Assembly (NCBI GenBank): GCA_963810095.1
Contig: CAWEMM010000006.1
Span: 1,568,001 to 1,632,000, forward strand
Direction of reading: 5' to 3'
Source of the DNA: an uncultured Chloroflexia bacterium
Lineage (GTDB): Bacteria; Chloroflexota; Anaerolineae; CG2-30-64-16
Length of the DNA: 64,000 nt
The translations under genes and the position numbers were made by a program. The notes under the pieces were generated by a model. The model saw nothing but the letters and a program-made list of their open reading frames with translations. It had not been told where the DNA came from and did not search any database. How positions within the stretch are numbered: position 1 is the first letter of the stretch; each line of letters opens with the position of its first letter. Below, one piece after another: positions 1 through 64,000 of the stretch.

Positions 1-1085
1 CAGGGCGCCGTCGTCCAATGCGTTGCGGGCAGCGCTTACGGCAGCCTCGGCCCGTGCAACTTCGGCCTCCGCGGCGGCGAGGTCTTCCACGCGCGTGCCG
101 GCTTTAATCAGGTCAAGCTGGGCCTGCGCCTGGAGAACCTGTGCCTTGGCGCTTTCAGCCTGGCTCTGGGCCTGGTCTACCTGGGCCTCGGCGATCTTGA
201 CGCCGGCCTCGGCACGCTGCGCCTGGGCCCGGGCCTGGGCCACCTGGCCCGCGGCCGTCTGCACCCCCGCCTGCGCCTGGGATAGTCCCCGCGGGCGGCG
301 GCGATCTCGGGCCGGCTGGCGCCGCGCTTCAGGTCGGCCAGCCGGGCGGCGGCCGCGTTGTAAGCATTTGTGGCCCGCTCCAGCTCCAGCGCCTGCTGTG
401 ATGCCCCGACGTCCGCGCTGCCCCGGATCCTGTCGTAGGCGGCCTGGGCAACCTGCATGGCCGCTTTAGCGTTGTCAACGTCGTTCTGCGCGGCGATCAG
501 CGCACCCGGCGCGGCGCCTTGCGACACCTTGTCCAGGTTGGCCTGGGCTGCGGCCACGGCAGCCTGGGCTGCGGCTTGGCTGCCGAGTGCGACGTCCACT
601 GCGCTTGCGGCGGCGAGTTGATCTGCCTTGGCGGCTGTCACGTTGCCTTCGGCAACGATCTTGGCCCGTTCGGCAGTCGTCGCGCCGGCCTCCGCGATCC
701 GGAGGCCGGCCTGCGCCGTCGCGATCTCTTCCGGACGTGCGCCGGCTTTGGCCTTGGCAAGCCCTGCCTGCGCCAGCTTCAGCCCGGCCTCGGCGTTCGA
801 CCGCGCTTGCTGGAGGTCGCGGGTGTCAATGCGGGCGAGCTCCTGCCCCGCCTGGACCTCGTCCCCCGCGGAGACGAGGATTTCGACCAGGCGGCCCGAC
901 GCCTGCATGCTGAGCGCAGCTTCCTGAATAGGAACGACGACACCGGTTGCCGAGACGACGTCCACGTCGGCGGCCGGCGTCGGGGCAGCCTGATCCCCGG
1001 GAGGGGCCGCCGCCGGCGCAGGCTGGCAGCCCGCCAGGCTTGCGATGAGAATGGCGGCCACGACGAAAATGCGTAGTGACGGCAT
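1..1085 (-). CDS. HlyD/MacA-family efflux periplasmic adaptor lipoprotein (3' end outside window; frameshift near ~280)
   Basis: Lipobox LAGC, barrel-sandwich motif SGRLVEILVSAGDEVQAGQELARID, long Ala/Gln helical hairpin with GARPEEI repeats; follows ABC permease and ATPase genes. Confidence 0.85.
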
Positions 1086-1106
1086 CTTAGTGACTCCTCC
1101 GGTGGG

Positions 1107-3713
1107 CTACTCGAACTGGATGGCTTCGATGATGCGTACCCGCGCTGCGCGGCGAGCCGGCCAGAACGCGGCCACTTGCGACACGACGAGCGCGATGATC
1201 AGGCTGACCAGCACCCCGGCCAGCGGCATCGTGTACTCGAGCTTGAAACCCGCCATTTGATTGATACTGCCCAGCATGCTGCGCGAGACCAGCACGCCGA
1301 ACGCCAGGCCGAGCACCGCGCCGACGATGCCCATGAGTCCGGCTTCGGCCAGGATCATCCGGCCGATCTGCGCCTTGGTCATGCCCAGGCTGCGGAGCAT
1401 TCCGATCTCTCGGGTGCGCTCGAAAACGTTCATGCTAAGGGTGTTGATAACCCCCAGCGCGGCCACCAGCATGGTGATGATGGACATGACGTCGAACAGG
1501 CTGGTCGTCTGGGTGATCAGCCGCAGGGCGCGCGAGCGGATCGCCTCGTTCGACTCGACCGTGAGATGCTGCCGGGCGCCGTACAACCGGTCGATCCGGT
1601 CGCGCACCGTCGCGCGGGCTCTCCCCTGGCTCTGTGCGCAGCAGGAACGCGTTTACATCGTCCACGCCGAAGTAGCGCTTGGCGTCTTTCCAGCTTGTCT
1701 GCATGACAAGGCCCTGGTTGTAGAAGTCCACCACGACGGCCGCGATGGTGAAATCGTGCTGGCCCCGACGGGTGGCGAGGCGGATCGTATCGCCTTGGTG
1801 CAGGCCGTATTTCTCGGACAGCACGCTTGAGATAAAGACCGTATTGCCCGGCGGCGAGCCGGGCGGCCAGGCGGGCGGGGTCCCCCTGCTCGCCGCTGAA
1901 CACAAACGAGGTCACCTGGCGATAGGAGTCGGGGTCGACGGCCATCAACACGAGGCGCTCATCTCCGCCCGTTGCGAGCACCCGTTTGACGTCGAGGTAG
2001 CGGATCGGCGTGACTGCCTCGACCCCATCAACTTCGGCGATGCTGCGCCCTAACTCGGCGCTGCATGGGCAGCGACGAGTGCACGTAGACATCGCCGCCG
2101 ATGTAGCGCTCGATCCACGACTGGATATCGCCGCCGAACGCCGCGGTGATCGCCCGTATGCTGAGAAGCATCGCGATCCCTGTCATCAGCGCGGCGACGG
2201 TCAGCGCGGTGCGCAGGCGGGCGCGCTGGACATTACGGCTCCCAAGTTGGCCTGCGGGCCCATAAAGGCGGTGCAGCAGCGGCCGCAGTAGTCGCTCGCC
2301 GGCCGTCACGGCAACGGGAATGAGGAACAAGCCGCCAAGAAAGAGGTTCATCACGAACATCTGGCGCATCTGTTCCTGCGCTGCGCCCTCGCCGGGCATG
2401 AACGCCAACGCCGCAAGCGATAGGACCAGGACCGCGATGCCCGCAATCCAACCGCGGCGGACGAACCACCCTTCCTTCGAGGCGCCTCGCACCCGCAGCG
2501 CCTCGAGGGGCGAGATGCGGCTGGCCTGCCGGGCGGGGATGGCGGCGGCCGCCAACGTGACGCCTACGCCCACCAGCAGGGCGGAAATAAGGCCGCTCAG
2601 AGGCACCTGGAGGTCCTGCACTTCCTGGGCCACCACGACTTCCATGACCTTCATCAGCCCCTGCGAAAGCGCCAGCCCCGCGGCGAGTCCGAGCACCGAG
2701 CCGGCGACGCCGATCATTGCCGCTTCGGCCAGGATCTGGCCTAGCACCTGGCGCCGCGTCATGCCCAATGCCCGGAGCATGCCGATCTCGCGGGTGCGCT
2801 CGACCACGGTCATCGAGAACGCGTTGTAGACCAGGAAGCCCCCGACGAACAGCGCGATGGCGCTGAACATATTCAACCCCATCTGGTAGCCGGTAAGCAT
2901 CTGCGACACCCGCTCGCCCTGTGCGGCGGGGTACGTAACGGTGTATCTGGGGCCCAGGCGGGCCTGCAGCCGAGACTTGAGCTCGGCCAGGGCCGCACCC
3001 GACGAAGCTTCGGGCCGCGCGACGACGTCGACCTGGTCTAGGTCGCCTGAGCGCAGGAAGATGTCTTCGGCGGTCTGGAGGGGGACCGCGCCGAATGCAC
3101 CGCTGTTAAGCTGGCCGGGGCCGTCTTTGTCCATCAGGCCCACGACCTTCAGCCGGACGGTGCCGGACGGCGTGACAAGCGCGACCTCGTTGCCCACGCG
3201 GATTTTCTTCTCGTCCGCGTAGTTTTTGACGAGCACGATATCGTAGGCGCTGCGGTTTGGCCCCAGGAACTGCCCTTCGAGGATCTTGTAGTCGCGCGCT
3301 TGCCGGTCCACCGTGGGATCGACACCGTAGAGCAGCAGCCCGCCGCCGACGGCGCCGAAGAAGCTGAGGTTGACCTGGGTGGGCGAGGCCTCGTCGGCCA
3401 GGAGGGCTTGGCCACGCATGACGGGGACCAGCGCCCCGACCCCCGCCGCTTGCTCGATCCGGTTAAGCGCGTCGGAGGCGAAGCCTTGCGCGCTCTCGTC
3501 TGCCGCGGTAATTACGAGGTGGGCTTTGCCCGATGCCTGGGTGAAGACTTCGGTGATGGCATGCAGCGTGCTGACGTTCGTGGTGTTGATGGCGAGGATG
3601 ACCGCAACGCCGAGGACGACGCCGAATAGCGTCGGCACCGTGCGTAGCGGCCGCGCGGCAAGAGAGCGCCACGCCATGGCGATCGTGCGACGGGCTGCGA
3701 TGAATCCGGTCAT
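1107..3713 (-). CDS. FtsX/MacB-family ABC transporter permease (split into 4 ORF pieces by indels)
   Basis: Pieces 2028-3713, 1517-2092, 1435-1905 and 1107-1607 join into a duplicated MacB-PCD+FtsX architecture with two ERTREIGMLR motifs. Confidence 0.85.
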
Positions 3714-3732
3714 GTCTGCCTATCGTGTCTGA

Positions 3733-4486
3733 CTAAGTCTGCAGGTCTTCCATCGTGGCATTTACGGCATGCAGGCGCTGGCTCATATCCTGCATCCCAT
3801 CGACGCGCAGGTCGCACCGCACTGCGCCATCCCTGAGAAAGACGACGCGGTCTGCATACGTGGCCGCCCGCGGGTCATGCGTCACCATGACGATCGTTTG
3901 GCCCAACTCGTCGCACGAGCGACGAAGGAGCTCCATCACTGCGGTCCCTGTCTTCGAGTCGAGGTTGCCGGTAGGCTCGTCCGCGAGGACAATGGCAGGC
4001 TCGGTGACCAGTGCGCGGGCAATCGCGACGCGCTGCTGCTCGCCGCCCGACAGCTGATCTGGCTTGTGGGTCCGCCGGCCAGTGAGGCCCACGAGATCCA
4101 ACAGCCGGTCGATCCGCTCGCGAAACTTCGCCGCGCTCTGATTAGCGATGAGGAGCGGCAGGGTGATGTTTTCTTCGGCCGTCAGTGTAGGGAGGAGGTT
4201 GTAGAACTGGAAGATGAAGCCGATGTTGTGGCGTCTGGCCAGCGTCGCCTGGTTATCGTCGAGGCCCGAGAAGCGCAGTCCGGCGAGCGTGATGTCGCCA
4301 CCTGAAGGCCGGTCGAGCCCCCCCAGCAGGTGCAAGAGCGTCGACTTCCCGCTCCCCGAGGGGCCCATAATCGCAACGAACTCGCCGCGTTCGACCGAGA
4401 AGTCGACTCCGGCCAGCGCGATCACGACGTGATCCGGCCGACCCGTACTGTTTTTGGAGGTCTGAAGCTTCGAGGATGGACATCAT
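3733..4486 (-). CDS. ABC transporter ATP-binding protein (LolD/MacB-like); N-terminus frameshifted
   Basis: Walker [19 protein letters not shown] signature, [14 protein letters not shown]; N-terminus [15 protein letters not shown] lies in the adjacent frame. Confidence 0.9.
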
Positions 4487-4511
4487 TGTACCTTCCGCCA
4501 CGAATTGTGGC

Positions 4512-4541
4512 ATTGTATAGCCAGTATATAGGTGTTGTCAA
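4512..4541 (-). promoter_or_regulatory. sigma70-type promoter for the ABC exporter operon
   Basis: Minus strand TTGACA (4541-4536), 18-bp spacer, TACAAT (4517-4512), just upstream of the ATPase start. Confidence 0.6.
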
Positions 4542-4755
4542 CCCGTGACGGTGAGGCAGCATGTAATGCAATAACGCGGCGGGTTTTGTGGAGCGGAGAC
4601 CGGGCGCGGATAGCGAAGCTTTGCATCCGCCCTCACTTGGCGCGATTGTGCCTCTGTGGTACAAATAAGGTCGTGACACAGCGCGGCATGTCTTCTGCCT
4701 GCCACCACGTCCTGACAGCCGCTGCGAATAGTCCTCACGCGAAGGAGCAGAGGAA

Positions 4756-6901
4756 ATGATTCACGAACCGCTATGTACTCCAGGTGTGCCCTGCCGCTAC
4801 GGCTTCTGGAACATTCCTGCCCCGCTCGAGATTGTCTTCTACGCCAGCATGGCGATTGCAGTGGCCCTCCTGATCTGGGGCATCGTGCGGCGTGTGGTGT
4901 TGTGGCGCCGTGCCCAACCTGAGTTCGGCCTCGACCATCCCATCCAGCGCCTGGGTCGGGTCGTCAAGTACGGGGTCGTGCAGGTTAAGATCCTGCGCGA
5001 ACGCTATCCGGGCACGTTTCACCTCGCCTTATTCTGGGGCATGGTCGTTCTCTTCATCGGGACCGTGTTGGCCACGATCGACAGCGACGTCTTCGAGCTT
5101 TTCTTCGACGCCAAACTGCTCCAAGGCCCCTTCTACGTCTTCTACAAGGTCGTTCTTGACCTGGCGGGCCTCGGGTTTCTTGTCGGCCTCGGCATGGCGA
5201 TGTACCGCCGCTACATCGTGCGCCCGCCCCGGCTGAACATCGACTGGCGCTTCAACCTGACGGAGCCGCTCCTTGGCTTCATCATTATCACCGGCTTCCT
5301 GATTGGCGCGCTGCGCCTGGCGGTGATGGATCCGCCCTGGGGCCCGGCGCAGATCGTCGCCTATCCGATCAGCCGGCTGCTGCAGGGCGCGCCGGCAGAG
5401 GCGCTGCTAGTGGCGCACCGGTCGATGTGGATCACGCATTACCTGATCGTCGCCCTATTCTTCGCGGTCATCCCGTACACGAACCTCTTCCACATCTTCT
5501 CGTCGCCCGCCAACATCTTCGTGGCCCCGTTCCGCAAGCGGGGTGCGCTGTGGCCGATCAAGGACCTGGAGCAGGCGGAGCAACTGGGCGCGGCGAAGCT
5601 CACCGACTTTGCGTGGCCCCGGCTGGCGAACTTCGATGCGTGCACCGAGTGCGGGCGCTGCCAGGACGTCTGCCCGGCGTTCGCGGCCCTCGAGCCCCTC
5701 AACCCGAAGTACGTCATTCTGAACCTGCGCGACTACATGACCGAGCAGCAAGCGCAGCTGCGCAAGCTGCCCGCCGCAGAAGCGAGTGGCGACCAGCGGC
5801 GATGGCAGCCAGGCCGCCGAGGCCCCCAAGGCGGCGAGTGACGGAACTGATAAATCCAACGGCCGGCGCATGGTAGGCGACATAATCACCCCCGAGGTGC
5901 TCTGGGCCTGCACCACCTGCATGCACTGCGTGTACGAGTGCCCGGTGCTGATCGAGCACGTGGACGCGATCGTCGACATGCGCCGGCAGCTGGCGCTGAT
6001 GGAAGGCAACGTGCCGCCCAGCCTGGGCACGACCTTGACCAACATCGAGCGCGCCGGCAACCCCTGGAAGCAGCCGAAGCGCAAGCGGGCAGCGTGGGCG
6101 CAGGCGCTGGACTTCGAAGTCCCCATCATGGCAAACGTGGGCGAGGCCGACGTGCTGTGGTGGGTGGGCTGTGCCGGGTCATACGACCCGCGCAACCAGA
6201 AGGTGACCCGGGCGCTGGCGAAGATCATGTATGAAGCGGGCGTGAATTTCGCGATCCTGGGTGAAGAAGAAACCTGCAACGGCGACCAGGCGCGACGGGC
6301 GGGCAACGAGTACCTGTTCCAGCAGCTGGCGAGCCAGAACATCGAGACGATGAACCAGTACAAGTTCAAAACCATCGTCACCCAGTGCCCCCACTGCTTC
6401 AACGTGCTGCAAAACGAGTACCCGCAGATGGGGGGCAACTACCAGGTGCTGCACCACTCGCAGTTTATCCAGAAGCTGCTGGACGACGGCGACGTCCGTG
6501 TGCGGCGCACGGCCGGCGGACACGAGACGCTGACCTACCATGACCCGTGCTACCTGGGCCGGTACAATGACATCTACGACGCGCCCCGCGAGGTCGCGAC
6601 GTCCAGCGGAAAGTCGTTGATCGAGATCCCGCGCTCGCGCGATATGTCGATGTGCTGCGGTGGCGGCGGCGCGCGCGTCTGGATGGAGGACGAGGGCGAG
6701 GTGCGGGTGAACCGCAACCGGATGGCGCAGATCATGGAGACCGGGCAGGAGGATGTCGCGGTGGCGTGCCCCTTCTGCATGATCATGCTGGAGGACGCAC
6801 GGGGCGCGCTAGATGCGGAGAACGTGCAAATCCGGGACATCGCCGAGATCGTGGCCGAGAACCTTATCGAGACGCGGAAGGAACCGGCGCCCGAAGCCTG
6901 A
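4756..6901 (+). CDS. FadF/heterodisulfide-reductase-like membrane Fe-S oxidoreductase (frameshift ~5800)
   Basis: N-terminal multi-TM NarI-like region, CTECGRCQDVCP and CTTCMHCVYECP 4Fe-4S motifs, CCG domains (WVGC, CPHC, YHDPCYLGR, CCGGGG, CPFC). Confidence 0.85.
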
Positions 6902-6915
6902 CCCGGAGGAGCCAG

Positions 6916-8013
6916 ATGTTCAAGCGGATCTTGTTTCCCGGAAAGTACATCCAGGGTGCGGGCGCTCTGGCCGAGTTGCCGGTGCTCGTCAAGCTGTTCG
7001 GCGCGCAAGGGCTGATCCTTGCTTCGCCCACGGCCCAGCAGAATATTCTTCCCGCGAGCGGCCTCGACCTCGCTGCTCACTGTTTGCCCGTGGAGCGCTT
7101 CGGGGGGGAGTGCAGCGAGAAGGAGCTGGCGCGGCTGGGCGCAATTATCGAGCAGCGCGGCGTCGACGTCCTGGTCGCAATGGGTGGTGGGAAGACGATC
7201 GACACGGCAAAGATCGCCGCGGATCGGGCCAACATCCCCGTGATCGTCGTGCCGACGATCGCGTCGACGGACGCGCCGACGAGCGGCTGCGCCGTGGTGT
7301 ATTCGGAGCAGGGCGTCTTCGAGACGACGTATTACCAGAAGCTCAACCCGGCGGCCGTCCTCGTCGACACGGACGTCATCGTCAAGGCGCCCGTCCGCTT
7401 TCTCGTTTCGGGCATGGGCGACGCATTGGCCACCTGGTTCGAAGCCGCGTCGTGCAGCCAAACGCAATCGCGTAACGAGTGCGGCGGCCTCGGCACGATG
7501 ACCGCGCTCGCCATCGCTAAGCTGTGTTACGACACGCTGCTGCAATACGGACCCGCCGCAAAGATTGCCGCGGAGAGGCAGATAGTCACACCGGCGGTCG
7601 AACGCGTCGTGGAGGCGAACATCCTGCTGAGTGGGGTCGGGTTTGAAAGCGGCGGCCTCGCAAGTGCGCACTCCATCCACAACGGGCTGACGGCGCTGGA
7701 AGAGACACATGCCTATTTCCACGGCGAGAAGGTCGGGTTCGGCCTCTTGGCCGGGCTCCAGCTCACCGACGCCCCCCAGGCCGTGTCGTCCGAGGTCTTC
7801 TCCTTCTGCGAAGAGGTGGGCTTGCCCACCACCCTCCAGGATATAGGGCTCGGGGCTGTCGACCGGGTCCGGCTGATGCGCGCGGCGGAGAAGGCTTGCG
7901 CGCCGGGTGAGTTCATCCACCATGAAGCCGGCGAGATGACGCCGGCGAAAGTGTGTGATGCCATGTTGGCGGCCGATGCCATCGGGCAGTTCCGGAAGAA
8001 GATGAAACACTAA
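6916..8013 (+). CDS. gldA: Glycerol dehydrogenase
   Basis: FPGKYIQGAG start, GGGKTIDTAK, PTIASTDAP, GMGDALATWFEA, AHSIHNGL, HGEKVGFG; RBS GGAGG. Confidence 0.88.
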   Translation: MFKRILFPGKYIQGAGALAELPVLVKLFGAQGLILASPTAQQNILPASGLDLAAHCLPVERFGGECSEKELARLGAIIEQRGVDVLVAMGGGKTIDTAKIAADRANIPVIVVPTIASTDAPTSGCAVVYSEQGVFETTYYQKLNPAAVLVDTDVIVKAPVRFLVSGMGDALATWFEAASCSQTQSRNECGGLGTMTALAIAKLCYDTLLQYGPAAKIAAERQIVTPAVERVVEANILLSGVGFESGGLASAHSIHNGLTALEETHAYFHGEKVGFGLLAGLQLTDAPQAVSSEVFSFCEEVGLPTTLQDIGLGAVDRVRLMRAAEKACAPGEFIHHEAGEMTPAKVCDAMLAADAIGQFRKKMKH

Positions 8014-8042
8014 ACGAAGCGTCAGGTGAAAGTGTCCGCTGC

Positions 8043-8077
8043 CACGTGCCCGGCACTGCCAAAGTGCCGGGCACGTG
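8043..8077. repeat. REP-like palindrome (15-bp stem)
   Basis: CACGTGCCCGGCACT-gccaa-AGTGCCGGGCACGTG just downstream of gldA. Confidence 0.7.
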
Positions 8078-8147
8078 ACGCAAGCTCATCTTGGGACTGA
8101 CCGGGCACCTGCGGCCCTCCTGCCGCCGGCCCGGTTCCCCGCACCCT

Positions 8148-8183
8148 GACCGCAAAGAGTATTACAGACTCTTTGCGGTCTTT
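8148..8183 (+). terminator. Hairpin / possible intrinsic terminator
   Basis: GACCGCAAAGAGT-attacag-ACTCTTTGCGGTC followed by TTT. Confidence 0.5.
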
Positions 8184-8213
8184 ACTCTAAGCTTCCTCTG
8201 CTAGGGAGGGAGC

Positions 8214-9242
8214 ATGCCTGCATTGACCGCGCAACAATTCATTACCCGCGACCATGCCGCTGCGCTGACGGCCGAACAACAGCTCGACATGTACGAAGCC
8301 ATGCTGCAAGCCCGCAAGCTCGACGAGCGGATGTGGGTGCTGCACCGGCAGGGGAAGGTCGCGTTTCATATTTCTGGCATGGGCCAGGAGGCGTGCCAGG
8401 TGGGCGCGGCCTTTGCCATGGAGCGCGGCAAAGACTGGCTGCACCCCTACTATCGCGACATGGCCTTTGTGCTGGCCCTCGGCATGACCCCCCGGCACCT
8501 CATGCTGGCGCTGTTCGGCAAAGCAGAAGATCCAAGCTCGGGCGGCCGGCAGATGCCCTCCCATTTCGGCTACGCGCCCAGCCGCATCGTCTCCGGTTCG
8601 AGCCCGGTGGCCACGCAGTGCCCGCAGGCGGCGGGCATCGCCTTTGCAGCCAAGCTGCGCGGGCTGGACGAAGTGGTTTTCGTCTGCCTGGGCGAGGGCA
8701 GCACGAGCCAGGGCGACTTTCACGAGGCGCTCAACTGGGCCGGCATCCACGACCTGCCGCTCATCACGTTGGTGCAGAACAACCAATACGCGATCTCGGT
8801 GCCCCTCGAAAAGCAGATGCCCGTGCCTAACGTGGCGGACCGCGGCGACGCATACGGGATGCCGGGCGTGATGTACGACGGCAACGACATCTACGAGTGC
8901 TACAACGTGGCGCGCGAGGCCGTGCTGCGGGGCCGACGCGGCGAGGGGCCGACGCTGCTGGAGGCGAAAACCTACCGGCCGACACCGCACTCGTCGGACG
9001 ACGACGACCGCTCTTACCGCAGCCGTGACGAGGTCGAGATGTGGAAGAAGCGGGACCCCCTGCTGCGCATGGAGAAGACGCTGCGCGAGCGCGGCATCCT
9101 CGAAGACGCCGAGCAGGGGCGCATCCTGAACCGCGTCATGTCCAAGGTGGACGACGCGACCGAGTACGCGCAGCGCGCGCCCTACCCCCGCGGCGAGGAC
9201 GCCATGCACCCGGTGTTTGGAGGGCTGCCCCATGCCGGTTAA
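8214..9242 (+). CDS. bkdAA: Branched-chain 2-oxo-acid dehydrogenase E1 alpha (TPP-dependent)
   Basis: GKVAFHISGMGQEA, PYYRD, SSPVATQ, GEGSTSQGDFHEALN..NN TPP motif, HSSDDD. Confidence 0.8.
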   Translation: MPALTAQQFITRDHAAALTAEQQLDMYEAMLQARKLDERMWVLHRQGKVAFHISGMGQEACQVGAAFAMERGKDWLHPYYRDMAFVLALGMTPRHLMLALFGKAEDPSSGGRQMPSHFGYAPSRIVSGSSPVATQCPQAAGIAFAAKLRGLDEVVFVCLGEGSTSQGDFHEALNWAGIHDLPLITLVQNNQYAISVPLEKQMPVPNVADRGDAYGMPGVMYDGNDIYECYNVAREAVLRGRRGEGPTLLEAKTYRPTPHSSDDDDRSYRSRDEVEMWKKRDPLLRMEKTLRERGILEDAEQGRILNRVMSKVDDATEYAQRAPYPRGEDAMHPVFGGLPHAG

Positions 9243-10216
9243 GAGCAACATCGAGGCGTTGCGCGAGACGATGGCCGCGGAAATGCGCCGCGACCCGACG
9301 ATCATCATAACCGGCGAGGACGTTGGCCAGCGCGGCGGCGTGTTTCGCGCGACCGAGGGCCTGTTTGCCGAGTTTGGGCCGAGCCGGGTGATCGACAGCC
9401 CGCTTTCTGAGCTATCCATCGTCGGCGTCGGTATCGGCATGGCGCTTAACGGCATCCGGCCGATCTGCGAGATCCAGTTCGCCGACTTCATCCACCCCGC
9501 GTTCAACCAGATCGTCAACGAGGCCGCCAAGATGCGCTACCGCTCGAACGGCCAATTTTGCGTGCCGATGGTGATCCGCGCGCCGTACGGCGGTGGGATC
9601 AGCGGCGCGCTGTATCACTCGCAGTCGATCGAGGCGATCTTCTGCCACACGCCCGGCCTGTATGTCCTGGCGCCGAGCACGCCGTACGATACTGCGGGCC
9701 TGCTGCGCAGCGCGCTGCGCGCGCCCGACCCCGTGCTGTTCCTGGAGCACAAGAAGCTGTACCGGGCGGTCAAGGGTGAGGTGCCGGACGGGCGACTTTT
9801 TTGTGCCCATCGGCAAGGCCGACGTCAAGCGGCCGGGCGAGGACTTGACCATCATTGCCTACGGCCTGATGCTGCACGAATCGCTGAAGGCGGCCGAGGT
9901 GTTGGCACGGGAGGGCGTGAGCGTGGAAGTGCTCGACCTGCGCACCCTCTCGCCGCTGGATAAAGAGGCGATTCTGACCTCGGTTAAGAAGACGGGCAAG
10001 GTCCTGATCGTATACGAGGACAACTACACGGGCGGGCTGGGCGGAGAGGTTGCGGCCATCGTCGCCGAGAACGCGTTCGAGCACCTCGACGGCCCGATCA
10101 CGCGCCTGGCCGGGCCGGATATCCCCGCGATGCCGTTCAGCCACCCGATGCAGGATTTCTTCCTGCCGAATGCGGAGAAGATCGCCGCCGCGGCCCGCAC
10201 GCTGGCCGCGTACTAG
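9232..10216 (+). CDS. bkdAB: 2-oxo-acid dehydrogenase E1 beta (frameshift ~9790)
   Basis: GEDVG..GGVFRAT, EIQFADFIHPAFNQ, YHSQS, FLEHKKLY, DLRTLSPLD. Confidence 0.8.
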
Positions 10217-10225
10217 GAGCCTGCC

Positions 10226-11784
10226 ATGCCAACGAAGGTCATCATGCCGCAGCTCGGCGAGTCGGTTGTCGAGGGCACCGTCGGCCATTGGCTGGTCCAG
10301 GAGGGCCAGCCCGTCAAGGAATACGAGCCCCTGTTGGCCGTGACGACGGACAAGGTCGATACGGAGATTCCCGCGCCGGCCAGCGGCATCCTGCTGAAGG
10401 TGTATGTCGGCGAAGGCCAGACCGTCGCGGCAGGCACGTTGTTGGCCGAAATCGGGACCGCCGAGGAAGCGCCCGCGGCCAGCCCGGAGCAAGGCAACGG
10501 CCACGCCGGCGGGCAGCCGGCGCAGCGCGACGGGGCCCTCACGCCCCAACCCGCGGGTGCAGCGGAGGGCCGATCAGGTTCGACGCCTGTGGCGCAGCGC
10601 ATGGCGGCCGAGCACGGCATCGACCTGGACCAGGTGCCTGGCACGGGGCCGGGCGGGCGGGTGACCAAGGAGGACGTCGAGGCGTTCTTGGCCGCGACGG
10701 AGGGCGTCGAGGAGCAGCGCCCGGGAGCGAGTTCGCTCGCGGGCGGGTTCATTTCGCCGGCCGTGGGACGCCTCGCGGCCGAGATGGGCGTGGATCTCTC
10801 CGAGGTCGTCGGAACGGGCGCGGGTGGGCGCATTACCAAGAAGGATGTGCTCGCGTACGTGGCGACGCCGTCGCCACGAGGTGAAGCCGCAGCCGCAAGC
10901 GACGGGGAGCTCGCGCCGTGGGAGCGACCCGGCACAGGCGATCTCTTTAAGCCCACGGACGAGATGGGGCGGGAAGAGTCACAGCCCGCTGCGCCGCAGC
11001 CAGTGCGGCCGCTGGCCCAGTCGCCCACATCGCACCCGCGCGCCGTGTCGGCCGCAACGGCCAGCGCGACGCTTGACTCCGAGCTGGTGCCGATGTCGGC
11101 CGTACGCAAGAGCATCGCGAAGCACATGCTGCGTCAGCAAGCAGACATCGCCCCATGTGACTACGGTCATGGAGGCGGACCTCACGCGGGTCGTCGAAGG
11201 CGCGCGAGCGGCTGAAGGGCGAGTTCGAACGGCAGGGCGTGCGCCTCACTTTCACCCCGTTCTTCGTGCAGGCGATCGTGGCGGGGCTCAAGGCCCAGCC
11301 CGAGGCGAACAGCACGTTTAGCGAGGATGGCTTGCTCGTTCACCGGCGGATCCATGTCGGGATGGCGGTCGCGATCCCCGACGGACTGATCGTGCCCGTG
11401 ATCCGTGATGCGGACGAGCGCAGCTTGCTGGGGCTGGCACGGGCTGTGAACGACCTGGCCGAGCGCGCTCGCATGAGGAAGCTTGCGCCGGAGGAGGTTC
11501 AAGGGGGCACCTTCACGCTCACCAACCACGGCACCGCGGGCAGCCTGTTCGCCACGCCGATCATCAACCAGCCGCAGGCCGGCATCCTGGGCGTCGGCGC
11601 GATCGAAAAGCGGGCGGTCGTGCTCAGCCAGGGGCACCCGCTGCTGCCGGATGCGGACGACGTAATCGCCATCCGGCCGATGGCCTATCTGAGTTTCACG
11701 TTTGACCATCGTGTGCTCGACGGGCGGGGCGCGGACGGGTTCCTGGCCGCTGTGAAAGCGTTCCTGGAAGCCTACAAGGATTGA
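10226..11784 (+). CDS. bkdB: Dihydrolipoamide acyltransferase E2 with two E3-binding domains (frameshifts ~11135-11210)
   Basis: Lipoyl domain TDKVDTEIP, two GTG.GGR.TK.DV PSBD motifs, GGTFTLTN, catalytic FDHRVLDG. Confidence 0.8.
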
Positions 11785-11804
11785 GTTCCGACAGAGAAGC
11801 GAGG

Positions 11805-11854
11805 AGAAACCAGGCTTCGTGCGAGCTTCGCTCGCTTCGAGAAACCTGGTTTCT
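11805..11854. repeat. Paired AGAAACCNGGTTTCT-type palindromic repeat
   Basis: AGAAACCAGGCTTC at 11805 and AGAAACCTGGTTTCT at 11840; related pairs at 20760-20791 and 21950-22000. Confidence 0.7.
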
Positions 11855-12017
11855 GCGCGGTTCCGGCCTCTCACTGCGGCTGACGCACGTCATTGCATCG
11901 CGGGCGCAAACACGTTACACTCTTTCCGTTTGACTAACTGCAGTCGTTCCGTCACGGGCCAGGCGCGGCAGCGCCCGGCCAAACCCGGAACGGAACAACA
12001 AAGGAGATGGACTAATC

Positions 12018-13463
12018 ATGGCTGACGTTCCTTCTTACGATGTCGTGGTGATTGGCGGCGGACCCGGCGGCTACGTTGCAGCGATTCGTGCCGCCCAGCT
12101 CGGTCAAAAGGTGGCCGTGGTGGAACGTGAGTTCCTGGGGGGCGTCTGCCTCAATATCGGCTGCATCCCGACCAAGTCGCTCTTGCGGAACGCGGAGCTG
12201 GCGAACATCCTGACCGGCGAGAGCAAGGATTTCGGGTTCAGCTTCGAGAACTTGTCGCTCGATTACGGCGTGGCGCAGAAGCGCAGCCGCCAGGTTAGCG
12301 ACCGGCTGGTCAAGGGCGTCGGCTTCCTGATGCGCAAGAACAAGATCGACGTGTACCAGGGGACGGCGACGCTCAAGTCGGCCAAGCAGATCGAAGTGAA
12401 GGCGACGGCCGAGGCGCCCGCGGTAAACGGCCAGAAATACGACGGGCTGATTGAAGCGAAGAACATCATCATCGCAACCGGGCACCATCCCCGCTCCCTG
12501 CCGGGCATGGCGCCCGACGGCAAGCGCATCATCACTTACCGCGAGGCCTTGTTCCTGACCACCGCGCCGAAGCGCATCGTCGTGGTCGGCGCGGGGGCGA
12601 TCGGCATGGAGTTTGCCTACGTGTTCCGGGCGTACGGGGCCGAAGTCACCGTGATCGAAATGCTGCCCCACGTGCTGCCGCTGGAGGACGAGGAGACGGC
12701 CGCCGAGGTCGCAAAGGCATTCAAGAAGCAGGGCATCAAGGCCCTGGTGAACACCCGGACGGAGGCGATCGAGCCGGCGGGCGAGGGCGTGCGGGTGCGC
12801 GTGAAGGACCAGGGGACCAGCGCCGAGCAGACTATCGAGGCGGACATGGTGCTGGTCGCCGTCGGCGTGGCGCCGAACACGGAAGGCATTGGGCTGGAAG
12901 CGGCGGGCGTACAGACGGACAAGCGTGGGTTTATCACGGTCGACGAGCAATTGCGAACCAACGTGCCGGGCGTCTATGCGATCGGCGACGTGACGGGCAA
13001 GCTGCTGTTGGCCCACGTGGCGAGCGCACAGGGCATCGTCGCGGCTGAGACCATTGCCGGCCACGAGACGCGGCCGCTCAAGGACGCGGACTATGCCTTC
13101 ATGCCCCGCTGTACTTACTGCAAGCCGCAGGTCGCTTCGATGGGCTACACCGAGGCGCAGGCCCGCGAGAAGGGGTATGAGCTCAAGATCGGCAAGTTCC
13201 CCTTTGTGGCTAACGGCAAGGCCCTGGGGTTGAATGAGAAGGAAGGGTTCGTCAAGATCATCGCGGACGCGAAGTACGGCGAAATCCTCGGCGCGCACAT
13301 GGTGGGCCCGGAGGTCACCGAGCTGCTGCCCGAGATGGTGCTGGCCCGGACGTGGGAGCTGACGACCGAAGAGATCGCGCGGACGGTCCACGCACACCCG
13401 ACCCTCTCCGAGGCGCTGATGGAAGCCGCTCACGCCGTCGAGGGCCAGGCAATTCACATTTAG
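12018..13463 (+). CDS. lpdA: Dihydrolipoyl dehydrogenase E3
   Basis: GGGPGGY, GGVCLNIGCIPTK redox disulfide, GAGAIG, HAHPTLSE. Confidence 0.95.
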   Translation: MADVPSYDVVVIGGGPGGYVAAIRAAQLGQKVAVVEREFLGGVCLNIGCIPTKSLLRNAELANILTGESKDFGFSFENLSLDYGVAQKRSRQVSDRLVKGVGFLMRKNKIDVYQGTATLKSAKQIEVKATAEAPAVNGQKYDGLIEAKNIIIATGHHPRSLPGMAPDGKRIITYREALFLTTAPKRIVVVGAGAIGMEFAYVFRAYGAEVTVIEMLPHVLPLEDEETAAEVAKAFKKQGIKALVNTRTEAIEPAGEGVRVRVKDQGTSAEQTIEADMVLVAVGVAPNTEGIGLEAAGVQTDKRGFITVDEQLRTNVPGVYAIGDVTGKLLLAHVASAQGIVAAETIAGHETRPLKDADYAFMPRCTYCKPQVASMGYTEAQAREKGYELKIGKFPFVANGKALGLNEKEGFVKIIADAKYGEILGAHMVGPEVTELLPEMVLARTWELTTEEIARTVHAHPTLSEALMEAAHAVEGQAIHI

Positions 13464-13588
13464 GCAGGAAAAGCTCGCGCTCGGTGGTGGTGCCCGCATC
13501 GCCACCGAGCGCGAGCCATCGGAAGCTTCCTCCCTTGTTCCCCAATGTGCGTGATGTTATACTCAACTCTTAGGAAGGCTATGGTCCA

Positions 13589-13864
13589 ATGACGTGTCCG
13601 GACCTTCTTGACTTTATCTATTCCGACCATGCCACGTGGGAGATGGAAAGACGTGGAATCTCGGAAAGTCACGTTGCAGAGGTTCTGCGTTCAGCCGAGC
13701 AGCGGGAAGAGGTCCGTCACGGGAGGTGCGTTTATCAGGCTCGTCTCTCTTTTGGAGCATTGCGGGAGATGTATCTCCTGCGAGTGTTAGAAGACATAGA
13801 CCGTGTTCCGGCCGTGGTTGTGACGGTATATCGCACGAGCAAGATCGACAAGTACTGGAGATGA
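13589..13864 (+). CDS. DUF4258-family putative toxin (RelE-like RNase)
   Basis: 91 aa, YSDHA..EM.RRGIS and VVVTVYR motifs; 3 bp upstream of a DUF2283-like gene. Confidence 0.7.
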   Translation: MTCPDLLDFIYSDHATWEMERRGISESHVAEVLRSAEQREEVRHGRCVYQARLSFGALREMYLLRVLEDIDRVPAVVVTVYRTSKIDKYWR

Positions 13865-13867
13865 ACG

Positions 13868-14074
13868 ATGCGTGTAGTCTATGATCGCACTACCGACACG
13901 CTCACGATCATTCTCAACGAGACTCCCATCGTCGAGAGTGACGAGGATAAACCCGGCATCATTCTGGACTACGACGCGACCGGGAACATTGTTTCGATGG
14001 AAGTGCTGGACGCTTCTGAGCGGGTCTTCCAGCCAACAAGCCTGACCTATGAACTGGCCGAACAAGGAGCGTGA
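13868..14074 (+). CDS. DUF2283-family putative antitoxin
   Basis: 68 aa, MRVVYD..TDTLTI, ESDE..PGIILDYD..GNIVSMEVLDAS. Confidence 0.8.
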   Translation: MRVVYDRTTDTLTIILNETPIVESDEDKPGIILDYDATGNIVSMEVLDASERVFQPTSLTYELAEQGA

Positions 14075-14131
14075 CTTCTGGTGCCGGTGCCTGCTCAGGG
14101 CGCCGGCCCGGCGTTACGATTGGTGATAAAC

Positions 14132-15103
14132 ATGCAAGGTAACGTAAAAATCGACCCCACGCCGCCCGAGTTGACGCCGCGCAACGCGCCAAAGCGGGCG
14201 CGGCTGCGCGAGCGGCCGGAGGCGCCGGAGGCGACCACGGGCCGGCGGCCAGAGTGGTTGCGGGTCAAACTGAACCAGAACGAGAACTACTGGGAACTCA
14301 AGAAGCTCATGCGCGGGCAGACGCTGCACACGGTCTGCGAAGAGGCGTTTTGCCCCAACCTGGGCGAATGCTGGAGCCGCGGGACGGCCACGTTCCTGCT
14401 CATGGGCGATATTTGCACGCGCGCCTGCCGGTTCTGTAACGTCCTGAGTGGGAAGCCCCTGCCGCTGGACGAAGACGAGCCGCGGCGGGTTGCCGAGTCG
14501 GTCGAGCGCATGGCCTTGCGGCACGTCGTGCTGACGAGCGTCGATCGTGACGATCAGCCGGACGGCGGCGCGCACATCTTCGCCAACACAATCCGCGAAA
14601 TCCGGGGCCGGCTGCCAACTTGCACCATCGAAGTGCTCATACCCGACTTCAAGGCCGACCCGGATGCCTTGCGCCTGGTCATGGATGCGCACCCGGAGAT
14701 CCTGAACCACAACACGGAGACCGTGCCGCGCCTCTCTCGCACGGTGCGGCCGCAGGCGAGCCCGGCGCGCAGCTTGGCCGTGCTGAAGATGGCGAAGGAA
14801 ATGGACCCGGGCGCGCTGACCAAGAGCGGGGTGATGGTAGGCCTCGGCGAGGCGTGGGAAGAGTTGTTGGAGGTGATGGATTCGCTGCGTGCGGTGGACG
14901 TGGACATCCTGACCATCGGGCAGTACCTGCAGCCGACGAAGGACCATCTGCCGATCGAGCGGTACTACCATCCCGACGAGTTCGACGAGCTGGCCGAGGA
15001 AGGCTACGCCCGCGGCTTCAAGTGGGTCGAGTCGGCGCCGCTCGTGCGCTCGTCGTATCATGCCGACGGCCAAGCGCGCATCATCGCGCCCCGTGGTGTC
15101 TGA
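14132..15103 (+). CDS. lipA: Lipoyl synthase
   Basis: [12 protein letters not shown] auxiliary cluster, CTRACRFC radical SAM motif, [17 protein letters not shown]. Confidence 0.95.
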
Positions 15104-15109
15104 ACGCAG

Positions 15110-15153
15110 TGCGGTGTGGGGTTGCCCGTCGGGCAACCCCACACCGCATTTTT
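15110..15153 (+). terminator. Intrinsic terminator after lipA
   Basis: TGCGGTGTGGGGTTGCCC-gtc-GGGCAACCCCACACCGCA followed by TTTTT. Confidence 0.75.
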
Positions 15154-15164
15154 GATGCTAGACC

Positions 15165-16292
15165 ATGCAAATCCTCACTATCGACGTCGGCACGGGCACC
15201 CAGGATATCCTCCTTTTTGATTCGGAGCGCACGCCCGAGAACTGCCTCAAGCTGGTTGTTCCTTCGCCGACGCTCCTTCTCGGCCGGCGCGTCAGCGCAG
15301 CCACGGCCGCCGGCCAACCCCTCCTCATTACGGGTGTGCTGATGGGCGGCGGCCCGGTTTCATGGGCGGTCGAAGCTCACCACCGGGCGGGCTTGCCCAT
15401 CTATGCCACCCCGGCCGCGGCCCGCACCTTCAACGACGATCTGGAGGCGGTGCAGGCCGACCTGGGCGTGATCCTGGTCGACTCGGCGGAAGCCGGGCGG
15501 CTAGCGGAACGGGACTCCTGGGCGCACGTCGAGTTTCGCGACTTCGATTACCCCGCCATCCGAGCGGCTTTTGCGCAATTCGGCCTGGACCTGGAGCCAG
15601 ACGCGCTGGCCCTCGCCGTGTTCGATCACGGCGCTGCGCCGCCGGATGTGAGCGACCGGCAGTTTCGCATGGACTACCTGGCCGGGCGCCTACGAGAGGA
15701 TGCACGGCTCAGCCGCCTGGCATTTTACGCTGCCGACGTGCCAGAAGCGATGACCCGGCTGGCGGCGCTGGCGAGAACGGCCCAGTCCGCCCTCGACGTG
15801 CCGGTGGTCGTCATGGACACCGCGCCGGCCGCGGTGCTCGGTGCGCTCGACGATCCTGTGGTGGTGCGCGCGCCTGCGCCCATCGTGGTTAACGTCGGCA
15901 ACTTCCACACGCTGGCGTTTCAGTTCGCGGGGGGACGTTTCCTGCGCCTGTTCGAGCACCACACGGGCGAGTTGACGCAGGCCGAGCTGACCGGCTGGCT
16001 GCGAGCGCTGGCCGACGGGTCGATCAGGCATGAGGCCGTCTTTGCCGACAGCGGGCACGGCGCGCTGGTTCTCGACAAAGCCCCTCAGCCCCTGGCCCAT
16101 GTCGCCGTGGTGGGCCCGCGGCGCGCGCTTCTGAAAGATGCAGGGCTGCCCGCGTATTTTGCCGTGCCGCACGGCGACCAGATGCTTGCGGGATGCTTCG
16201 GCCTGCTGCGCGCGTGTGCCGACCTCGAGCCGGGGTGGCGCGAACCGATCGAGGCTTCCCTCGCTGGCGGCTCAGACCGCAGTCTGTGGTAA
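15165..16292 (+). CDS. DUF1786-family protein
   Basis: ILTIDVGTGTQDILL, MGGGP, AARTFNDD, DHG..P..SDR.FR, MDT, VNVGNFHT, FEHHT, P.GDQMLAGCFGL match the family as recalled. Confidence 0.75.
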   Translation: MQILTIDVGTGTQDILLFDSERTPENCLKLVVPSPTLLLGRRVSAATAAGQPLLITGVLMGGGPVSWAVEAHHRAGLPIYATPAAARTFNDDLEAVQADLGVILVDSAEAGRLAERDSWAHVEFRDFDYPAIRAAFAQFGLDLEPDALALAVFDHGAAPPDVSDRQFRMDYLAGRLREDARLSRLAFYAADVPEAMTRLAALARTAQSALDVPVVVMDTAPAAVLGALDDPVVVRAPAPIVVNVGNFHTLAFQFAGGRFLRLFEHHTGELTQAELTGWLRALADGSIRHEAVFADSGHGALVLDKAPQPLAHVAVVGPRRALLKDAGLPAYFAVPHGDQMLAGCFGLLRACADLEPGWREPIEASLAGGSDRSLW

Positions 16293-16311
16293 AGTAGGGG
16301 CTGGAGGCGAG

Positions 16312-16797
16312 ATGGCTGAGTCAGAGACGTTCAGGTCAATCATGCGCATGTTTGACTACGGGTTATTCATTCTGACGTGCGCGGGACACGGGACGCCGCG
16401 GGCTGCGACCGTCAGCTGGGCGATGCAGGCATCGTTCGAGCCGAAACAGGTGGCCGTCGCGCTGCGCAAGCGCACGAGCATCTGTGACGCGGTGCAGACG
16501 GAACGCCGCTTCGGGCTGCACGTCGTGGGCGAGAACCAGCCGGAGCTGGCGCGCGCGTTCTTCAAGGTCCAGCAGAGCGGCGAGGCAGAGATGTCGGGGT
16601 ACCAGTACGGGCTGCTGGCGAGCGGTGTGCCCATCCTTCATGCGACGGCGGCATGGCTGGAGTGCGAGGTGGTGGAGCAGGCGGGCCAGCGAGGCGACCA
16701 CGCCATCTTCATTGCGACGGTCGTCGACGGCGCGATCCAGGTTCCCGGCATGCGAGCGCTCGCTCTTCGTGACACTGTCTGGCATTATGGCGGTTGA
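16312..16797 (+). CDS. Flavin reductase-like protein
   Basis: YGLFILT, TVSWAMQASFEP, AWLECEV, GDHAIF, WHYGG. Confidence 0.85.
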   Translation: MAESETFRSIMRMFDYGLFILTCAGHGTPRAATVSWAMQASFEPKQVAVALRKRTSICDAVQTERRFGLHVVGENQPELARAFFKVQQSGEAEMSGYQYGLLASGVPILHATAAWLECEVVEQAGQRGDHAIFIATVVDGAIQVPGMRALALRDTVWHYGG

Positions 16798-16814
16798 ACC
16801 GATTGGAGGTTGTG

Positions 16815-17324
16815 ATGTCCCCCGAACCGGCGACCACTGATGTTCGCACCGAAGCGTTGAATCTCCTTTCCAACGGCGTTTATGTCCTGACCGCAGCAAC
16901 GGCCGACACGCTCCACGCCGCGACGGTGACCTGGGCGGTCCAGGTTTCTTTCCAACCCGCGCTGGTGCTGGTCGCCTTGCGACGCAACTCGCACCTGGCG
17001 CAGGCGGTGCGAAAGGCGCACCGTTTCGCACTCAACACGCTCGCGGCAGATCAGCCGGAGCTGGCGCAGCGGTTCTTCTCCCATTACACGCTCCCGGCCG
17101 AGCCCCTTCCCGGTCCCGACTCGCCGTTCCGGCTCACCGTCGGCAAGTGCCCGCTGCTGACCGAAGGGATCGCCTGGCTCGAATGCAAGCTGGTTGCCGA
17201 ACCGGTGTCGCCGGGCGATCATGCGCTGATGCTCGGCGAAGTTTCGGGGGCCGGCGTACGCCGCCAAGCGCGCCCCATGGTTCTTCATGACACGCCGTGG
17301 TCCTACGGCGGGATTAAAGGCTGA
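16815..17324 (+). CDS. Flavin reductase-like protein (paralog of the upstream gene)
   Basis: GVYVLT, TVTWAVQVSFQP, AWLECKL, GDHAL, WSYGG. Confidence 0.85.
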   Translation: MSPEPATTDVRTEALNLLSNGVYVLTAATADTLHAATVTWAVQVSFQPALVLVALRRNSHLAQAVRKAHRFALNTLAADQPELAQRFFSHYTLPAEPLPGPDSPFRLTVGKCPLLTEGIAWLECKLVAEPVSPGDHALMLGEVSGAGVRRQARPMVLHDTPWSYGGIKG

Positions 17325-18529
17325 TGGCACCTACTACCTCACCCAACTTCAAGGCCGAGGCGGAACTGCTCTCGAGCCAGCTCATTGCGTGGCGCCGGGA
17401 CCTGCATGCCCACCCGGAGCTTGGTTTCGAGGTTCACCGCACCGCGGGCATGGTCGCCCGGACTCTGGCCGAGCTTGGCTGCGAAGTTCGGACGGGCATC
17501 GGTCGTACCGGCGTGATCGGACTCATTGCGGGCGGCAAGCCGGGACCTACGGTTATGCTGCGTGCCGACATGGACGCGCTGCCCATCCAGGAGATCAACG
17601 ACGCGCCCTACGTTTCGCAGGTGCCGGGCGTAATGCACGCCTGCGGACACGATGGGCACGTGGCGATGGGCCTTGGCGCCGCGACGTTGCTGGCCCGGCA
17701 CGCTGCGGACCTGCCCGGCCAGATCCTGCTCGTCTTCCAGCCGGCAGAAGAAAGCATGGGCGGCGCGCGTGCGATGATCGACGGCGGCGCGCTTGACGAT
17801 CCCGCGCCCGCGGCGGCCTTTGGCCTGCACCTGTGGAACACGATGCCATTAGGGCGCGTGGTGGCGCAGGCGGGACCCATCATGGCGGCGGCAGACGTGC
17901 TGCGCATCCTGATTCGGGGCAAGGGCGGTCACGGCGCCTTGCCGCACGAGGCGGTGGATGCCATCGCCGTCACCGGCCAGGTGCTATCGGCGCTGCAAAC
18001 CATTGTGAGCCGCAACGTCGACCCCCAGGAAACGGCCGTGCTCACCATCGGGACGGTGCACGGGGGGACGGCGTTCAACGTTATCAGCGAAACGGTCGAA
18101 ATGCAGGGCACAATCCGCACGTTTTCGCCCGCAGTCCGTGAGACCGTGCTCACCCGCCTCAAGGTGCTTCTGGACGGTGTCACGGCAGGCATGGGCGCCC
18201 GGTACGAGTTGGAGATTCAGGACGCGACGAGCGCGGTCGTCAACGATTCGGTGATCGCGGAGATCGGCCGGTCGGCGGCGCTGCAAGTCGTGGGTGCAAC
18301 GAATGTAGCCTGGCAGCCGCCGTTCATGGTCAGCGAGGACTTCTCCGAGTTCGCCAACCGGGTGCCGGCGTGTTTCATGCTGCTCGGCTCGGGCAATCCC
18401 GAGCTCGGGCTCAATGCACCGCACCACAACCCCCGGTTTGATATCGACGAGCGGGCGCTTCCGTTGGGCGCGGCGCTGTTGGCGACGGCGGCAGCCAAAT
18501 TCCTGGTCGAAAGGCAGCCTGGTTCTTGA
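17324..18529 (+). CDS. M20-family amidohydrolase
   Basis: RRDLHAHPELGFE, LRADMDALP, MHACGHDGH, FQPAEE, SEDF, HHNPRF. Confidence 0.92.
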   Translation: MAPTTSPNFKAEAELLSSQLIAWRRDLHAHPELGFEVHRTAGMVARTLAELGCEVRTGIGRTGVIGLIAGGKPGPTVMLRADMDALPIQEINDAPYVSQVPGVMHACGHDGHVAMGLGAATLLARHAADLPGQILLVFQPAEESMGGARAMIDGGALDDPAPAAAFGLHLWNTMPLGRVVAQAGPIMAAADVLRILIRGKGGHGALPHEAVDAIAVTGQVLSALQTIVSRNVDPQETAVLTIGTVHGGTAFNVISETVEMQGTIRTFSPAVRETVLTRLKVLLDGVTAGMGARYELEIQDATSAVVNDSVIAEIGRSAALQVVGATNVAWQPPFMVSEDFSEFANRVPACFMLLGSGNPELGLNAPHHNPRFDIDERALPLGAALLATAAAKFLVERQPGS

Positions 18530-19188
18530 CCCAGTTGGTCGCGCTGTACGGCACCTTTATGCTCGTGACGCTGTCGGGCGCGCTGTCGCCCGGCCCCCTG
18601 ACGGCCATCTGCTTTAGCGAAGGCGTGCGCGCGGGGCGTTGGTCGGGCACAGGGTTGGCTATCGGGCACGGACTGGTCGAGTTTCCGCTCGTTCTGGCGA
18701 TCGCCTTCGGCCTGAGCAAGTGGCTCCAACAGCCGCTGGTCAACGGCGTGGTCGCGCTTTTCGGTGCGAGCGTGCTGTTGTGGATGGGTTACGGATTGGT
18801 GAGCGGGGTGCTGCGGCGACAGATGAGCCTCGCAGCCGCCACCAGTGCAACCGCGCCGGCCATGCTGAAGTTCGGCCATGTTCCCGGCGGCATGGCACTC
18901 ACCGTGACCAATCCCTACTGGTCGCTGTGGTGGGCCAGCCTGGGCGCAGCATACGTGGCCCGCACGACCGCGCTGGCCCCGGGGCTCGCCTCCGTGAGCG
19001 GCCTGTGGGCCACCCACTGGCTCATCGACCTGGCGTGGCTTGGCGGGCTGGCGTTTGTTGCCGCGTCGGGCCGCGGGTTCATCACCGACCGGGTTTATCG
19101 CGGCGTTCTGTTAGCGTGCGGGGTGTTCGTGATCGGGTTCGGGTTTTACTTCATGTGGTCGGGGGCGCAAACGCTGCTCACACGCTAG
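18526..19188 (+). CDS. LysE-family amino acid exporter
   Basis: LSGALSPGPL, GHGLVE, NPYWSLWW, multiple TM segments. Confidence 0.85.
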   Translation: MTQLVALYGTFMLVTLSGALSPGPLTAICFSEGVRAGRWSGTGLAIGHGLVEFPLVLAIAFGLSKWLQQPLVNGVVALFGASVLLWMGYGLVSGVLRRQMSLAAATSATAPAMLKFGHVPGGMALTVTNPYWSLWWASLGAAYVARTTALAPGLASVSGLWATHWLIDLAWLGGLAFVAASGRGFITDRVYRGVLLACGVFVIGFGFYFMWSGAQTLLTR

Positions 19189-19234
19189 CATCTTCGCCGT
19201 GGTGTCTAGGAGCGCCCAAACCCGTGTCGGCAAA

Positions 19235-19272
19235 GTAGGAGCGAGGCATCCCTCGGGGTGCCTCGCTCCTAC
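19235..19272. repeat. GTAG-type REP-like palindrome
   Basis: GTAGGAGCGAGGCA-N10-TGCCTCGCTCCTAC. Confidence 0.7.
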
Positions 19273-19287
19273 ACGACTGTCTCAGAT

Positions 19288-19316
19288 TTGTAGGAAGAAC
19301 CACAAAGCAGTATAAT
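19288..19316 (+). promoter_or_regulatory. sigma70-type promoter of gdhA
   Basis: TTGTAG, 17-bp spacer, TATAAT. Confidence 0.6.
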
Positions 19317-19495
19317 GCGCGCGCCTGAGGACAAAGGTGACCTTGGCTTGCCTCCATGCGCCCTCGCAAAACGCAGCTCCAGGTCCCGGTTCATCTTGTC
19401 CAGATCGGTCTATCTCCTTCAGGCAGTGCTTGTGCCGTTCTACGCGGGCGAGGCTCGTCACCCCGCCTGGATTTTACACGAAGGAGTGATCCCAG

Positions 19496-20746
19496 ATGTC
19501 AACACTTAATCCCTTCGAGATTGCCCAGCACCAGCTTGACGAAGCTGCGGAACTGTTGGGACTCTCGCCGGCCATGCACGCTTTTCTCCGCGTGCCCATG
19601 CGTGAGATGCATTTCAGCATCCCGATCATGATGGACGATGGCTCGTACCAAACTTTCCAGGGCTTCCGCGTGCAGTATAACGACGCGCGCGGTCCTGCCA
19701 AGGGCGGTATTCGCTTTCATCCGGATGAGACGATCGACACGGTCCGGGCGCTGTCGGCCTGGATGACATGGAAGACGTCGGTCGTCGATATCCCGCTTGG
19801 CGGCGGCAAGGGCGGCATCATCTGCGACCCGAAGAGCCTGTCTGTCACGGAACTCGAACGCCTCAGCCGCGGCTATATGCGACGCATCGCGTACTTCATC
19901 GGCGAGGACAAGGACGTGCCGGCGCCGGATGTCTACACCACGCCGCAGATCATGGCCTGGATGATGGATGAATACGAAACCATCAAGGGCCGCCATCTCC
20001 CGGGCATTATCACGGGCAAGCCGGTGCCGCTCTTTGGCTCACTGGGCCGAGGCGATGCGACGGCGCGGGGTGGCATTTATGTAACCCGCGAGGCAGCGAA
20101 CTGCCTGGGTATGAAGCTCGAGGGCGCACCGGCCGCGATCCAGGGCTATGGCAACGCGGGCCAGTTCGCGCACCAATTGGGCAAGGACATCCTGGGCCTG
20201 AAGATCGTCGCCATCAGCGACTCGAAGGGTGGGATCTACAAGGCGGACGGCATCGAGTTCACGAAGGCAGTGCAGTGGAAGGAAAAGACCGGCAGTGTGG
20301 TCAACTTCCCCGGCGCCGAGAACCTCACGAACGCCGAGTTGCTGGAACTGCCGGTCGAGGTGCTCTTCCCTTCCGCGCTCGAAAATGTCATCACGGAAAA
20401 CAACGCGGACAAAATCAAGGCCAAGATCATCGCCGAACTGGCGAATGGTCCCACCACGCCGGAAGCGGACAAGATCTTGTTCGATAACGGCAAGTTCGTC
20501 CTGCCTGACTTCCTGTGCAACGCTGGCGGCGTCACGGTAAGCTACTTCGAGCAGGTCCAGAACGCGTACAACTTCTATTGGCCCATCGAGGAGGTCCAGG
20601 CGCGCTTGGACGCCAAGATGACGAAGGCCTTCCATGCGGTCAACGACATGTCGGTGGCCCACAAGACGCACAACCGCCTCGGGGCATACCTGGTGGCGGT
20701 GAAGCGGGTGGCCGACGCGGTTGCGACCCGCGGGTGGGCAAAGTAA
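19496..20746 (+). CDS. gdhA: Glutamate dehydrogenase (Glu/Leu/Phe/Val family), copy 1
   Basis: [47 protein letters not shown]. Confidence 0.9.
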
Positions 20747-20759
20747 GACGGGAGATGAG

Positions 20760-20791
20760 GAAACCCGGTTTCTGCGGAAAGACTGGTTTCT
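20760..20791. repeat. Paired GAAACCNGGTTTCT-type repeat
   Basis: GAAACCCGGTTTCT and GAAAGACTGGTTTCT right after the gdhA stop. Confidence 0.65.
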
Positions 20792-20801
20792 GATCGAACG
20801 C

Positions 20802-20842
20802 AAAAAGAAACCTCCGAGGGCTGTGAGCCTTCGGAGGTTTTT
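20802..20842. terminator. Bidirectional intrinsic terminator between convergent gdhA and OFOR beta
   Basis: A-tract, AAACCTCCGAGGGCT..AGCCTTCGGAGGTTT stem, T-tract. Confidence 0.8.
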
Positions 20843-20869
20843 CATGCGTCGGCGAGAACACCGATTCCG

Positions 20870-21928
20870 TTACAGCTTCGCCATGACTTCTTCGAGCGCC
20901 TGCCGGCTCGGCCGCAGTTTTTCGTCGGGCAGGAGGGCCAACGGCGTGTCCGCGTAGTGCAGCAGTTCGTGCAGGTCGGGACGCTCTTCCTGGTTGATGT
21001 AGATCAGCCCGGTGATAAACTGCTGCTTCTGCCGCGCCTGTTCGAGCGTGATAAAGGCGTTCAGTTTGCTGGTCGGGTCATAGTCCGGGTCCAGCTTCTT
21101 CAGCACGATGCGCGAGCCGTCGTGCATCGCGACTTCCATCTCGCCTTCGTAATAGCCCACGCTGATCTCCTCGAAGGGCGGGATGAAGTTCAGCTCGTTG
21201 AGCGCGGTCTCCTTCTGTTTGCCCCACGTGTAGCTCTTGGTCGAGTCGTCGTGATTGTTGAAGGTGACGCACGGGCTGATGATGTCGAGCACGGCGATGC
21301 CGCGGTGGCTGAACGCGGCCTTGAGCAGCGTCTCCACCTGGCGGGGGTCGCCGGCGAAGGACCGAGCGACGAAGGTGGCGTTGGCGGCGAGCGCCTCGAG
21401 GCAGATGTCGAGGGGCGGCAGGTTGTTAACCCCCGCGTACTTAAGCCGCTGGCCCAGGTCGGCCGTAGCGCTGAACTGGCCCTTGGTCAGGCCGTACACG
21501 CCGTTGTTCTCCACGATGTAGACCATGGGCACGTTGCGGCGCACGGCGTGCTTGAACTGCCCGGTGCCGATCGATGCGGTGTCGCCGTCGCCCGAGATGC
21601 CGATGACGGTCAGCTCGCGGTTCGCCACCGCCGCGCCGGTCGCCACCGCCGGCATGCGCCCGTGCACGCCGTTGAAGGCATGGCTCTGGCTCATGAAGTA
21701 CGCGGGCGATTTGGACGAGCAGCCGATGCCGCTCATCTTGATCAGCTGCGTCTGGTCGAGGCCGAGTTCCCAGGCCACATTCATGATGCGCTGGCTGATC
21801 GTGTCGTGGCCGCAGCCCTTACACAGCGTGGACGGCGCACCCTTGTACGCGGCCTTTTCGAGGCCGAGAGTATTCACTTTGACCGCGGTGGCCGGAGCCG
21901 GCCGGGCGGTTTGAGTCGGGGTTGTCAT
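20870..21928 (-). CDS. korB: 2-oxoacid:ferredoxin oxidoreductase beta subunit
   Basis: LCKGCGH, SGIGCSSK, GVHGR, GDGDTASIG, NNGVYGLTKGQFS, SPCVTFN. Confidence 0.85.
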   Translation of the reverse strand: MTTPTQTARPAPATAVKVNTLGLEKAAYKGAPSTLCKGCGHDTISQRIMNVAWELGLDQTQLIKMSGIGCSSKSPAYFMSQSHAFNGVHGRMPAVATGAAVANRELTVIGISGDGDTASIGTGQFKHAVRRNVPMVYIVENNGVYGLTKGQFSATADLGQRLKYAGVNNLPPLDICLEALAANATFVARSFAGDPRQVETLLKAAFSHRGIAVLDIISPCVTFNNHDDSTKSYTWGKQKETALNELNFIPPFEEISVGYYEGEMEVAMHDGSRIVLKKLDPDYDPTSKLNAFITLEQARQKQQFITGLIYINQEERPDLHELLHYADTPLALLPDEKLRPSRQALEEVMAKL

Positions 21929-21999
21929 ACTAGTGTCTCCTGATCCTACGGAAGTCGTGGTTCTGGCGCCGGCCGTGCCGGCCCCGGAAACCGGGCTTC

Positions 22000-23829
22000 T
22001 TATAGCGCCTGCGAAATCTGCTGTGCGACCCATGCCGCGGTCAACGGCATCCCGTTGCAGCGGGCAACCGAAACCAACTGGCCGCCGCAGACCGGTTCTT
22101 CCGACAGCAGGATCTGGTGCAGTTGGCCGTCGAAGTTGTTCTCGACCACGAACACCCGGTCATAGGCCGTCATGAACTCGCGTACCGTCTCGTTGATTGG
22201 CAGCGCCCGCAGCCGCATGTAAGCCGTCTCGATGCCCTGCTGGCGCAGCAGATCGCGCGTCTCGACAAGCGCCGGATGGTTCGAGCCGATGCTGATGATG
22301 CCGATTCTGGCGCCCTCGGGGGCGTCGACGACGGGCGCCGGGACGAGCGTGCGGGCGGTGTCGAACTTGCGGCGCAGGCGGCGCAGGTTATTCTCCCAGT
22401 CTTCGGGCCGCTCGCTGTAGGTCGCCATTTCCGTGTGGCCGGTGCCGCGGGTGAAGTAGCCCGCCGCGGGGTGCCGCGTGCCGGGCAGCGTCCGGTAGGT
22501 GATGCCGTCGCCGTCGGTGTCCTTGTAGCGCCCCCACGCGTGGCCCAGCTCATTAAGCTGTTCGGCTGTCAGCACCTTGCCGCGATCGATCGGCTTCTCA
22601 GGATACTCGAAACGCGGGCTGATCCAGATGTTCATGCCCAGGTCGAGATCACTCAAGACGATGACCAGCGTCTGTAGCCGGTCGGCCAGGTCCAAAGCGG
22701 TGATGCCAAATTCGAACGCCTCGGCCGGGTCCGCAGGGAAAAGCAAGACGTGCCGGGTGTCGCCGTGGCTCAGGAAATAGGCCGCCGTGATGTCGCCTTG
22801 GCTCGTCCGGGTGGGGAGCCCGGTCGACGGGCCGATGCGTTGGACATCCCAAATGACCGAGGGGACCTCGGCGAAGTAAGCGAGGCCCGCGAACTCCGCC
22901 ATCAGGTCGAGGCCGGGGCCGGCGGTAGATGTCATGGCCCGGGCGCCGGCCCAGCCTGCCCCGACGCACATACCGAGCGCGGCGAGCTCGTCTTCGGCCT
23001 GCACCACGGCGAAGTTGGCCTTGCCGGTGTCGGGGTCCGTCCGCAGCTTGGGCAGGTACTTGTTGAGCCCGTCCACCACGCTGGATGCCGGGGTGATCGG
23101 GTACCAACCGACGAAGGTGACGCCGCCGAAGATGGTGCCGAGCGCAGCCGCGGTGTTGCCGTCGGCCAGGATCTTGCCCTCGTTGAAACCAGTCATCCGT
23201 TGGACGCGGTAGGGATCGCCCTTGGTCAGGTTTTCTCTGGCCCAATCGTATGCCCGGCGCACCATGCCCATGTTGAGCTCGATCGGTTTCGGCTTGCCGT
23301 CGAAATTCCACGAGACCGCGTCCGCGATTTCTTGCATATCGATGTCGAGCAGATAGGTCAGCACGCCGACGTAGACCATGTTGGCGATGTAGTCCTTCAG
23401 CTCGAACGGCACGCCGGCTTCTTTGACCAGCTTGTTAACGGGCATGGGGTAGTAGACGACGTCGGGCCGGCGCGCGGCAATGGGCAGGGAGTCATCGTAC
23501 AGGACGATGCCGCCCTCGGCCACCTTGGCCATATCTTCCGCGGCAGTCCGGCCGTTGAGACACACGGCGATCTCGTAGGCGTCGCGGTGTGCCAGGTAGC
23601 CTTCGCTGCTCAGCCGGATCACGTACCAGGTGGGCAGGCCCTGAATGTTGCTGGGGAACAGGTTCTTGCCGACAACGGGAATGCCCATCTTGAAGAACGC
23701 CCGCAGCAACACGCCGTTGCTCGTCTGGCTACCTGACCCGTTGATGGTGGCGATGTTCAGCGAGAAGTTGTTAACCACTTCTGGCCGGTCTGCCACTGGC
23801 ATGGGCGCCTCTTGTACTGCGATACTCAT
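22000..23829 (-). CDS. korA: 2-oxoacid:ferredoxin oxidoreductase alpha subunit (gamma-alpha fusion)
   Basis: NGSGSQT, FPSNIQGLP, WYPITPAS, QAEDELAA, QRIGPSTGLPTR, VENN..GQL. Confidence 0.85.
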   Translation of the reverse strand: MSIAVQEAPMPVADRPEVVNNFSLNIATINGSGSQTSNGVLLRAFFKMGIPVVGKNLFPSNIQGLPTWYVIRLSSEGYLAHRDAYEIAVCLNGRTAAEDMAKVAEGGIVLYDDSLPIAARRPDVVYYPMPVNKLVKEAGVPFELKDYIANMVYVGVLTYLLDIDMQEIADAVSWNFDGKPKPIELNMGMVRRAYDWARENLTKGDPYRVQRMTGFNEGKILADGNTAAALGTIFGGVTFVGWYPITPASSVVDGLNKYLPKLRTDPDTGKANFAVVQAEDELAALGMCVGAGWAGARAMTSTAGPGLDLMAEFAGLAYFAEVPSVIWDVQRIGPSTGLPTRTSQGDITAAYFLSHGDTRHVLLFPADPAEAFEFGITALDLADRLQTLVIVLSDLDLGMNIWISPRFEYPEKPIDRGKVLTAEQLNELGHAWGRYKDTDGDGITYRTLPGTRHPAAGYFTRGTGHTEMATYSERPEDWENNLRRLRRKFDTARTLVPAPVVDAPEGARIGIISIGSNHPALVETRDLLRQQGIETAYMRLRALPINETVREFMTAYDRVFVVENNFDGQLHQILLSEEPVCGGQLVSVARCNGMPLTAAWVAQQISQAL

Positions 23830-24599
23830 ACCGCTTCTCCTTGGAGTTGTTGGAGGATGACAGGAACGGCTGGCCCGCCGTTCGCAGACGCGCCATTGCG
23901 GGGCGCACCGCTGTTCGGGGCGATGAACTCGTGCGCAACGCCCATGCGGTCGATCAACTGCATGTGCTGGATGAGCAGTGTCTTTCCCAGCTCGTAATCG
24001 CCCGCGCGGACGGCTTGCGCAATCCGCTCGTGGTAGGACCAGACTTCCTGAAGATACCCGTAGTCTGCGTAGGTGTTCAACTCGACCGCTTCGTAAGCGT
24101 CCCAGTAGGCCTCCAGGAGGCCCAGGACGAAGGGGTTGTTCAGCCGCCGGTAGATCGTCAGATGGAACGCGCGGTGTTCGGGATAGGGGATCTGAACGCG
24201 CTCGGTCGTAAGCTTGGCCTGGGCCTGTTCGACCAGGCGGAGCAACTCGGCTTGATCCTCGCCGGTCAGCAGCACGACGGCCTCGTCCCAGAATGCCATC
24301 TCCAGGTGGATGCGCAGGGTGCTGTAGGCGCGGAACGCCCCGGGGTCGAGCGCCAGGCTGACCATCAGGCCCAGCCGCACCGTGTGGATGAAGTTGTACG
24401 GCAGGCAGCGGATGCCGCGGCGCGGGCTGGCCTCGACCAGGCCAAGCACCCGGGCCACCTCGAACTGCTCGCGGAGCTTGCCGACGCTGATGCCGATTTC
24501 GTTGGAAATCTCGTAGAGCGACGGCAGCTTTGCGCCCGGCTCACACCCCTTCGTCAGCAGGTAACGCAAGAACTCGGAATCGATGCGGTTAATGATCAT
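23826..24599 (-). CDS. GntR/FadR-family transcriptional regulator (wHTH + FCD)
   Basis: PGAKLPS..EIS..IGISVGKLRE HTH, HRAFHLTI..NNP, HERIAQAV...HM; overlaps the korA start. Confidence 0.85.
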   Translation of the reverse strand: MIINRIDSEFLRYLLTKGCEPGAKLPSLYEISNEIGISVGKLREQFEVARVLGLVEASPRRGIRCLPYNFIHTVRLGLMVSLALDPGAFRAYSTLRIHLEMAFWDEAVVLLTGEDQAELLRLVEQAQAKLTTERVQIPYPEHRAFHLTIYRRLNNPFVLGLLEAYWDAYEAVELNTYADYGYLQEVWSYHERIAQAVRAGDYELGKTLLIQHMQLIDRMGVAHEFIAPNSGAPRNGASANGGPAVPVILQQLQGEAV

Positions 24600-24660
24600 G
24601 GAAATTCCTGTCACGCCAAGTATCACCTTCGGCCGCGCCGGTCTTGACGAAGCTGACGTC

Positions 24661-24729
24661 TTCGAATATTCGGATTTATCGAATCAATCGAATTGTTGGC
24701 ATTATACCCATTGCCCCAGCGAATGCAAA
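24661..24729 (-). promoter_or_regulatory. Promoter and candidate operator for the GntR-korAB operon
   Basis: Minus-strand TATAAT (24707-24702) with TTGCAT upstream; downstream quasi-palindrome TTCGAATATTCGGA plus two more TCGAAT copies. Confidence 0.5.
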
Positions 24730-24997
24730 TCCGGGCTTCGTGCCTCGGAGTATCAATGTCGGTTCATATTTGCGTGAATGTCCGCAACGCTACATAAGTC
24801 TCCTATGCATTGTGACTACCTTATTTCTGATCGTGTGTCGACCGTGAGCGTCGGGCCGGCATTTGCGCGGTTTGCTGGCGAGAGTGTGGGCTGGACGCTG
24901 CATAAACGGGACACTAGCTGGTCTCACAAGGATAGAATGCACATGTTACAGCTAAATAGCGGGTGGGCGGCCGCGCATCACTCGCAGGGGGTGCGCG

Positions 24998-26191
24998 GTG
25001 GCTGACCGTGAAATGCGCACGGTATGGACGGTCGCCGAGGGCGACCTGGGCGGTAAGGGCCGCGTCCACGTGTTGGAGATCATGGGCAGCGCCATCGTTG
25101 GCGGCATGGAGACCTATGTAAAGAACCTCCTACGCCGGATGCCACCCGACCGGTTCCGCGTTACATGCCTGTGTCCCTATGAGAGCGAGGTCACCGAGAT
25201 CCTCCGTGCGATGGGCGTAGCCATCTTCATTGCCCGCATGGACGACGACCCGCCTTGGCGGTCGATCCAGACGGCCGTCGAGATCGTCCGCAATTTCGAC
25301 GTCGACCTGATCCATGCGCACATGCCCAAGGCCCACGTGCTGGCAGGGCTCGCCGGTGCGCTTACCCGCACCCCCGTCCTTGCCACCGTGCACGGCAACA
25401 GTATCACCACGCACGAGCTGGGGATTCACCGGACGACGGGCTCGCACCTGATCGCCGTGTGCCAGGAGGCATACATTCAGGCGCTGGCGATGGGGGTGTC
25501 ATTGGACCGGGTCAGCCTGATCCGCAACGGCGTCGACGTGGAGTTGTTCAAGCCGTCGCCCGCCGCCCGAGACGGGTTCCGCAACGTCATCGGCGTTGCG
25601 CCCGAAACTCCGTTGATCGGCTTTGTCGGCCGCATCGACGTGGAGAAGGGGCCCGACCAATTTCTTCAGGCCGCACAAGTCATCCACGCCGAAGTGCCAC
25701 AAGCCCACTTCGTATTGGTGGGAACCGGGCATCAATATGATAAAATGCAGGGACTAACCGGAGAGTTGGGACTCGCAAGCTGCGTGCATTTTGCCGGGCT
25801 CTGGCCTGACACGTCGCAGGTTTATCCAGGGCTCGACCTGCTCCTGCAGACGTCGCGCATCGAAGGTCTCCCACTTTCATTGCTCGAGGGTATGGCGTGC
25901 GGGCTGCCCGTGGTGGCGCTTGGCGTCGGGGGCGTGCCTGAGATCGTGGAAGAGGGCCGCACGGGCATGATCGCGGGGCCGGGCGACTGGCGGGGCGTGG
26001 GCCAGCGGGCCGTCGACCTGCTCGAACATGCCGACCGGCTGAAGGCAATGGGCGAGGCCGGGCAGCGCCGAGCGCAGGCGCAGTTTGACCTGCGGGTGAC
26101 GGTCAGGCAGACGACGGATCTCATGGAACGCCTGGTTCAGGCAGCGCACCTCGCGCCGAATACGCACCGGGCCAGGGCACGGAAGGACTAA
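24998..26191 (+). CDS. Glycosyltransferase family 4 (GT-B)
   Basis: GGMETY, IHAH, IRNGVD, GRIDVEKG, SRIEGLPLSLLEGMACGLPVV. Confidence 0.9.
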   Translation: MADREMRTVWTVAEGDLGGKGRVHVLEIMGSAIVGGMETYVKNLLRRMPPDRFRVTCLCPYESEVTEILRAMGVAIFIARMDDDPPWRSIQTAVEIVRNFDVDLIHAHMPKAHVLAGLAGALTRTPVLATVHGNSITTHELGIHRTTGSHLIAVCQEAYIQALAMGVSLDRVSLIRNGVDVELFKPSPAARDGFRNVIGVAPETPLIGFVGRIDVEKGPDQFLQAAQVIHAEVPQAHFVLVGTGHQYDKMQGLTGELGLASCVHFAGLWPDTSQVYPGLDLLLQTSRIEGLPLSLLEGMACGLPVVALGVGGVPEIVEEGRTGMIAGPGDWRGVGQRAVDLLEHADRLKAMGEAGQRRAQAQFDLRVTVRQTTDLMERLVQAAHLAPNTHRARARKD

Positions 26192-27648
26192 TGACCCACG
26201 ACGATGAGTTCAGCAGCGTTGCGACTCAACGTGAGACCAGAGACGCAAACCGTTTGAAACCGGGGTTGAGTGCCGGGGGGGCGGACGATCTCGCTAACCG
26301 CATGCCCGCCGCCGCCGAACTTGTGCATTTGCCGGGCGCCCCAGGGGGTGGCTCGGACCAGCGGCTGCAGACGATGTTCGAGATCGCCCGCATCCTGGCA
26401 ACCGAGCACGACCCCGAGGTCACCGCGCCTCGGCTGCTTGCCGTCTTAATCGACCACCTGCGGGCTGCCGATGCAGGGATGTTCGTCCTCTACGACGCCG
26501 TCGAAGGAACCCTGTTGGTAAAGGCGGCGCAAGGTTATGACCTCGACATCTTGCAGCACCTGCGCCTCGCGCCGGGCGAGTCGATCACCGGGCGCGCCTT
26601 CTCCACCGGCGTCGCGGCACTCTACCCCACGCAGGAAAGCACCACGGCCGCGATGAGCTCGATGTCGCCGGAAAACCTGGCGATTTTCCGGGCCGCGGCG
26701 ACCGGTATCTCGGAGCCGCAGAGCGCGGTTGCCGTGCCGCTCGACACCAACGGCACCCGCGTCGGCGTGCTAGTTCTCGAGAGCCTTCGCTCGCCGGCCC
26801 AGTTCGACCCAAGTGACCTGAATTTCCTGATGCCCGTCGCCGACCTTCTGGCGCTGTCGATCGAGAACGGCCGCCTGCGCGCCGAACTCGACACCGTCCG
26901 CTCCCGGTCCGAGGCGAACCGGCTGAAGGCGGAGGTGATCTCGACCCTGGCCCACGAGCTGCGCACCCCTCTCACTTCGATCAAAGGCTATTCCAGCGCG
27001 CTCCTACTCGAAGGCGCTGCATTCGGCGCGGACACGCAGCGCGAGTTCCTGGAGATCATCGACGAGGAGTGCGACGTGCTGCAGGACTTGATCCACGACC
27101 TGCTCGAGTCTTCGATGATCGATGCGGGTTTCCTGCGCCTGGAGATGCAGCCGGTGCGGCTGCCGCGGCTTGCATTAGGTGTGCTCGAGGATTTCGCCCA
27201 CCTTGATTCTGGGCACAGGTTCGTCGCCGATTTCTCGCCCGATTTCCCCATCGTGGATGCCGACCCGCAGCGGGTAACGCAGGTGCTGCGCAACCTGATC
27301 GACAACGCGGTGAAGTACTCGCCGGACGGCGGGCTGGTCGTGGTGCGCGGCATCGCGCGGCCGGATGAAGTCGAAATGAGCGTGGCGGACCAGGGCGTGG
27401 GCATCGCGCCCGAACACCTTAACCGGCTGTTCGAGAAGTTCTTCCGGGTGAAGTCGGGCCTGGGCCGGCACGTGGTGGGCACGGGCTTGGGCCTTCCCAT
27501 TGCCCGGGCGATCGTCGAAAGCCACGGCGGGCGCATCTGGGCCGAGAGCGCCGTTGGGCAAGGCACGACCCTGTTCTTTACGATCCCAATCGAGGCGGAG
27601 CATGCCGACGCGGCGCGTCCCGGCGGCGCGACCCGTCTCGTCGACTGA
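26191..27648 (+). CDS. Cytoplasmic GAF-domain sensor histidine kinase
   Basis: GAF (GESITGRAF, AVPL..VGVLVL), H-box LAHELRTPLTSIKG, NLIDNAVKYS, DQGVGI, GTGLGL; no TM segment seen. Confidence 0.92.
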   Translation: MTHDDEFSSVATQRETRDANRLKPGLSAGGADDLANRMPAAAELVHLPGAPGGGSDQRLQTMFEIARILATEHDPEVTAPRLLAVLIDHLRAADAGMFVLYDAVEGTLLVKAAQGYDLDILQHLRLAPGESITGRAFSTGVAALYPTQESTTAAMSSMSPENLAIFRAAATGISEPQSAVAVPLDTNGTRVGVLVLESLRSPAQFDPSDLNFLMPVADLLALSIENGRLRAELDTVRSRSEANRLKAEVISTLAHELRTPLTSIKGYSSALLLEGAAFGADTQREFLEIIDEECDVLQDLIHDLLESSMIDAGFLRLEMQPVRLPRLALGVLEDFAHLDSGHRFVADFSPDFPIVDADPQRVTQVLRNLIDNAVKYSPDGGLVVVRGIARPDEVEMSVADQGVGIAPEHLNRLFEKFFRVKSGLGRHVVGTGLGLPIARAIVESHGGRIWAESAVGQGTTLFFTIPIEAEHADAARPGGATRLVD

Positions 27649-27652
27649 TCTG

Positions 27653-27751
27653 AAATGGGACGCTGATGCAACGGATTGAACTGAGCTGCACTGTCCTTCC
27701 GAGAAGAGATCGTGATAATCAGTCAAATCTTTCCAATCAGTGTCCCGATTT
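27653..27751. repeat. Intergenic inverted-arm element with 9-bp periodicity
   Basis: Left arm GAT/GAG at 27665, 27674, 27683; right arm ATC at 27709, 27718, 27727, 27736; termini GGGACGCTGAT and ATCAGTGTCCC. Confidence 0.6.
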
Positions 27752-27814
27752 GATCCCGCGTTGTCCGGCGTAGCGGGATGAGTGTCAAGACTGAATGGGC
27801 AGAAGAAGCAAAGC

Positions 27815-28562
27815 ATGACCAACAGCGAAACCGGCCAATCCATCCGATCAGCGGCCTATGCGGCGCAGGAGAAGGCAAAAGTCCTCGTCGTCGACGACGA
27901 ACCGCGGCTGGTGCGTTTGGTCAGCGAGATCCTCAAGGCCGCCGGCTACCGGGTGATCTCGGCTGCGAACGCGAAGGGTGCGACCGAAGCCGTGGCGCTC
28001 GAGCAGCCCGACCTCGTGTTGCTCGACGTGTTGCTCGGCGCGGGATCGAACGGCTACGACGTGTGCCGCACCGTCCGCGAGTTCTCCGACGTCGCCGTCG
28101 TGATGCTGACGGCGAAGGCGACCGAAGCGGACGTCTTGGCCGGCTTCGAGGCGGGCGCCGATGACTACCTGACGAAGCCATTCAGCGCCAAGGAACTACT
28201 TGCGCGGGTGCAGGCGGTGCTGCGGCGAACGCAGCGGCCCGGCGACGCAGTCACATCGGGTGTCGTCTGCGGCGACCTGGAGATCAACTACGCACGGCGG
28301 ACCGTGCGAGCTGCGCGGGCATCCCGTGGCCTGACCCGCACCGAGTTCGAGCTGCTTTACCAGTTGGCGCGCAATCTCAACAAGGTCATGTCGCATGTCG
28401 ACCTGCTCACGAACGTGTGGGGTCCAGAATACCGCGACGATCTCGAATACTTGCCGCGCCTATATCCGTTACCTGCGCAAGAAGCTGGAAGCGGACCCGG
28501 CCAATCCTCAGTACATCGTGACTTCCCCCGGTGTGGGCTACATGCTCGCGTGTCCATCCTAA
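27815..28562 (+). CDS. OmpR/KdpE-family response regulator (frameshift near 3' end)
   Basis: [27 protein letters not shown]; corrected C-terminus [24 protein letters not shown]. Confidence 0.9.
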
Positions 28563-28686
28563 GAGTCTAAATATTCTCATAAATGTAATAATAATTGCTG
28601 CCTCCTCTAGCCATGGGACTATGATCTGATCCTAGCCCCGGCGCGCCGAGACGACGCACCGGGGCAAAAGGATTAAGGAGGACAGA

Positions 28687-31481
28687 ATGCCACAGAGAAG
28701 GAAGGTGCTGATGGGTGCGACGACGGTTGTCGTCGTGATCATCGTAGCGCTTGTGGCGACCGCATGCGGCAAGAGCAGCAATGCGGCCGAGACTCAGCCA
28801 ACATCGAGTGCGAATATGCCAACCACCGCCGCGCCGTCAGGCGCGGCGGTTTTGTCAGGCGGCAACTCGACCGGCAGCAGTGCAGCCGGTAACGGTGCGA
28901 CCGGCAACCTCGGCACCGGCGTCGCTACGGCGGCGCCCGGAAGCAGCAATGCAAATGGAGCCGGGCAGGCCGCGGGCGGCGCGGCAGGTAGCGTCGCGGG
29001 TTCGGCGGGCGTGCTGGCCCAGGCAGCAACCCCCGCGCCCTCGACGGGCTGGCGCCGACTGACCGGCACGAATGCGATGACCGGCACCAATGCGGTGACC
29101 GGAACCAACGCGATCACGACGACCAACGCCGTCACCGGAACCGGCGCGATGTCAGGAACCGGGCAGACGAGCGCAAACGGTGCGGCCATGGGTGCGAATG
29201 ACGGGGCGCGGGCCAGGCTGAAGGGTCGCCGACGCCCCGGCCGCCCCTGCCCACGCCCCGGCCCACTTCCAGCCGCAGGCCGCGCAGGGCCCGGCGCCTA
29301 CCGTCTCGGCCGAGGCGGCCCAATTGGGCGCGCAGTCCAAGCCCGCGCCGGCTGCCGGGCAAGTGGACGTTCGTTCGGATACGACTTCGAGCAAACTCGG
29401 CACGTGCCGCTGGCTCAGATCACCAAGGATAACGTGCGCACATCTGGGCCGGGTGTGGTCGGTCGATTTCCAGGACACGGACAAGACGATCCCCGGGGGC
29501 CAGGAAGGCTACCCGCTGGTGATCAGCGGCACCGTGTACGTCAGCACGAGCTTCAACCATGCCTTTGCGATCGATGCGGCGCACTGGCAAGGTCAAGTGG
29601 CACTTCTCGCCCGGCGAGATCGGCAAGTTCCAGAATTTCGGCCTCAACTTCAACCGCGGCCTGGCGTACTGCAATAACACGCTTTACATGCTGACGCTGG
29701 ACATGCGGATCATGGCCATCGATCCGGCCTCAGGCAAGCTTGTCAAGGAGGTCAACATCCCGGACACGGTGCCCGACGCCAAGACCGAGTACGGCTACTA
29801 CGAGACGGCCGCGCCGATCTGCTACAACGGCACGCTGCATCATCGGTTCGTCCGGCGGCGACAACGGCTTCCGCGGCTTCGTGATGGCTTACAACGCCAA
29901 GGACTTGACACCCGGCGTGGCCGAATCCCTACTGGACCGTCCCGCCGGTGAACCAGGACTGGCGCAGCCAGGGCGTGTTCCATGGCGGCGGCGCGGTCTG
30001 GATGCCGGTGTCGATCGACACGACGACGGGCACCGCTGTACTTCTCTGTGGGCAACCCGTCGCCCGACTTCTACCCGCAGCTGCGGCCCGGCAACAACCC
30101 GAAGACCAACTCGCTCGATCGCGGTCGATGTGAAGACCGGCCAGGAGAAGTGGTGGAAGCAGCAGCAGGCCGGCGACCAGTGGGACTATGACACCTCACG
30201 CCGCCGATGATCTTCACCGGCCGGGTGAACAATCAGCCGCGCCGGGTCGTCGCGGTGGGCAACAAGGCCGGGCACTGGTTCCTCTACGACGCAAAGAGCG
30301 GCGACCCGATCTACGAAACGGTCAAGGTGCTCGACACGGATAACCATCCGCCGCTCGAACAAGGCAAGGCGGTCGAGGTCGTACCCGTCCGCACTGGGCG
30401 GCTTCAACTACGGGCCTATGTCCTACGATCCGGGCACCAACTATGCGCTGGTTGACGGCGATCGAGTCGAAGACGGTGCTGGTGCAGGCGCGCTCGCCTG
30501 AGGAGGTGGACAAGGCCCGGGCCCGCGGCGACGTGGACACCGGCACGCTGAACGGCTTCGGCACGACACCCGCTCGGCTGGCACGATTACGGCAGCATCA
30601 GCGCGATCGACATCAACACGGGCAAGGTCGCGTGGAAGTTCCGCACCTCCGAGCCCGAACGCGGCGGCGTGACGACGACCGCGTCCGGCATTGCGTTTGA
30701 TCGGCGGCGGCGACGGCTTCCTGCGCGCGCTCGACACGACGACCGGCGCAGTGCTGTGGGAGTACCAGACCGGCGCGCCAATCGCGGCCGCGCCGAGCGT
30801 CTACGAGCTGAACGGCATCGAGTACGTCGTCGTGACGGACGGGCGGCACGAGCACCTCGTCGCAGGGCGGCAAGGTGACGCAGATGCAGGCCTTCGCGCT
30901 CGGCGGGGATCCGATGCAGTTCGGCGCCCCGGGCAACCAGACCAGCGGCACCTCGCCCGAGGACATTCTGAAGCAGGCCACGAAGCCGGCAGCGAATCAG
31001 GCCGCGCGAGTTCATCTCGCATCGACAAGGCACGGTGAAGAACCAGGTCGACCTCACGGTCGTCGCTTCGCTCAGCCCGGCGAACGGCGGCTTGAACTTC
31101 AACGGCTACGTCAAGGGTGAGGCGGCTTACCACGTGCCCGAGGGTTGGACGGTGAACGTCACCTTCCGCAACCTGAGCACCCAATCGCCGCACAGCGCGG
31201 TCGTCGCGCCCGACGGGGAGCAGAACAACGTCCGGATCACGCAAGACCGCGTTCGAGGGCTCGGCCATGCCGAACTACGAATCGGGCATCACTTCGGGGT
31301 CGCAGCGTTTCACCTTCAAGGCGGAGAAACAGGGCAAGTATGTCCTGATCTGCGGTTTGCCGGGCCACGGCCAGGCGGGCCAGTGGATCTGGTTCTACGT
31401 CGACGCGCCGGACTCGCAGCCTTCCTTCCAGGCGGGCAACGGGCAGCCATACGTCCCGCAGCCGCCGGAAACGGAGGCTGA
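28687..31481 (+). CDS. Lipoprotein PQQ-type beta-propeller dehydrogenase with C-terminal sulfocyanin-like cupredoxin domain (many indels)
   Basis: Lipobox VATAC, low-complexity linker; across frames PLAQITKDNV, QEGYPLVISG, TGKVKW, NRGLAY, GGAVW, GNPSPD, WDYD, TGKVAW, GAVLWEYQTG; then NFNGY..G...VPEGWTVNVTF.N...PHS and ICGLPGHGQAGQW. Confidence 0.7.
29062..29163 (+). repeat. 18-bp tandem repeat encoding (TGTNA[MVI]) x5-6
   Basis: ACCGGCACGAATGCGATG ACCGGCACCAATGCGGTG ACCGGAACCAACGCGATC and further degenerate copies. Confidence 0.8.
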
Positions 31482-31485
31482 TCGC

Positions 31486-32645
31486 ATGCGCAAGGCTGAT
31501 CTCGGACGCAAACTGCTCCTCGCTGCGACAGCGGCTGGCGTGCTCGGGCTCGCCCTGTTCGCTGCAGGGAGCGGCGGCGCCGGCTTCGCCGGGTCAGCCG
31601 CCGCGCAGGCCGCCGGCGGGGTCGACATTTCGGCCCCGCCGGTGACCGTCGCGCAGTGGTCGACGAGCGGCGGCGACCGGGCCGAGCCCGTGACCGGCAC
31701 GGTGACGCTCGACGGGCTGCCGGTTTCCGGCGCAGTCGTCGTCGGTCGGGGGGTTCCGGCTGGCTCAGCCGACGGACCCGCAGGGGCGTTTTGTCTTCCC
31801 GGTCGACCGCAACGTCGTCGCAGCGGTATCCTGTGAAGGTGGTGGACGCGGGCGCCGCGACGGCGGGCGGGAAGGCGCTGTCCGAAGAGCAGCGGGCTGC
31901 CCTGCTGGCTGGCCGAGGGCGGCATCGACGTCTAGTACCAGGTGCGCGACGTGTCGACGGCGCTGCGTCCCGACGGAACGGTGGCGGTGAGCGGGACGCT
32001 CTCGTTCGCGGAACGGCGAGCCGCCGCCGCCGGTCGGGTTGTATGCCTTCCGCCTCGCAGGCACCGTGCGCGACGCTGCGGGCAAGCCGGTCGCAGGGTG
32101 TGCTGGTGACGACGAAGGTGGAGGACCGCTGGACGGTATCGAATCCGACCGATGCGAACGGCCGCTACACGTCCGATGTTCTGGCCGACCGCCGAGGACG
32201 GCCGAGATGCGAGTGGCGGTGTACGAAGGTGACCGCGCGTTACCGGGTGCAGGGCGGCCGGAAAGTGACGTTCGCGCCGCTCAAAGAGCGCGCAGGATGG
32301 ACCTGACGCTGGATCGTGCGGCGGGCGTCATCGCTGCGCACCGCAGCCGCAGCCGGTCGACGGCATCGGTCTACGACGGGCTGCTGGTTGGGGTGATGCA
32401 AGACGGCAAGCCGGTGCGGCCCGCTCGCCGCAACCTGGCCTGACGAAAAGGGCCGCTTTACGATGGTGCTGCCCGCGTCGCTGGCCGGCCAACGGGTGGC
32501 ATGGTGGGAGCGCAGGGCTTCTACTTTGCCAACGGGACCCGGACAACCGGGGACACCGATCGACCTGGCCGAATGGCCGGCGGAACGCTGGGGGCGCGGG
32601 TGGCCCAAGGGTTCGGATCGGTCGACGCTGCCGGCCAAACGCTGA
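31486..32645 (+). CDS. Secreted protein with carboxypeptidase-regulatory-like beta-sandwich repeats (many indels)
   Basis: Signal peptide MRKADLGRKLLLAATAAGVLGLALFAAG; repeats VTGTVTLDGLPVSGAVV, LAGTVRDAAGKPVAG, TDANGRY, PDEKGRF in different frames. Confidence 0.55.
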
Positions 32646-32649
32646 GCGA

Positions 32650-32682
32650 GAGGGCGGAGGAAGCGCATCTCCGCCCTTTTTT
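32650..32682 (+). terminator. Intrinsic terminator
   Basis: AGGGCGGAG..CTCCGCCCT followed by TTTTT. Confidence 0.7.
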
Positions 32683-32850
32683 CATGCATTTTTCATAAGT
32701 CGACGGGCCATTTCTATGCGTTTTTCGCGCTCGCCGTGGGAAGATGACGTAGATGCTAATCAGTAACAGATCGCCGGGCCGTAGGGCGTCGGTGGCACGC
32801 AAGGCCAAGACCGACGGCGCCGGTACGGAGTAGGTGAGAGGAGCTTTCCC

Positions 32851-33410
32851 ATGGCGAGCGAAGATGATGAGAAGCAGGACATTCGACAACGGACGGCCGG
32901 GCGATCGAGTTCACCCTGCCGGACGCGGCCAGCACGGCCGCCTCGGCGATCGAGGCGGCTTTCGAGTACGCCGCGCGCAAGATGCACGTCGAAGACGTCG
33001 AGACGGTGCCGAGCATGCTCCGGGCCGGCCGCGGCCGACGCCCGCGGCTACTTCGAGTATGCGCTGGCACGGGAGCTGGCCGAGCACATCGGAGCGCTGG
33101 ACGGCGAGGTCCAGGGCGTGTACCTGTACAACCCCGAAGCCACGGCCGACGACGATCGTGTTCGCCGAGTTCCCCGCGACCCTGATCCACCTGGTGGTGT
33201 GGGCCCGCCGCAAGACCGAGCGCCCTGACCGCCCTGCTCGACGGGCTGGACCGGGCGGTCACGGCCGAGTTCGCCAGCCGGATCGGCAACAAGCAGACGA
33301 GCCTGCTGGACTTCCAGGTGGTGGACGATGCCGAGGTCAACTCCCGCATGGGGTTCGGCGCCATGCTGGCCTGGGTGCACAACCGGCCGTTGATGGTGTG
33401 GAAGCGCTAA
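32851..33410 (+). CDS. Conserved-looking hypothetical protein, possible degenerate nucleotidyltransferase fold (indels)
   Basis: Reconstructed YFEYALARELAEHIGALDGEVQGVYLY..IHLVVWA..LLDGLDRA..LLDFQVVDDAEV..GFGAML..NRPLMVWKR*; RBS GAGG. Confidence 0.5.
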
Positions 33411-33571
33411 TTCGCTGCCTGAGATGATGGCTGTCCGACGGGGCGCGGTGCCGCGGAACGCCTGCGCCCCGTCGTGGATCGTTATATAACTTCCAGCACA
33501 GAAGCTAGGAAGTCGGAGGCATCGATGCAGAACAGTATCCTCATACGGACACGCTGGTCCGGCCCGAAACC

Positions 33572-34850
33572 ATGGTCGTGGCCGAGAAGCCGGCGAAGCA
33601 GGACCTCTGGGACACCGTGCTCGGCTCGCTTGACGACGTCGCAGCGCGGTTGCACCTGGACCCGGGCATCCACGCCATCCTGCGCGAGCCCGAACGCGAG
33701 TTGACGGTAGCCGTTCCGGTCGTCATGGACGACGGCTCGATCAAGGTTTTCAAGGGCTACCGCGTCCAGCACTCCTCGGCTCGTGGGCCGTGCAAGGGCG
33801 GCATCCGCTACCATCCCGACGTCAACCTCAACGAGGTCAAGGGCCTGGCGGCCATGATGACCTGGAAGTGCGCGGTGGTGAACATCCCCTACGGCGGCGG
33901 CAAGGGCGGCATCCAGGTCGACCCGACCGGCATGTCGCAGGGCGAACTGGCGCGCATGACCCGCCGGTTCACGGCGATGATCCTGCCGATCCTCGGCGCC
34001 AAGCGCGACATCCCCGCGCCCGACGTCAACACGAACGCGCAGGTGATGGCGTGGATGGCCGACACGGCCTCGATGATCGAAGGCACGCAGATGCTCGAGA
34101 TCGTCACCGGCAAGCCGCTGAACATGGGCGGCTCGAAGGGCCGCAAGGAAGCGACCGGCCGCGGCGTCGCGATCTGCACCGGCGAACTGCTGCGTCGCGA
34201 GGGCAAGCCGCTGTCGGAGACGACGGTGGCGGTTCAGGGCTACGGCAACGTCGGCTCCTATGCGGCCACGCATCCTGCACGAGATGGGCGCCAAGGTCGT
34301 GGCGGTCAGCGACGTCAGCGGCGGCATCTACAACCCGGATGGGCTGGACCTGCCGGCCGTCGACAGCGCGGTGAACGCGCACCCGCGCCGCCTGCTCGAA
34401 GGCTACACGGCGCGCGACGTCGAGCGCATCAACAACGAAGAACTGCTCGAGACGAAGGTCGACGTGCTGATCCCCGCGGCGCTGGAGCACCAGATCCGCG
34501 GCGACAACGCGGACAAGCTCCATGCCCGCTACATCGTCGAAGGCGCGAACGGTCCCACGACGCGCGAGGCCGACGAAATCCTGCACGAGAAGGGCGTGAT
34601 CGTCGTGCCCGACATCCTCGCCAATGCCGGCGGCGTGGCTGTCAGCTACCTCGAATGGGTGCAGAATCTGCAGAACTTCTACTGGGAAGAGGACGAGATC
34701 AACCAGCGGCTGACGAGCATCATGAAGCAGAGCTTCGCCGGCGTATGGGATTATGCGCAGGCGCAGGACGTCCCGATGCGGCTGGGCGCGCTGATGCTGG
34801 CCGTCGACAAGGTGGCCGAGGCCGTGCAGCAGCGGGGCATTTGGCCCTGA
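33572..34850 (+). CDS. gdhA: Glutamate dehydrogenase, copy 2 (frameshift ~34268)
   Basis: GPCKGGIRYHP, MTWK, GGGKGG, DIPAPD, GYGNVG, EGANGP, NAGGVAVSYLEW. Confidence 0.88.
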
Positions 34851-35020
34851 GCCGGCGTGTAGGCACGGGCAGGAGGGCGAAGTGGCCCGGCTTGTGCCAA
34901 TGACACACTACGTGGTTCCCGGTTGAGGTGACCAGGCTTGCCGACAAAGCAAAACGTGACGCCGCCAGCGTTGCACAGGAAGTGAGCAGGGCGCACGCAA
35001 ACCGTTGACCTGATAGAAGT

Positions 35021-35062
35021 TCATGAGGGGGATGCCGCAGCGATGCGACGTCCCCCTCATGA
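35021..35062. terminator. Hairpin at the junction of convergent units
   Basis: TCATGAGGGGGA...TCCCCCTCATGA overlapping the stop of the C25-like gene. Confidence 0.55.
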
Positions 35063-36499
35063 TTTTGCCCGGGTGCTTGCGGGGCCACAGGACAGCCGCA
35101 CGGCGGGATCTCCGAGTACCACGTAGTTTCGGGCATCCCTGTTCTCAGCCCACATGCCGGCGATGGCCCGGCTGTCGTAGGCTTTTCCGGCGGCAATGTC
35201 ATCGAGGTCCTCGGTCAGCAGGGTCGACAGCTCGGCATAGCGCTCATTGAAGTATTCCGTGGCCATCCCGACGGGGAGCCCGGCCGCGAGCAGCATGAGC
35301 GCGCTCTCGAAGGTCGCCAGCTGTGGTCCGGCGTTCGCCTCAAAGAACGAACTGCCCCACGCCCGGTCGATATGTCCAATGACTGCGAGTGCGCCGCCTT
35401 TCGGGTGGCCAAGCACCCGCTGCGCCAGCTTTGACACGAAATCCGTGTCTGCCAGCGCCGCGGCCGGGCGCGTCCTGTCCCGTACAAAGTCGTCGAACTG
35501 CGGCGTTCCGGCGCTGAAGCATCCGAAGTGGAAGAAGATCCGGCCGGCGAGTTGGGCGTCATCTCCCACGTTGCCGGCCGAAAAGTACTGCTCGGGGGGC
35601 ACCGGCCCGCGCCACTCGTTCGGTCCGGGCCAGTCGGCACACAGCAGCGCACCTTGATGCACCGCCTGCCGGGCGTCGCCCCGGGGAAAACACATGCCGT
35701 GGCTCGCACTGAACAGCAGACTCGGGCCGTGTGGATCATGGAGCAAGGACGCCAGCCGGTTGCACGTTGCGTCCCGGCCCGTGACCAGATCGACTGTCCA
35801 CTTTGCGCCCTGGGACTGGTTGAGCTTTTCGGCCAGGGGCCGCATCAGCAGGTCAGTGCTCTGCCGGGTGGCCCGGTCGTCGTCGTTTTGCACCGCGAAG
35901 AAGGTGGCGCGAGGCGGCGCAGTCCTTTCGGCGGTTGCGGCTGCTGCCGCGCTGCCGGCATAGCTGCCGTACTCGGTCGGCGTCTCGAAGTGCAGGCGGC
36001 CTACGGCATATTGCACGTCGAGCTGGTACTGGAATCTGAAGGGGATCTGGCCCGGGTCGCCGACCAGCAGCAGGTAATAGGGCACCTTTTCCGGGTCGGC
36101 GGGCCCAGTCCCCTTGCCCCAGCGGGCCAGAAACCGGCGACTGTCTTCGCCGGGGCGCAGGCCGTCGTCGCCGAAATACTCCCGATAGTGTTCGCCGGCC
36201 TGCCGCTGGCGCATGTCGAGCAGCGGGCGCAGGGCTTCCCGTTTCTCGGCCGCGTTCGGGTCCGCCTGGCTGAAGATGACGCCCCAGCCGGCCTCGGCCA
36301 GGTTGCCGGCGTTTACTCCCGCCTTAACGCCGAGGTGGGTCTCCGTGCGCGCGGCGTAACGTTTCTGCAGCTCGGTCAGGTTAGCTGCAGGCGCCTCGCC
36401 CAGGACGATCCGGGCGAGGTCGCCATCTGCCATCGGCGGCAACGCGTATGTGCCCGTCGAGCCGTCGATCCCGTTGAAGTACAGGAGCTCGTCCGCCAT
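35057..36499 (-). CDS. C25/gingipain-like (clan CD) cysteine peptidase
   Basis: Start MADELLYFNG; YLLLVGDP..IPF, VGRLHF, LFSASHG (His), FGCFSAG (Cys), GGALAVIGH, NYVVLGDPAVRL; no signal peptide. Confidence 0.7.
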   Translation of the reverse strand: MADELLYFNGIDGSTGTYALPPMADGDLARIVLGEAPAANLTELQKRYAARTETHLGVKAGVNAGNLAEAGWGVIFSQADPNAAEKREALRPLLDMRQRQAGEHYREYFGDDGLRPGEDSRRFLARWGKGTGPADPEKVPYYLLLVGDPGQIPFRFQYQLDVQYAVGRLHFETPTEYGSYAGSAAAAATAERTAPPRATFFAVQNDDDRATRQSTDLLMRPLAEKLNQSQGAKWTVDLVTGRDATCNRLASLLHDPHGPSLLFSASHGMCFPRGDARQAVHQGALLCADWPGPNEWRGPVPPEQYFSAGNVGDDAQLAGRIFFHFGCFSAGTPQFDDFVRDRTRPAAALADTDFVSKLAQRVLGHPKGGALAVIGHIDRAWGSSFFEANAGPQLATFESALMLLAAGLPVGMATEYFNERYAELSTLLTEDLDDIAAGKAYDSRAIAGMWAENRDARNYVVLGDPAVRLSCGPASTRAKS

Positions 36500-36500
36500 T

Positions 36501-37343
36501 TCAGCCGCAGCTTGCCGCACGGCGTCGGGCGGCGGCGGTGGCGGCGGCGGATTCTGCCCGCCGCCGCTGCGCGCCGCTGCTGCTCTGACACGAGCCCCCG
36601 ATGTCTTTGCGGTCGCTCTTCGGCGAAATCCAGCCCGCGAACGCGCCGTTCTTCCGTACGGCGATCTGCACGACCCAATAACTGTCGCATGCCGGCTGGA
36701 TTTGCCGGTTGAAGAACCAGGCGCCGTCGGCCTGGCGCACCTGGTCGGCGTTGGCGGCAATGACGTCATACGGGTCCTGCGCGGTGGTCTTGTAGAACTG
36801 GATGTCGAAATACCAGTCCTGCTTGCCCACCTGCGGCTGGCCGTTCCACTGCCACGAGAACGCATTACCATCGTAGCCGACGAGGCGCGGCGCGGGTACG
36901 GGCCCTTTTTGGGCGCTGCCGCTGGCCGCCGGCCTGGCCGTTGCTTTCGGCGCAGCGGCTTTCTTTGGCGTTGGCGTCGTCGTGGCGGCGACCGCCGCGG
37001 CCTTCTTTGGTGTCGACGTCGCCCGGGGAGCGGCCGCCGCTTTCTTGGTCGCGGTCGCAGCCGGCCGTGTCTCGGCCTGGGCGGCTTCACGCGTCGGCGT
37101 GGCCGCGCTCTGGGCGCCCGTGCTGCTCCCTGGCTCCGGTGTGGCCGCCAGTCCCGCTTGCGTTGCTTGCGCCGCCTGCACAGCCACGGCCGTGGGCACG
37201 CCGGTCGGTGGCTCGTTGCTGATCACCTTCGGTTCACTCGTGACCGCCGGCCCGGAAGCTGACGCCGGGCCCGGTCCCGAACTGCACACGCCGAGCAAGA
37301 GCCCCAGAGCCGCCAGGATCAGGATGGTTGTTCGCTTGTTCAC
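36501..37343 (-). CDS. Exported/lipoprotein-like protein with Thr/Ala/Pro-rich stalk and small Trp/Cys-rich C-terminal domain
   Basis: GTG start MNKRTTILILAALGLLLGVC; low-complexity ATPT/KKAA region; FSWQWNG..WYFDIQF..CDSYWVVQIA; overlaps the STAND gene stop. Confidence 0.6.
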   Translation of the reverse strand: MNKRTTILILAALGLLLGVCSSGPGPASASGPAVTSEPKVISNEPPTGVPTAVAVQAAQATQAGLAATPEPGSSTGAQSAATPTREAAQAETRPAATATKKAAAAPRATSTPKKAAAVAATTTPTPKKAAAPKATARPAASGSAQKGPVPAPRLVGYDGNAFSWQWNGQPQVGKQDWYFDIQFYKTTAQDPYDVIAANADQVRQADGAWFFNRQIQPACDSYWVVQIAVRKNGAFAGWISPKSDRKDIGGSCQSSSGAQRRRAESAAATAAARRRAASCG

Positions 37344-40300
37344 TGCGATCCTCCGCCACAGGTTGTTTGTGGTGTCGTACCCTGTTCGTCCCGGCTCGCT
37401 CCTGTCTGCGATGTGCCTGCCTTGCTTCCCAGCCGGTATTGCACACATTCTTCCGCGGTGAGCCCGCACGTGACGCGGGCCAGCGCCAGCCGCTTGAGCT
37501 CGTTCACATCCAACGCATAGAAACGCAACGTTCCGTCTTCACCGGTGCTGACCAGTTGTGTCCCGTCGCCTCCGAAAGCTGCGCCAAAGACGCGGGCCGT
37601 GTGCCCGACGAAGGTCAGCAGCGCGCGGGCGCCGGCCACGTCCCACACCTTGACCGTCCGGTCCCAGCTGGCCGACGCCAGCTGCTTACCATCCGGGCTA
37701 AAGGCAACATCAGTCACCCGGTCCCGGTGCCCCGGCAGAGTTTTCAGTTCTTTGCCGGTCGCCACGTCCCATAGCTTGAGCGTCTGATCGATCCCCACGG
37801 TCGCGACCTGGCGGCCGTCGGGGCTGAAAGCCGCATAGTAGACCTCGCCGGTGTGGCCCTGCAGGGTGTGCAGCAGCCGCCCGGTCGCTGCATCCCAGAT
37901 TCTGGCCGTCTGGTCGGCCGCGGACGTTACGACGAGGCTGCCGTCGGGGCTGAACGCGATGTTGTTAATGCGCCGCTCGTGCCCATTGAGCGTTACTGGG
38001 GGCCCATCCCCGCCTACGTCCAGCACCGCGGCGCTGGCAGAATCGGCAACCGCCAGGCGCACCGGGCAAGCCGCGGACTGCCCACCCGCACAGCCGGCGT
38101 GAAGGGCGACCCCCGTCACAGGGACGTCGTCGGTGAAAGTCGCTCCGACCTGCTGGCCGGTGGTCAGATCCCAGACCCTGGCCGTCCGGTCGTCGCTGCC
38201 CGTCGCCAGCAGCAGGCCACAACCGGCAGAACCCGTTGGGCCGGCACTCGAGTCGTCCCTGCAACTCGAGGCCAGTGCTACCGAGCGAACCCGCAGCTCG
38301 TGCGCCTTCAGGTTGGCGACCAGCCGCCCCGTTTCGGTATCCCAAACCCGAGCGCGGCCGTCCTCGCCGGCGGTCGCCACGAGCTTACCGTCCGGGCTGA
38401 CGGCCAGCGCGTTGACCGGCTGCCCGCCGTGCGGGAGCAGTGTGCGCACTTCTTGAGTCGGCCCAACATTCCATATCTTCGCGACGTTATCCTCCTCCGC
38501 GGTCGCGAGGTGCATGCCGTCGGGGCTAAACGCCACACCCATGAGCCAGCCACGGTTGCCCGCGAGTGTCATTAGCTCGCGGCCAGAACTCACATCCCAG
38601 ATTTTGGCAGTCCGGTCCCAACTCGTCGTGGCGAGGCGCGAACCGTCAGGGCTGAAGGCAATGCCGCGGACCCAGTTCGTGTGGCCGGCCAGCCGCTGCT
38701 CCTCCTGGCCAGATACAGCATCCCAAATGCGGGCAGTCTGGTCCCAGCTCGCCGTAGCCAGCCGCGTGCCGTCGGGGCTGAATGCCACCGCGCTCACCGT
38801 GCTGGCGTGGCCTTTCAACGTGAGCAGCGCCGTGCCGCTGGCGCTGTCCCAGATAATGGCGGTGCCGTCGCGGCTGCCGGTGGCGAGTCGAGAACCGTCC
38901 TGGTTCCACGCCACGCTCCACACCTCGTCGGAGTGCGCAGCCAGCGAGGTCAGCAGGCTGCCGGTCTGGACGTCCCAGATGGCTGCGCGGCCGTCTTGCC
39001 CGCCGGATGCCAGCCGCGTGCCGTCGGGGCTGAACGCCACGCTGAACACGGCCCCTTGATCCGCGGCTGGATCTTGGAGCAGGAGCAGCTGCTGCCCGGT
39101 CGTCGCATCCCACACCCTGACCGTTCCGTCGCCGTAACCGGCCGTCGCGATCTGTGCGCCGTTCGGGCTGTAGTCCACCCCAAAGACCAGCCCCTCATGA
39201 CCCTTGAGCGCGAGCAGCGGCTGGCCGGTAGCTGCGTCCCAGATCTCAGCCGTCCCGTCGGCACTGGCCGTCGCGAGCCGGGAGCCGTCGGGGCTGTAGA
39301 CCACGTCGTGCACCGCGCCCTGGTGGCCGGTCAGCCGGCGCTCGATGCGCGATGCTTCGAGCGAGCGGTGCAGGGCATCTTCCGCTTCCGACGTGTAGTC
39401 GAGGTTCAGGCCGTCGAGCGCAAGGAGCACGCTGGCTTCCGGGTCGCCGTCCAGGTTCGCCAGCGCGGCGGCGGCCAGCTCGCGTGACCGGGAGAGCCCG
39501 GCCTGCCGCCGCGCTTCGCGGGCATTGATGAGCGCCCACGTTGTCAGGCCGATCAGGAGCGCGCCGAGCACGGCAGCGGTCGCGAGCGTGCTGCGGCGCC
39601 GGGCTGCAGCCAACCGGGCCTGGCGCACGCAGGCATCGAAGAACTGCGTTTCGTCTTCGGTCAGGTCCCCCCGATTCATGCGCACAAAGGACTGTGCGGC
39701 CCCCAGCGACTCGCCGCGCAGGAGCTCCCGCTCGGACCGGCCGCCCTTGATCCACGCAGCCGCGGGGCCGGCCAACGGGTTGTGGTAGGTCGTCAGCCAC
39801 TGCGCGTTCGACTGCAGCACGGGTTCGACCAGGCGGTCGTGGGCCAGCTCGTACCAGGTATCACCTCCGCGGACCACGGCCCGAATTACATAGGCGTCGT
39901 TCAGCACGTCGACGGCCGCATTGGGCAAGCCTTCCGTTGCTTTGTCGTCCCGGTAGACCAACCCGCACGTGCGCGCCCCGGTGATCAGGTGCCCTTCAAA
40001 CCAGCTCCGCAACTGGCGTTCGCGCACGCCGGTCTGGCGGACCACCTGCGCCAGTGCCGAGTCGTAGAAACCGGTCAGCGCCTCGTCGACGTCGCCAAAC
40101 TCTTGCACATCTGCGGGGCCGATCTCTTCCTGGCCGTCCTTCAGGCTTCCCCAAAGCTGCCGGCAGACGATTTGCAGGTGAACCGGCTCCACATAATCGC
40201 CTAGGACCTCGCCGCCGAGAGGCCCTGGCGGACTGCTCGTGCGAGCGACCGGCGCGCCTGCGTGCTGGCCGGACTTGCCGGGCTGCGCGCGACGCAGGTT

Positions 40301-41089
40301 GTCGACCAGCGACTCCGCTACGCCCGGGGCGTAGGTGCGCCCGGCGGCCGTAGCCGGCAGGGTGACGGCCTTGAGGGCGCTCTCCCGGTTCAGGCGCTCA
40401 AGCCGGTACCGGGCCCGCAAGCTCTCGGGCAGGATGGGCGCATAGGGCGTGAGCTCGGCGATATAGTCCTCGCGCATGCTGAAGAGCACGTGCAGATCGG
40501 GGTAGGCGTCGAGCAGCGCGGCGACCTGGCGGAAGAAGCCTTCCCGCTGCGTCCAGTGCTCGGGTGAGGTGGTGAACAGCTCTTCGAACTGATCGAAGAC
40601 AAGCAGGGCGTCCGCCGGCGTCTCGACGGCCGGGTCTGCGGGCGGAGCGAGCAGCGGGGTCAGCCCGTCCACGAGCGCCAGCGAGGCGAGCTTCTCGGTC
40701 GGGGTATCCGGTCGTAAGGATAGGAGCGCACTGAGGACGTAGACGTTGGCAGGCGGACGGCCGCGTGCGGGCGTCGAGCCCGGATTGCCAACCGATGCGA
40801 TGGGCAGCACCCGCATCTTCTGATACGTGCGGGGCCGCGGTCCCCGGCCGATTGTCCGGGGTTCGGTCAATTCGGGGATGAGCCCCGCCCGCAGGAGCGA
40901 AGACTTGCCCGCGCCCGACTGGGCAAACAGCAACGAGGCCCGGCGAGCCATCACTAACCCTTCAAGGATGGCCGTTTCCTCGTCGCGGCCGAAGAAGAAC
41001 GCCCGTTCCCCCTGCTCGAAGGCGCGCGGGCCGACGTAGGGGTTGGCGTGCGGCTGGCCGGGGGGCGCGCTTTCAGAAGGACCAGTCAT
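37340..41089 (-). CDS. STAND NTPase (nSTAND1-like) + single TM + 14 WD40 repeats
   Basis: NPYVGPRAF..FFGR, Walker A AQSGAGKSSLLRAG, Walker B LLVFDQFEELF, SMREDY, LQIVC.QLW, ELAHDRL; TM TLATAAVLGALLIGLTTWAL; 14 GH...SPDG...WD units counted. Confidence 0.9.
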   Translation of the reverse strand: MTGPSESAPPGQPHANPYVGPRAFEQGERAFFFGRDEETAILEGLVMARRASLLFAQSGAGKSSLLRAGLIPELTEPRTIGRGPRPRTYQKMRVLPIASVGNPGSTPARGRPPANVYVLSALLSLRPDTPTEKLASLALVDGLTPLLAPPADPAVETPADALLVFDQFEELFTTSPEHWTQREGFFRQVAALLDAYPDLHVLFSMREDYIAELTPYAPILPESLRARYRLERLNRESALKAVTLPATAAGRTYAPGVAESLVDNLRRAQPGKSGQHAGAPVARTSSPPGPLGGEVLGDYVEPVHLQIVCRQLWGSLKDGQEEIGPADVQEFGDVDEALTGFYDSALAQVVRQTGVRERQLRSWFEGHLITGARTCGLVYRDDKATEGLPNAAVDVLNDAYVIRAVVRGGDTWYELAHDRLVEPVLQSNAQWLTTYHNPLAGPAAAWIKGGRSERELLRGESLGAAQSFVRMNRGDLTEDETQFFDACVRQARLAAARRRSTLATAAVLGALLIGLTTWALINAREARRQAGLSRSRELAAAALANLDGDPEASVLLALDGLNLDYTSEAEDALHRSLEASRIERRLTGHQGAVHDVVYSPDGSRLATASADGTAEIWDAATGQPLLALKGHEGLVFGVDYSPNGAQIATAGYGDGTVRVWDATTGQQLLLLQDPAADQGAVFSVAFSPDGTRLASGGQDGRAAIWDVQTGSLLTSLAAHSDEVWSVAWNQDGSRLATGSRDGTAIIWDSASGTALLTLKGHASTVSAVAFSPDGTRLATASWDQTARIWDAVSGQEEQRLAGHTNWVRGIAFSPDGSRLATTSWDRTAKIWDVSSGRELMTLAGNRGWLMGVAFSPDGMHLATAEEDNVAKIWNVGPTQEVRTLLPHGGQPVNALAVSPDGKLVATAGEDGRARVWDTETGRLVANLKAHELRVRSVALASSCRDDSSAGPTGSAGCGLLLATGSDDRTARVWDLTTGQQVGATFTDDVPVTGVALHAGCAGGQSAACPVRLAVADSASAAVLDVGGDGPPVTLNGHERRINNIAFSPDGSLVVTSAADQTARIWDAATGRLLHTLQGHTGEVYYAAFSPDGRQVATVGIDQTLKLWDVATGKELKTLPGHRDRVTDVAFSPDGKQLASASWDRTVKVWDVAGARALLTFVGHTARVFGAAFGGDGTQLVSTGEDGTLRFYALDVNELKRLALARVTCGLTAEECVQYRLGSKAGTSQTGASRDEQGTTPQTTCGGGSQ

Positions 41090-43152
41090 CGCGGCCGGCT
41101 CCGAGGTACGATCGCCAGCGCCCGTGGAGCTCGGCAACGAACTGTGACGGGGTTCCCCAGTAGATGTCGATGCGGTATTGGTCCAGGTATCGAGCGAGGT
41201 ACTTGCGGGCCGCGTTCCGCGTCTGCGGCGTTTGCCATATCCAGTTGCACGCCCACGTGGATCTTTTTGCTGCGGTTGGTCTGGCTGATCGGGCGAATCA
41301 GGCCCTGCAACACGGCCCGAAACTCCCAATCGTCGATATCATACCCGAGGAACAGGAAGCTGTGCTCGGAGAGCATCCGAAGCACGTTCATGGGCATGAT
41401 CGACTCCTGGTCGCGCGACAGCCGTACGAAGTGCTGGAGGTAATCGTCCTCGCTCAGCACCAGGTGCTTGCGTTGATCGTCCTGGTCCGAGCCGCCCAGG
41501 TGGAAGACGACGGGGTTGTCGGGGCTGGGGGCCGGGGTGAGAACCCACTGTGGTGAGCCCGCGGCCGCTTGCTCCCAGCGGGGCCCCACCCGGCGGGCCG
41601 GCCGCCCGCGCTGCTTCAGCGCCTCGAACATAAAGCTGTCGACGTTCGTCGTCATGTACAGGCTCAGGGGGAGATCGGCCAGCAGGTGATGGATCTCGTT
41701 TTCCTGGATCTGCAGCACCTGCTCCGACCAGTTGAGCGCAGCGATGGTATCGCTCAGGCTCGCATCCTTAGCCTGCCGCTTCTGATCGTCCGTCGGCTGG
41801 ACGCCCAGGTAGCCAAATAGGCTGCGCTGGAGCAGGCGCAGGTAGTCCGATACCATGAGGTCGGGATCGTTGACCGCCATAAACTGCATCACCCGGTGCA
41901 GTTGGTTCCGGTCGGACAGCGGATAGCCGTACCGGTCGGCCAGCTTCTGCGCCAGCGCCTCCTCGCTCGACAGGAGCCCCTCGGTCACCCGCGGCCCGAG
42001 GAAGGCAGTGCAAAGGCCCTGGTCGACGTTTTCCAGGAGGAACGGCCAGAAGAGGTCGGCCCGGTCGCTGGTGATGATCCCGCGTTCGCCCAACAGCCGG
42101 CCCGACTGGAGCCGGCTGAAGAGGACGGGGATCGATGCGCCCGGAAGCCGGGCGGTCATAATGGCAGCGCGCGCTTCGTTTGCGGCCAGGTCGGCTTGGC
42201 CGTGCAGCAGGAGCCGCTGGTAGAAGGTGCGGCTGAAGGCGGCCGCGGTCTCCACGGACACCAGGTCTTGCATGGCCAGGACGGCCGGTGCGCCCGCCGC
42301 AACCAACTGGGGCGCCAGGCCGCGAAATGCGTCGGCCGGGCTGCGGGTGGCAGTCTGGCAGCTCGAGAGGTAGACCAGCCGCAGCTTGTCCTCTGTATCC
42401 AACGTGGCGTCTCCGAGCTGCCGCGCGAGCATGGCCGCGATCTCCTCGGCGCGGGCGAGGGTGACCGCATTCCGGTCGTCGGCGAGGTACAGGACCGCGC
42501 CGGTCCGCTCGCTGTAGCTGCCGTGGCCGACGAAGTGAAGGATGTGGCCGCCCTGCTTGAGCGCCGCCTCGATGGCCGGCAGCGTGCAAGGCTGGGGCAA
42601 GGGAACGACCTCGACCGGAAGTCCGTGCGTCGCGTCTGCCAGTGCCGCGCACTCGAGTGCGACGTCCAGGGCAGCCAGCCCGTACTCGGCCAGATTCGCC
42701 GGGTTAGCGACCGCGACGAGAATCCTGATGGGCCGCTTGAGGATAGGACTGCCCGGTTGCCACTGGCCTGCCAGGTAGCGGGAGAAAGGGGTCGCGGCGG
42801 ACGCGCCAATGTCCTGGACCGTGTCGCCGCCAGGGTCGCGCAGCAGCTCCCACGGCACAGTATGCAATTCGGGCGCGGCGGCATCGAGGCGCAGGCGCAG
42901 CCGGCGCCGGGGGGCCCGGCCCCGCACTTCGGCCCATGCGGCCTTGATCCGATCGTCGGCCACCAGGCAGGCGAACAAACGCTCGCCGTCTGCTTTCGGA
43001 TCGTCCCCCTCCACCCAGGGCACCAAGCTGGGTGCGATGAAGCCGCGGCGGTACTCCAACTCACGGTTAAGCGTAAGCTCGACCGGATATCCCTCTACCT
43101 GTCGGGGCAGGATGCGGATTTCCAGGTCTGTGAAGCCGTCGGTGTCGGGCAT
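41073..43152 (-). CDS. CHAT (caspase-like) protease fused to SIR2-like domain (frameshift ~41215)
   Basis: CHAT: VPWELL, ILVAVANP, HFVGHG, LSSCQT, VLAMQ, FSRTFY; SIR2_2-like: AFLGP, YMTTNVD, VFHLGGS, LVLSEDDY, FLFLGY...DWEF; corrected tail IDIYWGTP..F..EL. Confidence 0.85.
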
Positions 43153-43335
43153 ACTGCTGGCCTGCTCGAGACTTGCACTAGTAGATATTAAGCACGATAC
43201 AATCGGACGACAAATTACAGCATGCGTCCTGCTAAGATTCCGTGAGCTTGGTTACCATGCGGTGGGCTTCCGGGCGTGTCCGCCGACCGCGGGACTGGCG
43301 CGCGAAGTTTTTCTGCACTTTGTAGGCCCGGCCCC

Positions 43336-43364
43336 TTGTCGGCGCCGTTCATACTTTGTATAAT
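43336..43364 (+). promoter_or_regulatory. sigma70-type promoter of bcp
   Basis: TTGTCG, 17-bp spacer, TATAAT. Confidence 0.6.
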
Positions 43365-43402
43365 CTTGCTTGTCGATGTCAACCCGACCAGGAGAGGGGA
43401 AA

Positions 43403-43897
43403 ATGGCGAAGAAGGAAGTGGAAGTCCCGGCGGGCGTGCCTGAGGTGGGGAGCCCGGCGCCCGACTTTGAGCTGAAAAACGACGAGGGGAAGACCGTGCG
43501 GTTGAGTGACCTGCGGGGGAAGCGGGTCGTGCTCTATTTCTATCCGAAGGACGACACCCCAGGCTGCACCACGCAGGCCTGCGGCTTTCGTGACAATTAC
43601 GTGGAGATCCAGGAGCAAAACGCGGTCGTGCTGGGCATCAGCCCGGACGGCGAGAGCAGCCACGCCAAGTTCAAGACCAAGTTCAACCTGCCGTTCACCC
43701 TGCTGGCCGACCCCGAGCATGTCGTCTCAGAGGCTTACGGTGTGTGGCGCGAGAAGAGCATGTACGGCAAAACCTACATGGGCATCGTTCGCTCGCATTT
43801 CGTGATCGACGAGAACGGCAAGGTCGCAGACGTGCGCTACAGCGTCAGCCCGGACGACAGCGTGCAGAGCGCGCTGGCTGCGCTCCGTTTGAGCTGA
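43403..43897 (+). CDS. bcp: Peroxiredoxin BCP/PrxQ
   Basis: LYFYPKDDTPGCTTQAC, GISPD, YMGIVRSHF. Confidence 0.93.
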   Translation: MAKKEVEVPAGVPEVGSPAPDFELKNDEGKTVRLSDLRGKRVVLYFYPKDDTPGCTTQACGFRDNYVEIQEQNAVVLGISPDGESSHAKFKTKFNLPFTLLADPEHVVSEAYGVWREKSMYGKTYMGIVRSHFVIDENGKVADVRYSVSPDDSVQSALAALRLS

Positions 43898-43904
43898 TCG
43901 CGGT

Positions 43905-43960
43905 CTGGAAACGCAAAGGCGAGAGCCACCACATGGTCGCTCTCGCCTTTGCGTTTCCAG
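43905..43960. terminator. 22-bp perfect stem between convergent genes (terminator or REP-like)
   Basis: CTGGAAACGCAAAGGCGAGAGC-N12-GCTCTCGCCTTTGCGTTTCCAG. Confidence 0.65.
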
Positions 43961-43981
43961 GGGTTGGCAGGTGAGCTGCTT

Positions 43982-45163
43982 CTATACTCTGCCCCGCACC
44001 GCCTGCCCGAAGTGTCGGACCCGGATGCCGGGCCCAGTTGCGCCATAACGGGCACGGAGCCACGTCCGCTCGGGCCAGAGCGTCCGCCCTACGATGCGGG
44101 CAGCATCGCGGCTCCGGTCGACCAGCAGCAGTTGAAATGCAAGGCGCCGGGGCCCGCCTGTCATGTCGCGGCCTTCGAGCATGTAGGTGGTGCCGACGAA
44201 GCGGCGCAGGGCGCGGCGTCGGGCGGGCGGGGGTGCGAGCTTCGCAAGGGCTTTTGCCGCACCCGGCAACCCGAATAGCTCGTTTGCCAGGTCGAGCACC
44301 AGCCAGGTCGCCGTAGCCACCCGCCAAGCGCGCGCCCGCTCGGCCAGGATTGGCCAGTCGATAGCGTCGGTCCGGCTCAACAGGGCCACGTCGAGTAGCG
44401 CCCGGATGCCGGGATAGGCCATCTGGTGATTGACGGCGATGTGCACGGCGGACTGTACGATCGCGTCTTCCGGCGCGAGCGCGGAGGCGGGGCATCCGAG
44501 CACATCCACCTGGCGCACCCGCGCGCGAATGCCTGCGTCGTCGATGGCAGCCGTCCGCCGCACCCATTCGCCGGCAAATATGCCCCAGTGTAACTCGACG
44601 AGACCCGTGCCCGGCGCGGCGCTGATCATCTGTACCTCGCCGCCGGTATGCTGTTGCAGGTCGAGGGGCCGCTCGGGCTTGCGAAGCTCCCGGTAGCCGA
44701 TCGTGCCCAGTGCGGCCCGGGCCGGCGGCATCCCCTCGTGTGTCAGCCACAGGTCCAGGTCGCCCATGGGCCGGCAGGCCGGGTCCGGGTACGCGGTGTA
44801 GGCCAGGGCCGCGCCCTTGAACAGGACGGGCGAGACCCCGGCGTGCGCCAAGCACTCGAGGATGGTGCGGAGCTCGTCGCCGTGCAACTCGGCGTCGGCT
44901 GCCGCCGCGTAATAAGCGCTGCGCAGGGCCTGGGCCAGGGGTGCTGCCAGCGCCCGCGTGCACCCCGCAGTTTTCAGCCGGTGCCACACGAACGGCGCGA
45001 GGGCCAGCCGCGTCAGCCAGTCGGCCCAGGAGGCGTCGGCCCCGCTCTGCGCCCACTCGGCTAGCGCCGGCCCGTCATCCAACAGCCCGCGCAGAAGCCG
45101 CGCTCCGCCCGGGGGCGCCCACCCCGGGGGATGCCAGACGACCGGGTGCTTGGATTTCGCCAT
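43982..45163 (-). CDS. Uncharacterised nucleotidyltransferase (NTP_transf_5-like)
   Basis: VLFKGAALA...Y.....RPMGDLDLW, VELHW, H.AVNH, LLDVA..DW. Confidence 0.75.
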   Translation of the reverse strand: MAKSKHPVVWHPPGWAPPGGARLLRGLLDDGPALAEWAQSGADASWADWLTRLALAPFVWHRLKTAGCTRALAAPLAQALRSAYYAAAADAELHGDELRTILECLAHAGVSPVLFKGAALAYTAYPDPACRPMGDLDLWLTHEGMPPARAALGTIGYRELRKPERPLDLQQHTGGEVQMISAAPGTGLVELHWGIFAGEWVRRTAAIDDAGIRARVRQVDVLGCPASALAPEDAIVQSAVHIAVNHQMAYPGIRALLDVALLSRTDAIDWPILAERARAWRVATATWLVLDLANELFGLPGAAKALAKLAPPPARRRALRRFVGTTYMLEGRDMTGGPRRLAFQLLLVDRSRDAARIVGRTLWPERTWLRARYGATGPGIRVRHFGQAVRGRV

Positions 45164-47109
45164 CAGGAGCGGACCTTCGTCTCGCCGCTGTACTCGGGGA
45201 CCAGGCTGCGCAGCGCGAGGCGCATGCTCTCTTCGTCCTGGCAGTACGCGGCCTCGAGAAGTGATTCGAGGCGGCCGGCCAGCGCATCGCTCGACCCGTC
45301 GAAGGCGCCATGACCGTTCGTGAAGCGCAGGATTTTCTCGTGCTCGGTGCGCCCGTAATGCTCGGACGACGTCAGCAGCTCCTCGTACAGCTTCTCGCCG
45401 GGGCGCAGGCCGGTGAACCGGATCTTGATGTCGCGGTCGGGCTCGAGGCCGGACAGGCGGATCAGGTCGCGCGCCAGGTCGACAATGCGGAGCGGTTCGC
45501 CCATGTCGAGCACGAACACTTCTTCCCCACGCCCCATCGTTGCCGCCTGCAGCACGAGTTGAACCGCTTCGGGGATGGTCATGAAGAAGCGCCGTACCTC
45601 GGGGTGGGTCACGGTGACGGGGCCACCCGCCGCGATTTGCTTTTGGAAGAACGGGACGACGCTGCCCCGGCTGCCGAGCACGTTGCCGAAGCGGACGGCC
45701 ACGTACGCGCAGCCGTGTGTGCGTGCCGATCGCTGGACGATCAGCTCGGCTACCCGCTTGGTTGCGCCCATGATGCTCGTCGGGTTCACGGCCTTGTCGG
45801 TCGAGATGAGTACGAAGTGGGTCACGCCAGCTGCTGCGCTTGCCTCCACCACCCGCAGCGTGCCAAACACGTTGTTCGTGATGGCGTCGGCGATGTTGTC
45901 TTCCATCAGCGGGACGTGCTTGTGCGCGGCAGCATGGAACACGACCTCGGGCCGGTGTTCGGCGAACACCGCACCCAGCCGCTCGGCGAAGCGAACGTCT
46001 GCAATGACGGGGGTAATGACGGGCTGGAGACCGGGAGGACAGGGGGAGTCGGGGCCGGCGAGCTCGGCCCGCAGCTCGTTGTGGATGTCAAAAATCGAGT
46101 TTTCGCCGTGGCCCAACAGGACCAGCGTCGCGGGGCAGCAGCGCAGAATCTGCCGGCAGAGCTCCGACCCGATGGAGCCGCCCGCGCCGGTGACGAGGAC
46201 CCGTTTGCCGTGCAACAGCGCTTCGACGCGTGCCGTGTCGGTGAGAACGGGCTCGCGGCGCAGCAGGTCGTCGATTTGCACGTCGCGCAATTGGTTCAGC
46301 CGGACGTTGCCGCCAAGAATCTCGTAGATGCCCGGCACGATGCGGGCCCGCACGCTGGCCGATTCGCAGATGTCCACGATCTCGCGGATTGTTTTGCCGG
46401 TCGCGCTGGGCATGGCGATGATGACTTGCTCGACGTGGTGCTGACGCACGAACTCGGGGATGGCGTCTCTGCCGCCCAGCACCCGCACACGGTTGAGTAG
46501 CACTCCGTGTTTGGCTGGGTCGTCGTCGACGAAGCCGACGGGGACCAGGCCCATCTGCGGGTTCTGGCGCAGCTCGCGCAGCACCATCGCGCCGGCCTCG
46601 CCCGCACCCACGATGAGGACGTGCTGCAAGGGACCACTGGCCTGGCCCTCCTTCCCCGACCGCTGCGCGTTCAGCGCGCCGGCGCGCAGTGCGAAGCGAG
46701 GCGCTGCGATGACGGCAAAGGTGATGAAGACGCTGATGAGGGGAATGGAGCGCGGCACACCGGGCGCCAGGAGGGCGGGGAAGAAGGCCTGGGCGCCGAG
46801 GAACAGCGCACCTTGTGCCAGCGAGCCAATCGCCGCGGCCCAAACCAGCAGCATCATTTCGTCGTATCCCGCGTACTGCCAGTAGCGGGAGTACAGGCCC
46901 AGGCCGGCGAAGATCGGCAGCATGATGATCGGGGCCGCGATCGCGTAGAGCAGCATGGTCTGCGCGTACGTCTGGATCAGGGCGCTGTCGAGGCGGAGTG
47001 CAAAGGCCAGGATGGCGGCCATCGGGAGGAGCAGCCCGTCGGTGAGGAGCAGGTGCCGGTTGCGCACGCGCAGCAGCAGCCGGGGCAGGGTAAAGGAAAA
47101 TGGTTTCAC
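45163..47109 (-). CDS. capD: CapD/PglF-type nucleoside-diphosphate-sugar 4,6-dehydratase
   Basis: N-terminal TMs, GAGEAG, GAGGSIGSEL, FHAAAHKHVP, ISTDKAVNP..MGATK, RFGNVLGSRGSV, GEKLYEEL. Confidence 0.9.
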   Translation of the reverse strand: MKPFSFTLPRLLLRVRNRHLLLTDGLLLPMAAILAFALRLDSALIQTYAQTMLLYAIAAPIIMLPIFAGLGLYSRYWQYAGYDEMMLLVWAAAIGSLAQGALFLGAQAFFPALLAPGVPRSIPLISVFITFAVIAAPRFALRAGALNAQRSGKEGQASGPLQHVLIVGAGEAGAMVLRELRQNPQMGLVPVGFVDDDPAKHGVLLNRVRVLGGRDAIPEFVRQHHVEQVIIAMPSATGKTIREIVDICESASVRARIVPGIYEILGGNVRLNQLRDVQIDDLLRREPVLTDTARVEALLHGKRVLVTGAGGSIGSELCRQILRCCPATLVLLGHGENSIFDIHNELRAELAGPDSPCPPGLQPVITPVIADVRFAERLGAVFAEHRPEVVFHAAAHKHVPLMEDNIADAITNNVFGTLRVVEASAAAGVTHFVLISTDKAVNPTSIMGATKRVAELIVQRSARTHGCAYVAVRFGNVLGSRGSVVPFFQKQIAAGGPVTVTHPEVRRFFMTIPEAVQLVLQAATMGRGEEVFVLDMGEPLRIVDLARDLIRLSGLEPDRDIKIRFTGLRPGEKLYEELLTSSEHYGRTEHEKILRFTNGHGAFDGSSDALAGRLESLLEAAYCQDEESMRLALRSLVPEYSGETKVRS

Positions 47110-48179
47110 GCGTGCCTTCTCTGGATGCGGCGGCGCGCACGTTCCTGTGCCACAACAGAGTACCACAGGCCGAGCGCCGCAGCGGGAATGGTGAGTGCTA
47201 TCAGGAACGGCGCGGCGGGCAGGTTTGCCAGCCAGGCAAGGCCGAGCCCGCCGCCCAGCGCCGCGAGCGCGGCGTATAACAGCGAAACAGGACCGTGGCC
47301 GTAGCCAAGGATGACCAGCCGCTGGTAAAGATGCGACCGGTGCGCTGCGAAAACGTTCTCGCGGCGTAGGGCCCTTCTGATAAACGTAAACGAGGCGTCG
47401 AAAACAAACGGCCAGACGGCGAGCACGCCAACGACCGCCAGCCGGGGATCGACCTGGGCGGCGGCTACTGCCAGGCTCGCCAGGCTCAGCCCAAGGAATG
47501 CGCTGCCGACGTCGCCCATGAAGATGCGGGCCGGCGACCAGTTGTAGCGCAAGAAGCCGAGGCTCGCGCCCGCGATAATCAGGCCGATCTCCGCCAGGAG
47601 CACGGTCCCGGTGATCCAGCCCGCGGCCGCCCAGGCGAGGCCTGCCACCACGGCCTGCGCCCCGGCGATCCCATCGATCCCATCCATAAAGTTGTAGGCA
47701 TTGGTGAGCCCGGTCAGCCAGAAGAAGGCGAGGACTGCGCCGGCGCCGTACAGGCGCACCGTTCCCGCGATGGGCAGCTCGACCTGCCAGAAGTGCCCCA
47801 GCGCCACGATCACCGCGACGGCCGCGGCGGCATGGACGGCGAAGCGGATGGAGTTGGGCAGCGAGCGAATGTCATCGACCAGGCTGACGGCGGCCACGGC
47901 AGCCCACGCTCCGAGCATCAGCCCGATGGGCAGCCAGCTCGTGACACCGAGCCCGGCAGCCATCACGACGGTCAGGACAAGCGTCACGACGACGATGGCC
48001 AGCCCGCCGCCCCGCGGCACGGGCCGGGTGTGCGAGCTGCGTTCGTTGGGGATGTCGAGCAGACGCTGCGCGGCAAACCGGCGGATGGCTGCCACGCCGG
48101 CCCAGCTGAGCGCGAAGGCAACCACGGTGAGCGCCACGCCGAGGGCCAGAAGCTCGAGCACGTCCCGTTCAGCTAGCAC
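47106..48179 (-). CDS. MraY/WecA-like polyprenyl-phosphate HexNAc-1-P transferase (WbpL type)
   Basis: DIPNERSSH..PRGGG, DD, NAYNFMDGIDG, IFMGDVGS, HRSHLYQRL. Confidence 0.9.
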   Translation of the reverse strand: MLAERDVLELLALGVALTVVAFALSWAGVAAIRRFAAQRLLDIPNERSSHTRPVPRGGGLAIVVVTLVLTVVMAAGLGVTSWLPIGLMLGAWAAVAAVSLVDDIRSLPNSIRFAVHAAAAVAVIVALGHFWQVELPIAGTVRLYGAGAVLAFFWLTGLTNAYNFMDGIDGIAGAQAVVAGLAWAAAGWITGTVLLAEIGLIIAGASLGFLRYNWSPARIFMGDVGSAFLGLSLASLAVAAAQVDPRLAVVGVLAVWPFVFDASFTFIRRALRRENVFAAHRSHLYQRLVILGYGHGPVSLLYAALAALGGGLGLAWLANLPAAPFLIALTIPAAALGLWYSVVAQERARRRIQRRHA

Positions 48180-49195
48180 GTTCGAGCGCTCCGTTCACGG
48201 CCATACCGGCTACTGCATCGCGCCAGCCCGCCTGCAGGTCGTACGCGGGGCAGTAGCCCAACTCGCGCATCATGCGCGAGCCGTCGACTGCGACGTCTTC
48301 CAGGTACTTCTCGAGCATGGCCGAGCTGACGGGCAGGGGCCGCCCGAAGAGCTTCGCCAGGCCGTCGCCCGCTCGGGCGGCCGTCTGCACGGGCCAGACG
48401 GGAAGCGCCCAGCGGGGCGCGGGACGGCCGAGCCCGGCGCAAATTGCGGCCAGGATTTCGCGCAGCGTGTGGACCTCACCGTCAGTCACGTTGTAGACCT
48501 GGCCGGCGGCGGCTTCGGCGGCGAGGGCCACCGCTACAGCCGCGGCAACGTCCTGTTCGTGGACAAGCGTGCGCCGGTTTTCGCCCCGGCCCACCGGCAC
48601 GAAGCGGCCGCGGGCGAGCGCCGTGACGAGCCGGCTGTAGTTCCCCTTGACCCGGCTGCCGTACACTGCGGCCAGCCGCAGCACCACCCCTAAGGGGGCG
48701 CCGTCGGCGCCGCGTGCGGCCAGGACCACCTGCTCGCCGGCTAGCTTGGTCTCGCGCATAGAGCGTGTCTGGGCGGGGCGCAGCATTCTCGCTGAGCAGT
48801 TCCCCGCGCCCGTAACCGTACACCGCGATCGTGCTCAGGAAGGCCAGCCGCCGGACCCCGCATTGGCCGGCCACCTCCACCACCGTCTCCGTCCCCCGCA
48901 CGTTGACGCGCTCGAACTCGGCGGCGAGTTCGGGGCCGGGGTTGTTAATGTGCAGCAGCGCGGCCATGTGGACGACGTGTGAAGCGCCTGCCATGGCGGC
49001 GCCGAGCACGTGGCGGTCGCAGATGTCGCCGGTAAACCACTCGACGTCGGTCGTGTACGGCCGGCCGGCTGCAGGGGCCAGGCCGAGCCCGCGCACCCGG
49101 TAGCCATGCGCGCCGAGCAGGTTGACCACTGCCGGGCCGAGCGCGCCGCTCGCGCCGGTAACGAGGACGGTGGGGCGGGGGTTATCCGCGGGCAC
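48169..49195 (-). CDS. NAD-dependent epimerase/dehydratase (WbpK/WbpV-like; frameshift ~48760)
   Basis: VLVTGASGALG, VVHMAA, NVRGT, LSTIAVYG, Y...K, LRLAAVYG. Confidence 0.85.
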
Positions 49196-50435
49196 GCGTC
49201 ACCTCGCGGATCAGCGCGTCGTACTGGGCGGCGACGGCCGCCCGAGAGTGGTGCGCGATGACGTAGCGCCGGCCGTTTTCGCCTTGCGCAGGGAGCTCGG
49301 CCCGCTGCGCGTAGGCCTGGCGCACCGCGGCGGCCATCTGTTGCGCGTCGTCGGGCGGAACGGCCCAGCCGCACTGCGCCGCGTCGACGACCCAGGCCAG
49401 CTCCGAGTCGTGGTCGGCCGACGCGATGACGGGCCGGGCCGCGGCCATGATCGTGTAGATCTTCGACGGAAAGGTTTCTTGCGCGGTGCCGCTCTTGAGT
49501 GGCACGAGGCAAACGTCGCTTGCGGCATAGATCTGCGGAACGACAGAGCGTGGTTGATAGGGTAGGAGAACCACGCCCGGCAGCGGGTCTTGCCGGAGCT
49601 CGTTTTCCAGCCACTCGCGCCGGGTGCCGTCGCCAACGATCAGGAAGCGGAGGTCGGGCAGATCGGCCAGCAGCCGAGCGGCTTGCAGGACCGTCTCGAA
49701 GCCTTGGGTCAGGCCGATGTTGCCCGCGTACTGGACGACGAACTTGTCGTCGAGGCAGTGCTGGCGCGCAAAGTCGTTCTGTTTGGGTCCGGGCTCGATA
49801 AAGCTCGTGTCGACAAAATTCGGGATGACCCGCAGCTTGGCCGCGGGCACGCCCTTGGCGAGGAGGCGGCGCCGGAACCACTCGGAGATGACGGTGATGA
49901 CCCGCGCGCGGGCGTAGACGAACGTCTCGAGCCCCTCGAAGAAACGTATGGCGGTGCGATTCGTTAGCATGCCGAGGCTGACGGCCACGTCGGGGTAGAT
50001 TTCCTGCACGTTGTAGATGAAGGGCGCGCCGCGCAGCAGGCGAAGCAGCCACGCGCTGAGGCCGATCGTCAGCGGGGGCGAGGGCGCGATAATCACGTCG
50101 AACGGGCCGACGGCAAGGAGGCCGGCAGCCGTGCTGATGGCATGAAACCGCAGGTAGTCGAGAATGCGCGCGCCGACACGCCAACCCTTAACCGGGATCG
50201 ACGCGTGGAGCACTTTGATCCCGCCGATCTCGCTTTCGTAGAGCAGGCCGCCCCAGCGCTTTGTGAGCGGCTGGCGCGCCCGCGCCTCGGGCTCCTCGTT
50301 GTAATGCGGGGTGGTGGTCAGCACCGTAACCTCGTGGCCCAGTGCTTTCAACTCGAGCGCGAGCTCGGTCATCAGCACGGCGGTCGAGACGCCGTCGGGC
50401 GCGAAGACGAGGGTTAGGAGAAGGATTCTACTCAA
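49182..50435 (-). CDS. Glycosyltransferase family 4 (WbuB/WcaI-like)
   Basis: FAPDGVS, PHYN, SPPL, VQEIYPD, YAGNIGLTQG, FPSKIYTIMAA. Confidence 0.88.
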   Translation of the reverse strand: MSRILLLTLVFAPDGVSTAVLMTELALELKALGHEVTVLTTTPHYNEEPEARARQPLTKRWGGLLYESEIGGIKVLHASIPVKGWRVGARILDYLRFHAISTAAGLLAVGPFDVIIAPSPPLTIGLSAWLLRLLRGAPFIYNVQEIYPDVAVSLGMLTNRTAIRFFEGLETFVYARARVITVISEWFRRRLLAKGVPAAKLRVIPNFVDTSFIEPGPKQNDFARQHCLDDKFVVQYAGNIGLTQGFETVLQAARLLADLPDLRFLIVGDGTRREWLENELRQDPLPGVVLLPYQPRSVVPQIYAASDVCLVPLKSGTAQETFPSKIYTIMAAARPVIASADHDSELAWVVDAAQCGWAVPPDDAQQMAAAVRQAYAQRAELPAQGENGRRYVIAHHSRAAVAAQYDALIREVTRARG

Positions 50436-50513
50436 CGTGCTGGTGACCTGTGCAGTTGGGCAACCTGCAACGGTGACTCGTTCGTCTCATTCACTTTCGT
50501 TCGTTCCATAGCC

Positions 50514-51680
50514 TCAGGCGCGTCGTCGTTCGAGAACTGTCTTCTCGTAAGCATTCAGGAGACGTCCGACAACGGGTGCTGCCCTGTATTCGGCTGCGCG
50601 TGCAAGCCCTCGTGCCCTACATTTTTCCCTGATTTCCCCATCCAGCTGAAACTGCATCATGGCCTCACTCATGCCAGACACGTCTTTGGCGTCGAAGTAG
50701 ACGGCTGCGTCCCTCGCGAACTCCTTCACAGGAGCGATATCAGAGGCCAACAGTGGACAGCCACAAGCCATTGCTTCCAGCACAGGGATACCGGCTCCCT
50801 CAAATAGCGAAGGGAAGACCTGCGCCCCAGCCGCCGCATAAAGGACTGAAAGTTCTTCGGAGCTTAGCGGGAAACGTTCGGTTCCGTTGCGGTAACCGGC
50901 AGAGATAAGTGTTACCGACTCCTCAAGCTGTCTTTCGTGAATTGCAGCCAAAATGATTTCGTCGTTGCCCTTCAGATCGCCACATAGTACCAATGGCCAA
51001 GGCGCGGCTCCGTTAGCCTTCAGCGAGTGGTACGCCTCCAGCAAGCCCAGATGGTTCTTGTGTGGATAGAAGTGCGCCACGTAGAGCCAGAACTGCTCGG
51101 GGAGCGCGTGACGTTCCCTGAAATCGTTGACGGTGCGGTTATCAGCAACAGCAAACGCAGAGCTAAGAATGGGTGGGATTACCGTCATGTGATCAGAGGA
51201 CGCACCCAACACACGTTTCATGTCCCCCGCCGTGGACTCCGACATTGGCAGCAGCATTTCAGCGCCTTGCACTGTCTGCTGCATCATGGCCTGCAAGTAC
51301 GTCCGCTTTAGTTTCGTGAATCCGTCGGGTCTTGCGAAGACCATGAGGTCGTAGAAGGTCACTGCGGCAGGGACTACGTTTATGATCCCACGAGTGTTGG
51401 CAAGCCAATGCATCAAATCCAAGCGGTGCTTCCGCGCCAGCGACTGCAATGCGGTATTCTCGTACAATATCCGGCGAGGCCGGCTCTTGGAGTGCACAGG
51501 TACCTCGACGGGGATAAAATTGGCCGTGGTAGGCAGAAGGACGCGGCTGGAGGGTGTCACAAAGCCAACGTAAGTATTTGTGGTGTCGCACTCGGCGATG
51601 CCGTTCAACAAACCTGCGATGTAGTTCCAGGCTCCTCCAATCTCGGGCAGTGCGTGTAGGAGATTCAGTCCGATCCGCAT
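50514..51680 (-). CDS. Glycosyltransferase family 4 (WbdB/MtfB-like)
   Basis: GGAWNY, TFYDL, SEST, PHKN, FPSLFEGAGIPVLEAMACGCP. Confidence 0.88.
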   Translation of the reverse strand: MRIGLNLLHALPEIGGAWNYIAGLLNGIAECDTTNTYVGFVTPSSRVLLPTTANFIPVEVPVHSKSRPRRILYENTALQSLARKHRLDLMHWLANTRGIINVVPAAVTFYDLMVFARPDGFTKLKRTYLQAMMQQTVQGAEMLLPMSESTAGDMKRVLGASSDHMTVIPPILSSAFAVADNRTVNDFRERHALPEQFWLYVAHFYPHKNHLGLLEAYHSLKANGAAPWPLVLCGDLKGNDEIILAAIHERQLEESVTLISAGYRNGTERFPLSSEELSVLYAAAGAQVFPSLFEGAGIPVLEAMACGCPLLASDIAPVKEFARDAAVYFDAKDVSGMSEAMMQFQLDGEIREKCRARGLARAAEYRAAPVVGRLLNAYEKTVLERRRA

Positions 51681-51683
51681 TTA

Positions 51684-53290
51684 TCAACTCCGCGACAATT
51701 CGATTGGCGCCTGATCGGGCGGGCGGACAACAGCGTCATCCGACAGCAGACGGCCAGTTCCAGCGCGGCGCGGCGGATGGCTGCCACGTTTGGCAAGAGC
51801 AACTATGATAGCTACGAAGAGTACCGGGTAGAAAAATCCGGGGCTAAGGAATCGATAGGTGATAAGATCCAGTACCGAGCATAGCTCCCACAAGGAATTG
51901 ATATGGGGAGCTCTCCGGATCGGTCTTCTGAAGGATTCTGTCTGCGATCCTGGTGAAGCAGGCCATGACGAACCCAAGAATGACTGCTCCCAACCACCCC
52001 CAGCTCATGTAGTACTGGCCCACAATCCCCGGGAAGACGTTTCCCGACTCCGTGTAAATGTCGACTCCCCACCGAAATAGGGTGTAGAACCACGCCACTT
52101 GCGTAACCGGCTTGTCTGCCCAGATGAAACGCGGAATCGGCGACACCACAAACTGTAGCAAAGCGCTTTCGCGAAAGAACTCGTGATATGACGGGACAAG
52201 CTGCACTGCCAGGAGGGTTTCGGTGAAATAGTCGCTGGTACCTCCAAGAGTTGCGACATCTTCGAGAATCCTGTCACTGGCAAATTCGCGCGTGTAAGTC
52301 GACCGAAACAGGAGTTGGTATTGCAGCAGAACAACCAGGGCGCCCCCCACCAGGAGTATTGCAAGCACAAACGACCTGCGTGAGCGACGATAAAGCCGTA
52401 CGAACAAGGTCAGCAGCGTCGGCAGCAAAACCAGGACGGTGATGGAACGAGTTCCCTGGTCGAAGTAGATCAGCAAGGTCAAGACAAGCGCCAGCCCGCC
52501 GAAGGCGACGCGAGCAAGCACCGGGAAGTTTTCGATCTAGAATCGCAAGCCATGCCAGACAAGCTGCTGCTACAAGCAAGCTGCTTGCCAGGTATAGCAG
52601 CGGGCTTACGCTGTTTCCGAGGTTGTCAGCATAAGTCCACGGCTTATCAGCTGCGCGACTCTCGGCTACAACTGCGACCAACTGGGTGGGCCCTAGCCCG
52701 GAAAGCACGTAGGGCAGCAGTCCAATGAGCGCAGCGATTACGACAAGGATATAAAGTCGTGAGCGCGAAATCTCACTGATTTCGCTGTCTAGCTTGAGAC
52801 TTGCGCTTTCGCGCGCTTGCAGGACCGCAAGGCTGACCGTCCAACTAAATACAAAGAGCGAAAGCAGTGCGACGGACAAGGCTACCGTCTCAGGCGAGAT
52901 AGTCAAAGGTAGGCCATCGCCGAAGCTATTTCCGGAATTAAGTGCGTTGATCAAGGCGGGGAACGCGTACCATCCCACAAAGCCGACCATGAACAGGAGG
53001 CGTGCGAGTTCTCGGCGCTGCAATGACCGGCTTAGCGTACGAAGCAAGCTGAGGCCGCTGCAGACAAACAGGATGACTACCAGGCTGGCAAGCACGCCCC
53101 GATCAGTCCAGCCTGTCACGAGTACGACCAGCGAGGCAAGCAAGGGGACTGCCAGCAGAATGCCTGCTTTGAGCACTTCATCTAGGCGTCCCCTCCGTGT
53201 GCCCAGTTGTGTTGAGGTCCCATTAGTCGCGGGGTGACAGTGCTTCCCCTCATGTGGCTCGTAGCTCTTGCCCTCATCTGCAACTTCCAC
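51684..53290 (-). CDS. wzy: O-antigen/polysaccharide polymerase Wzy (indels ~52520 and ~51870)
   Basis: Three hydrophobic ORF pieces with many TMs; GTRS, PIPRFIWADKP, PGIVGQYYMSWG. Confidence 0.6.
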
Positions 53291-53396
53291 TAGCAGCCGG
53301 TTGCTTTGGAAGCGATGCCGGCAGGCTGCGAGCGCCGGTTCGGCCCTCGCTCAGCGCCGCACCCGAAGACGGCCGCCGCTGATTGCTCATATCAGT

Positions 53397-54428
53397 TCAC
53401 TCACAGTTCGGTTTCGTGTCCTCACGCCCTGCGATTTCGTCAAGCATTCGAGCGATTTTGGTTGCCATTTCATGGTCGCTGCTTGCCCTGAGACCTGACA
53501 ATGTCTTGAGGGCAGCCGTGTAGCATCCTTCGGCGATATCGAGTCGAGCTAACTCCAATGCAAGCGGTGCAGGGTCCGTTGCGAACCGGCGGCCGTCCTC
53601 AAGGGTCTGTCTTGCAGTTGCCGTATCGCCAAGCTCTAGCTGAGCCTTTGCTGCCCAATAGAAAGCGTCAGACCTGGTGTGATCAAGATCGATAGCGCGA
53701 CGAAGATGAGCGACGGCTGCGCCCGCTTCACCGGTGAGAACCAGCTTCTGCCCAAGTAACGACTCAGATGTCGCACTTTGTTCGATGCTTTCGAAGGCTT
53801 CGCATGGATGCGCGATCACGCTGCTCGTCCCTTCTCTAATGTCTGCCATACATAGATACATGTACATGTGGGCTTTGCGCGCATCCAGCCCGGGATCGAT
53901 GTCTTGCGCAAGCTGGAAGTATCGAATTGCGGTTGCTTCGTCGTGCTCCAGTTCGATGCTGATTCGTCCCTGGTGCACATACCAGATGGCCGTCGCAGGA
54001 TTCATCTTTCGGAGGGTCAGCGCTTGGTGCGCCTCCCCGTTATTCTCAAGTGCTTGGCCAAAAAAAAGGATATCGGCTTCGTCTGGCTGCAGGCCTTCGG
54101 CTAACTGACCCTTGATCCAATTGGCCACCAGGGGTGTGGACTCGCACGAGAGGAACAGGTATCGCGTCAGTCGATACGAGCTGGTCTGCTGCCCGCGATT
54201 TGGCATTGAGGTTGGAGTGAATCCACCGGACGGCGGACAAAGACGCAACCTTGCCTCTGGAGATAGCGAGGGCCATATTCCCCGTATGATTTGTGACGGT
54301 GCGCTGGCTCGCAGCACTTCGAGAGTCCGGAGTGATAATCCTAACGCTTGCCAAGGAATCGCCAATGCAGCGAGGATCACCGCCGCCAGCACTGCAATCA
54401 GCGTCGTGCGCGCCTTGCGGTTGTTCAT
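53397..54428 (-). CDS. Membrane-anchored TPR-like protein
   Basis: N-terminal TM; AIRYFQLAQDIDP, AVAHLRRAIDLD, AFYWAAKAQLELGD helical repeats. Confidence 0.65.
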   Translation of the reverse strand: MNNRKARTTLIAVLAAVILAALAIPWQALGLSLRTLEVLRASAPSQIIRGIWPSLSPEARLRLCPPSGGFTPTSMPNRGQQTSSYRLTRYLFLSCESTPLVANWIKGQLAEGLQPDEADILFFGQALENNGEAHQALTLRKMNPATAIWYVHQGRISIELEHDEATAIRYFQLAQDIDPGLDARKAHMYMYLCMADIREGTSSVIAHPCEAFESIEQSATSESLLGQKLVLTGEAGAAVAHLRRAIDLDHTRSDAFYWAAKAQLELGDTATARQTLEDGRRFATDPAPLALELARLDIAEGCYTAALKTLSGLRASSDHEMATKIARMLDEIAGREDTKPNCE

Positions 54429-55604
54429 TCCGCGCCGTCGCCGCTTTCGGTAACGCCGTTCGCGCGAATGATCTGCTCCACAGCGCCACGAAAGCCGGTG
54501 CGGAACGCCTCGGGCGAGTAGCGGGTGCGGACGGCAGCCACGACCTTCTCGGCGCGGACCTTGCAGTCTTCGTTGGTGGTGCAACTGGCTTCGGAGATGG
54601 CGGCTCGCACGGCTTCAACCGTCAGGGCCTCGATGCGGTAGCCCCAATCTTCGAGGTCGATGGTGGCGCCATCCGAAAGGATCGGAATCAAGCCGTGCGC
54701 CATGCACTCGACCGCAGCCCCAGGCGATCCTTCGGCACACGTGGGCGCAATGACCCAGTTGCACTGCCGCACAAGGGCGTGGAACTCCTGGGGAACGCAT
54801 TGGGATGAAGTTGTGCAGGTGGATATTGGGCAACTCGTGAAGCTCGCGGCGGTAGGCCTTGAGGAACGCTCCGTCGATGCGCTGGCAGACGTGCAGATGC
54901 AGGTCCGTCTGTGCGAAGGCCTCAAGCAGCAAATCCAGCCCCTTGTGTACGTTCCCGTGGCCGCTGAAGAACAAGAAGTGGCGGCGGCCTTCTGCGTAAT
55001 CCTTCTCTTGCCAGGGCTGCCCGGCAATGGGAAAAGCCGCGTTGTTAATGCCGAAAACATTGGGGAACTGCGAATAGCTTTTGGTCGCGACCGCATTGCC
55101 CAGCGTGATAATGCCGTCCGCCGCCTGAACCGCGTATTCTTCGCTGTCCATGATGGCCCGGTCCGGCGGCAAAAAGTAGCCCCGGCGCCGCGCCAGTTCA
55201 TAAAACTGTCTGGCTTCCCGGACGTTGAATTCCTTCCAATACAAGCTCGTCGAGTAGTAAATCCGCGTCACGCTATCCGGAAGTTGCCGCGAGACATGCT
55301 CAAAGTTGGTTCCGCCGTGTCCCACGAAAAGGCTGTAGTCGTGGGCCGGTCGCCATGAGGTGTTGTCGAGATTAATGATATCCACCAAAAAGCCGAGCTC
55401 GTTGAGCGCCCGGGCCACTTCTTGCGCCATGCCGCGATTGCTGAACCGGATCCGATCTCTGAAGCGAGGAGGCGGGAGTAACGGCATGACGAGATAGGAT
55501 AGGAGTGCCCGTTGCGGAGAATGCGCCTTCAGATACTCGTCGTACCCGGTAATCGTAACACGTTGAGCCACCGCGCCAAGGGTCCGACGGACGTGACGGT
55601 TCAT
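54425..55604 (-). CDS. Glycosyltransferase (GT4-like; frameshift ~54795)
   Basis: HKGLDLLLEAF, CAEGSPGAAVECMAHGLIPI. Confidence 0.8.
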
Positions 55605-55634
55605 GAAATTGTGTTCCCAATCTGGCAGACCATT

Positions 55635-57006
55635 TCACCCCACCGTCACAGGTACAGCGTCCCGGTGCCACTCGACGCGGCTGCGTTTGTAGATGCGCCA
55701 CGAGACGGGCAACTGGAAGAGGCCAATGATCGCGGTGTAGATCGCCAACATGGCCGTCATTCCGATCACCGGCGTGAGCACCGCAGCGAGCACCAGCGTC
55801 GCGATGCTCCCTACGGCATACACGACAACCAGGGGCTCTCGCTTGTGGGCCCGCAAATAGACGTTGATGCCGATCAGGACTGCATTCAGCACTGCGCTCA
55901 GCAACAGGATGGCGGTCGCCGCGGGCGGCAGCACCCGTGCTGCGAGCGCCGGGTTAACGATGCCGAGCAGCCAGACGAGCGCCAGGAGTGCTGCAGCGCC
56001 GATCGTCGCAAAGACGGTCGACGCAAGGAGGGCCCGTCGGAACTGCCCATCCAAGTCGGCGTAGCGGCGCTGGGCGATCAGAATGCCGAACGATGGCGCC
56101 TTCGTCATGACCCAGTTGGACGCGGCCGCAGTCAGAACATTGGCGAGCGTTACTGTGATGCCCAATTGCCCTGCGGCCACGGGGCTGACCCCGCGGAACA
56201 TGATGGGCACCAACATCTGGGTCGTGAAATTGCCGCTAAACCAGGTGATTGCGATGCGCCATTGCAGGGGCCAGACTTCGGTTTTCCAGGGTATCCTGTC
56301 ACCAACCGGGCCCCGTGTCAGTAAGGAACGCAGGAAATTGCCATAGCGAAACGCGATAAAGAGCACGCTCCATAGCAGCAGCGTCAACTGGGCGAACGCA
56401 ACGGTCCATCAGGCTCCAGCCGAGGAGAATGCCGAGCCAGATCGAGAGGCCATTGACCACCTGTTGGACGAAGCGGTAGAACCAGAAGGGTCCGACCTGG
56501 TTGCACCCCTGCAGGAACGAGAAGAGCGGGATGGTCACGAAATTGGCGGTCGTGACCATGCAGACGACGAGCCAGGGGCCGGCCCACTGCACTTCGGGGG
56601 ACGATGCCGATGCGAAGAAGAAACGCCCGCCCACGACCAGGCACACCATCAGGACCACGCCTGCTCCGAAGTACCAGCGCATCGAGCCGCGCCAGAGGGC
56701 CACGAGCCGCTCGAACGAGCGACGCTCGCCGGCGATGAAGCCGCGCTCGTCCAAGTGCAGGCCGGCCCACTCGTGGCTGGCAAACTGCACGAGCGCCTGG
56801 CCCAGGCCCACTTCGGCGACCAGCCGCAGCGTGAGCAGGCTGCCGAAGGCGTAGTAAAACCCCTGGACTTCCGGCGAGAAGCGGGTGGCAACCAGCCACG
56901 CGGTTACCGGGCCGAGCAGAAGCGAGGCGGCATTGCTGAGCAGCGCCCAGAATACCGCCCGGTCGACCTCGGCCCGCCTCAAAAGACGTGCTATGCTCTG
57001 CTGCAC
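55635..57006 (-). CDS. wzx: Wzx-type flippase (frameshift ~56390)
   Basis: Multi-TM; SPEVQGFYYAF, EVGLGQALVQFASHE, EVWPLQWRIAITW, AGQLG, YLRAHKREP. Confidence 0.7.
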
Positions 57007-57055
57007 TGCGCTCCACGCAACGTCCGCAAGGTTGGCACGCGTAACACTCTGGAAC

Positions 57056-58015
57056 CTACCCCAGTGCCTTCAACACCTGTTTCTCGACCCACGGATACGT
57101 CTCGACGATCCCGTCCCGCAGGGAGTACTGGGCCCGCCAGCCGAGCGAGTAGATCCGCTCGTTCGAGAAGTTGCGGCTCTGCACGCCGACCGGACCGGGG
57201 ACATACTCGACGTTGATCTGCTTCCCCGACACGTCGGCCACGATGTCGATCAACTCCTTGACGCTGTAGTACTCGGGGCTGCCGATGTTGACCGCGCCCT
57301 GCAGGTCCGACTGCATCAGCCGGTAGATGCCGTCGACCATGTCGTTGACATACGTGTACGATCGAATCGCCGTTCCATCACCCCACGCCGTGATCGTGCC
57401 ACCGTCCGGCACTTCCGCGACCTTGCGGCACATGGCCGCCGGCGCCTTCTCGCGGCCGCCCGTCCACGTGCCCTCGGGCCCATAGCAGTTCTGGAACCGG
57501 GCAATCCGCACCTGCATGCCGTAGTGGCGCCCGTAGGCCTGCAACATGCGCTCGGAATAGAGCTTCTCCCACCCGTACTCGTTGTCCGGGTTCGCGGGCA
57601 CAGCCTCGGCTTCCGTCATTTCGGGCTCACCCGGCTGCATGTCGCGGTACACGCACACCGAGGAAGAGTAGAAGTAACGGGGCACGCCCAGCAGGGCCGC
57701 CTGGTGGGTCATGTGCACGTTGATCAGCACGCTGTTGTGCATGATCTCGCACTCGGCCGAGTGGATGAAGCCCATCCCGCCCATGTCCGCGGCCAGCTGG
57801 TACACCTCGTCAAATGTGCCGTCGCCGAGGGTCAGCGCGGCCCGGCAGTTCTCCGGCTCGCGCAGGTCGAGCTGGCAGAACTCGTCGGCCGCCGACGCGG
57901 CGAACTCGTGCTGCTTGATGTCTACCCCGCGCACCCAGTACCCTTCGGCCTTGAGCCGCTTGACAAGATGCCCGCCGATGAACCCACCGGCGCCGCAAAC
58001 CACTGCTGTCTTCAT
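57056..58015 (-). CDS. GDP-mannose 3,5-epimerase-like SDR
   Basis: GAGGFIG, LAADMGGMGFI, SSSVCVY, YGWEK, GGREKAPAAMCRK, GDG..RSY. Confidence 0.85.
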   Translation of the reverse strand: MKTAVVCGAGGFIGGHLVKRLKAEGYWVRGVDIKQHEFAASAADEFCQLDLREPENCRAALTLGDGTFDEVYQLAADMGGMGFIHSAECEIMHNSVLINVHMTHQAALLGVPRYFYSSSVCVYRDMQPGEPEMTEAEAVPANPDNEYGWEKLYSERMLQAYGRHYGMQVRIARFQNCYGPEGTWTGGREKAPAAMCRKVAEVPDGGTITAWGDGTAIRSYTYVNDMVDGIYRLMQSDLQGAVNIGSPEYYSVKELIDIVADVSGKQINVEYVPGPVGVQSRNFSNERIYSLGWRAQYSLRDGIVETYPWVEKQVLKALG

Positions 58016-58082
58016 AAAACGTCCTCCCGCGTGACTTGGAATCGGCCAATTTAGCGCTGTGAAAGCGGCCTTCGCCGCTATC

Positions 58083-61000
58083 TCACATCGCAGAAGAAAC
58101 GATGCCCTCGGCCGGGATCGTGCAGGGCCACAGCCCCACCCGCGTCCCGGGATAGCGCTCCGCGAGCGCCGCGCCCAAGGCTTGCGCGTCGTCCGGGCTG
58201 CGCACGATGACGGAAGCAAATCCGCCGCCCCCCGCACCGGCGAGTTTGCCGCCGCAGATATAGGGGCGCATGGCCGCGAACAGGTCGTCGATGAACGGGT
58301 TGGTGCACCCCGGGTCCATCTGCTTGTTGAGGATCCAGTGCTCGCCGAGCAGCCAACCGAAGCCGTCGAGGTCGCCCCCCAGCAGGCACTCGCGCATCGC
58401 CAGGGCCAGCCGGGCGATCTCGCTCTGAATCCAGACCATCTGCGGCTCGCGCGCCATCCAGCGGCTCATCACGTTGCGCAGCAGGTTCTTCGCCAGCCGC
58501 TGCTGCCCCGTGTAGACCAGGCACAGCCGGCCCGCCAGCTCGGCCTGCGTCTGGCCGCTGGGCGTCACGGCCGCGACCGTGATGTGCTGGGGCAGGCCCG
58601 GCTCCGAAGTTACCAGCTTGATCCCTCCCGTCAGCCCGCCCACCTGGTCTTGCCAGCCGCCGCCCGTGGTCAGCATCTGCTCCAAGCACAGCACTTCGTC
58701 GAAAAGCCGGTCTGCCGGGGGCCGGCCGTCGCCGGTCAATTCGCTCAGCGCCACGAGGACCGCGCCGGCCAGGATCGAACTGGTGCCCAGCCCCGAGCCC
58801 ATGGGGATGCGGGCGCCGGTCGTCAGCCGGACGCCGCCGGCCCCCGCCAGGAGCTCGGAAAGCGGTTGTCCGGGGTCGGCATGGGGCGGGACGATGCCGC
58901 GGAGCACGAGCGCGGCCTTCGGCAGCGCGAACGGGTCTGCGGGATTCGCATAGGCCAGCACCTCGCCCGCCGTGCGCAACTCGACGCTCATGTCGAGGTC
59001 GGCGCTCTGCAGGATCAGCCGGGGCTCGTCGAGACAGCAGGCTGCGGCCGTGATCGGGTGCTCGCCGTGGAGCGTGATGGCCGCATTGAGCACAGTGCCG
59101 CCCCGCTCGATACTGTAAGGCGGGGTGTCGGTCCATCCGCCGCCCAGATCGATGCGGGCGGCTGCGGCGATGCGGTAGGTTTTGCCCCCGGGGCGCACGC
59201 CGGCAGGAGCTTCAGCCCTAGCGGAGCGACGGCCTGGGGCGGGCCGCACAGTCGAAGGCTGCTCGGACGAGCGGCTTCTCGCGGCTCCGGTCGCGGTCGT
59301 CGCCTGCTCGATCAGCTTCGGCGAGCAGCGCGAAGCCCCGGTCTTCCCACCCGCTGTCGCCGGTCGCCTCGGCCAGCCCCCGGTAGATGCGCAGCTTAAC
59401 CACCGCATCGGTCGCGGCCAGCTGTTCGTCGCACAGCGCGGCCCGGCGTACGCGCGCGGCCTGCCAGTGCGCCGAGCTCGCTCTTGGCCGCTGCTGCGGG
59501 CACCTCGCGGGTCAGCGCGCCGATAAACTGCCGGACCGCCACGTGGTCTTCGACCGTGACGAGCCGGCTCAGCAGCCGGTCGCCATCGGCCAGGAGTGCG
59601 CTCTCGGCCAGGGACAGCCGGCGGGCGGCCAGCCAGCGCTCGCGCCAGCCCGCAGGCGCCTCGGCAGGCTGCGCCAACGGCAGGGCCAAGCGCAGGCCCT
59701 CCTCGCGGTCGGGATGCACGGGAAAGAGCCGCGCATTCCACAGGGTGCGCTGGCCGGTCGGCACGCCCTGCCAGAGGTCTTCGGGCATCACGTCGGCCGC
59801 GGTGAGCCACGATGCCCACGGCTGATTGCAGAAGGTCGCCTTGAGCTGGTCGAAGAGCTGTTTCGGGTCGTCGTGCAGGCCGAAGCACCGGGTGATCACT
59901 TCGCCTTCGACCCGCTCTGAACGGATGGGCAGTTGGTCCAGCACCAGGCCACGGCCGAGCGCGAGGGCCTGAGCCGTGTCCACGCCCGAGATCATGCCCG
60001 GGCCGGCCCAACTCAGCGGACCGGTGAGGCGGCTGTCGCTCACGAGCAGCGGCGCGGCGCCTGGGTGGACGTCGCCTTCGACGGCCGCGTTGATGAGGAC
60101 GAGCGGGCTCGCGTCGCCCTGGCCCGTGTCCATGTCGTGGCCGCGCCAGCCTGCCGCCGGCTGCTGCCAGCCGCACAGGCTGGCCAGCGCGGCATCCTCC
60201 GCGGCCATGTGCCAGTACTCGGCCGAGCTGCCAAAGTGCACGAACACGGCGGGCTGGAGCTGCTCGACAGTCAAGGCCGTGCCGCGCAGCCGGTCCCAGA
60301 TAATCTGCCGCGCAGCCTTGACGTCCGCAGTTGCGGGCCCATCGCTCGTATCGTTCAGGTACGCGTCGCGGGTGGTCGACTCGGCGAGGGGGAGCAGGAG
60401 GTCGCCGTACAGGTTGAGCGGAGCGGCGGCGACTGCTGGAACTGCAGCCAGGTGCTCCAACTGCTCGATCATGCTCCCGTCGAGCCAGACCAGCCCGGTG
60501 TCGATCTGCACCTGCTCGTCGCGGATTGCGCCCCAGTGTGCCAGCTCGGCCGGATCAGGCTTGTGCAGGTAGGCCTGCACCCGGTGGCCGTGCCCGCCGG
60601 CCGCCTCTTGCGTGACGAAGACCCCGTGGCGAGGGCCCATCTCTGCCGGCGCCGCCGCGGCTACGCCGGTCGCGCCCTGGCGTCGGAAGGTCAACTGCAG
60701 GTGGTCGAACACCAGCAAAACGTCGCCCGAGGCCACCAGCGCGCCGGGCGGGAGCACGGGCGCCAGGCCGCTCAGAGTGATCAGGAATTCGTCGAAGATA
60801 GTGGACGCGCGGCCGTCGGGCAGCGTGCGCGGGATGCGCGCAAACAGCTTGCCTTGCGCCGAGCAATGGGGGAGGCGCTTCGCGTCGCCGCCCGAATGGA
60901 TAATGAGGGAGCGCCGGGCCCCCGGATACGCGTTCCGTTCGGTGCGCAGCCCGACCGCCCGCAGCGTGGCTCCGCCCGAGCCAATGCGGCGGCCCCCGGG

Positions 61001-61192
61001 GTCGGGCAGCACGATGAACTCAGTCCCGGCGGGCAGCAGGTTGGCCTCGCGGCGCCACGCCAGCTGCATGCGCACCATTTCGGCCTGCCGCTCGTCCGAC
61101 GCAGTCAGCACGCACAAGTCCCACCCGCGCCGCGCGTCGTCGCGCAGAGATGCGACGTAGCGCTGCCAGTTATTGCGATGGGCCTGCTGCAA
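58083..61192 (-). CDS. fkp: Bifunctional L-fucokinase / GDP-L-fucose pyrophosphorylase (indels ~59300-59450; start uncertain)
   Basis: N-terminal IGSGGATL, HSGGDAKRLP..SAQGKLF, FVHFGSS; C-terminal GHMP kinase RIDLGGGWTDTPP, PMGSGLGTSS, GGWQDQ, GAGGGGF. Confidence 0.82.
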
Positions 61193-61257
61193 AAACGCCG
61201 CAGAGCCGGCGGGAATCGGGGTTATACTCTCACCTTACTGCAAGCGACGAGAGGACG

Positions 61258-61330
61258 GCCACGAATTGCGCGAATTAACTGAATTGTTCGATCACCCAAA
61301 ATGATCGTGAAATTCGTATAATTCATCGGC
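61258..61330. repeat. Gene-less inverted-arm element built from 9-bp CACGAATT-like units
   Basis: GCCACGAATTG CGCGAATTA ACTGAATT ... ATCGTGA AATTCGTAT AATTCAT; same unit as the GxxExxY flanks. Confidence 0.7.
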
Positions 61331-61341
61331 GATCTCGTCTC

Positions 61342-62217
61342 TCACTTCCACTCGGTTTCGGCCAGGTGGATCAGGTATTGGCCGTAGGAGTTGGCCTTCA
61401 TCACCTGGCCGCACTGCATCAGTTCTTCGCAGGTGATATACCCCATGCGGTAGGCGATTTCTTCGGGACAGGAGATCATCATGCCCTGCCGGTCTTGCAC
61501 GGCCTGGACGAAGCCGGCCGCCTGCAGCAGCGACTCATGGGTGCCTGCGTCGAGCCAGGCGACGCCCCGACCCATCGGCTGCACCATCAGCTGGCCTTGC
61601 TGCAGATAGGTGCGGTTCACGTCGGTGATCTCAATCTCGCCCCGGGGTGAGGGCTTCAGGTTCGCGGCAATGTCAGAGACGTGGCTGTCGTAGAAATAGA
61701 GGCCCGGGACGGCGTAGTGCGACTTAGGCTGCTTCGGCTTTTCTTCGATGCTGATCGCGCGGCCCGTCTCGTCGAACTCGACCACCCCGTAGCGCTCCGG
61801 ATCGCGCACCGGGTAGGCGAAGACCAACGCACCTTCGGTGAGCTGGGCCGCGCTGCGGAGCTGCGCCGGCAGGCCGTGGCCGTAGAAGATGTTGTCGCCG
61901 AGAATCAGGCAGGCCGGCTCGCCGCCGACAAAGTCGCGGCCCACGATGAACGCGTCCGCGAGTCCGCGGGGGGTAGCCTGCTCCGCATAGGTGAACGACA
62001 GGCCCCACTGGCGGCCGTCGCCGAGCAGCGCGCGGAACCCCGGCAGCGCCTCTGGCGTGCTGATGACGAGGATCTCACGAATCCCGGCAAGCATCAGCAT
62101 GGAGAGGGGGTAGTAAATCATGGGCTTGTCATACACCGGCAGCATCTGCTTGCTGACCGCAATCGTCAAAGGGTACAGCCGGGTGCCGGCCCCGCCCGCC
62201 AAGATGATGCCTTTCAT
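61342..62217 (-). CDS. rmlA: Glucose-1-phosphate thymidylyltransferase
   Basis: [55 protein letters not shown]. Confidence 0.95.
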
Positions 62218-62232
62218 AGCTTCTCCGCTCTT

Positions 62233-62723
62233 TGCCACGAATTACACGAATTGTACGAATTTGTTAAATTAGCGAACAACACGTTCTTGCTCGAGTGATG
62301 ATGAACCGAAATTGAGAAGAATCGCCAGGCGTAGTCCGGTGGCCGCGAGATAGTTACGCGCTTGAGCGGCGTGTTTCGGGTTGAGTCTCTCCACTGCCTT
62401 GAGTTCAAGGATCATCTTCCCGTCGACCACCACATCGGCCACGAAGTCCCCGACCGCGACTCCTTTGTACTGCACCGGCAGCCTCTTGTATTCCTCGAAC
62501 GCAATCGCTCGGCACGTCAACTCGTGAGCAAGCGCTGCCTGGTAGACGGACTCGAGAAAACCAGCTCCGAGATGTCTGTGAACTTCCATCGCCGCGCCCA
62601 CCACCGCATAGGACAATTCACTGTGAATGATGTCTCCCACGATACTCTCCGTCGAGCACGAATGCCACGAAGCACTCCTCTACTTGACTCGTGCAATTCG
62701 TGACATTCGTGTAATTCGTGGCA
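62233..62723. mobile_element. Candidate ~490-bp cassette: GxxExxY gene bounded by perfect 19-bp inverted repeats
   Basis: TGCCACGAATTACACGAAT (62233-62251) is the exact reverse complement of 62705-62723. Confidence 0.6.
62269..62640 (-). CDS. GxxExxY protein (PD-(D/E)XK nuclease-like)
   Basis: AMEVH..LGAGFLESVY, ADVVV...ILELKAV, Q..NYL, LLNFG. Confidence 0.9.
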   Translation of the reverse strand: MGDIIHSELSYAVVGAAMEVHRHLGAGFLESVYQAALAHELTCRAIAFEEYKRLPVQYKGVAVGDFVADVVVDGKMILELKAVERLNPKHAAQARNYLAATGLRLAILLNFGSSSLEQERVVR

Positions 62724-62733
62724 TCCTTCTCGT

Positions 62734-64000
<1,267 letters not shown>

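Follow-up and report, generated by a model that had tools for sequence, protein, structure and literature searches.

A candidate STAND-type conflict module with a CHAT-SIR2 protein and a gingipain-fold protease, inserted between gdh and bcp in an uncultured Chloroflexia bacterium

What do four tightly packed minus-strand genes do between two housekeeping genes of an uncultured Chloroflexia bacterium, and do they belong together? In the 64,000-nucleotide stretch of DNA analysed here (hereafter the window), an earlier note had described four abutting or overlapping minus-strand genes between gdh and bcp and had proposed them as an undescribed four-part defence system. The coordinates, the overlaps and both flanks were confirmed, and all four ORFs were judged to be real genes (A to D; Table 1). 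The reading that we favour, with modest confidence, is that the locus represents an accessory three-gene conflict module of the STAND/NLR kind (A, B and D; acting in immunity or programmed cell death), accompanied by one lineage-specific gene (C).

Stop and start codons overlap at the A/B and B/C junctions, and a single nucleotide separates C from D. The long ORFs overstate three of the genes, for which the true starts are ATG 41089 (B, overlapping the end of A), GTG 37343 (C, preceded by GGAGGA) and ATG 36499 (D, backed by a conserved N-terminus among its homologues). The bcp gene is divergent from A across an intergenic region of 217 nt. Since gdh and bcp are adjacent in sister species (about 8-365 nt apart in 3 of the 5 same-genus genomes searched), the cluster is accessory, having been inserted between housekeeping genes.

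Table 1. Coordinates of the four genes, their domains and the flanking genes within the window.
Feature	Position	Strand	Basis
Flank: glutamate dehydrogenase gene gdh (ELFV dehydrogenase)	33572..34903	+	identity confirmed
Gene D: cytoplasmic gingipain-fold clan CD cysteine protease, 480 aa	35057..36499	-	Pfam, AlphaFold2, Foldseek
Gene C: exported protein, 280 aa, signal peptide, low-complexity linker, FN3-like domain	36501..37343	-	
FN3-like beta-sandwich of C, residues 147-258, two conserved Cys	36570..36905	-	AlphaFold2 + Foldseek
Gene B: nSTAND1 NTPase, one TM helix, WD40 repeats, 1249 aa	37340..41089	-	Pfam + hydropathy
WD40 region of B, 13 Pfam stretches	37454..39268	-	Pfam
Predicted transmembrane helix of B, residues 503-521	39527..39583	-	Kyte-Doolittle
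nSTAND1 NTPase domain of B (Pfam-matched part)	40271..41041	-	Pfam 4.1e-35
Gene A: CHAT protease fused to SIR2-like domain	41073..43152	-	Pfam + homologue alignment
Extra base in assembly, inside G run of + strand	41210..41210	.	two-frame alignment + public contigs
SIR2_2 core of A (Pfam-matched), residues 498-626	41275..41661	-	Pfam 1.3e-15
CHAT domain of A (clan CD, caspase-like), residues 73-334	42151..42936	-	Pfam 1.9e-28
Flank: bcp-type peroxiredoxin (AhpC/TSA)	43370..43897	+	identity confirmed

A CHAT protease and a SIR2-like domain are fused in the product of gene A, as had been claimed; by alignment with homologues, the latter begins at about residue 365 and takes up the rest of the protein. 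The CHAT residues His210 and Cys265 are kept in 16/16 aligned homologues (His-Gly and Cys being invariant), and the SIR2 domain of the window retains Asn503 and His551, the pair expected of an NADase (16-homologue alignment). This pair is intact in only 8/16 CHAT-SIR2 proteins (Asn 8/16, His 12/16). With half of the aligned family thus lacking the pair, NAD+ depletion cannot be its general output.

As assembled, the ORF of gene A ends at 41086 (41086-43152), with a 1-base frameshift near 41210 altering its last ~45 codons; once the extra base at ~41210 is removed, it ends at the TGA at 41073-41075 and encodes about 692 aa. A homologue (L013) aligns across two frames of the window's gene, and the contigs of all three public runs spanning the site lack the letter at 41210 (X1 and X3 belong to one study, X5 to a second). 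The gdh gene is likewise split between two frames (near 34260-34290), which indicates indel errors in the assembly, and the apparent frameshift in gene A is one of these errors. A decaying remnant or chance juxtaposition, with A as a pseudogene and four genes that do not cooperate, could be argued from the frameshift as assembled and from the nSTAND1 genes at a paralogous locus and in a related genome (G002), which also seem split between frames. We hold it to be highly improbable in view of the public contigs, the similarly split gdh, the conserved catalytic residues of A and D, and a linkage of A, B and D that lies far above the measured background (see below).

The nSTAND1 NTPase (P-loop ending in GKS, Walker B-like hhhhDQ) and the one transmembrane helix previously assigned to gene B were both borne out, the helix being the single strongly hydrophobic 19-mer of the protein (mean Kyte-Doolittle 1.97); the 14 WD40 repeats of the same claim are 13 stretches by Pfam, and this region likely forms two propellers. 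A hydrophobic 19-mer follows the NTPase in 46/50 related nSTAND1 proteins, and in these 46 the mean number of Lys and Arg in the 15-residue flanks is 5.5 N-terminally and 2.7 C-terminally (N side higher in 39, equal in 5, lower in 2). Since the flanking charges in the window's own B are tied (5 vs 5), its topology rests on the family trend, by which the NTPase is probably cytoplasmic and the WD40 sensor outside the membrane. The comparison with Avs that had been drawn earlier probably does not hold on this point: an Avs protein is a single polypeptide of the cytoplasm, where it binds phage proteins, and some are known to have a SIR2 effector. These antiviral STAND NTPases and the bacterial NLR-like proteins were reportedly described by Gao et al. 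in 2022 and Kibby et al. in 2023. The module resembles them in its STAND NTPase, repeat sensor and putative cell-killing effector, and differs in having a separate effector protein, an nSTAND1-clade NTPase and a sensor behind a membrane helix, probably outside; the PADLOC Avs models gave no match at the window's genes. As a side observation, a count of 14 WD40 repeats would fit two seven-bladed propellers.

The C25/gingipain-like protease with His and Cys residues that the earlier note had read in gene D was recovered as such. Although its Pfam Peptidase_C25 match barely passes (24.9 bits vs a cut-off of 23), the AlphaFold2 model (pLDDT 85, pTM 0.88) found its best Foldseek matches in gingipains R and K (E 2.7e-8 and 6.9e-8), with the SAVED-CHAT filament structure 8tl0 also among the fold matches, and the catalytic His267 (35699-35701, followed by Gly268) and Cys327 (35519-35521) are invariant in 10/10 aligned homologues. 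The gingipains (peptidase family C25; PDB 1cvr, 6i9a, 4rbm) share with D the two-subdomain clan CD fold and the His-Cys dyad, at 13-14% identity. Unlike these secreted virulence proteases, which have a pro-domain and, at the C-terminus, sorting domains, D lacks a signal peptide (no hydrophobic signal sequence was found by a hydropathy scan), and it has its own conserved N-terminal motif and the gene context of a conflict system.

Relatives of D (574 confirmed among at least 596 pattern matches) were used to assess whether the genes travel together. Of the 80 loci retrieved via D alone, which represent the best-scoring relatives and not a random sample, 52 contained CHAT, 51 nSTAND1 and 21 SIR2; 58 had CHAT or nSTAND1, and 21 had all three (counted with HMMs built from these same loci, and checked by Pfam on samples only). 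In the 36 loci flanked by 8 kb or more on each side, CHAT was present in 30, nSTAND1 in 28, both in 26 and all three in 14, and four had neither. Thus, D relatives adjoin CHAT or nSTAND1 in 32/36 well-flanked loci from several phyla vs about 5% expected. This background is that of a single control genome, the window's own, in which 5.1% of the sequence is no more than 10 kb away from a CHAT or nSTAND1 ORF; CHAT-rich cyanobacteria may have a higher chance rate. The distance from D to the nearest CHAT or nSTAND1 ORF is at most 300 nt in 30/58 loci and at most 1 kb in 44/58, and the two share a strand in 47/58.

The layout of the window is found in 19 of the loci. At another 24, mostly from filamentous cyanobacteria, CHAT and nSTAND1 are encoded in one ORF (verified by Pfam in L015 and L037) and SIR2 is absent; this fusion speaks for a physical cooperation of A and B. 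Judged from these comparisons of sequence, A, B and D constitute a conserved module across phyla, widespread but unstudied. What stands of the four-part system proposed earlier is therefore the co-conservation of A, B and D, since C is absent from canonical loci and SIR2 is optional; similarly, the gated NAD+-depleting effector suits the window, where the SIR2 domain has its Asn and His, and only part of the family, given the fusion loci devoid of SIR2.

Closer to the window, D was found in 9/40 relatives of its genome (one of them, G010, a weak partial match), with CHAT, SIR2 or nSTAND1 present at 7 of these 9 loci, and D is also present in 4/4 relatives whose CHAT-SIR2 gene is full-length (adjacent in two, on another contig in two). 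D is not obligatory, since a paralogous CHAT/SIR2/nSTAND1 locus in the window's own genome lacks it and no adjacent D was seen at the G023 locus or at the CHAT-SIR2/nSTAND1 loci of G033 and G022. Such loci, where the pair presumably acts alone, would suit a D that is a regulator and not a downstream executioner: an upstream maturation protease priming A or B, or a brake on activated CHAT-SIR2, acting by degradation or sequestration and leaving CHAT and SIR2 alone as the true outputs. Also in keeping with a regulator, D sometimes lies on the opposite strand (in 11/58 loci; convergent in G002), its invariant dyad suggests that it acts as a protease, and a predicted complex between D and CHAT (residues 1-360) gives a weak hint of direct contact, which counts just as weakly for the favoured module. 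The complex scored 0.34 (runs 0.01, 0.46 and 0.34, agreeing in at least 0% of contacts; partner pLDDT at least 81) vs 0.00 for the best of three controls; the mark of the tool is reached by 58/80 solved complexes and 2/110 mismatched pairs, and, as only 7/80 solved complexes and both mismatches reach it at 0.60 or under, a pass at such a level is more often wrong than right. Against a regulator, D is the sole other conserved enzyme in the 24 fusion-type loci, which fits an output, and its variable C-terminal extensions (76/120 close relatives) and its fusion to a KAP NTPase (L098) are the usual behaviour of effector modules; we consider the regulatory role quite unlikely.

The nearest description, as far as the text of the two papers goes, concerns nSTAND1 conflict systems found in multicellular bacteria (Kaur, Burroughs, Iyer and Aravind, eLife 2020, PMC7159879; eLife 2021, PMC8195603), and the later paper outlines nSTAND1 NTPases with caspase and NAD+-processing effectors and with repeat or lectin sensors. 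Common to these systems and the module are a central nSTAND1 NTPase, C-terminal sensors (repeats or FGE/C-type lectin), a caspase-superfamily peptidase, NAD+-processing effectors and a multicellular preference. Their effectors and adaptors are described as fused to the N-terminus of the NTPase, whereas here a separate CHAT-SIR2 gene is present. Supplementary tables apart, which may list such cases, the text of Kaur et al. presents no separate CHAT-SIR2 gene, gingipain-fold partner or outward WD40 behind a membrane helix ('Gingipain' occurs 0 times in both papers, 'SIR2' and 'CHAT' 0 times in the main text of 2020). The label "undescribed" thus survives in part: PADLOC has no model matching D and gives domain-level matches only for A to C (SAVED_CHAT on the CHAT domain of A, 1.3e-11; ThsA models on its SIR2_2 domain, 4.8e-8 and 3e-7), while nSTAND1 with caspase and NAD+-processing effectors was already outlined in 2021.

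System 4 of Kaur et al. 2020, the two-gene membrane-associated EACC1-caspase system (some of which are said to include nSTAND1), resembles the module in its membrane association and in having variable C-terminal modules (STAND NTPases, repeats, nucleotide-utilising domains) behind a caspase-superfamily domain at the N-terminus. It differs in its partner, since that role constantly falls here to the 480-aa protease D; EACC1 had no match in any Pfam scan made and no gene in the window, where a small TM-helix ORF upstream of A is absent (none was recurrent in 12 related loci). A CHAT protease paired with a second caspase-fold protease in bacterial immunity is outlined for the type III-B CRISPR proteolytic cascade from SAVED-CHAT to PCaspase (bioRxiv 10.1101/2023.06.23.546230), and TIR-activated caspase-like immunity in a further report (10.1101/2024.10.24.620036). 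The former is CRISPR-dependent and activated by cyclic oligoadenylate through its SAVED domain, whereas the module, devoid of SAVED, CRISPR and TIR, would presumably be activated by STAND oligomerisation, and its D has a gingipain fold and not that of a C14-type caspase. With Thoeris ThsA and DSR the module shares the SIR2_2 domain with Asn and His; it differs from them in having neither a TIR partner nor a SLOG or other ThsA sensor domain, and in a SIR2 that is fused behind a CHAT protease and has lost its catalytic pair in half of the relatives.

The same module might instead serve filamentous bacteria in development or social behaviour and not against phage. In this reading an outward receptor would sense neighbours, non-kin, envelope damage or a secreted signal, and the proteases would in turn bring about local cell death, breakage of the filament or differentiation. 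A probable outside sensor cannot see the intracellular phage proteins bound by Avs sensors, and, among the matches listed, the D family is by record title concentrated in filamentous or multicellular groups (Chloroflexota, Nostocales, Oscillatoriales, a Parabeggiatoa). Pointing the same way, the nearest named NCBIfam relative of the CHAT domain is HetF, a protein of cell division and heterocysts whose cut-off of 1200 bits is far from reached (28.8 bits), and the WD40 repeats of B lack DNA-level repeat homogenisation. However, D is patchily spread (2/7 same-genus genomes), the housekeeping insertion site is uninterrupted in sister species, and between loci the gene order is shuffled and effector modules are swapped, all of which is typical of defence islands and not of a developmental core pathway. 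Related loci also carry EAD1 and FGE/C-type-lectin modules, as do the nSTAND1 systems of Kaur et al., whose text ties them to counter-invader systems; in A, B and D themselves Pfam found no adaptor domain (EAD or Death-like) that could account for recruitment, a point against the favoured module. We regard the developmental role as unlikely.

For the favoured conflict module, we infer the trigger, the protein-protein binding, the cleavage order, the NADase activity and the biological role as follows. B would be a single-pass membrane protein with a cytoplasmic nSTAND1 NTPase and a double WD40 propeller most likely outside, A a cytoplasmic CHAT protease whose SIR2-like domain still has the catalytic Asn and His, D the other cytoplasmic protease of clan CD, with a gingipain fold, and C an exported FN3-like protein on the sensor's side of the membrane. 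A surface or envelope cue would bind the WD40 propellers (possibly with C as co-sensor), and the NTPase domains of B would oligomerise at the inner membrane face, thereby gathering and activating the CHAT domains, much as the apoptosome activates caspase-9. CHAT may then cleave and activate D, and/or free or activate its own SIR2 NADase, such that this putative protease cascade and NAD+ depletion would halt or kill the cell and spare the rest of the filament or population, possibly in an anti-phage role.

Gene C, taken earlier for an exported Thr/Pro-rich protein, indeed has a signal-like hydrophobic stretch at the N-terminus, followed by a cysteine and an Ala/Thr/Pro/Lys-rich linker, and its product is possibly a lipoprotein. 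No Pfam family matched it; its C-terminal part was modelled with high confidence (AlphaFold2 pLDDT 95.6) and had fibronectin type III domains as best Foldseek matches (E 3e-4, TM about 0.4-0.5). The family is rare and missing from canonical loci, in which B and D are 21-109 nt apart, and gene C is a lineage-specific accessory add-on outside the conserved module. Exported proteins with differing domains come after the sensor gene in six loci (the window, L001, L013, L061, L103 and L105).

Four minus-strand genes do lie, as the earlier note had it, between two housekeeping genes, one for glutamate dehydrogenase (gdh) and one for a bcp-type peroxiredoxin (bcp). We designate them A (encoding a CHAT-SIR2 protein), B (an nSTAND1 NTPase with a membrane helix and WD40 repeats), C (an exported protein with a fibronectin type III-like domain) and D (a gingipain-fold cysteine protease). 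The stop codon of A overlaps the start of B, that of B overlaps the start of C, and a single nucleotide separates C from D, so that the four genes look, from their arrangement, like one operon. The G+C content of the cluster (0.64-0.70) matches the high G+C of its surroundings, and the long open reading frames (ORFs) found for B, C and D exceed the genes proper, the surplus upstream stretches being rich in Arg and read from another frame of the gene next door (overlong ORFs of this sort are usual for G+C-rich DNA). A promoter scan of the region returned a single promoter-like site, belonging to bcp, and terminator-like sites within genes; none of these sites was usable.

Positions in the window of the gene cluster, its start and stop codons and neighbouring features
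Feature	Position	Strand	Remark
Four-gene cluster (A to D)	35057-43152	minus	four ORFs between gdh and bcp
A, as assembled	41086-43152	minus	
A stop, without the extra base	TGA 41073-41075	minus	17 nt inside B
B start	ATG 41089	minus	
C start	GTG 37343	minus	six bases after GGAGGA
D start	ATG 36499	minus	borne out by the conserved N-terminus in nine homologues
gdh	33572-34903		frame break near 34260-34290
NTP_transf_5 and Polysacc_synt_2 genes	43982-47166	minus	beyond bcp

The 8.3-kb cluster is an insertion between gdh and bcp, since these two genes lie close together (spacing of about 8-365 nt) in three of the five same-genus genomes searched (G002, G003 and G007). One of the three, G002, has its own copy of the system, sited on another contig. 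The same-genus genome G001 was omitted from this synteny count because the orthology of its gdh match is doubtful; there (locus L101, G001:C24:252000-264500) bcp and a gdh-like match (54% identity, partial) stand 9.6 kb apart, and none of the genes between them is CHAT, SIR2, nSTAND1 or D. On the far side of bcp the window encodes an NTP_transf_5 'uncharacterised nucleotidyltransferase' and a Polysacc_synt_2 polysaccharide-biosynthesis protein.

As assembled, A carries a frameshift: its last ~45 codons make protein sense only in another frame, and the alignment with the CHAT-SIR2 homologue of locus L013 moves from one frame to the next at ~41213. When public contigs were compared over 40700-41700, one letter was found to be absent at 41210 in the contigs of all three sequencing runs that bridge the site (X1 and X3 from one study, X5 from another), the contig of run X2 beginning at 41211 and thus not bridging it; the depths of these contigs are low (2-3.5), and the best-matching run may be the genome's own source sample. 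The gdh gene is likewise split between two frames, one ORF holding the N-domain and positions 1-54 of the catalytic-domain model and the other frame positions 50-241, and such a split in a housekeeping gene points to indel errors in the genome (metagenome-assembled, 6.13 Mb in 16 contigs, 88.5% complete) rather than to real pseudogenes. As the base is absent from the public contigs that bridge the site and gdh is split in the same way, we read A as intact, its frameshift pointing to an assembly error; without the extra base the protein has ~692 aa.

A joins a CHAT domain (Pfam PF12770, 1.9e-28) to a SIR2_2 domain (1.3e-15). The CHAT dyad, His210-Gly211 and Cys265, is present in 16 of the 16 CHAT-SIR2 proteins aligned, and by this dyad and its Pfam match A agrees with the CHAT peptidases (clan CD, family C50-like), which have a His-Gly plus Cys catalytic dyad in a caspase-hemoglobinase fold. 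The SIR2-like part begins right behind CHAT with a conserved glycine motif (Gly386), which the protein of the window retains together with Asn503 and His551, the residues that we take to be the SIR2 catalytic pair by analogy with ThsA; its sequence is thus consistent with a SIR2_2 NADase of the ThsA/DSR-like kind. Across the alignment the Asn is retained in eight and the His in 12 of the 16 proteins, one, the other or both being gone in eight members in which the CHAT dyad is invariant, and in such lineages the domain may bind nucleotide or be a scaffold, not an enzyme. The NAD+-depleting effector put forward in the earlier note would fit the A protein of the window, but family-wide the NADase is optional, given this patchy retention and the 24 D loci (described below) that have no SIR2.

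B matches nSTAND1 (Pfam PF20703) at 4.1e-35, with 122.6 bits against a cut-off of 27.1, carries a P-loop ending in GKS and a Walker B-like motif, and has only ~16 residues ahead of the NTPase. Thirteen WD40 stretches (Pfam) follow its membrane helix, a single hydrophobic 19-mer (residues 503-521, mean KD 1.97). The topology was assessed in 50 nSTAND1 proteins of D loci with at least 300 residues beyond the NTPase, using a 19-mer threshold of KD >= 1.6. A hydrophobic 19-mer was present at the NTPase-sensor junction in 46 of the 50, and the 15-residue flanks of this helix held on average 5.5 Lys+Arg before and 2.7 after it, the N side being higher in 39 of the 46, tied in 5 and lower in 2 (the window's own B, with 5 vs 5, is among the ties). 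Under the positive-inside rule, the charge excess on the N side places the NTPase in the cytoplasm and the repeats outside; the WD40 sensor of the B family would thus probably face outward. Tandem Repeats Finder returned 0 rows for the WD40 region, so that homogenisation of the repeats at the DNA level, as in fungal NLRs, is not seen.

The protein encoded by D passes the Pfam Peptidase_C25 threshold barely (24.9 bits against 23). Its AlphaFold2 model (pLDDT 85, pTM 0.88) has gingipains R and K as best Foldseek matches (1cvr, 2.7e-8; 6i9a, 6.9e-8), followed by separases, the CHAT proteins DdvA and Csx29, and SAVED-CHAT. The dyad His267(-Gly268) and Cys327 is invariant in 10 of 10 aligned sequences, so that the C25/gingipain-like protease with His and Cys residues, recognized earlier from the sequence, is borne out as a catalytic domain of gingipain-type clan CD fold. 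The marks of secreted C25 peptidases (signal peptide, pro-domain, C-terminal sorting/adhesin domains) were not found in D: it shows no N-terminal hydrophobic segment (the top 19-mer, KD 1.56, is internal), and neither D nor nine long-form relatives have a Pfam domain besides Peptidase_C25. The family is large, with more than 4,290 proteins at E <= 1e-3 among 8,000 candidates scored and at least 574 confirmed relatives in a scan of one genome per species; the few members that bear a name among the 120 relatives listed are called 'hypothetical'. Long forms (>= 580 aa) make up 76 of these 120 closest relatives (P0005-P0124; also locus L012, 4321-6252), and their C-terminal extensions differ, consisting of a shared ~150-residue domain, membrane helices or TPR-like repeats, none with a Pfam match. 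The D of the window is a short form.

CHAT and WD40 proteins being rich in paralogues, we anchored the analysis of linkage on D. Among 40 related genomes D was found in nine (one of the matches weak), and within the same genus in two of seven. Seven of the nine D loci of these relatives hold CHAT, SIR2 or nSTAND1 genes (tblastn, confirmed by Pfam), and tblastn detected none of the three in the remaining two (L018 and L019, from G022 and G017). The arrangements vary: G014 encodes on one strand an nSTAND1-WD40 protein, a PPC-domain protein, CHAT-SIR2 and D; G002 has CHAT-SIR2 and nSTAND1-WD40, then a convergent D; G031 has D, then a single CHAT-nSTAND1-propeller-FGE protein; G015 has D, nSTAND1-WD40, FGE, SIR2 and a second nSTAND1-WD40; and G001 has CHAT, a TPR protein and D.

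Neighbours were then counted over the best 80 of the at least 574 D loci, with HMMs made from the sequences already collected and refined by one iteration; 36 of these loci are well flanked, having at least 8 kb on both sides of D. A CHAT gene neighbours D in 52 of the 80 loci (30 of the 36 well-flanked ones), an nSTAND1 gene in 51 (28) and a SIR2 gene in 21 (14); CHAT and nSTAND1 occur together in 45 (26), all three in 21 (14), and at least one of CHAT and nSTAND1 in 58. In 30 of these 58 loci no more than 300 nt separate D from the nearest CHAT or nSTAND1 ORF, and in 44 no more than 1 kb; the two share a strand in 47. This survey of neighbourhoods, anchored on D, upholds the co-conservation of A, B and D: CHAT or nSTAND1 accompanies D in 32 of the 36 well-flanked loci, against a background of 5.1% of the window's own genome (the one genome used) located no further than 10 kb from a CHAT or nSTAND1 ORF. 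Going by record title, most of the best 80 loci are from Chloroflexota, filamentous cyanobacteria and Acidobacteriota; the others include Latescibacterota, a Gemmataceae, Desulfatirhabdium and a Parabeggiatoa. Four of the 36 well-flanked loci are devoid of both CHAT and nSTAND1 (some of their neighbours were Pfam-scanned). In L092 D adjoins a kinase-TPR protein, L042 has an ABC transporter and an Ig-domain protein near D, and the single neighbour scanned in L072 gave no Pfam match. In the fourth, L098 (9703-15120), an 1805-aa protein combines the D protease domain with DUF4332 and a KAP-family NTPase, and is encoded downstream of a BTAD-AAA-TPR protein.

Two layouts recur. The first (19 loci), that of the window, has CHAT and SIR2 in one ORF beside an nSTAND1 gene and D, and by title belongs to 9 Chloroflexota, 5 Acidobacteriota and 5 others. 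In the second (24 loci; 18 cyanobacteria and 6 others by title) CHAT is fused straight to nSTAND1, with D beside it and SIR2 absent, as exemplified by a 1591-aa CHAT-nSTAND1-WD40 protein (Pfam) of Nostoc; of the evidence gathered, this fusion speaks most strongly for joint action of A and B. Seen from the CHAT-SIR2 side the linkage is less tight than from the D side: all four relatives with a full-length CHAT-SIR2 protein have an adjacent nSTAND1 gene and all four have D somewhere, yet D adjoins CHAT-SIR2 in only two of them.

Gene C behaves otherwise. Its product, without a Pfam family match, consists of a signal peptide, a low-complexity linker and a 112-residue domain with two conserved Cys, modelled with pLDDT 95.6 and weakly similar to fibronectin type III (E 3e-4, TM 0.4-0.5). 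The earlier note took it for a lipoprotein: the signal peptide does end in a cysteine, but the lipobox is non-canonical, so that lipoprotein status is possible. The family of this domain (searched without its first 23 residues, and re-aligned for the fold) is small, a search of 1.84 billion proteins yielding 47 representative clusters at E <= 1e-3, and most of the 25 N-termini inspected among its members show signal peptides. C was found in one of the 40 related genomes (G023), in 0 of 400 genomes sampled from the phylum and, the G023 locus aside, in none of the other loci fetched. In G023 the C-like gene is present and D absent; it follows the nSTAND1-WD40 gene directly, as in the window, and outside these two loci no genomic context of the C family was found. 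The G023 locus (L103, G023:C55, 2659-9351) encodes EAD1-FGE, SIR2_2 and nSTAND1-WD40 proteins and an exported SH3 plus C-domain protein. Other exported proteins occupy C's position or its vicinity, namely PPC-domain proteins in L013, L105 and L001 and a small lipoprotein in L061, all four with signal peptides. In seven canonical loci of the first layout the B stop lies 21-109 nt from the D start, which leaves no room for gene C. A variable exported partner thus recurs and is not a core part, as the rarity of C across genomes indicates, and the four-part system envisaged earlier gives way to a module of three conserved parts, to which a fourth gene may be added.

PADLOC returned domain-level matches only (SAVED_CHAT and ThsA on A, a repeat model on B) and none for D, and on the four proteins no NCBIfam model scored above its cut-off. 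The nearest relatives are in the conflict systems of Kaur et al. (2021, PMC8195603), whose main-text passages define nSTAND1 and describe, from multicellular bacteria, NTPase-FGE proteins that carry caspase, TIR and other effectors at the N-terminus. The sensors of these systems are superstructure-forming repeats or lectin-fold domains, and adaptors on the NTPase are matched by adaptors on other effectors. Compared with these, B has the nSTAND1-clade NTPase and a C-terminal sensor (WD40 in B; WD40, other propellers or FGE in its relatives), and differs from the systems of those passages in having no N-terminal effector or adaptor (EAD, Death-like) on the NTPase: Pfam detects no EAD in A, B, C or D, and the effector is here a separate gene. 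It is fused to nSTAND1 in the 24 CHAT-nSTAND1 loci, and the EAD1 of the G023 locus ties the loci treated here to the EAD network that Kaur et al. describe. The main-text passages of Kaur et al. (2020, PMC7159879) describe an EACC1-caspase membrane system in which the caspase bears variable C-terminal modules, including STAND NTPases. The 3' gene of this System 4, as portrayed there, with a caspase-superfamily N-terminus and a variable C-terminal module, has its likeness in CHAT-SIR2 and, in the fusions, in CHAT-nSTAND1-TM-WD40. Its 5' single-TM EACC1 gene has no counterpart, neither as an ORF with a TM helix in the 900 nt upstream of A nor as a recurrent gene in 12 related loci, and identity with EACC1-caspase was rejected for want of a candidate gene upstream of A.

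The Avs comparison made in the earlier note is not supported, as Avs proteins unite effector, STAND and cytoplasmic sensor in a single polypeptide, whereas here the effector is on a separate protein and the sensor, set behind a membrane helix, probably faces outward; no Avs model is among the PADLOC matches. Unlike Thoeris, in which the TIR protein ThsB stands beside ThsA, the cluster has no TIR domain in any of its four genes (Pfam), and only the SIR2 part of the ThsA models matches A. Type III CRISPR CHAT proteases (Craspase, SAVED-CHAT) are TPR- or SAVED-linked and go with a type III effector, whereas the cluster has no SAVED or Cas domains by Pfam, and the SAVED_CHAT match covers only the CHAT part of A (residues 132-323; model positions 101-252 of 498). 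The cascade from type III-B SAVED-CHAT to PCaspase, as outlined in its source (10.1101/2023.06.23.546230), is a working two-protease precedent.

A CHAT-SIR2 gene, a gingipain-fold partner and an outward sensor are not mentioned in the main-text passages of the two Kaur et al. papers, whose supplementary tables may list such neighbourhoods. The literature searches retrieved no paper joining 'CHAT domain', SIR2, NTPase and WD40, none joining PF01364 with PF12770 and, among the papers listed on STAND, caspase and cyanobacteria, none with 'gingipain-like'; a single survey preprint came up for CHAT with SIR2, STAND, caspase and phage, and of the six papers that mention nSTAND1 none is experimental by title or abstract. 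The locus belongs to the network of Kaur et al., and its relatives carry EAD1 and FGE; it has neither EACC1 nor N-terminal adaptors. The candidate undescribed system of the earlier note is of a known kind; what is new within STAND-NTPase conflict systems, as far as the passages searched go, is the module of CHAT-SIR2, nSTAND1-TM-WD40 and gingipain-fold D.

Our best reading is that the module is a membrane NLR-like switch, every step past the domain assignments being one that we infer. The outward WD40 sensor would bind a cue, helped in some lineages by the exported partner; the nSTAND1 domains would oligomerise at the inner face of the membrane; CHAT would be switched on by proximity and would make, with D, a two-protease cascade, to which the SIR2 domain could add NAD+ breakdown in proteins like the A of the window. 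We favour D as the putative output of the system because no conserved enzyme other than D accompanies CHAT-nSTAND1 in the layout without SIR2, because C-terminal extensions vary in 76 of its 120 closest relatives, and because its fusion to another conflict NTPase occurs (the KAP NTPase of L098). The predicted complex of CHAT (residues 1-360) with D scored 0.34 (runs 0.01, 0.46 and 0.34; best of three controls 0.00), with contact agreement between runs of at least 0% and partner pLDDT of at least 81. Of 80 solved complexes 58 reach the mark applied to such predictions, as do 2 of 110 mismatches; at scores <= 0.60 it is reached by only 7 of the 80 solved complexes and by both mismatches. We take the prediction as weak support and do not count it as showing binding.

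More tentatively, and with doubts that outweigh our confidence, we suggest that the module is a transmembrane NLR in which the outward WD40 repeats (with exported partners like C in some lineages) would sense a surface event, possibly phage adsorption, envelope attack or non-kin contact, and the STAND domain would assemble a two-protease cascade with an optional NADase. This would amount to a bacterial death receptor and apoptosome in one, widespread in filamentous bacteria, with D as an unrecognised family of executioner proteases. To our knowledge, the bacterial STAND/NLR immune sensors studied so far act inside the cell; if the sensor family truly lies outside the membrane, bacteria could trigger NLR-type cell death from the surface. 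The interest of the module rests on D, on the predicted topology and on the breadth of the family: a sizeable group of proteases, annotated only as 'hypothetical', is picked out as the constant partner of CHAT proteases and STAND NTPases and makes a concrete candidate, amenable to test, for a caspase-like cascade in Chloroflexota, Acidobacteriota and filamentous cyanobacteria. As the fused cyanobacterial form occurs in culturable Nostoc strains, the question is open to experiment.

A second related locus, without D, lies on another contig of the window's own genome (L001, C12:42000-60000, at 4624-12138). It encodes a CHAT-FGE/C-type-lectin fusion, a stand-alone SIR2_2 protein, an nSTAND1 protein (matched in two frames by tblastn), a 384-aa protein without a Pfam family and the exported PPC-domain protein. 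In G033 (L104, G033:C40, 6808-16258) two nSTAND1 genes (1034 and 1389 aa) stand in tandem behind the CHAT-SIR2 gene, which suggests a duplication of the sensor within one system.
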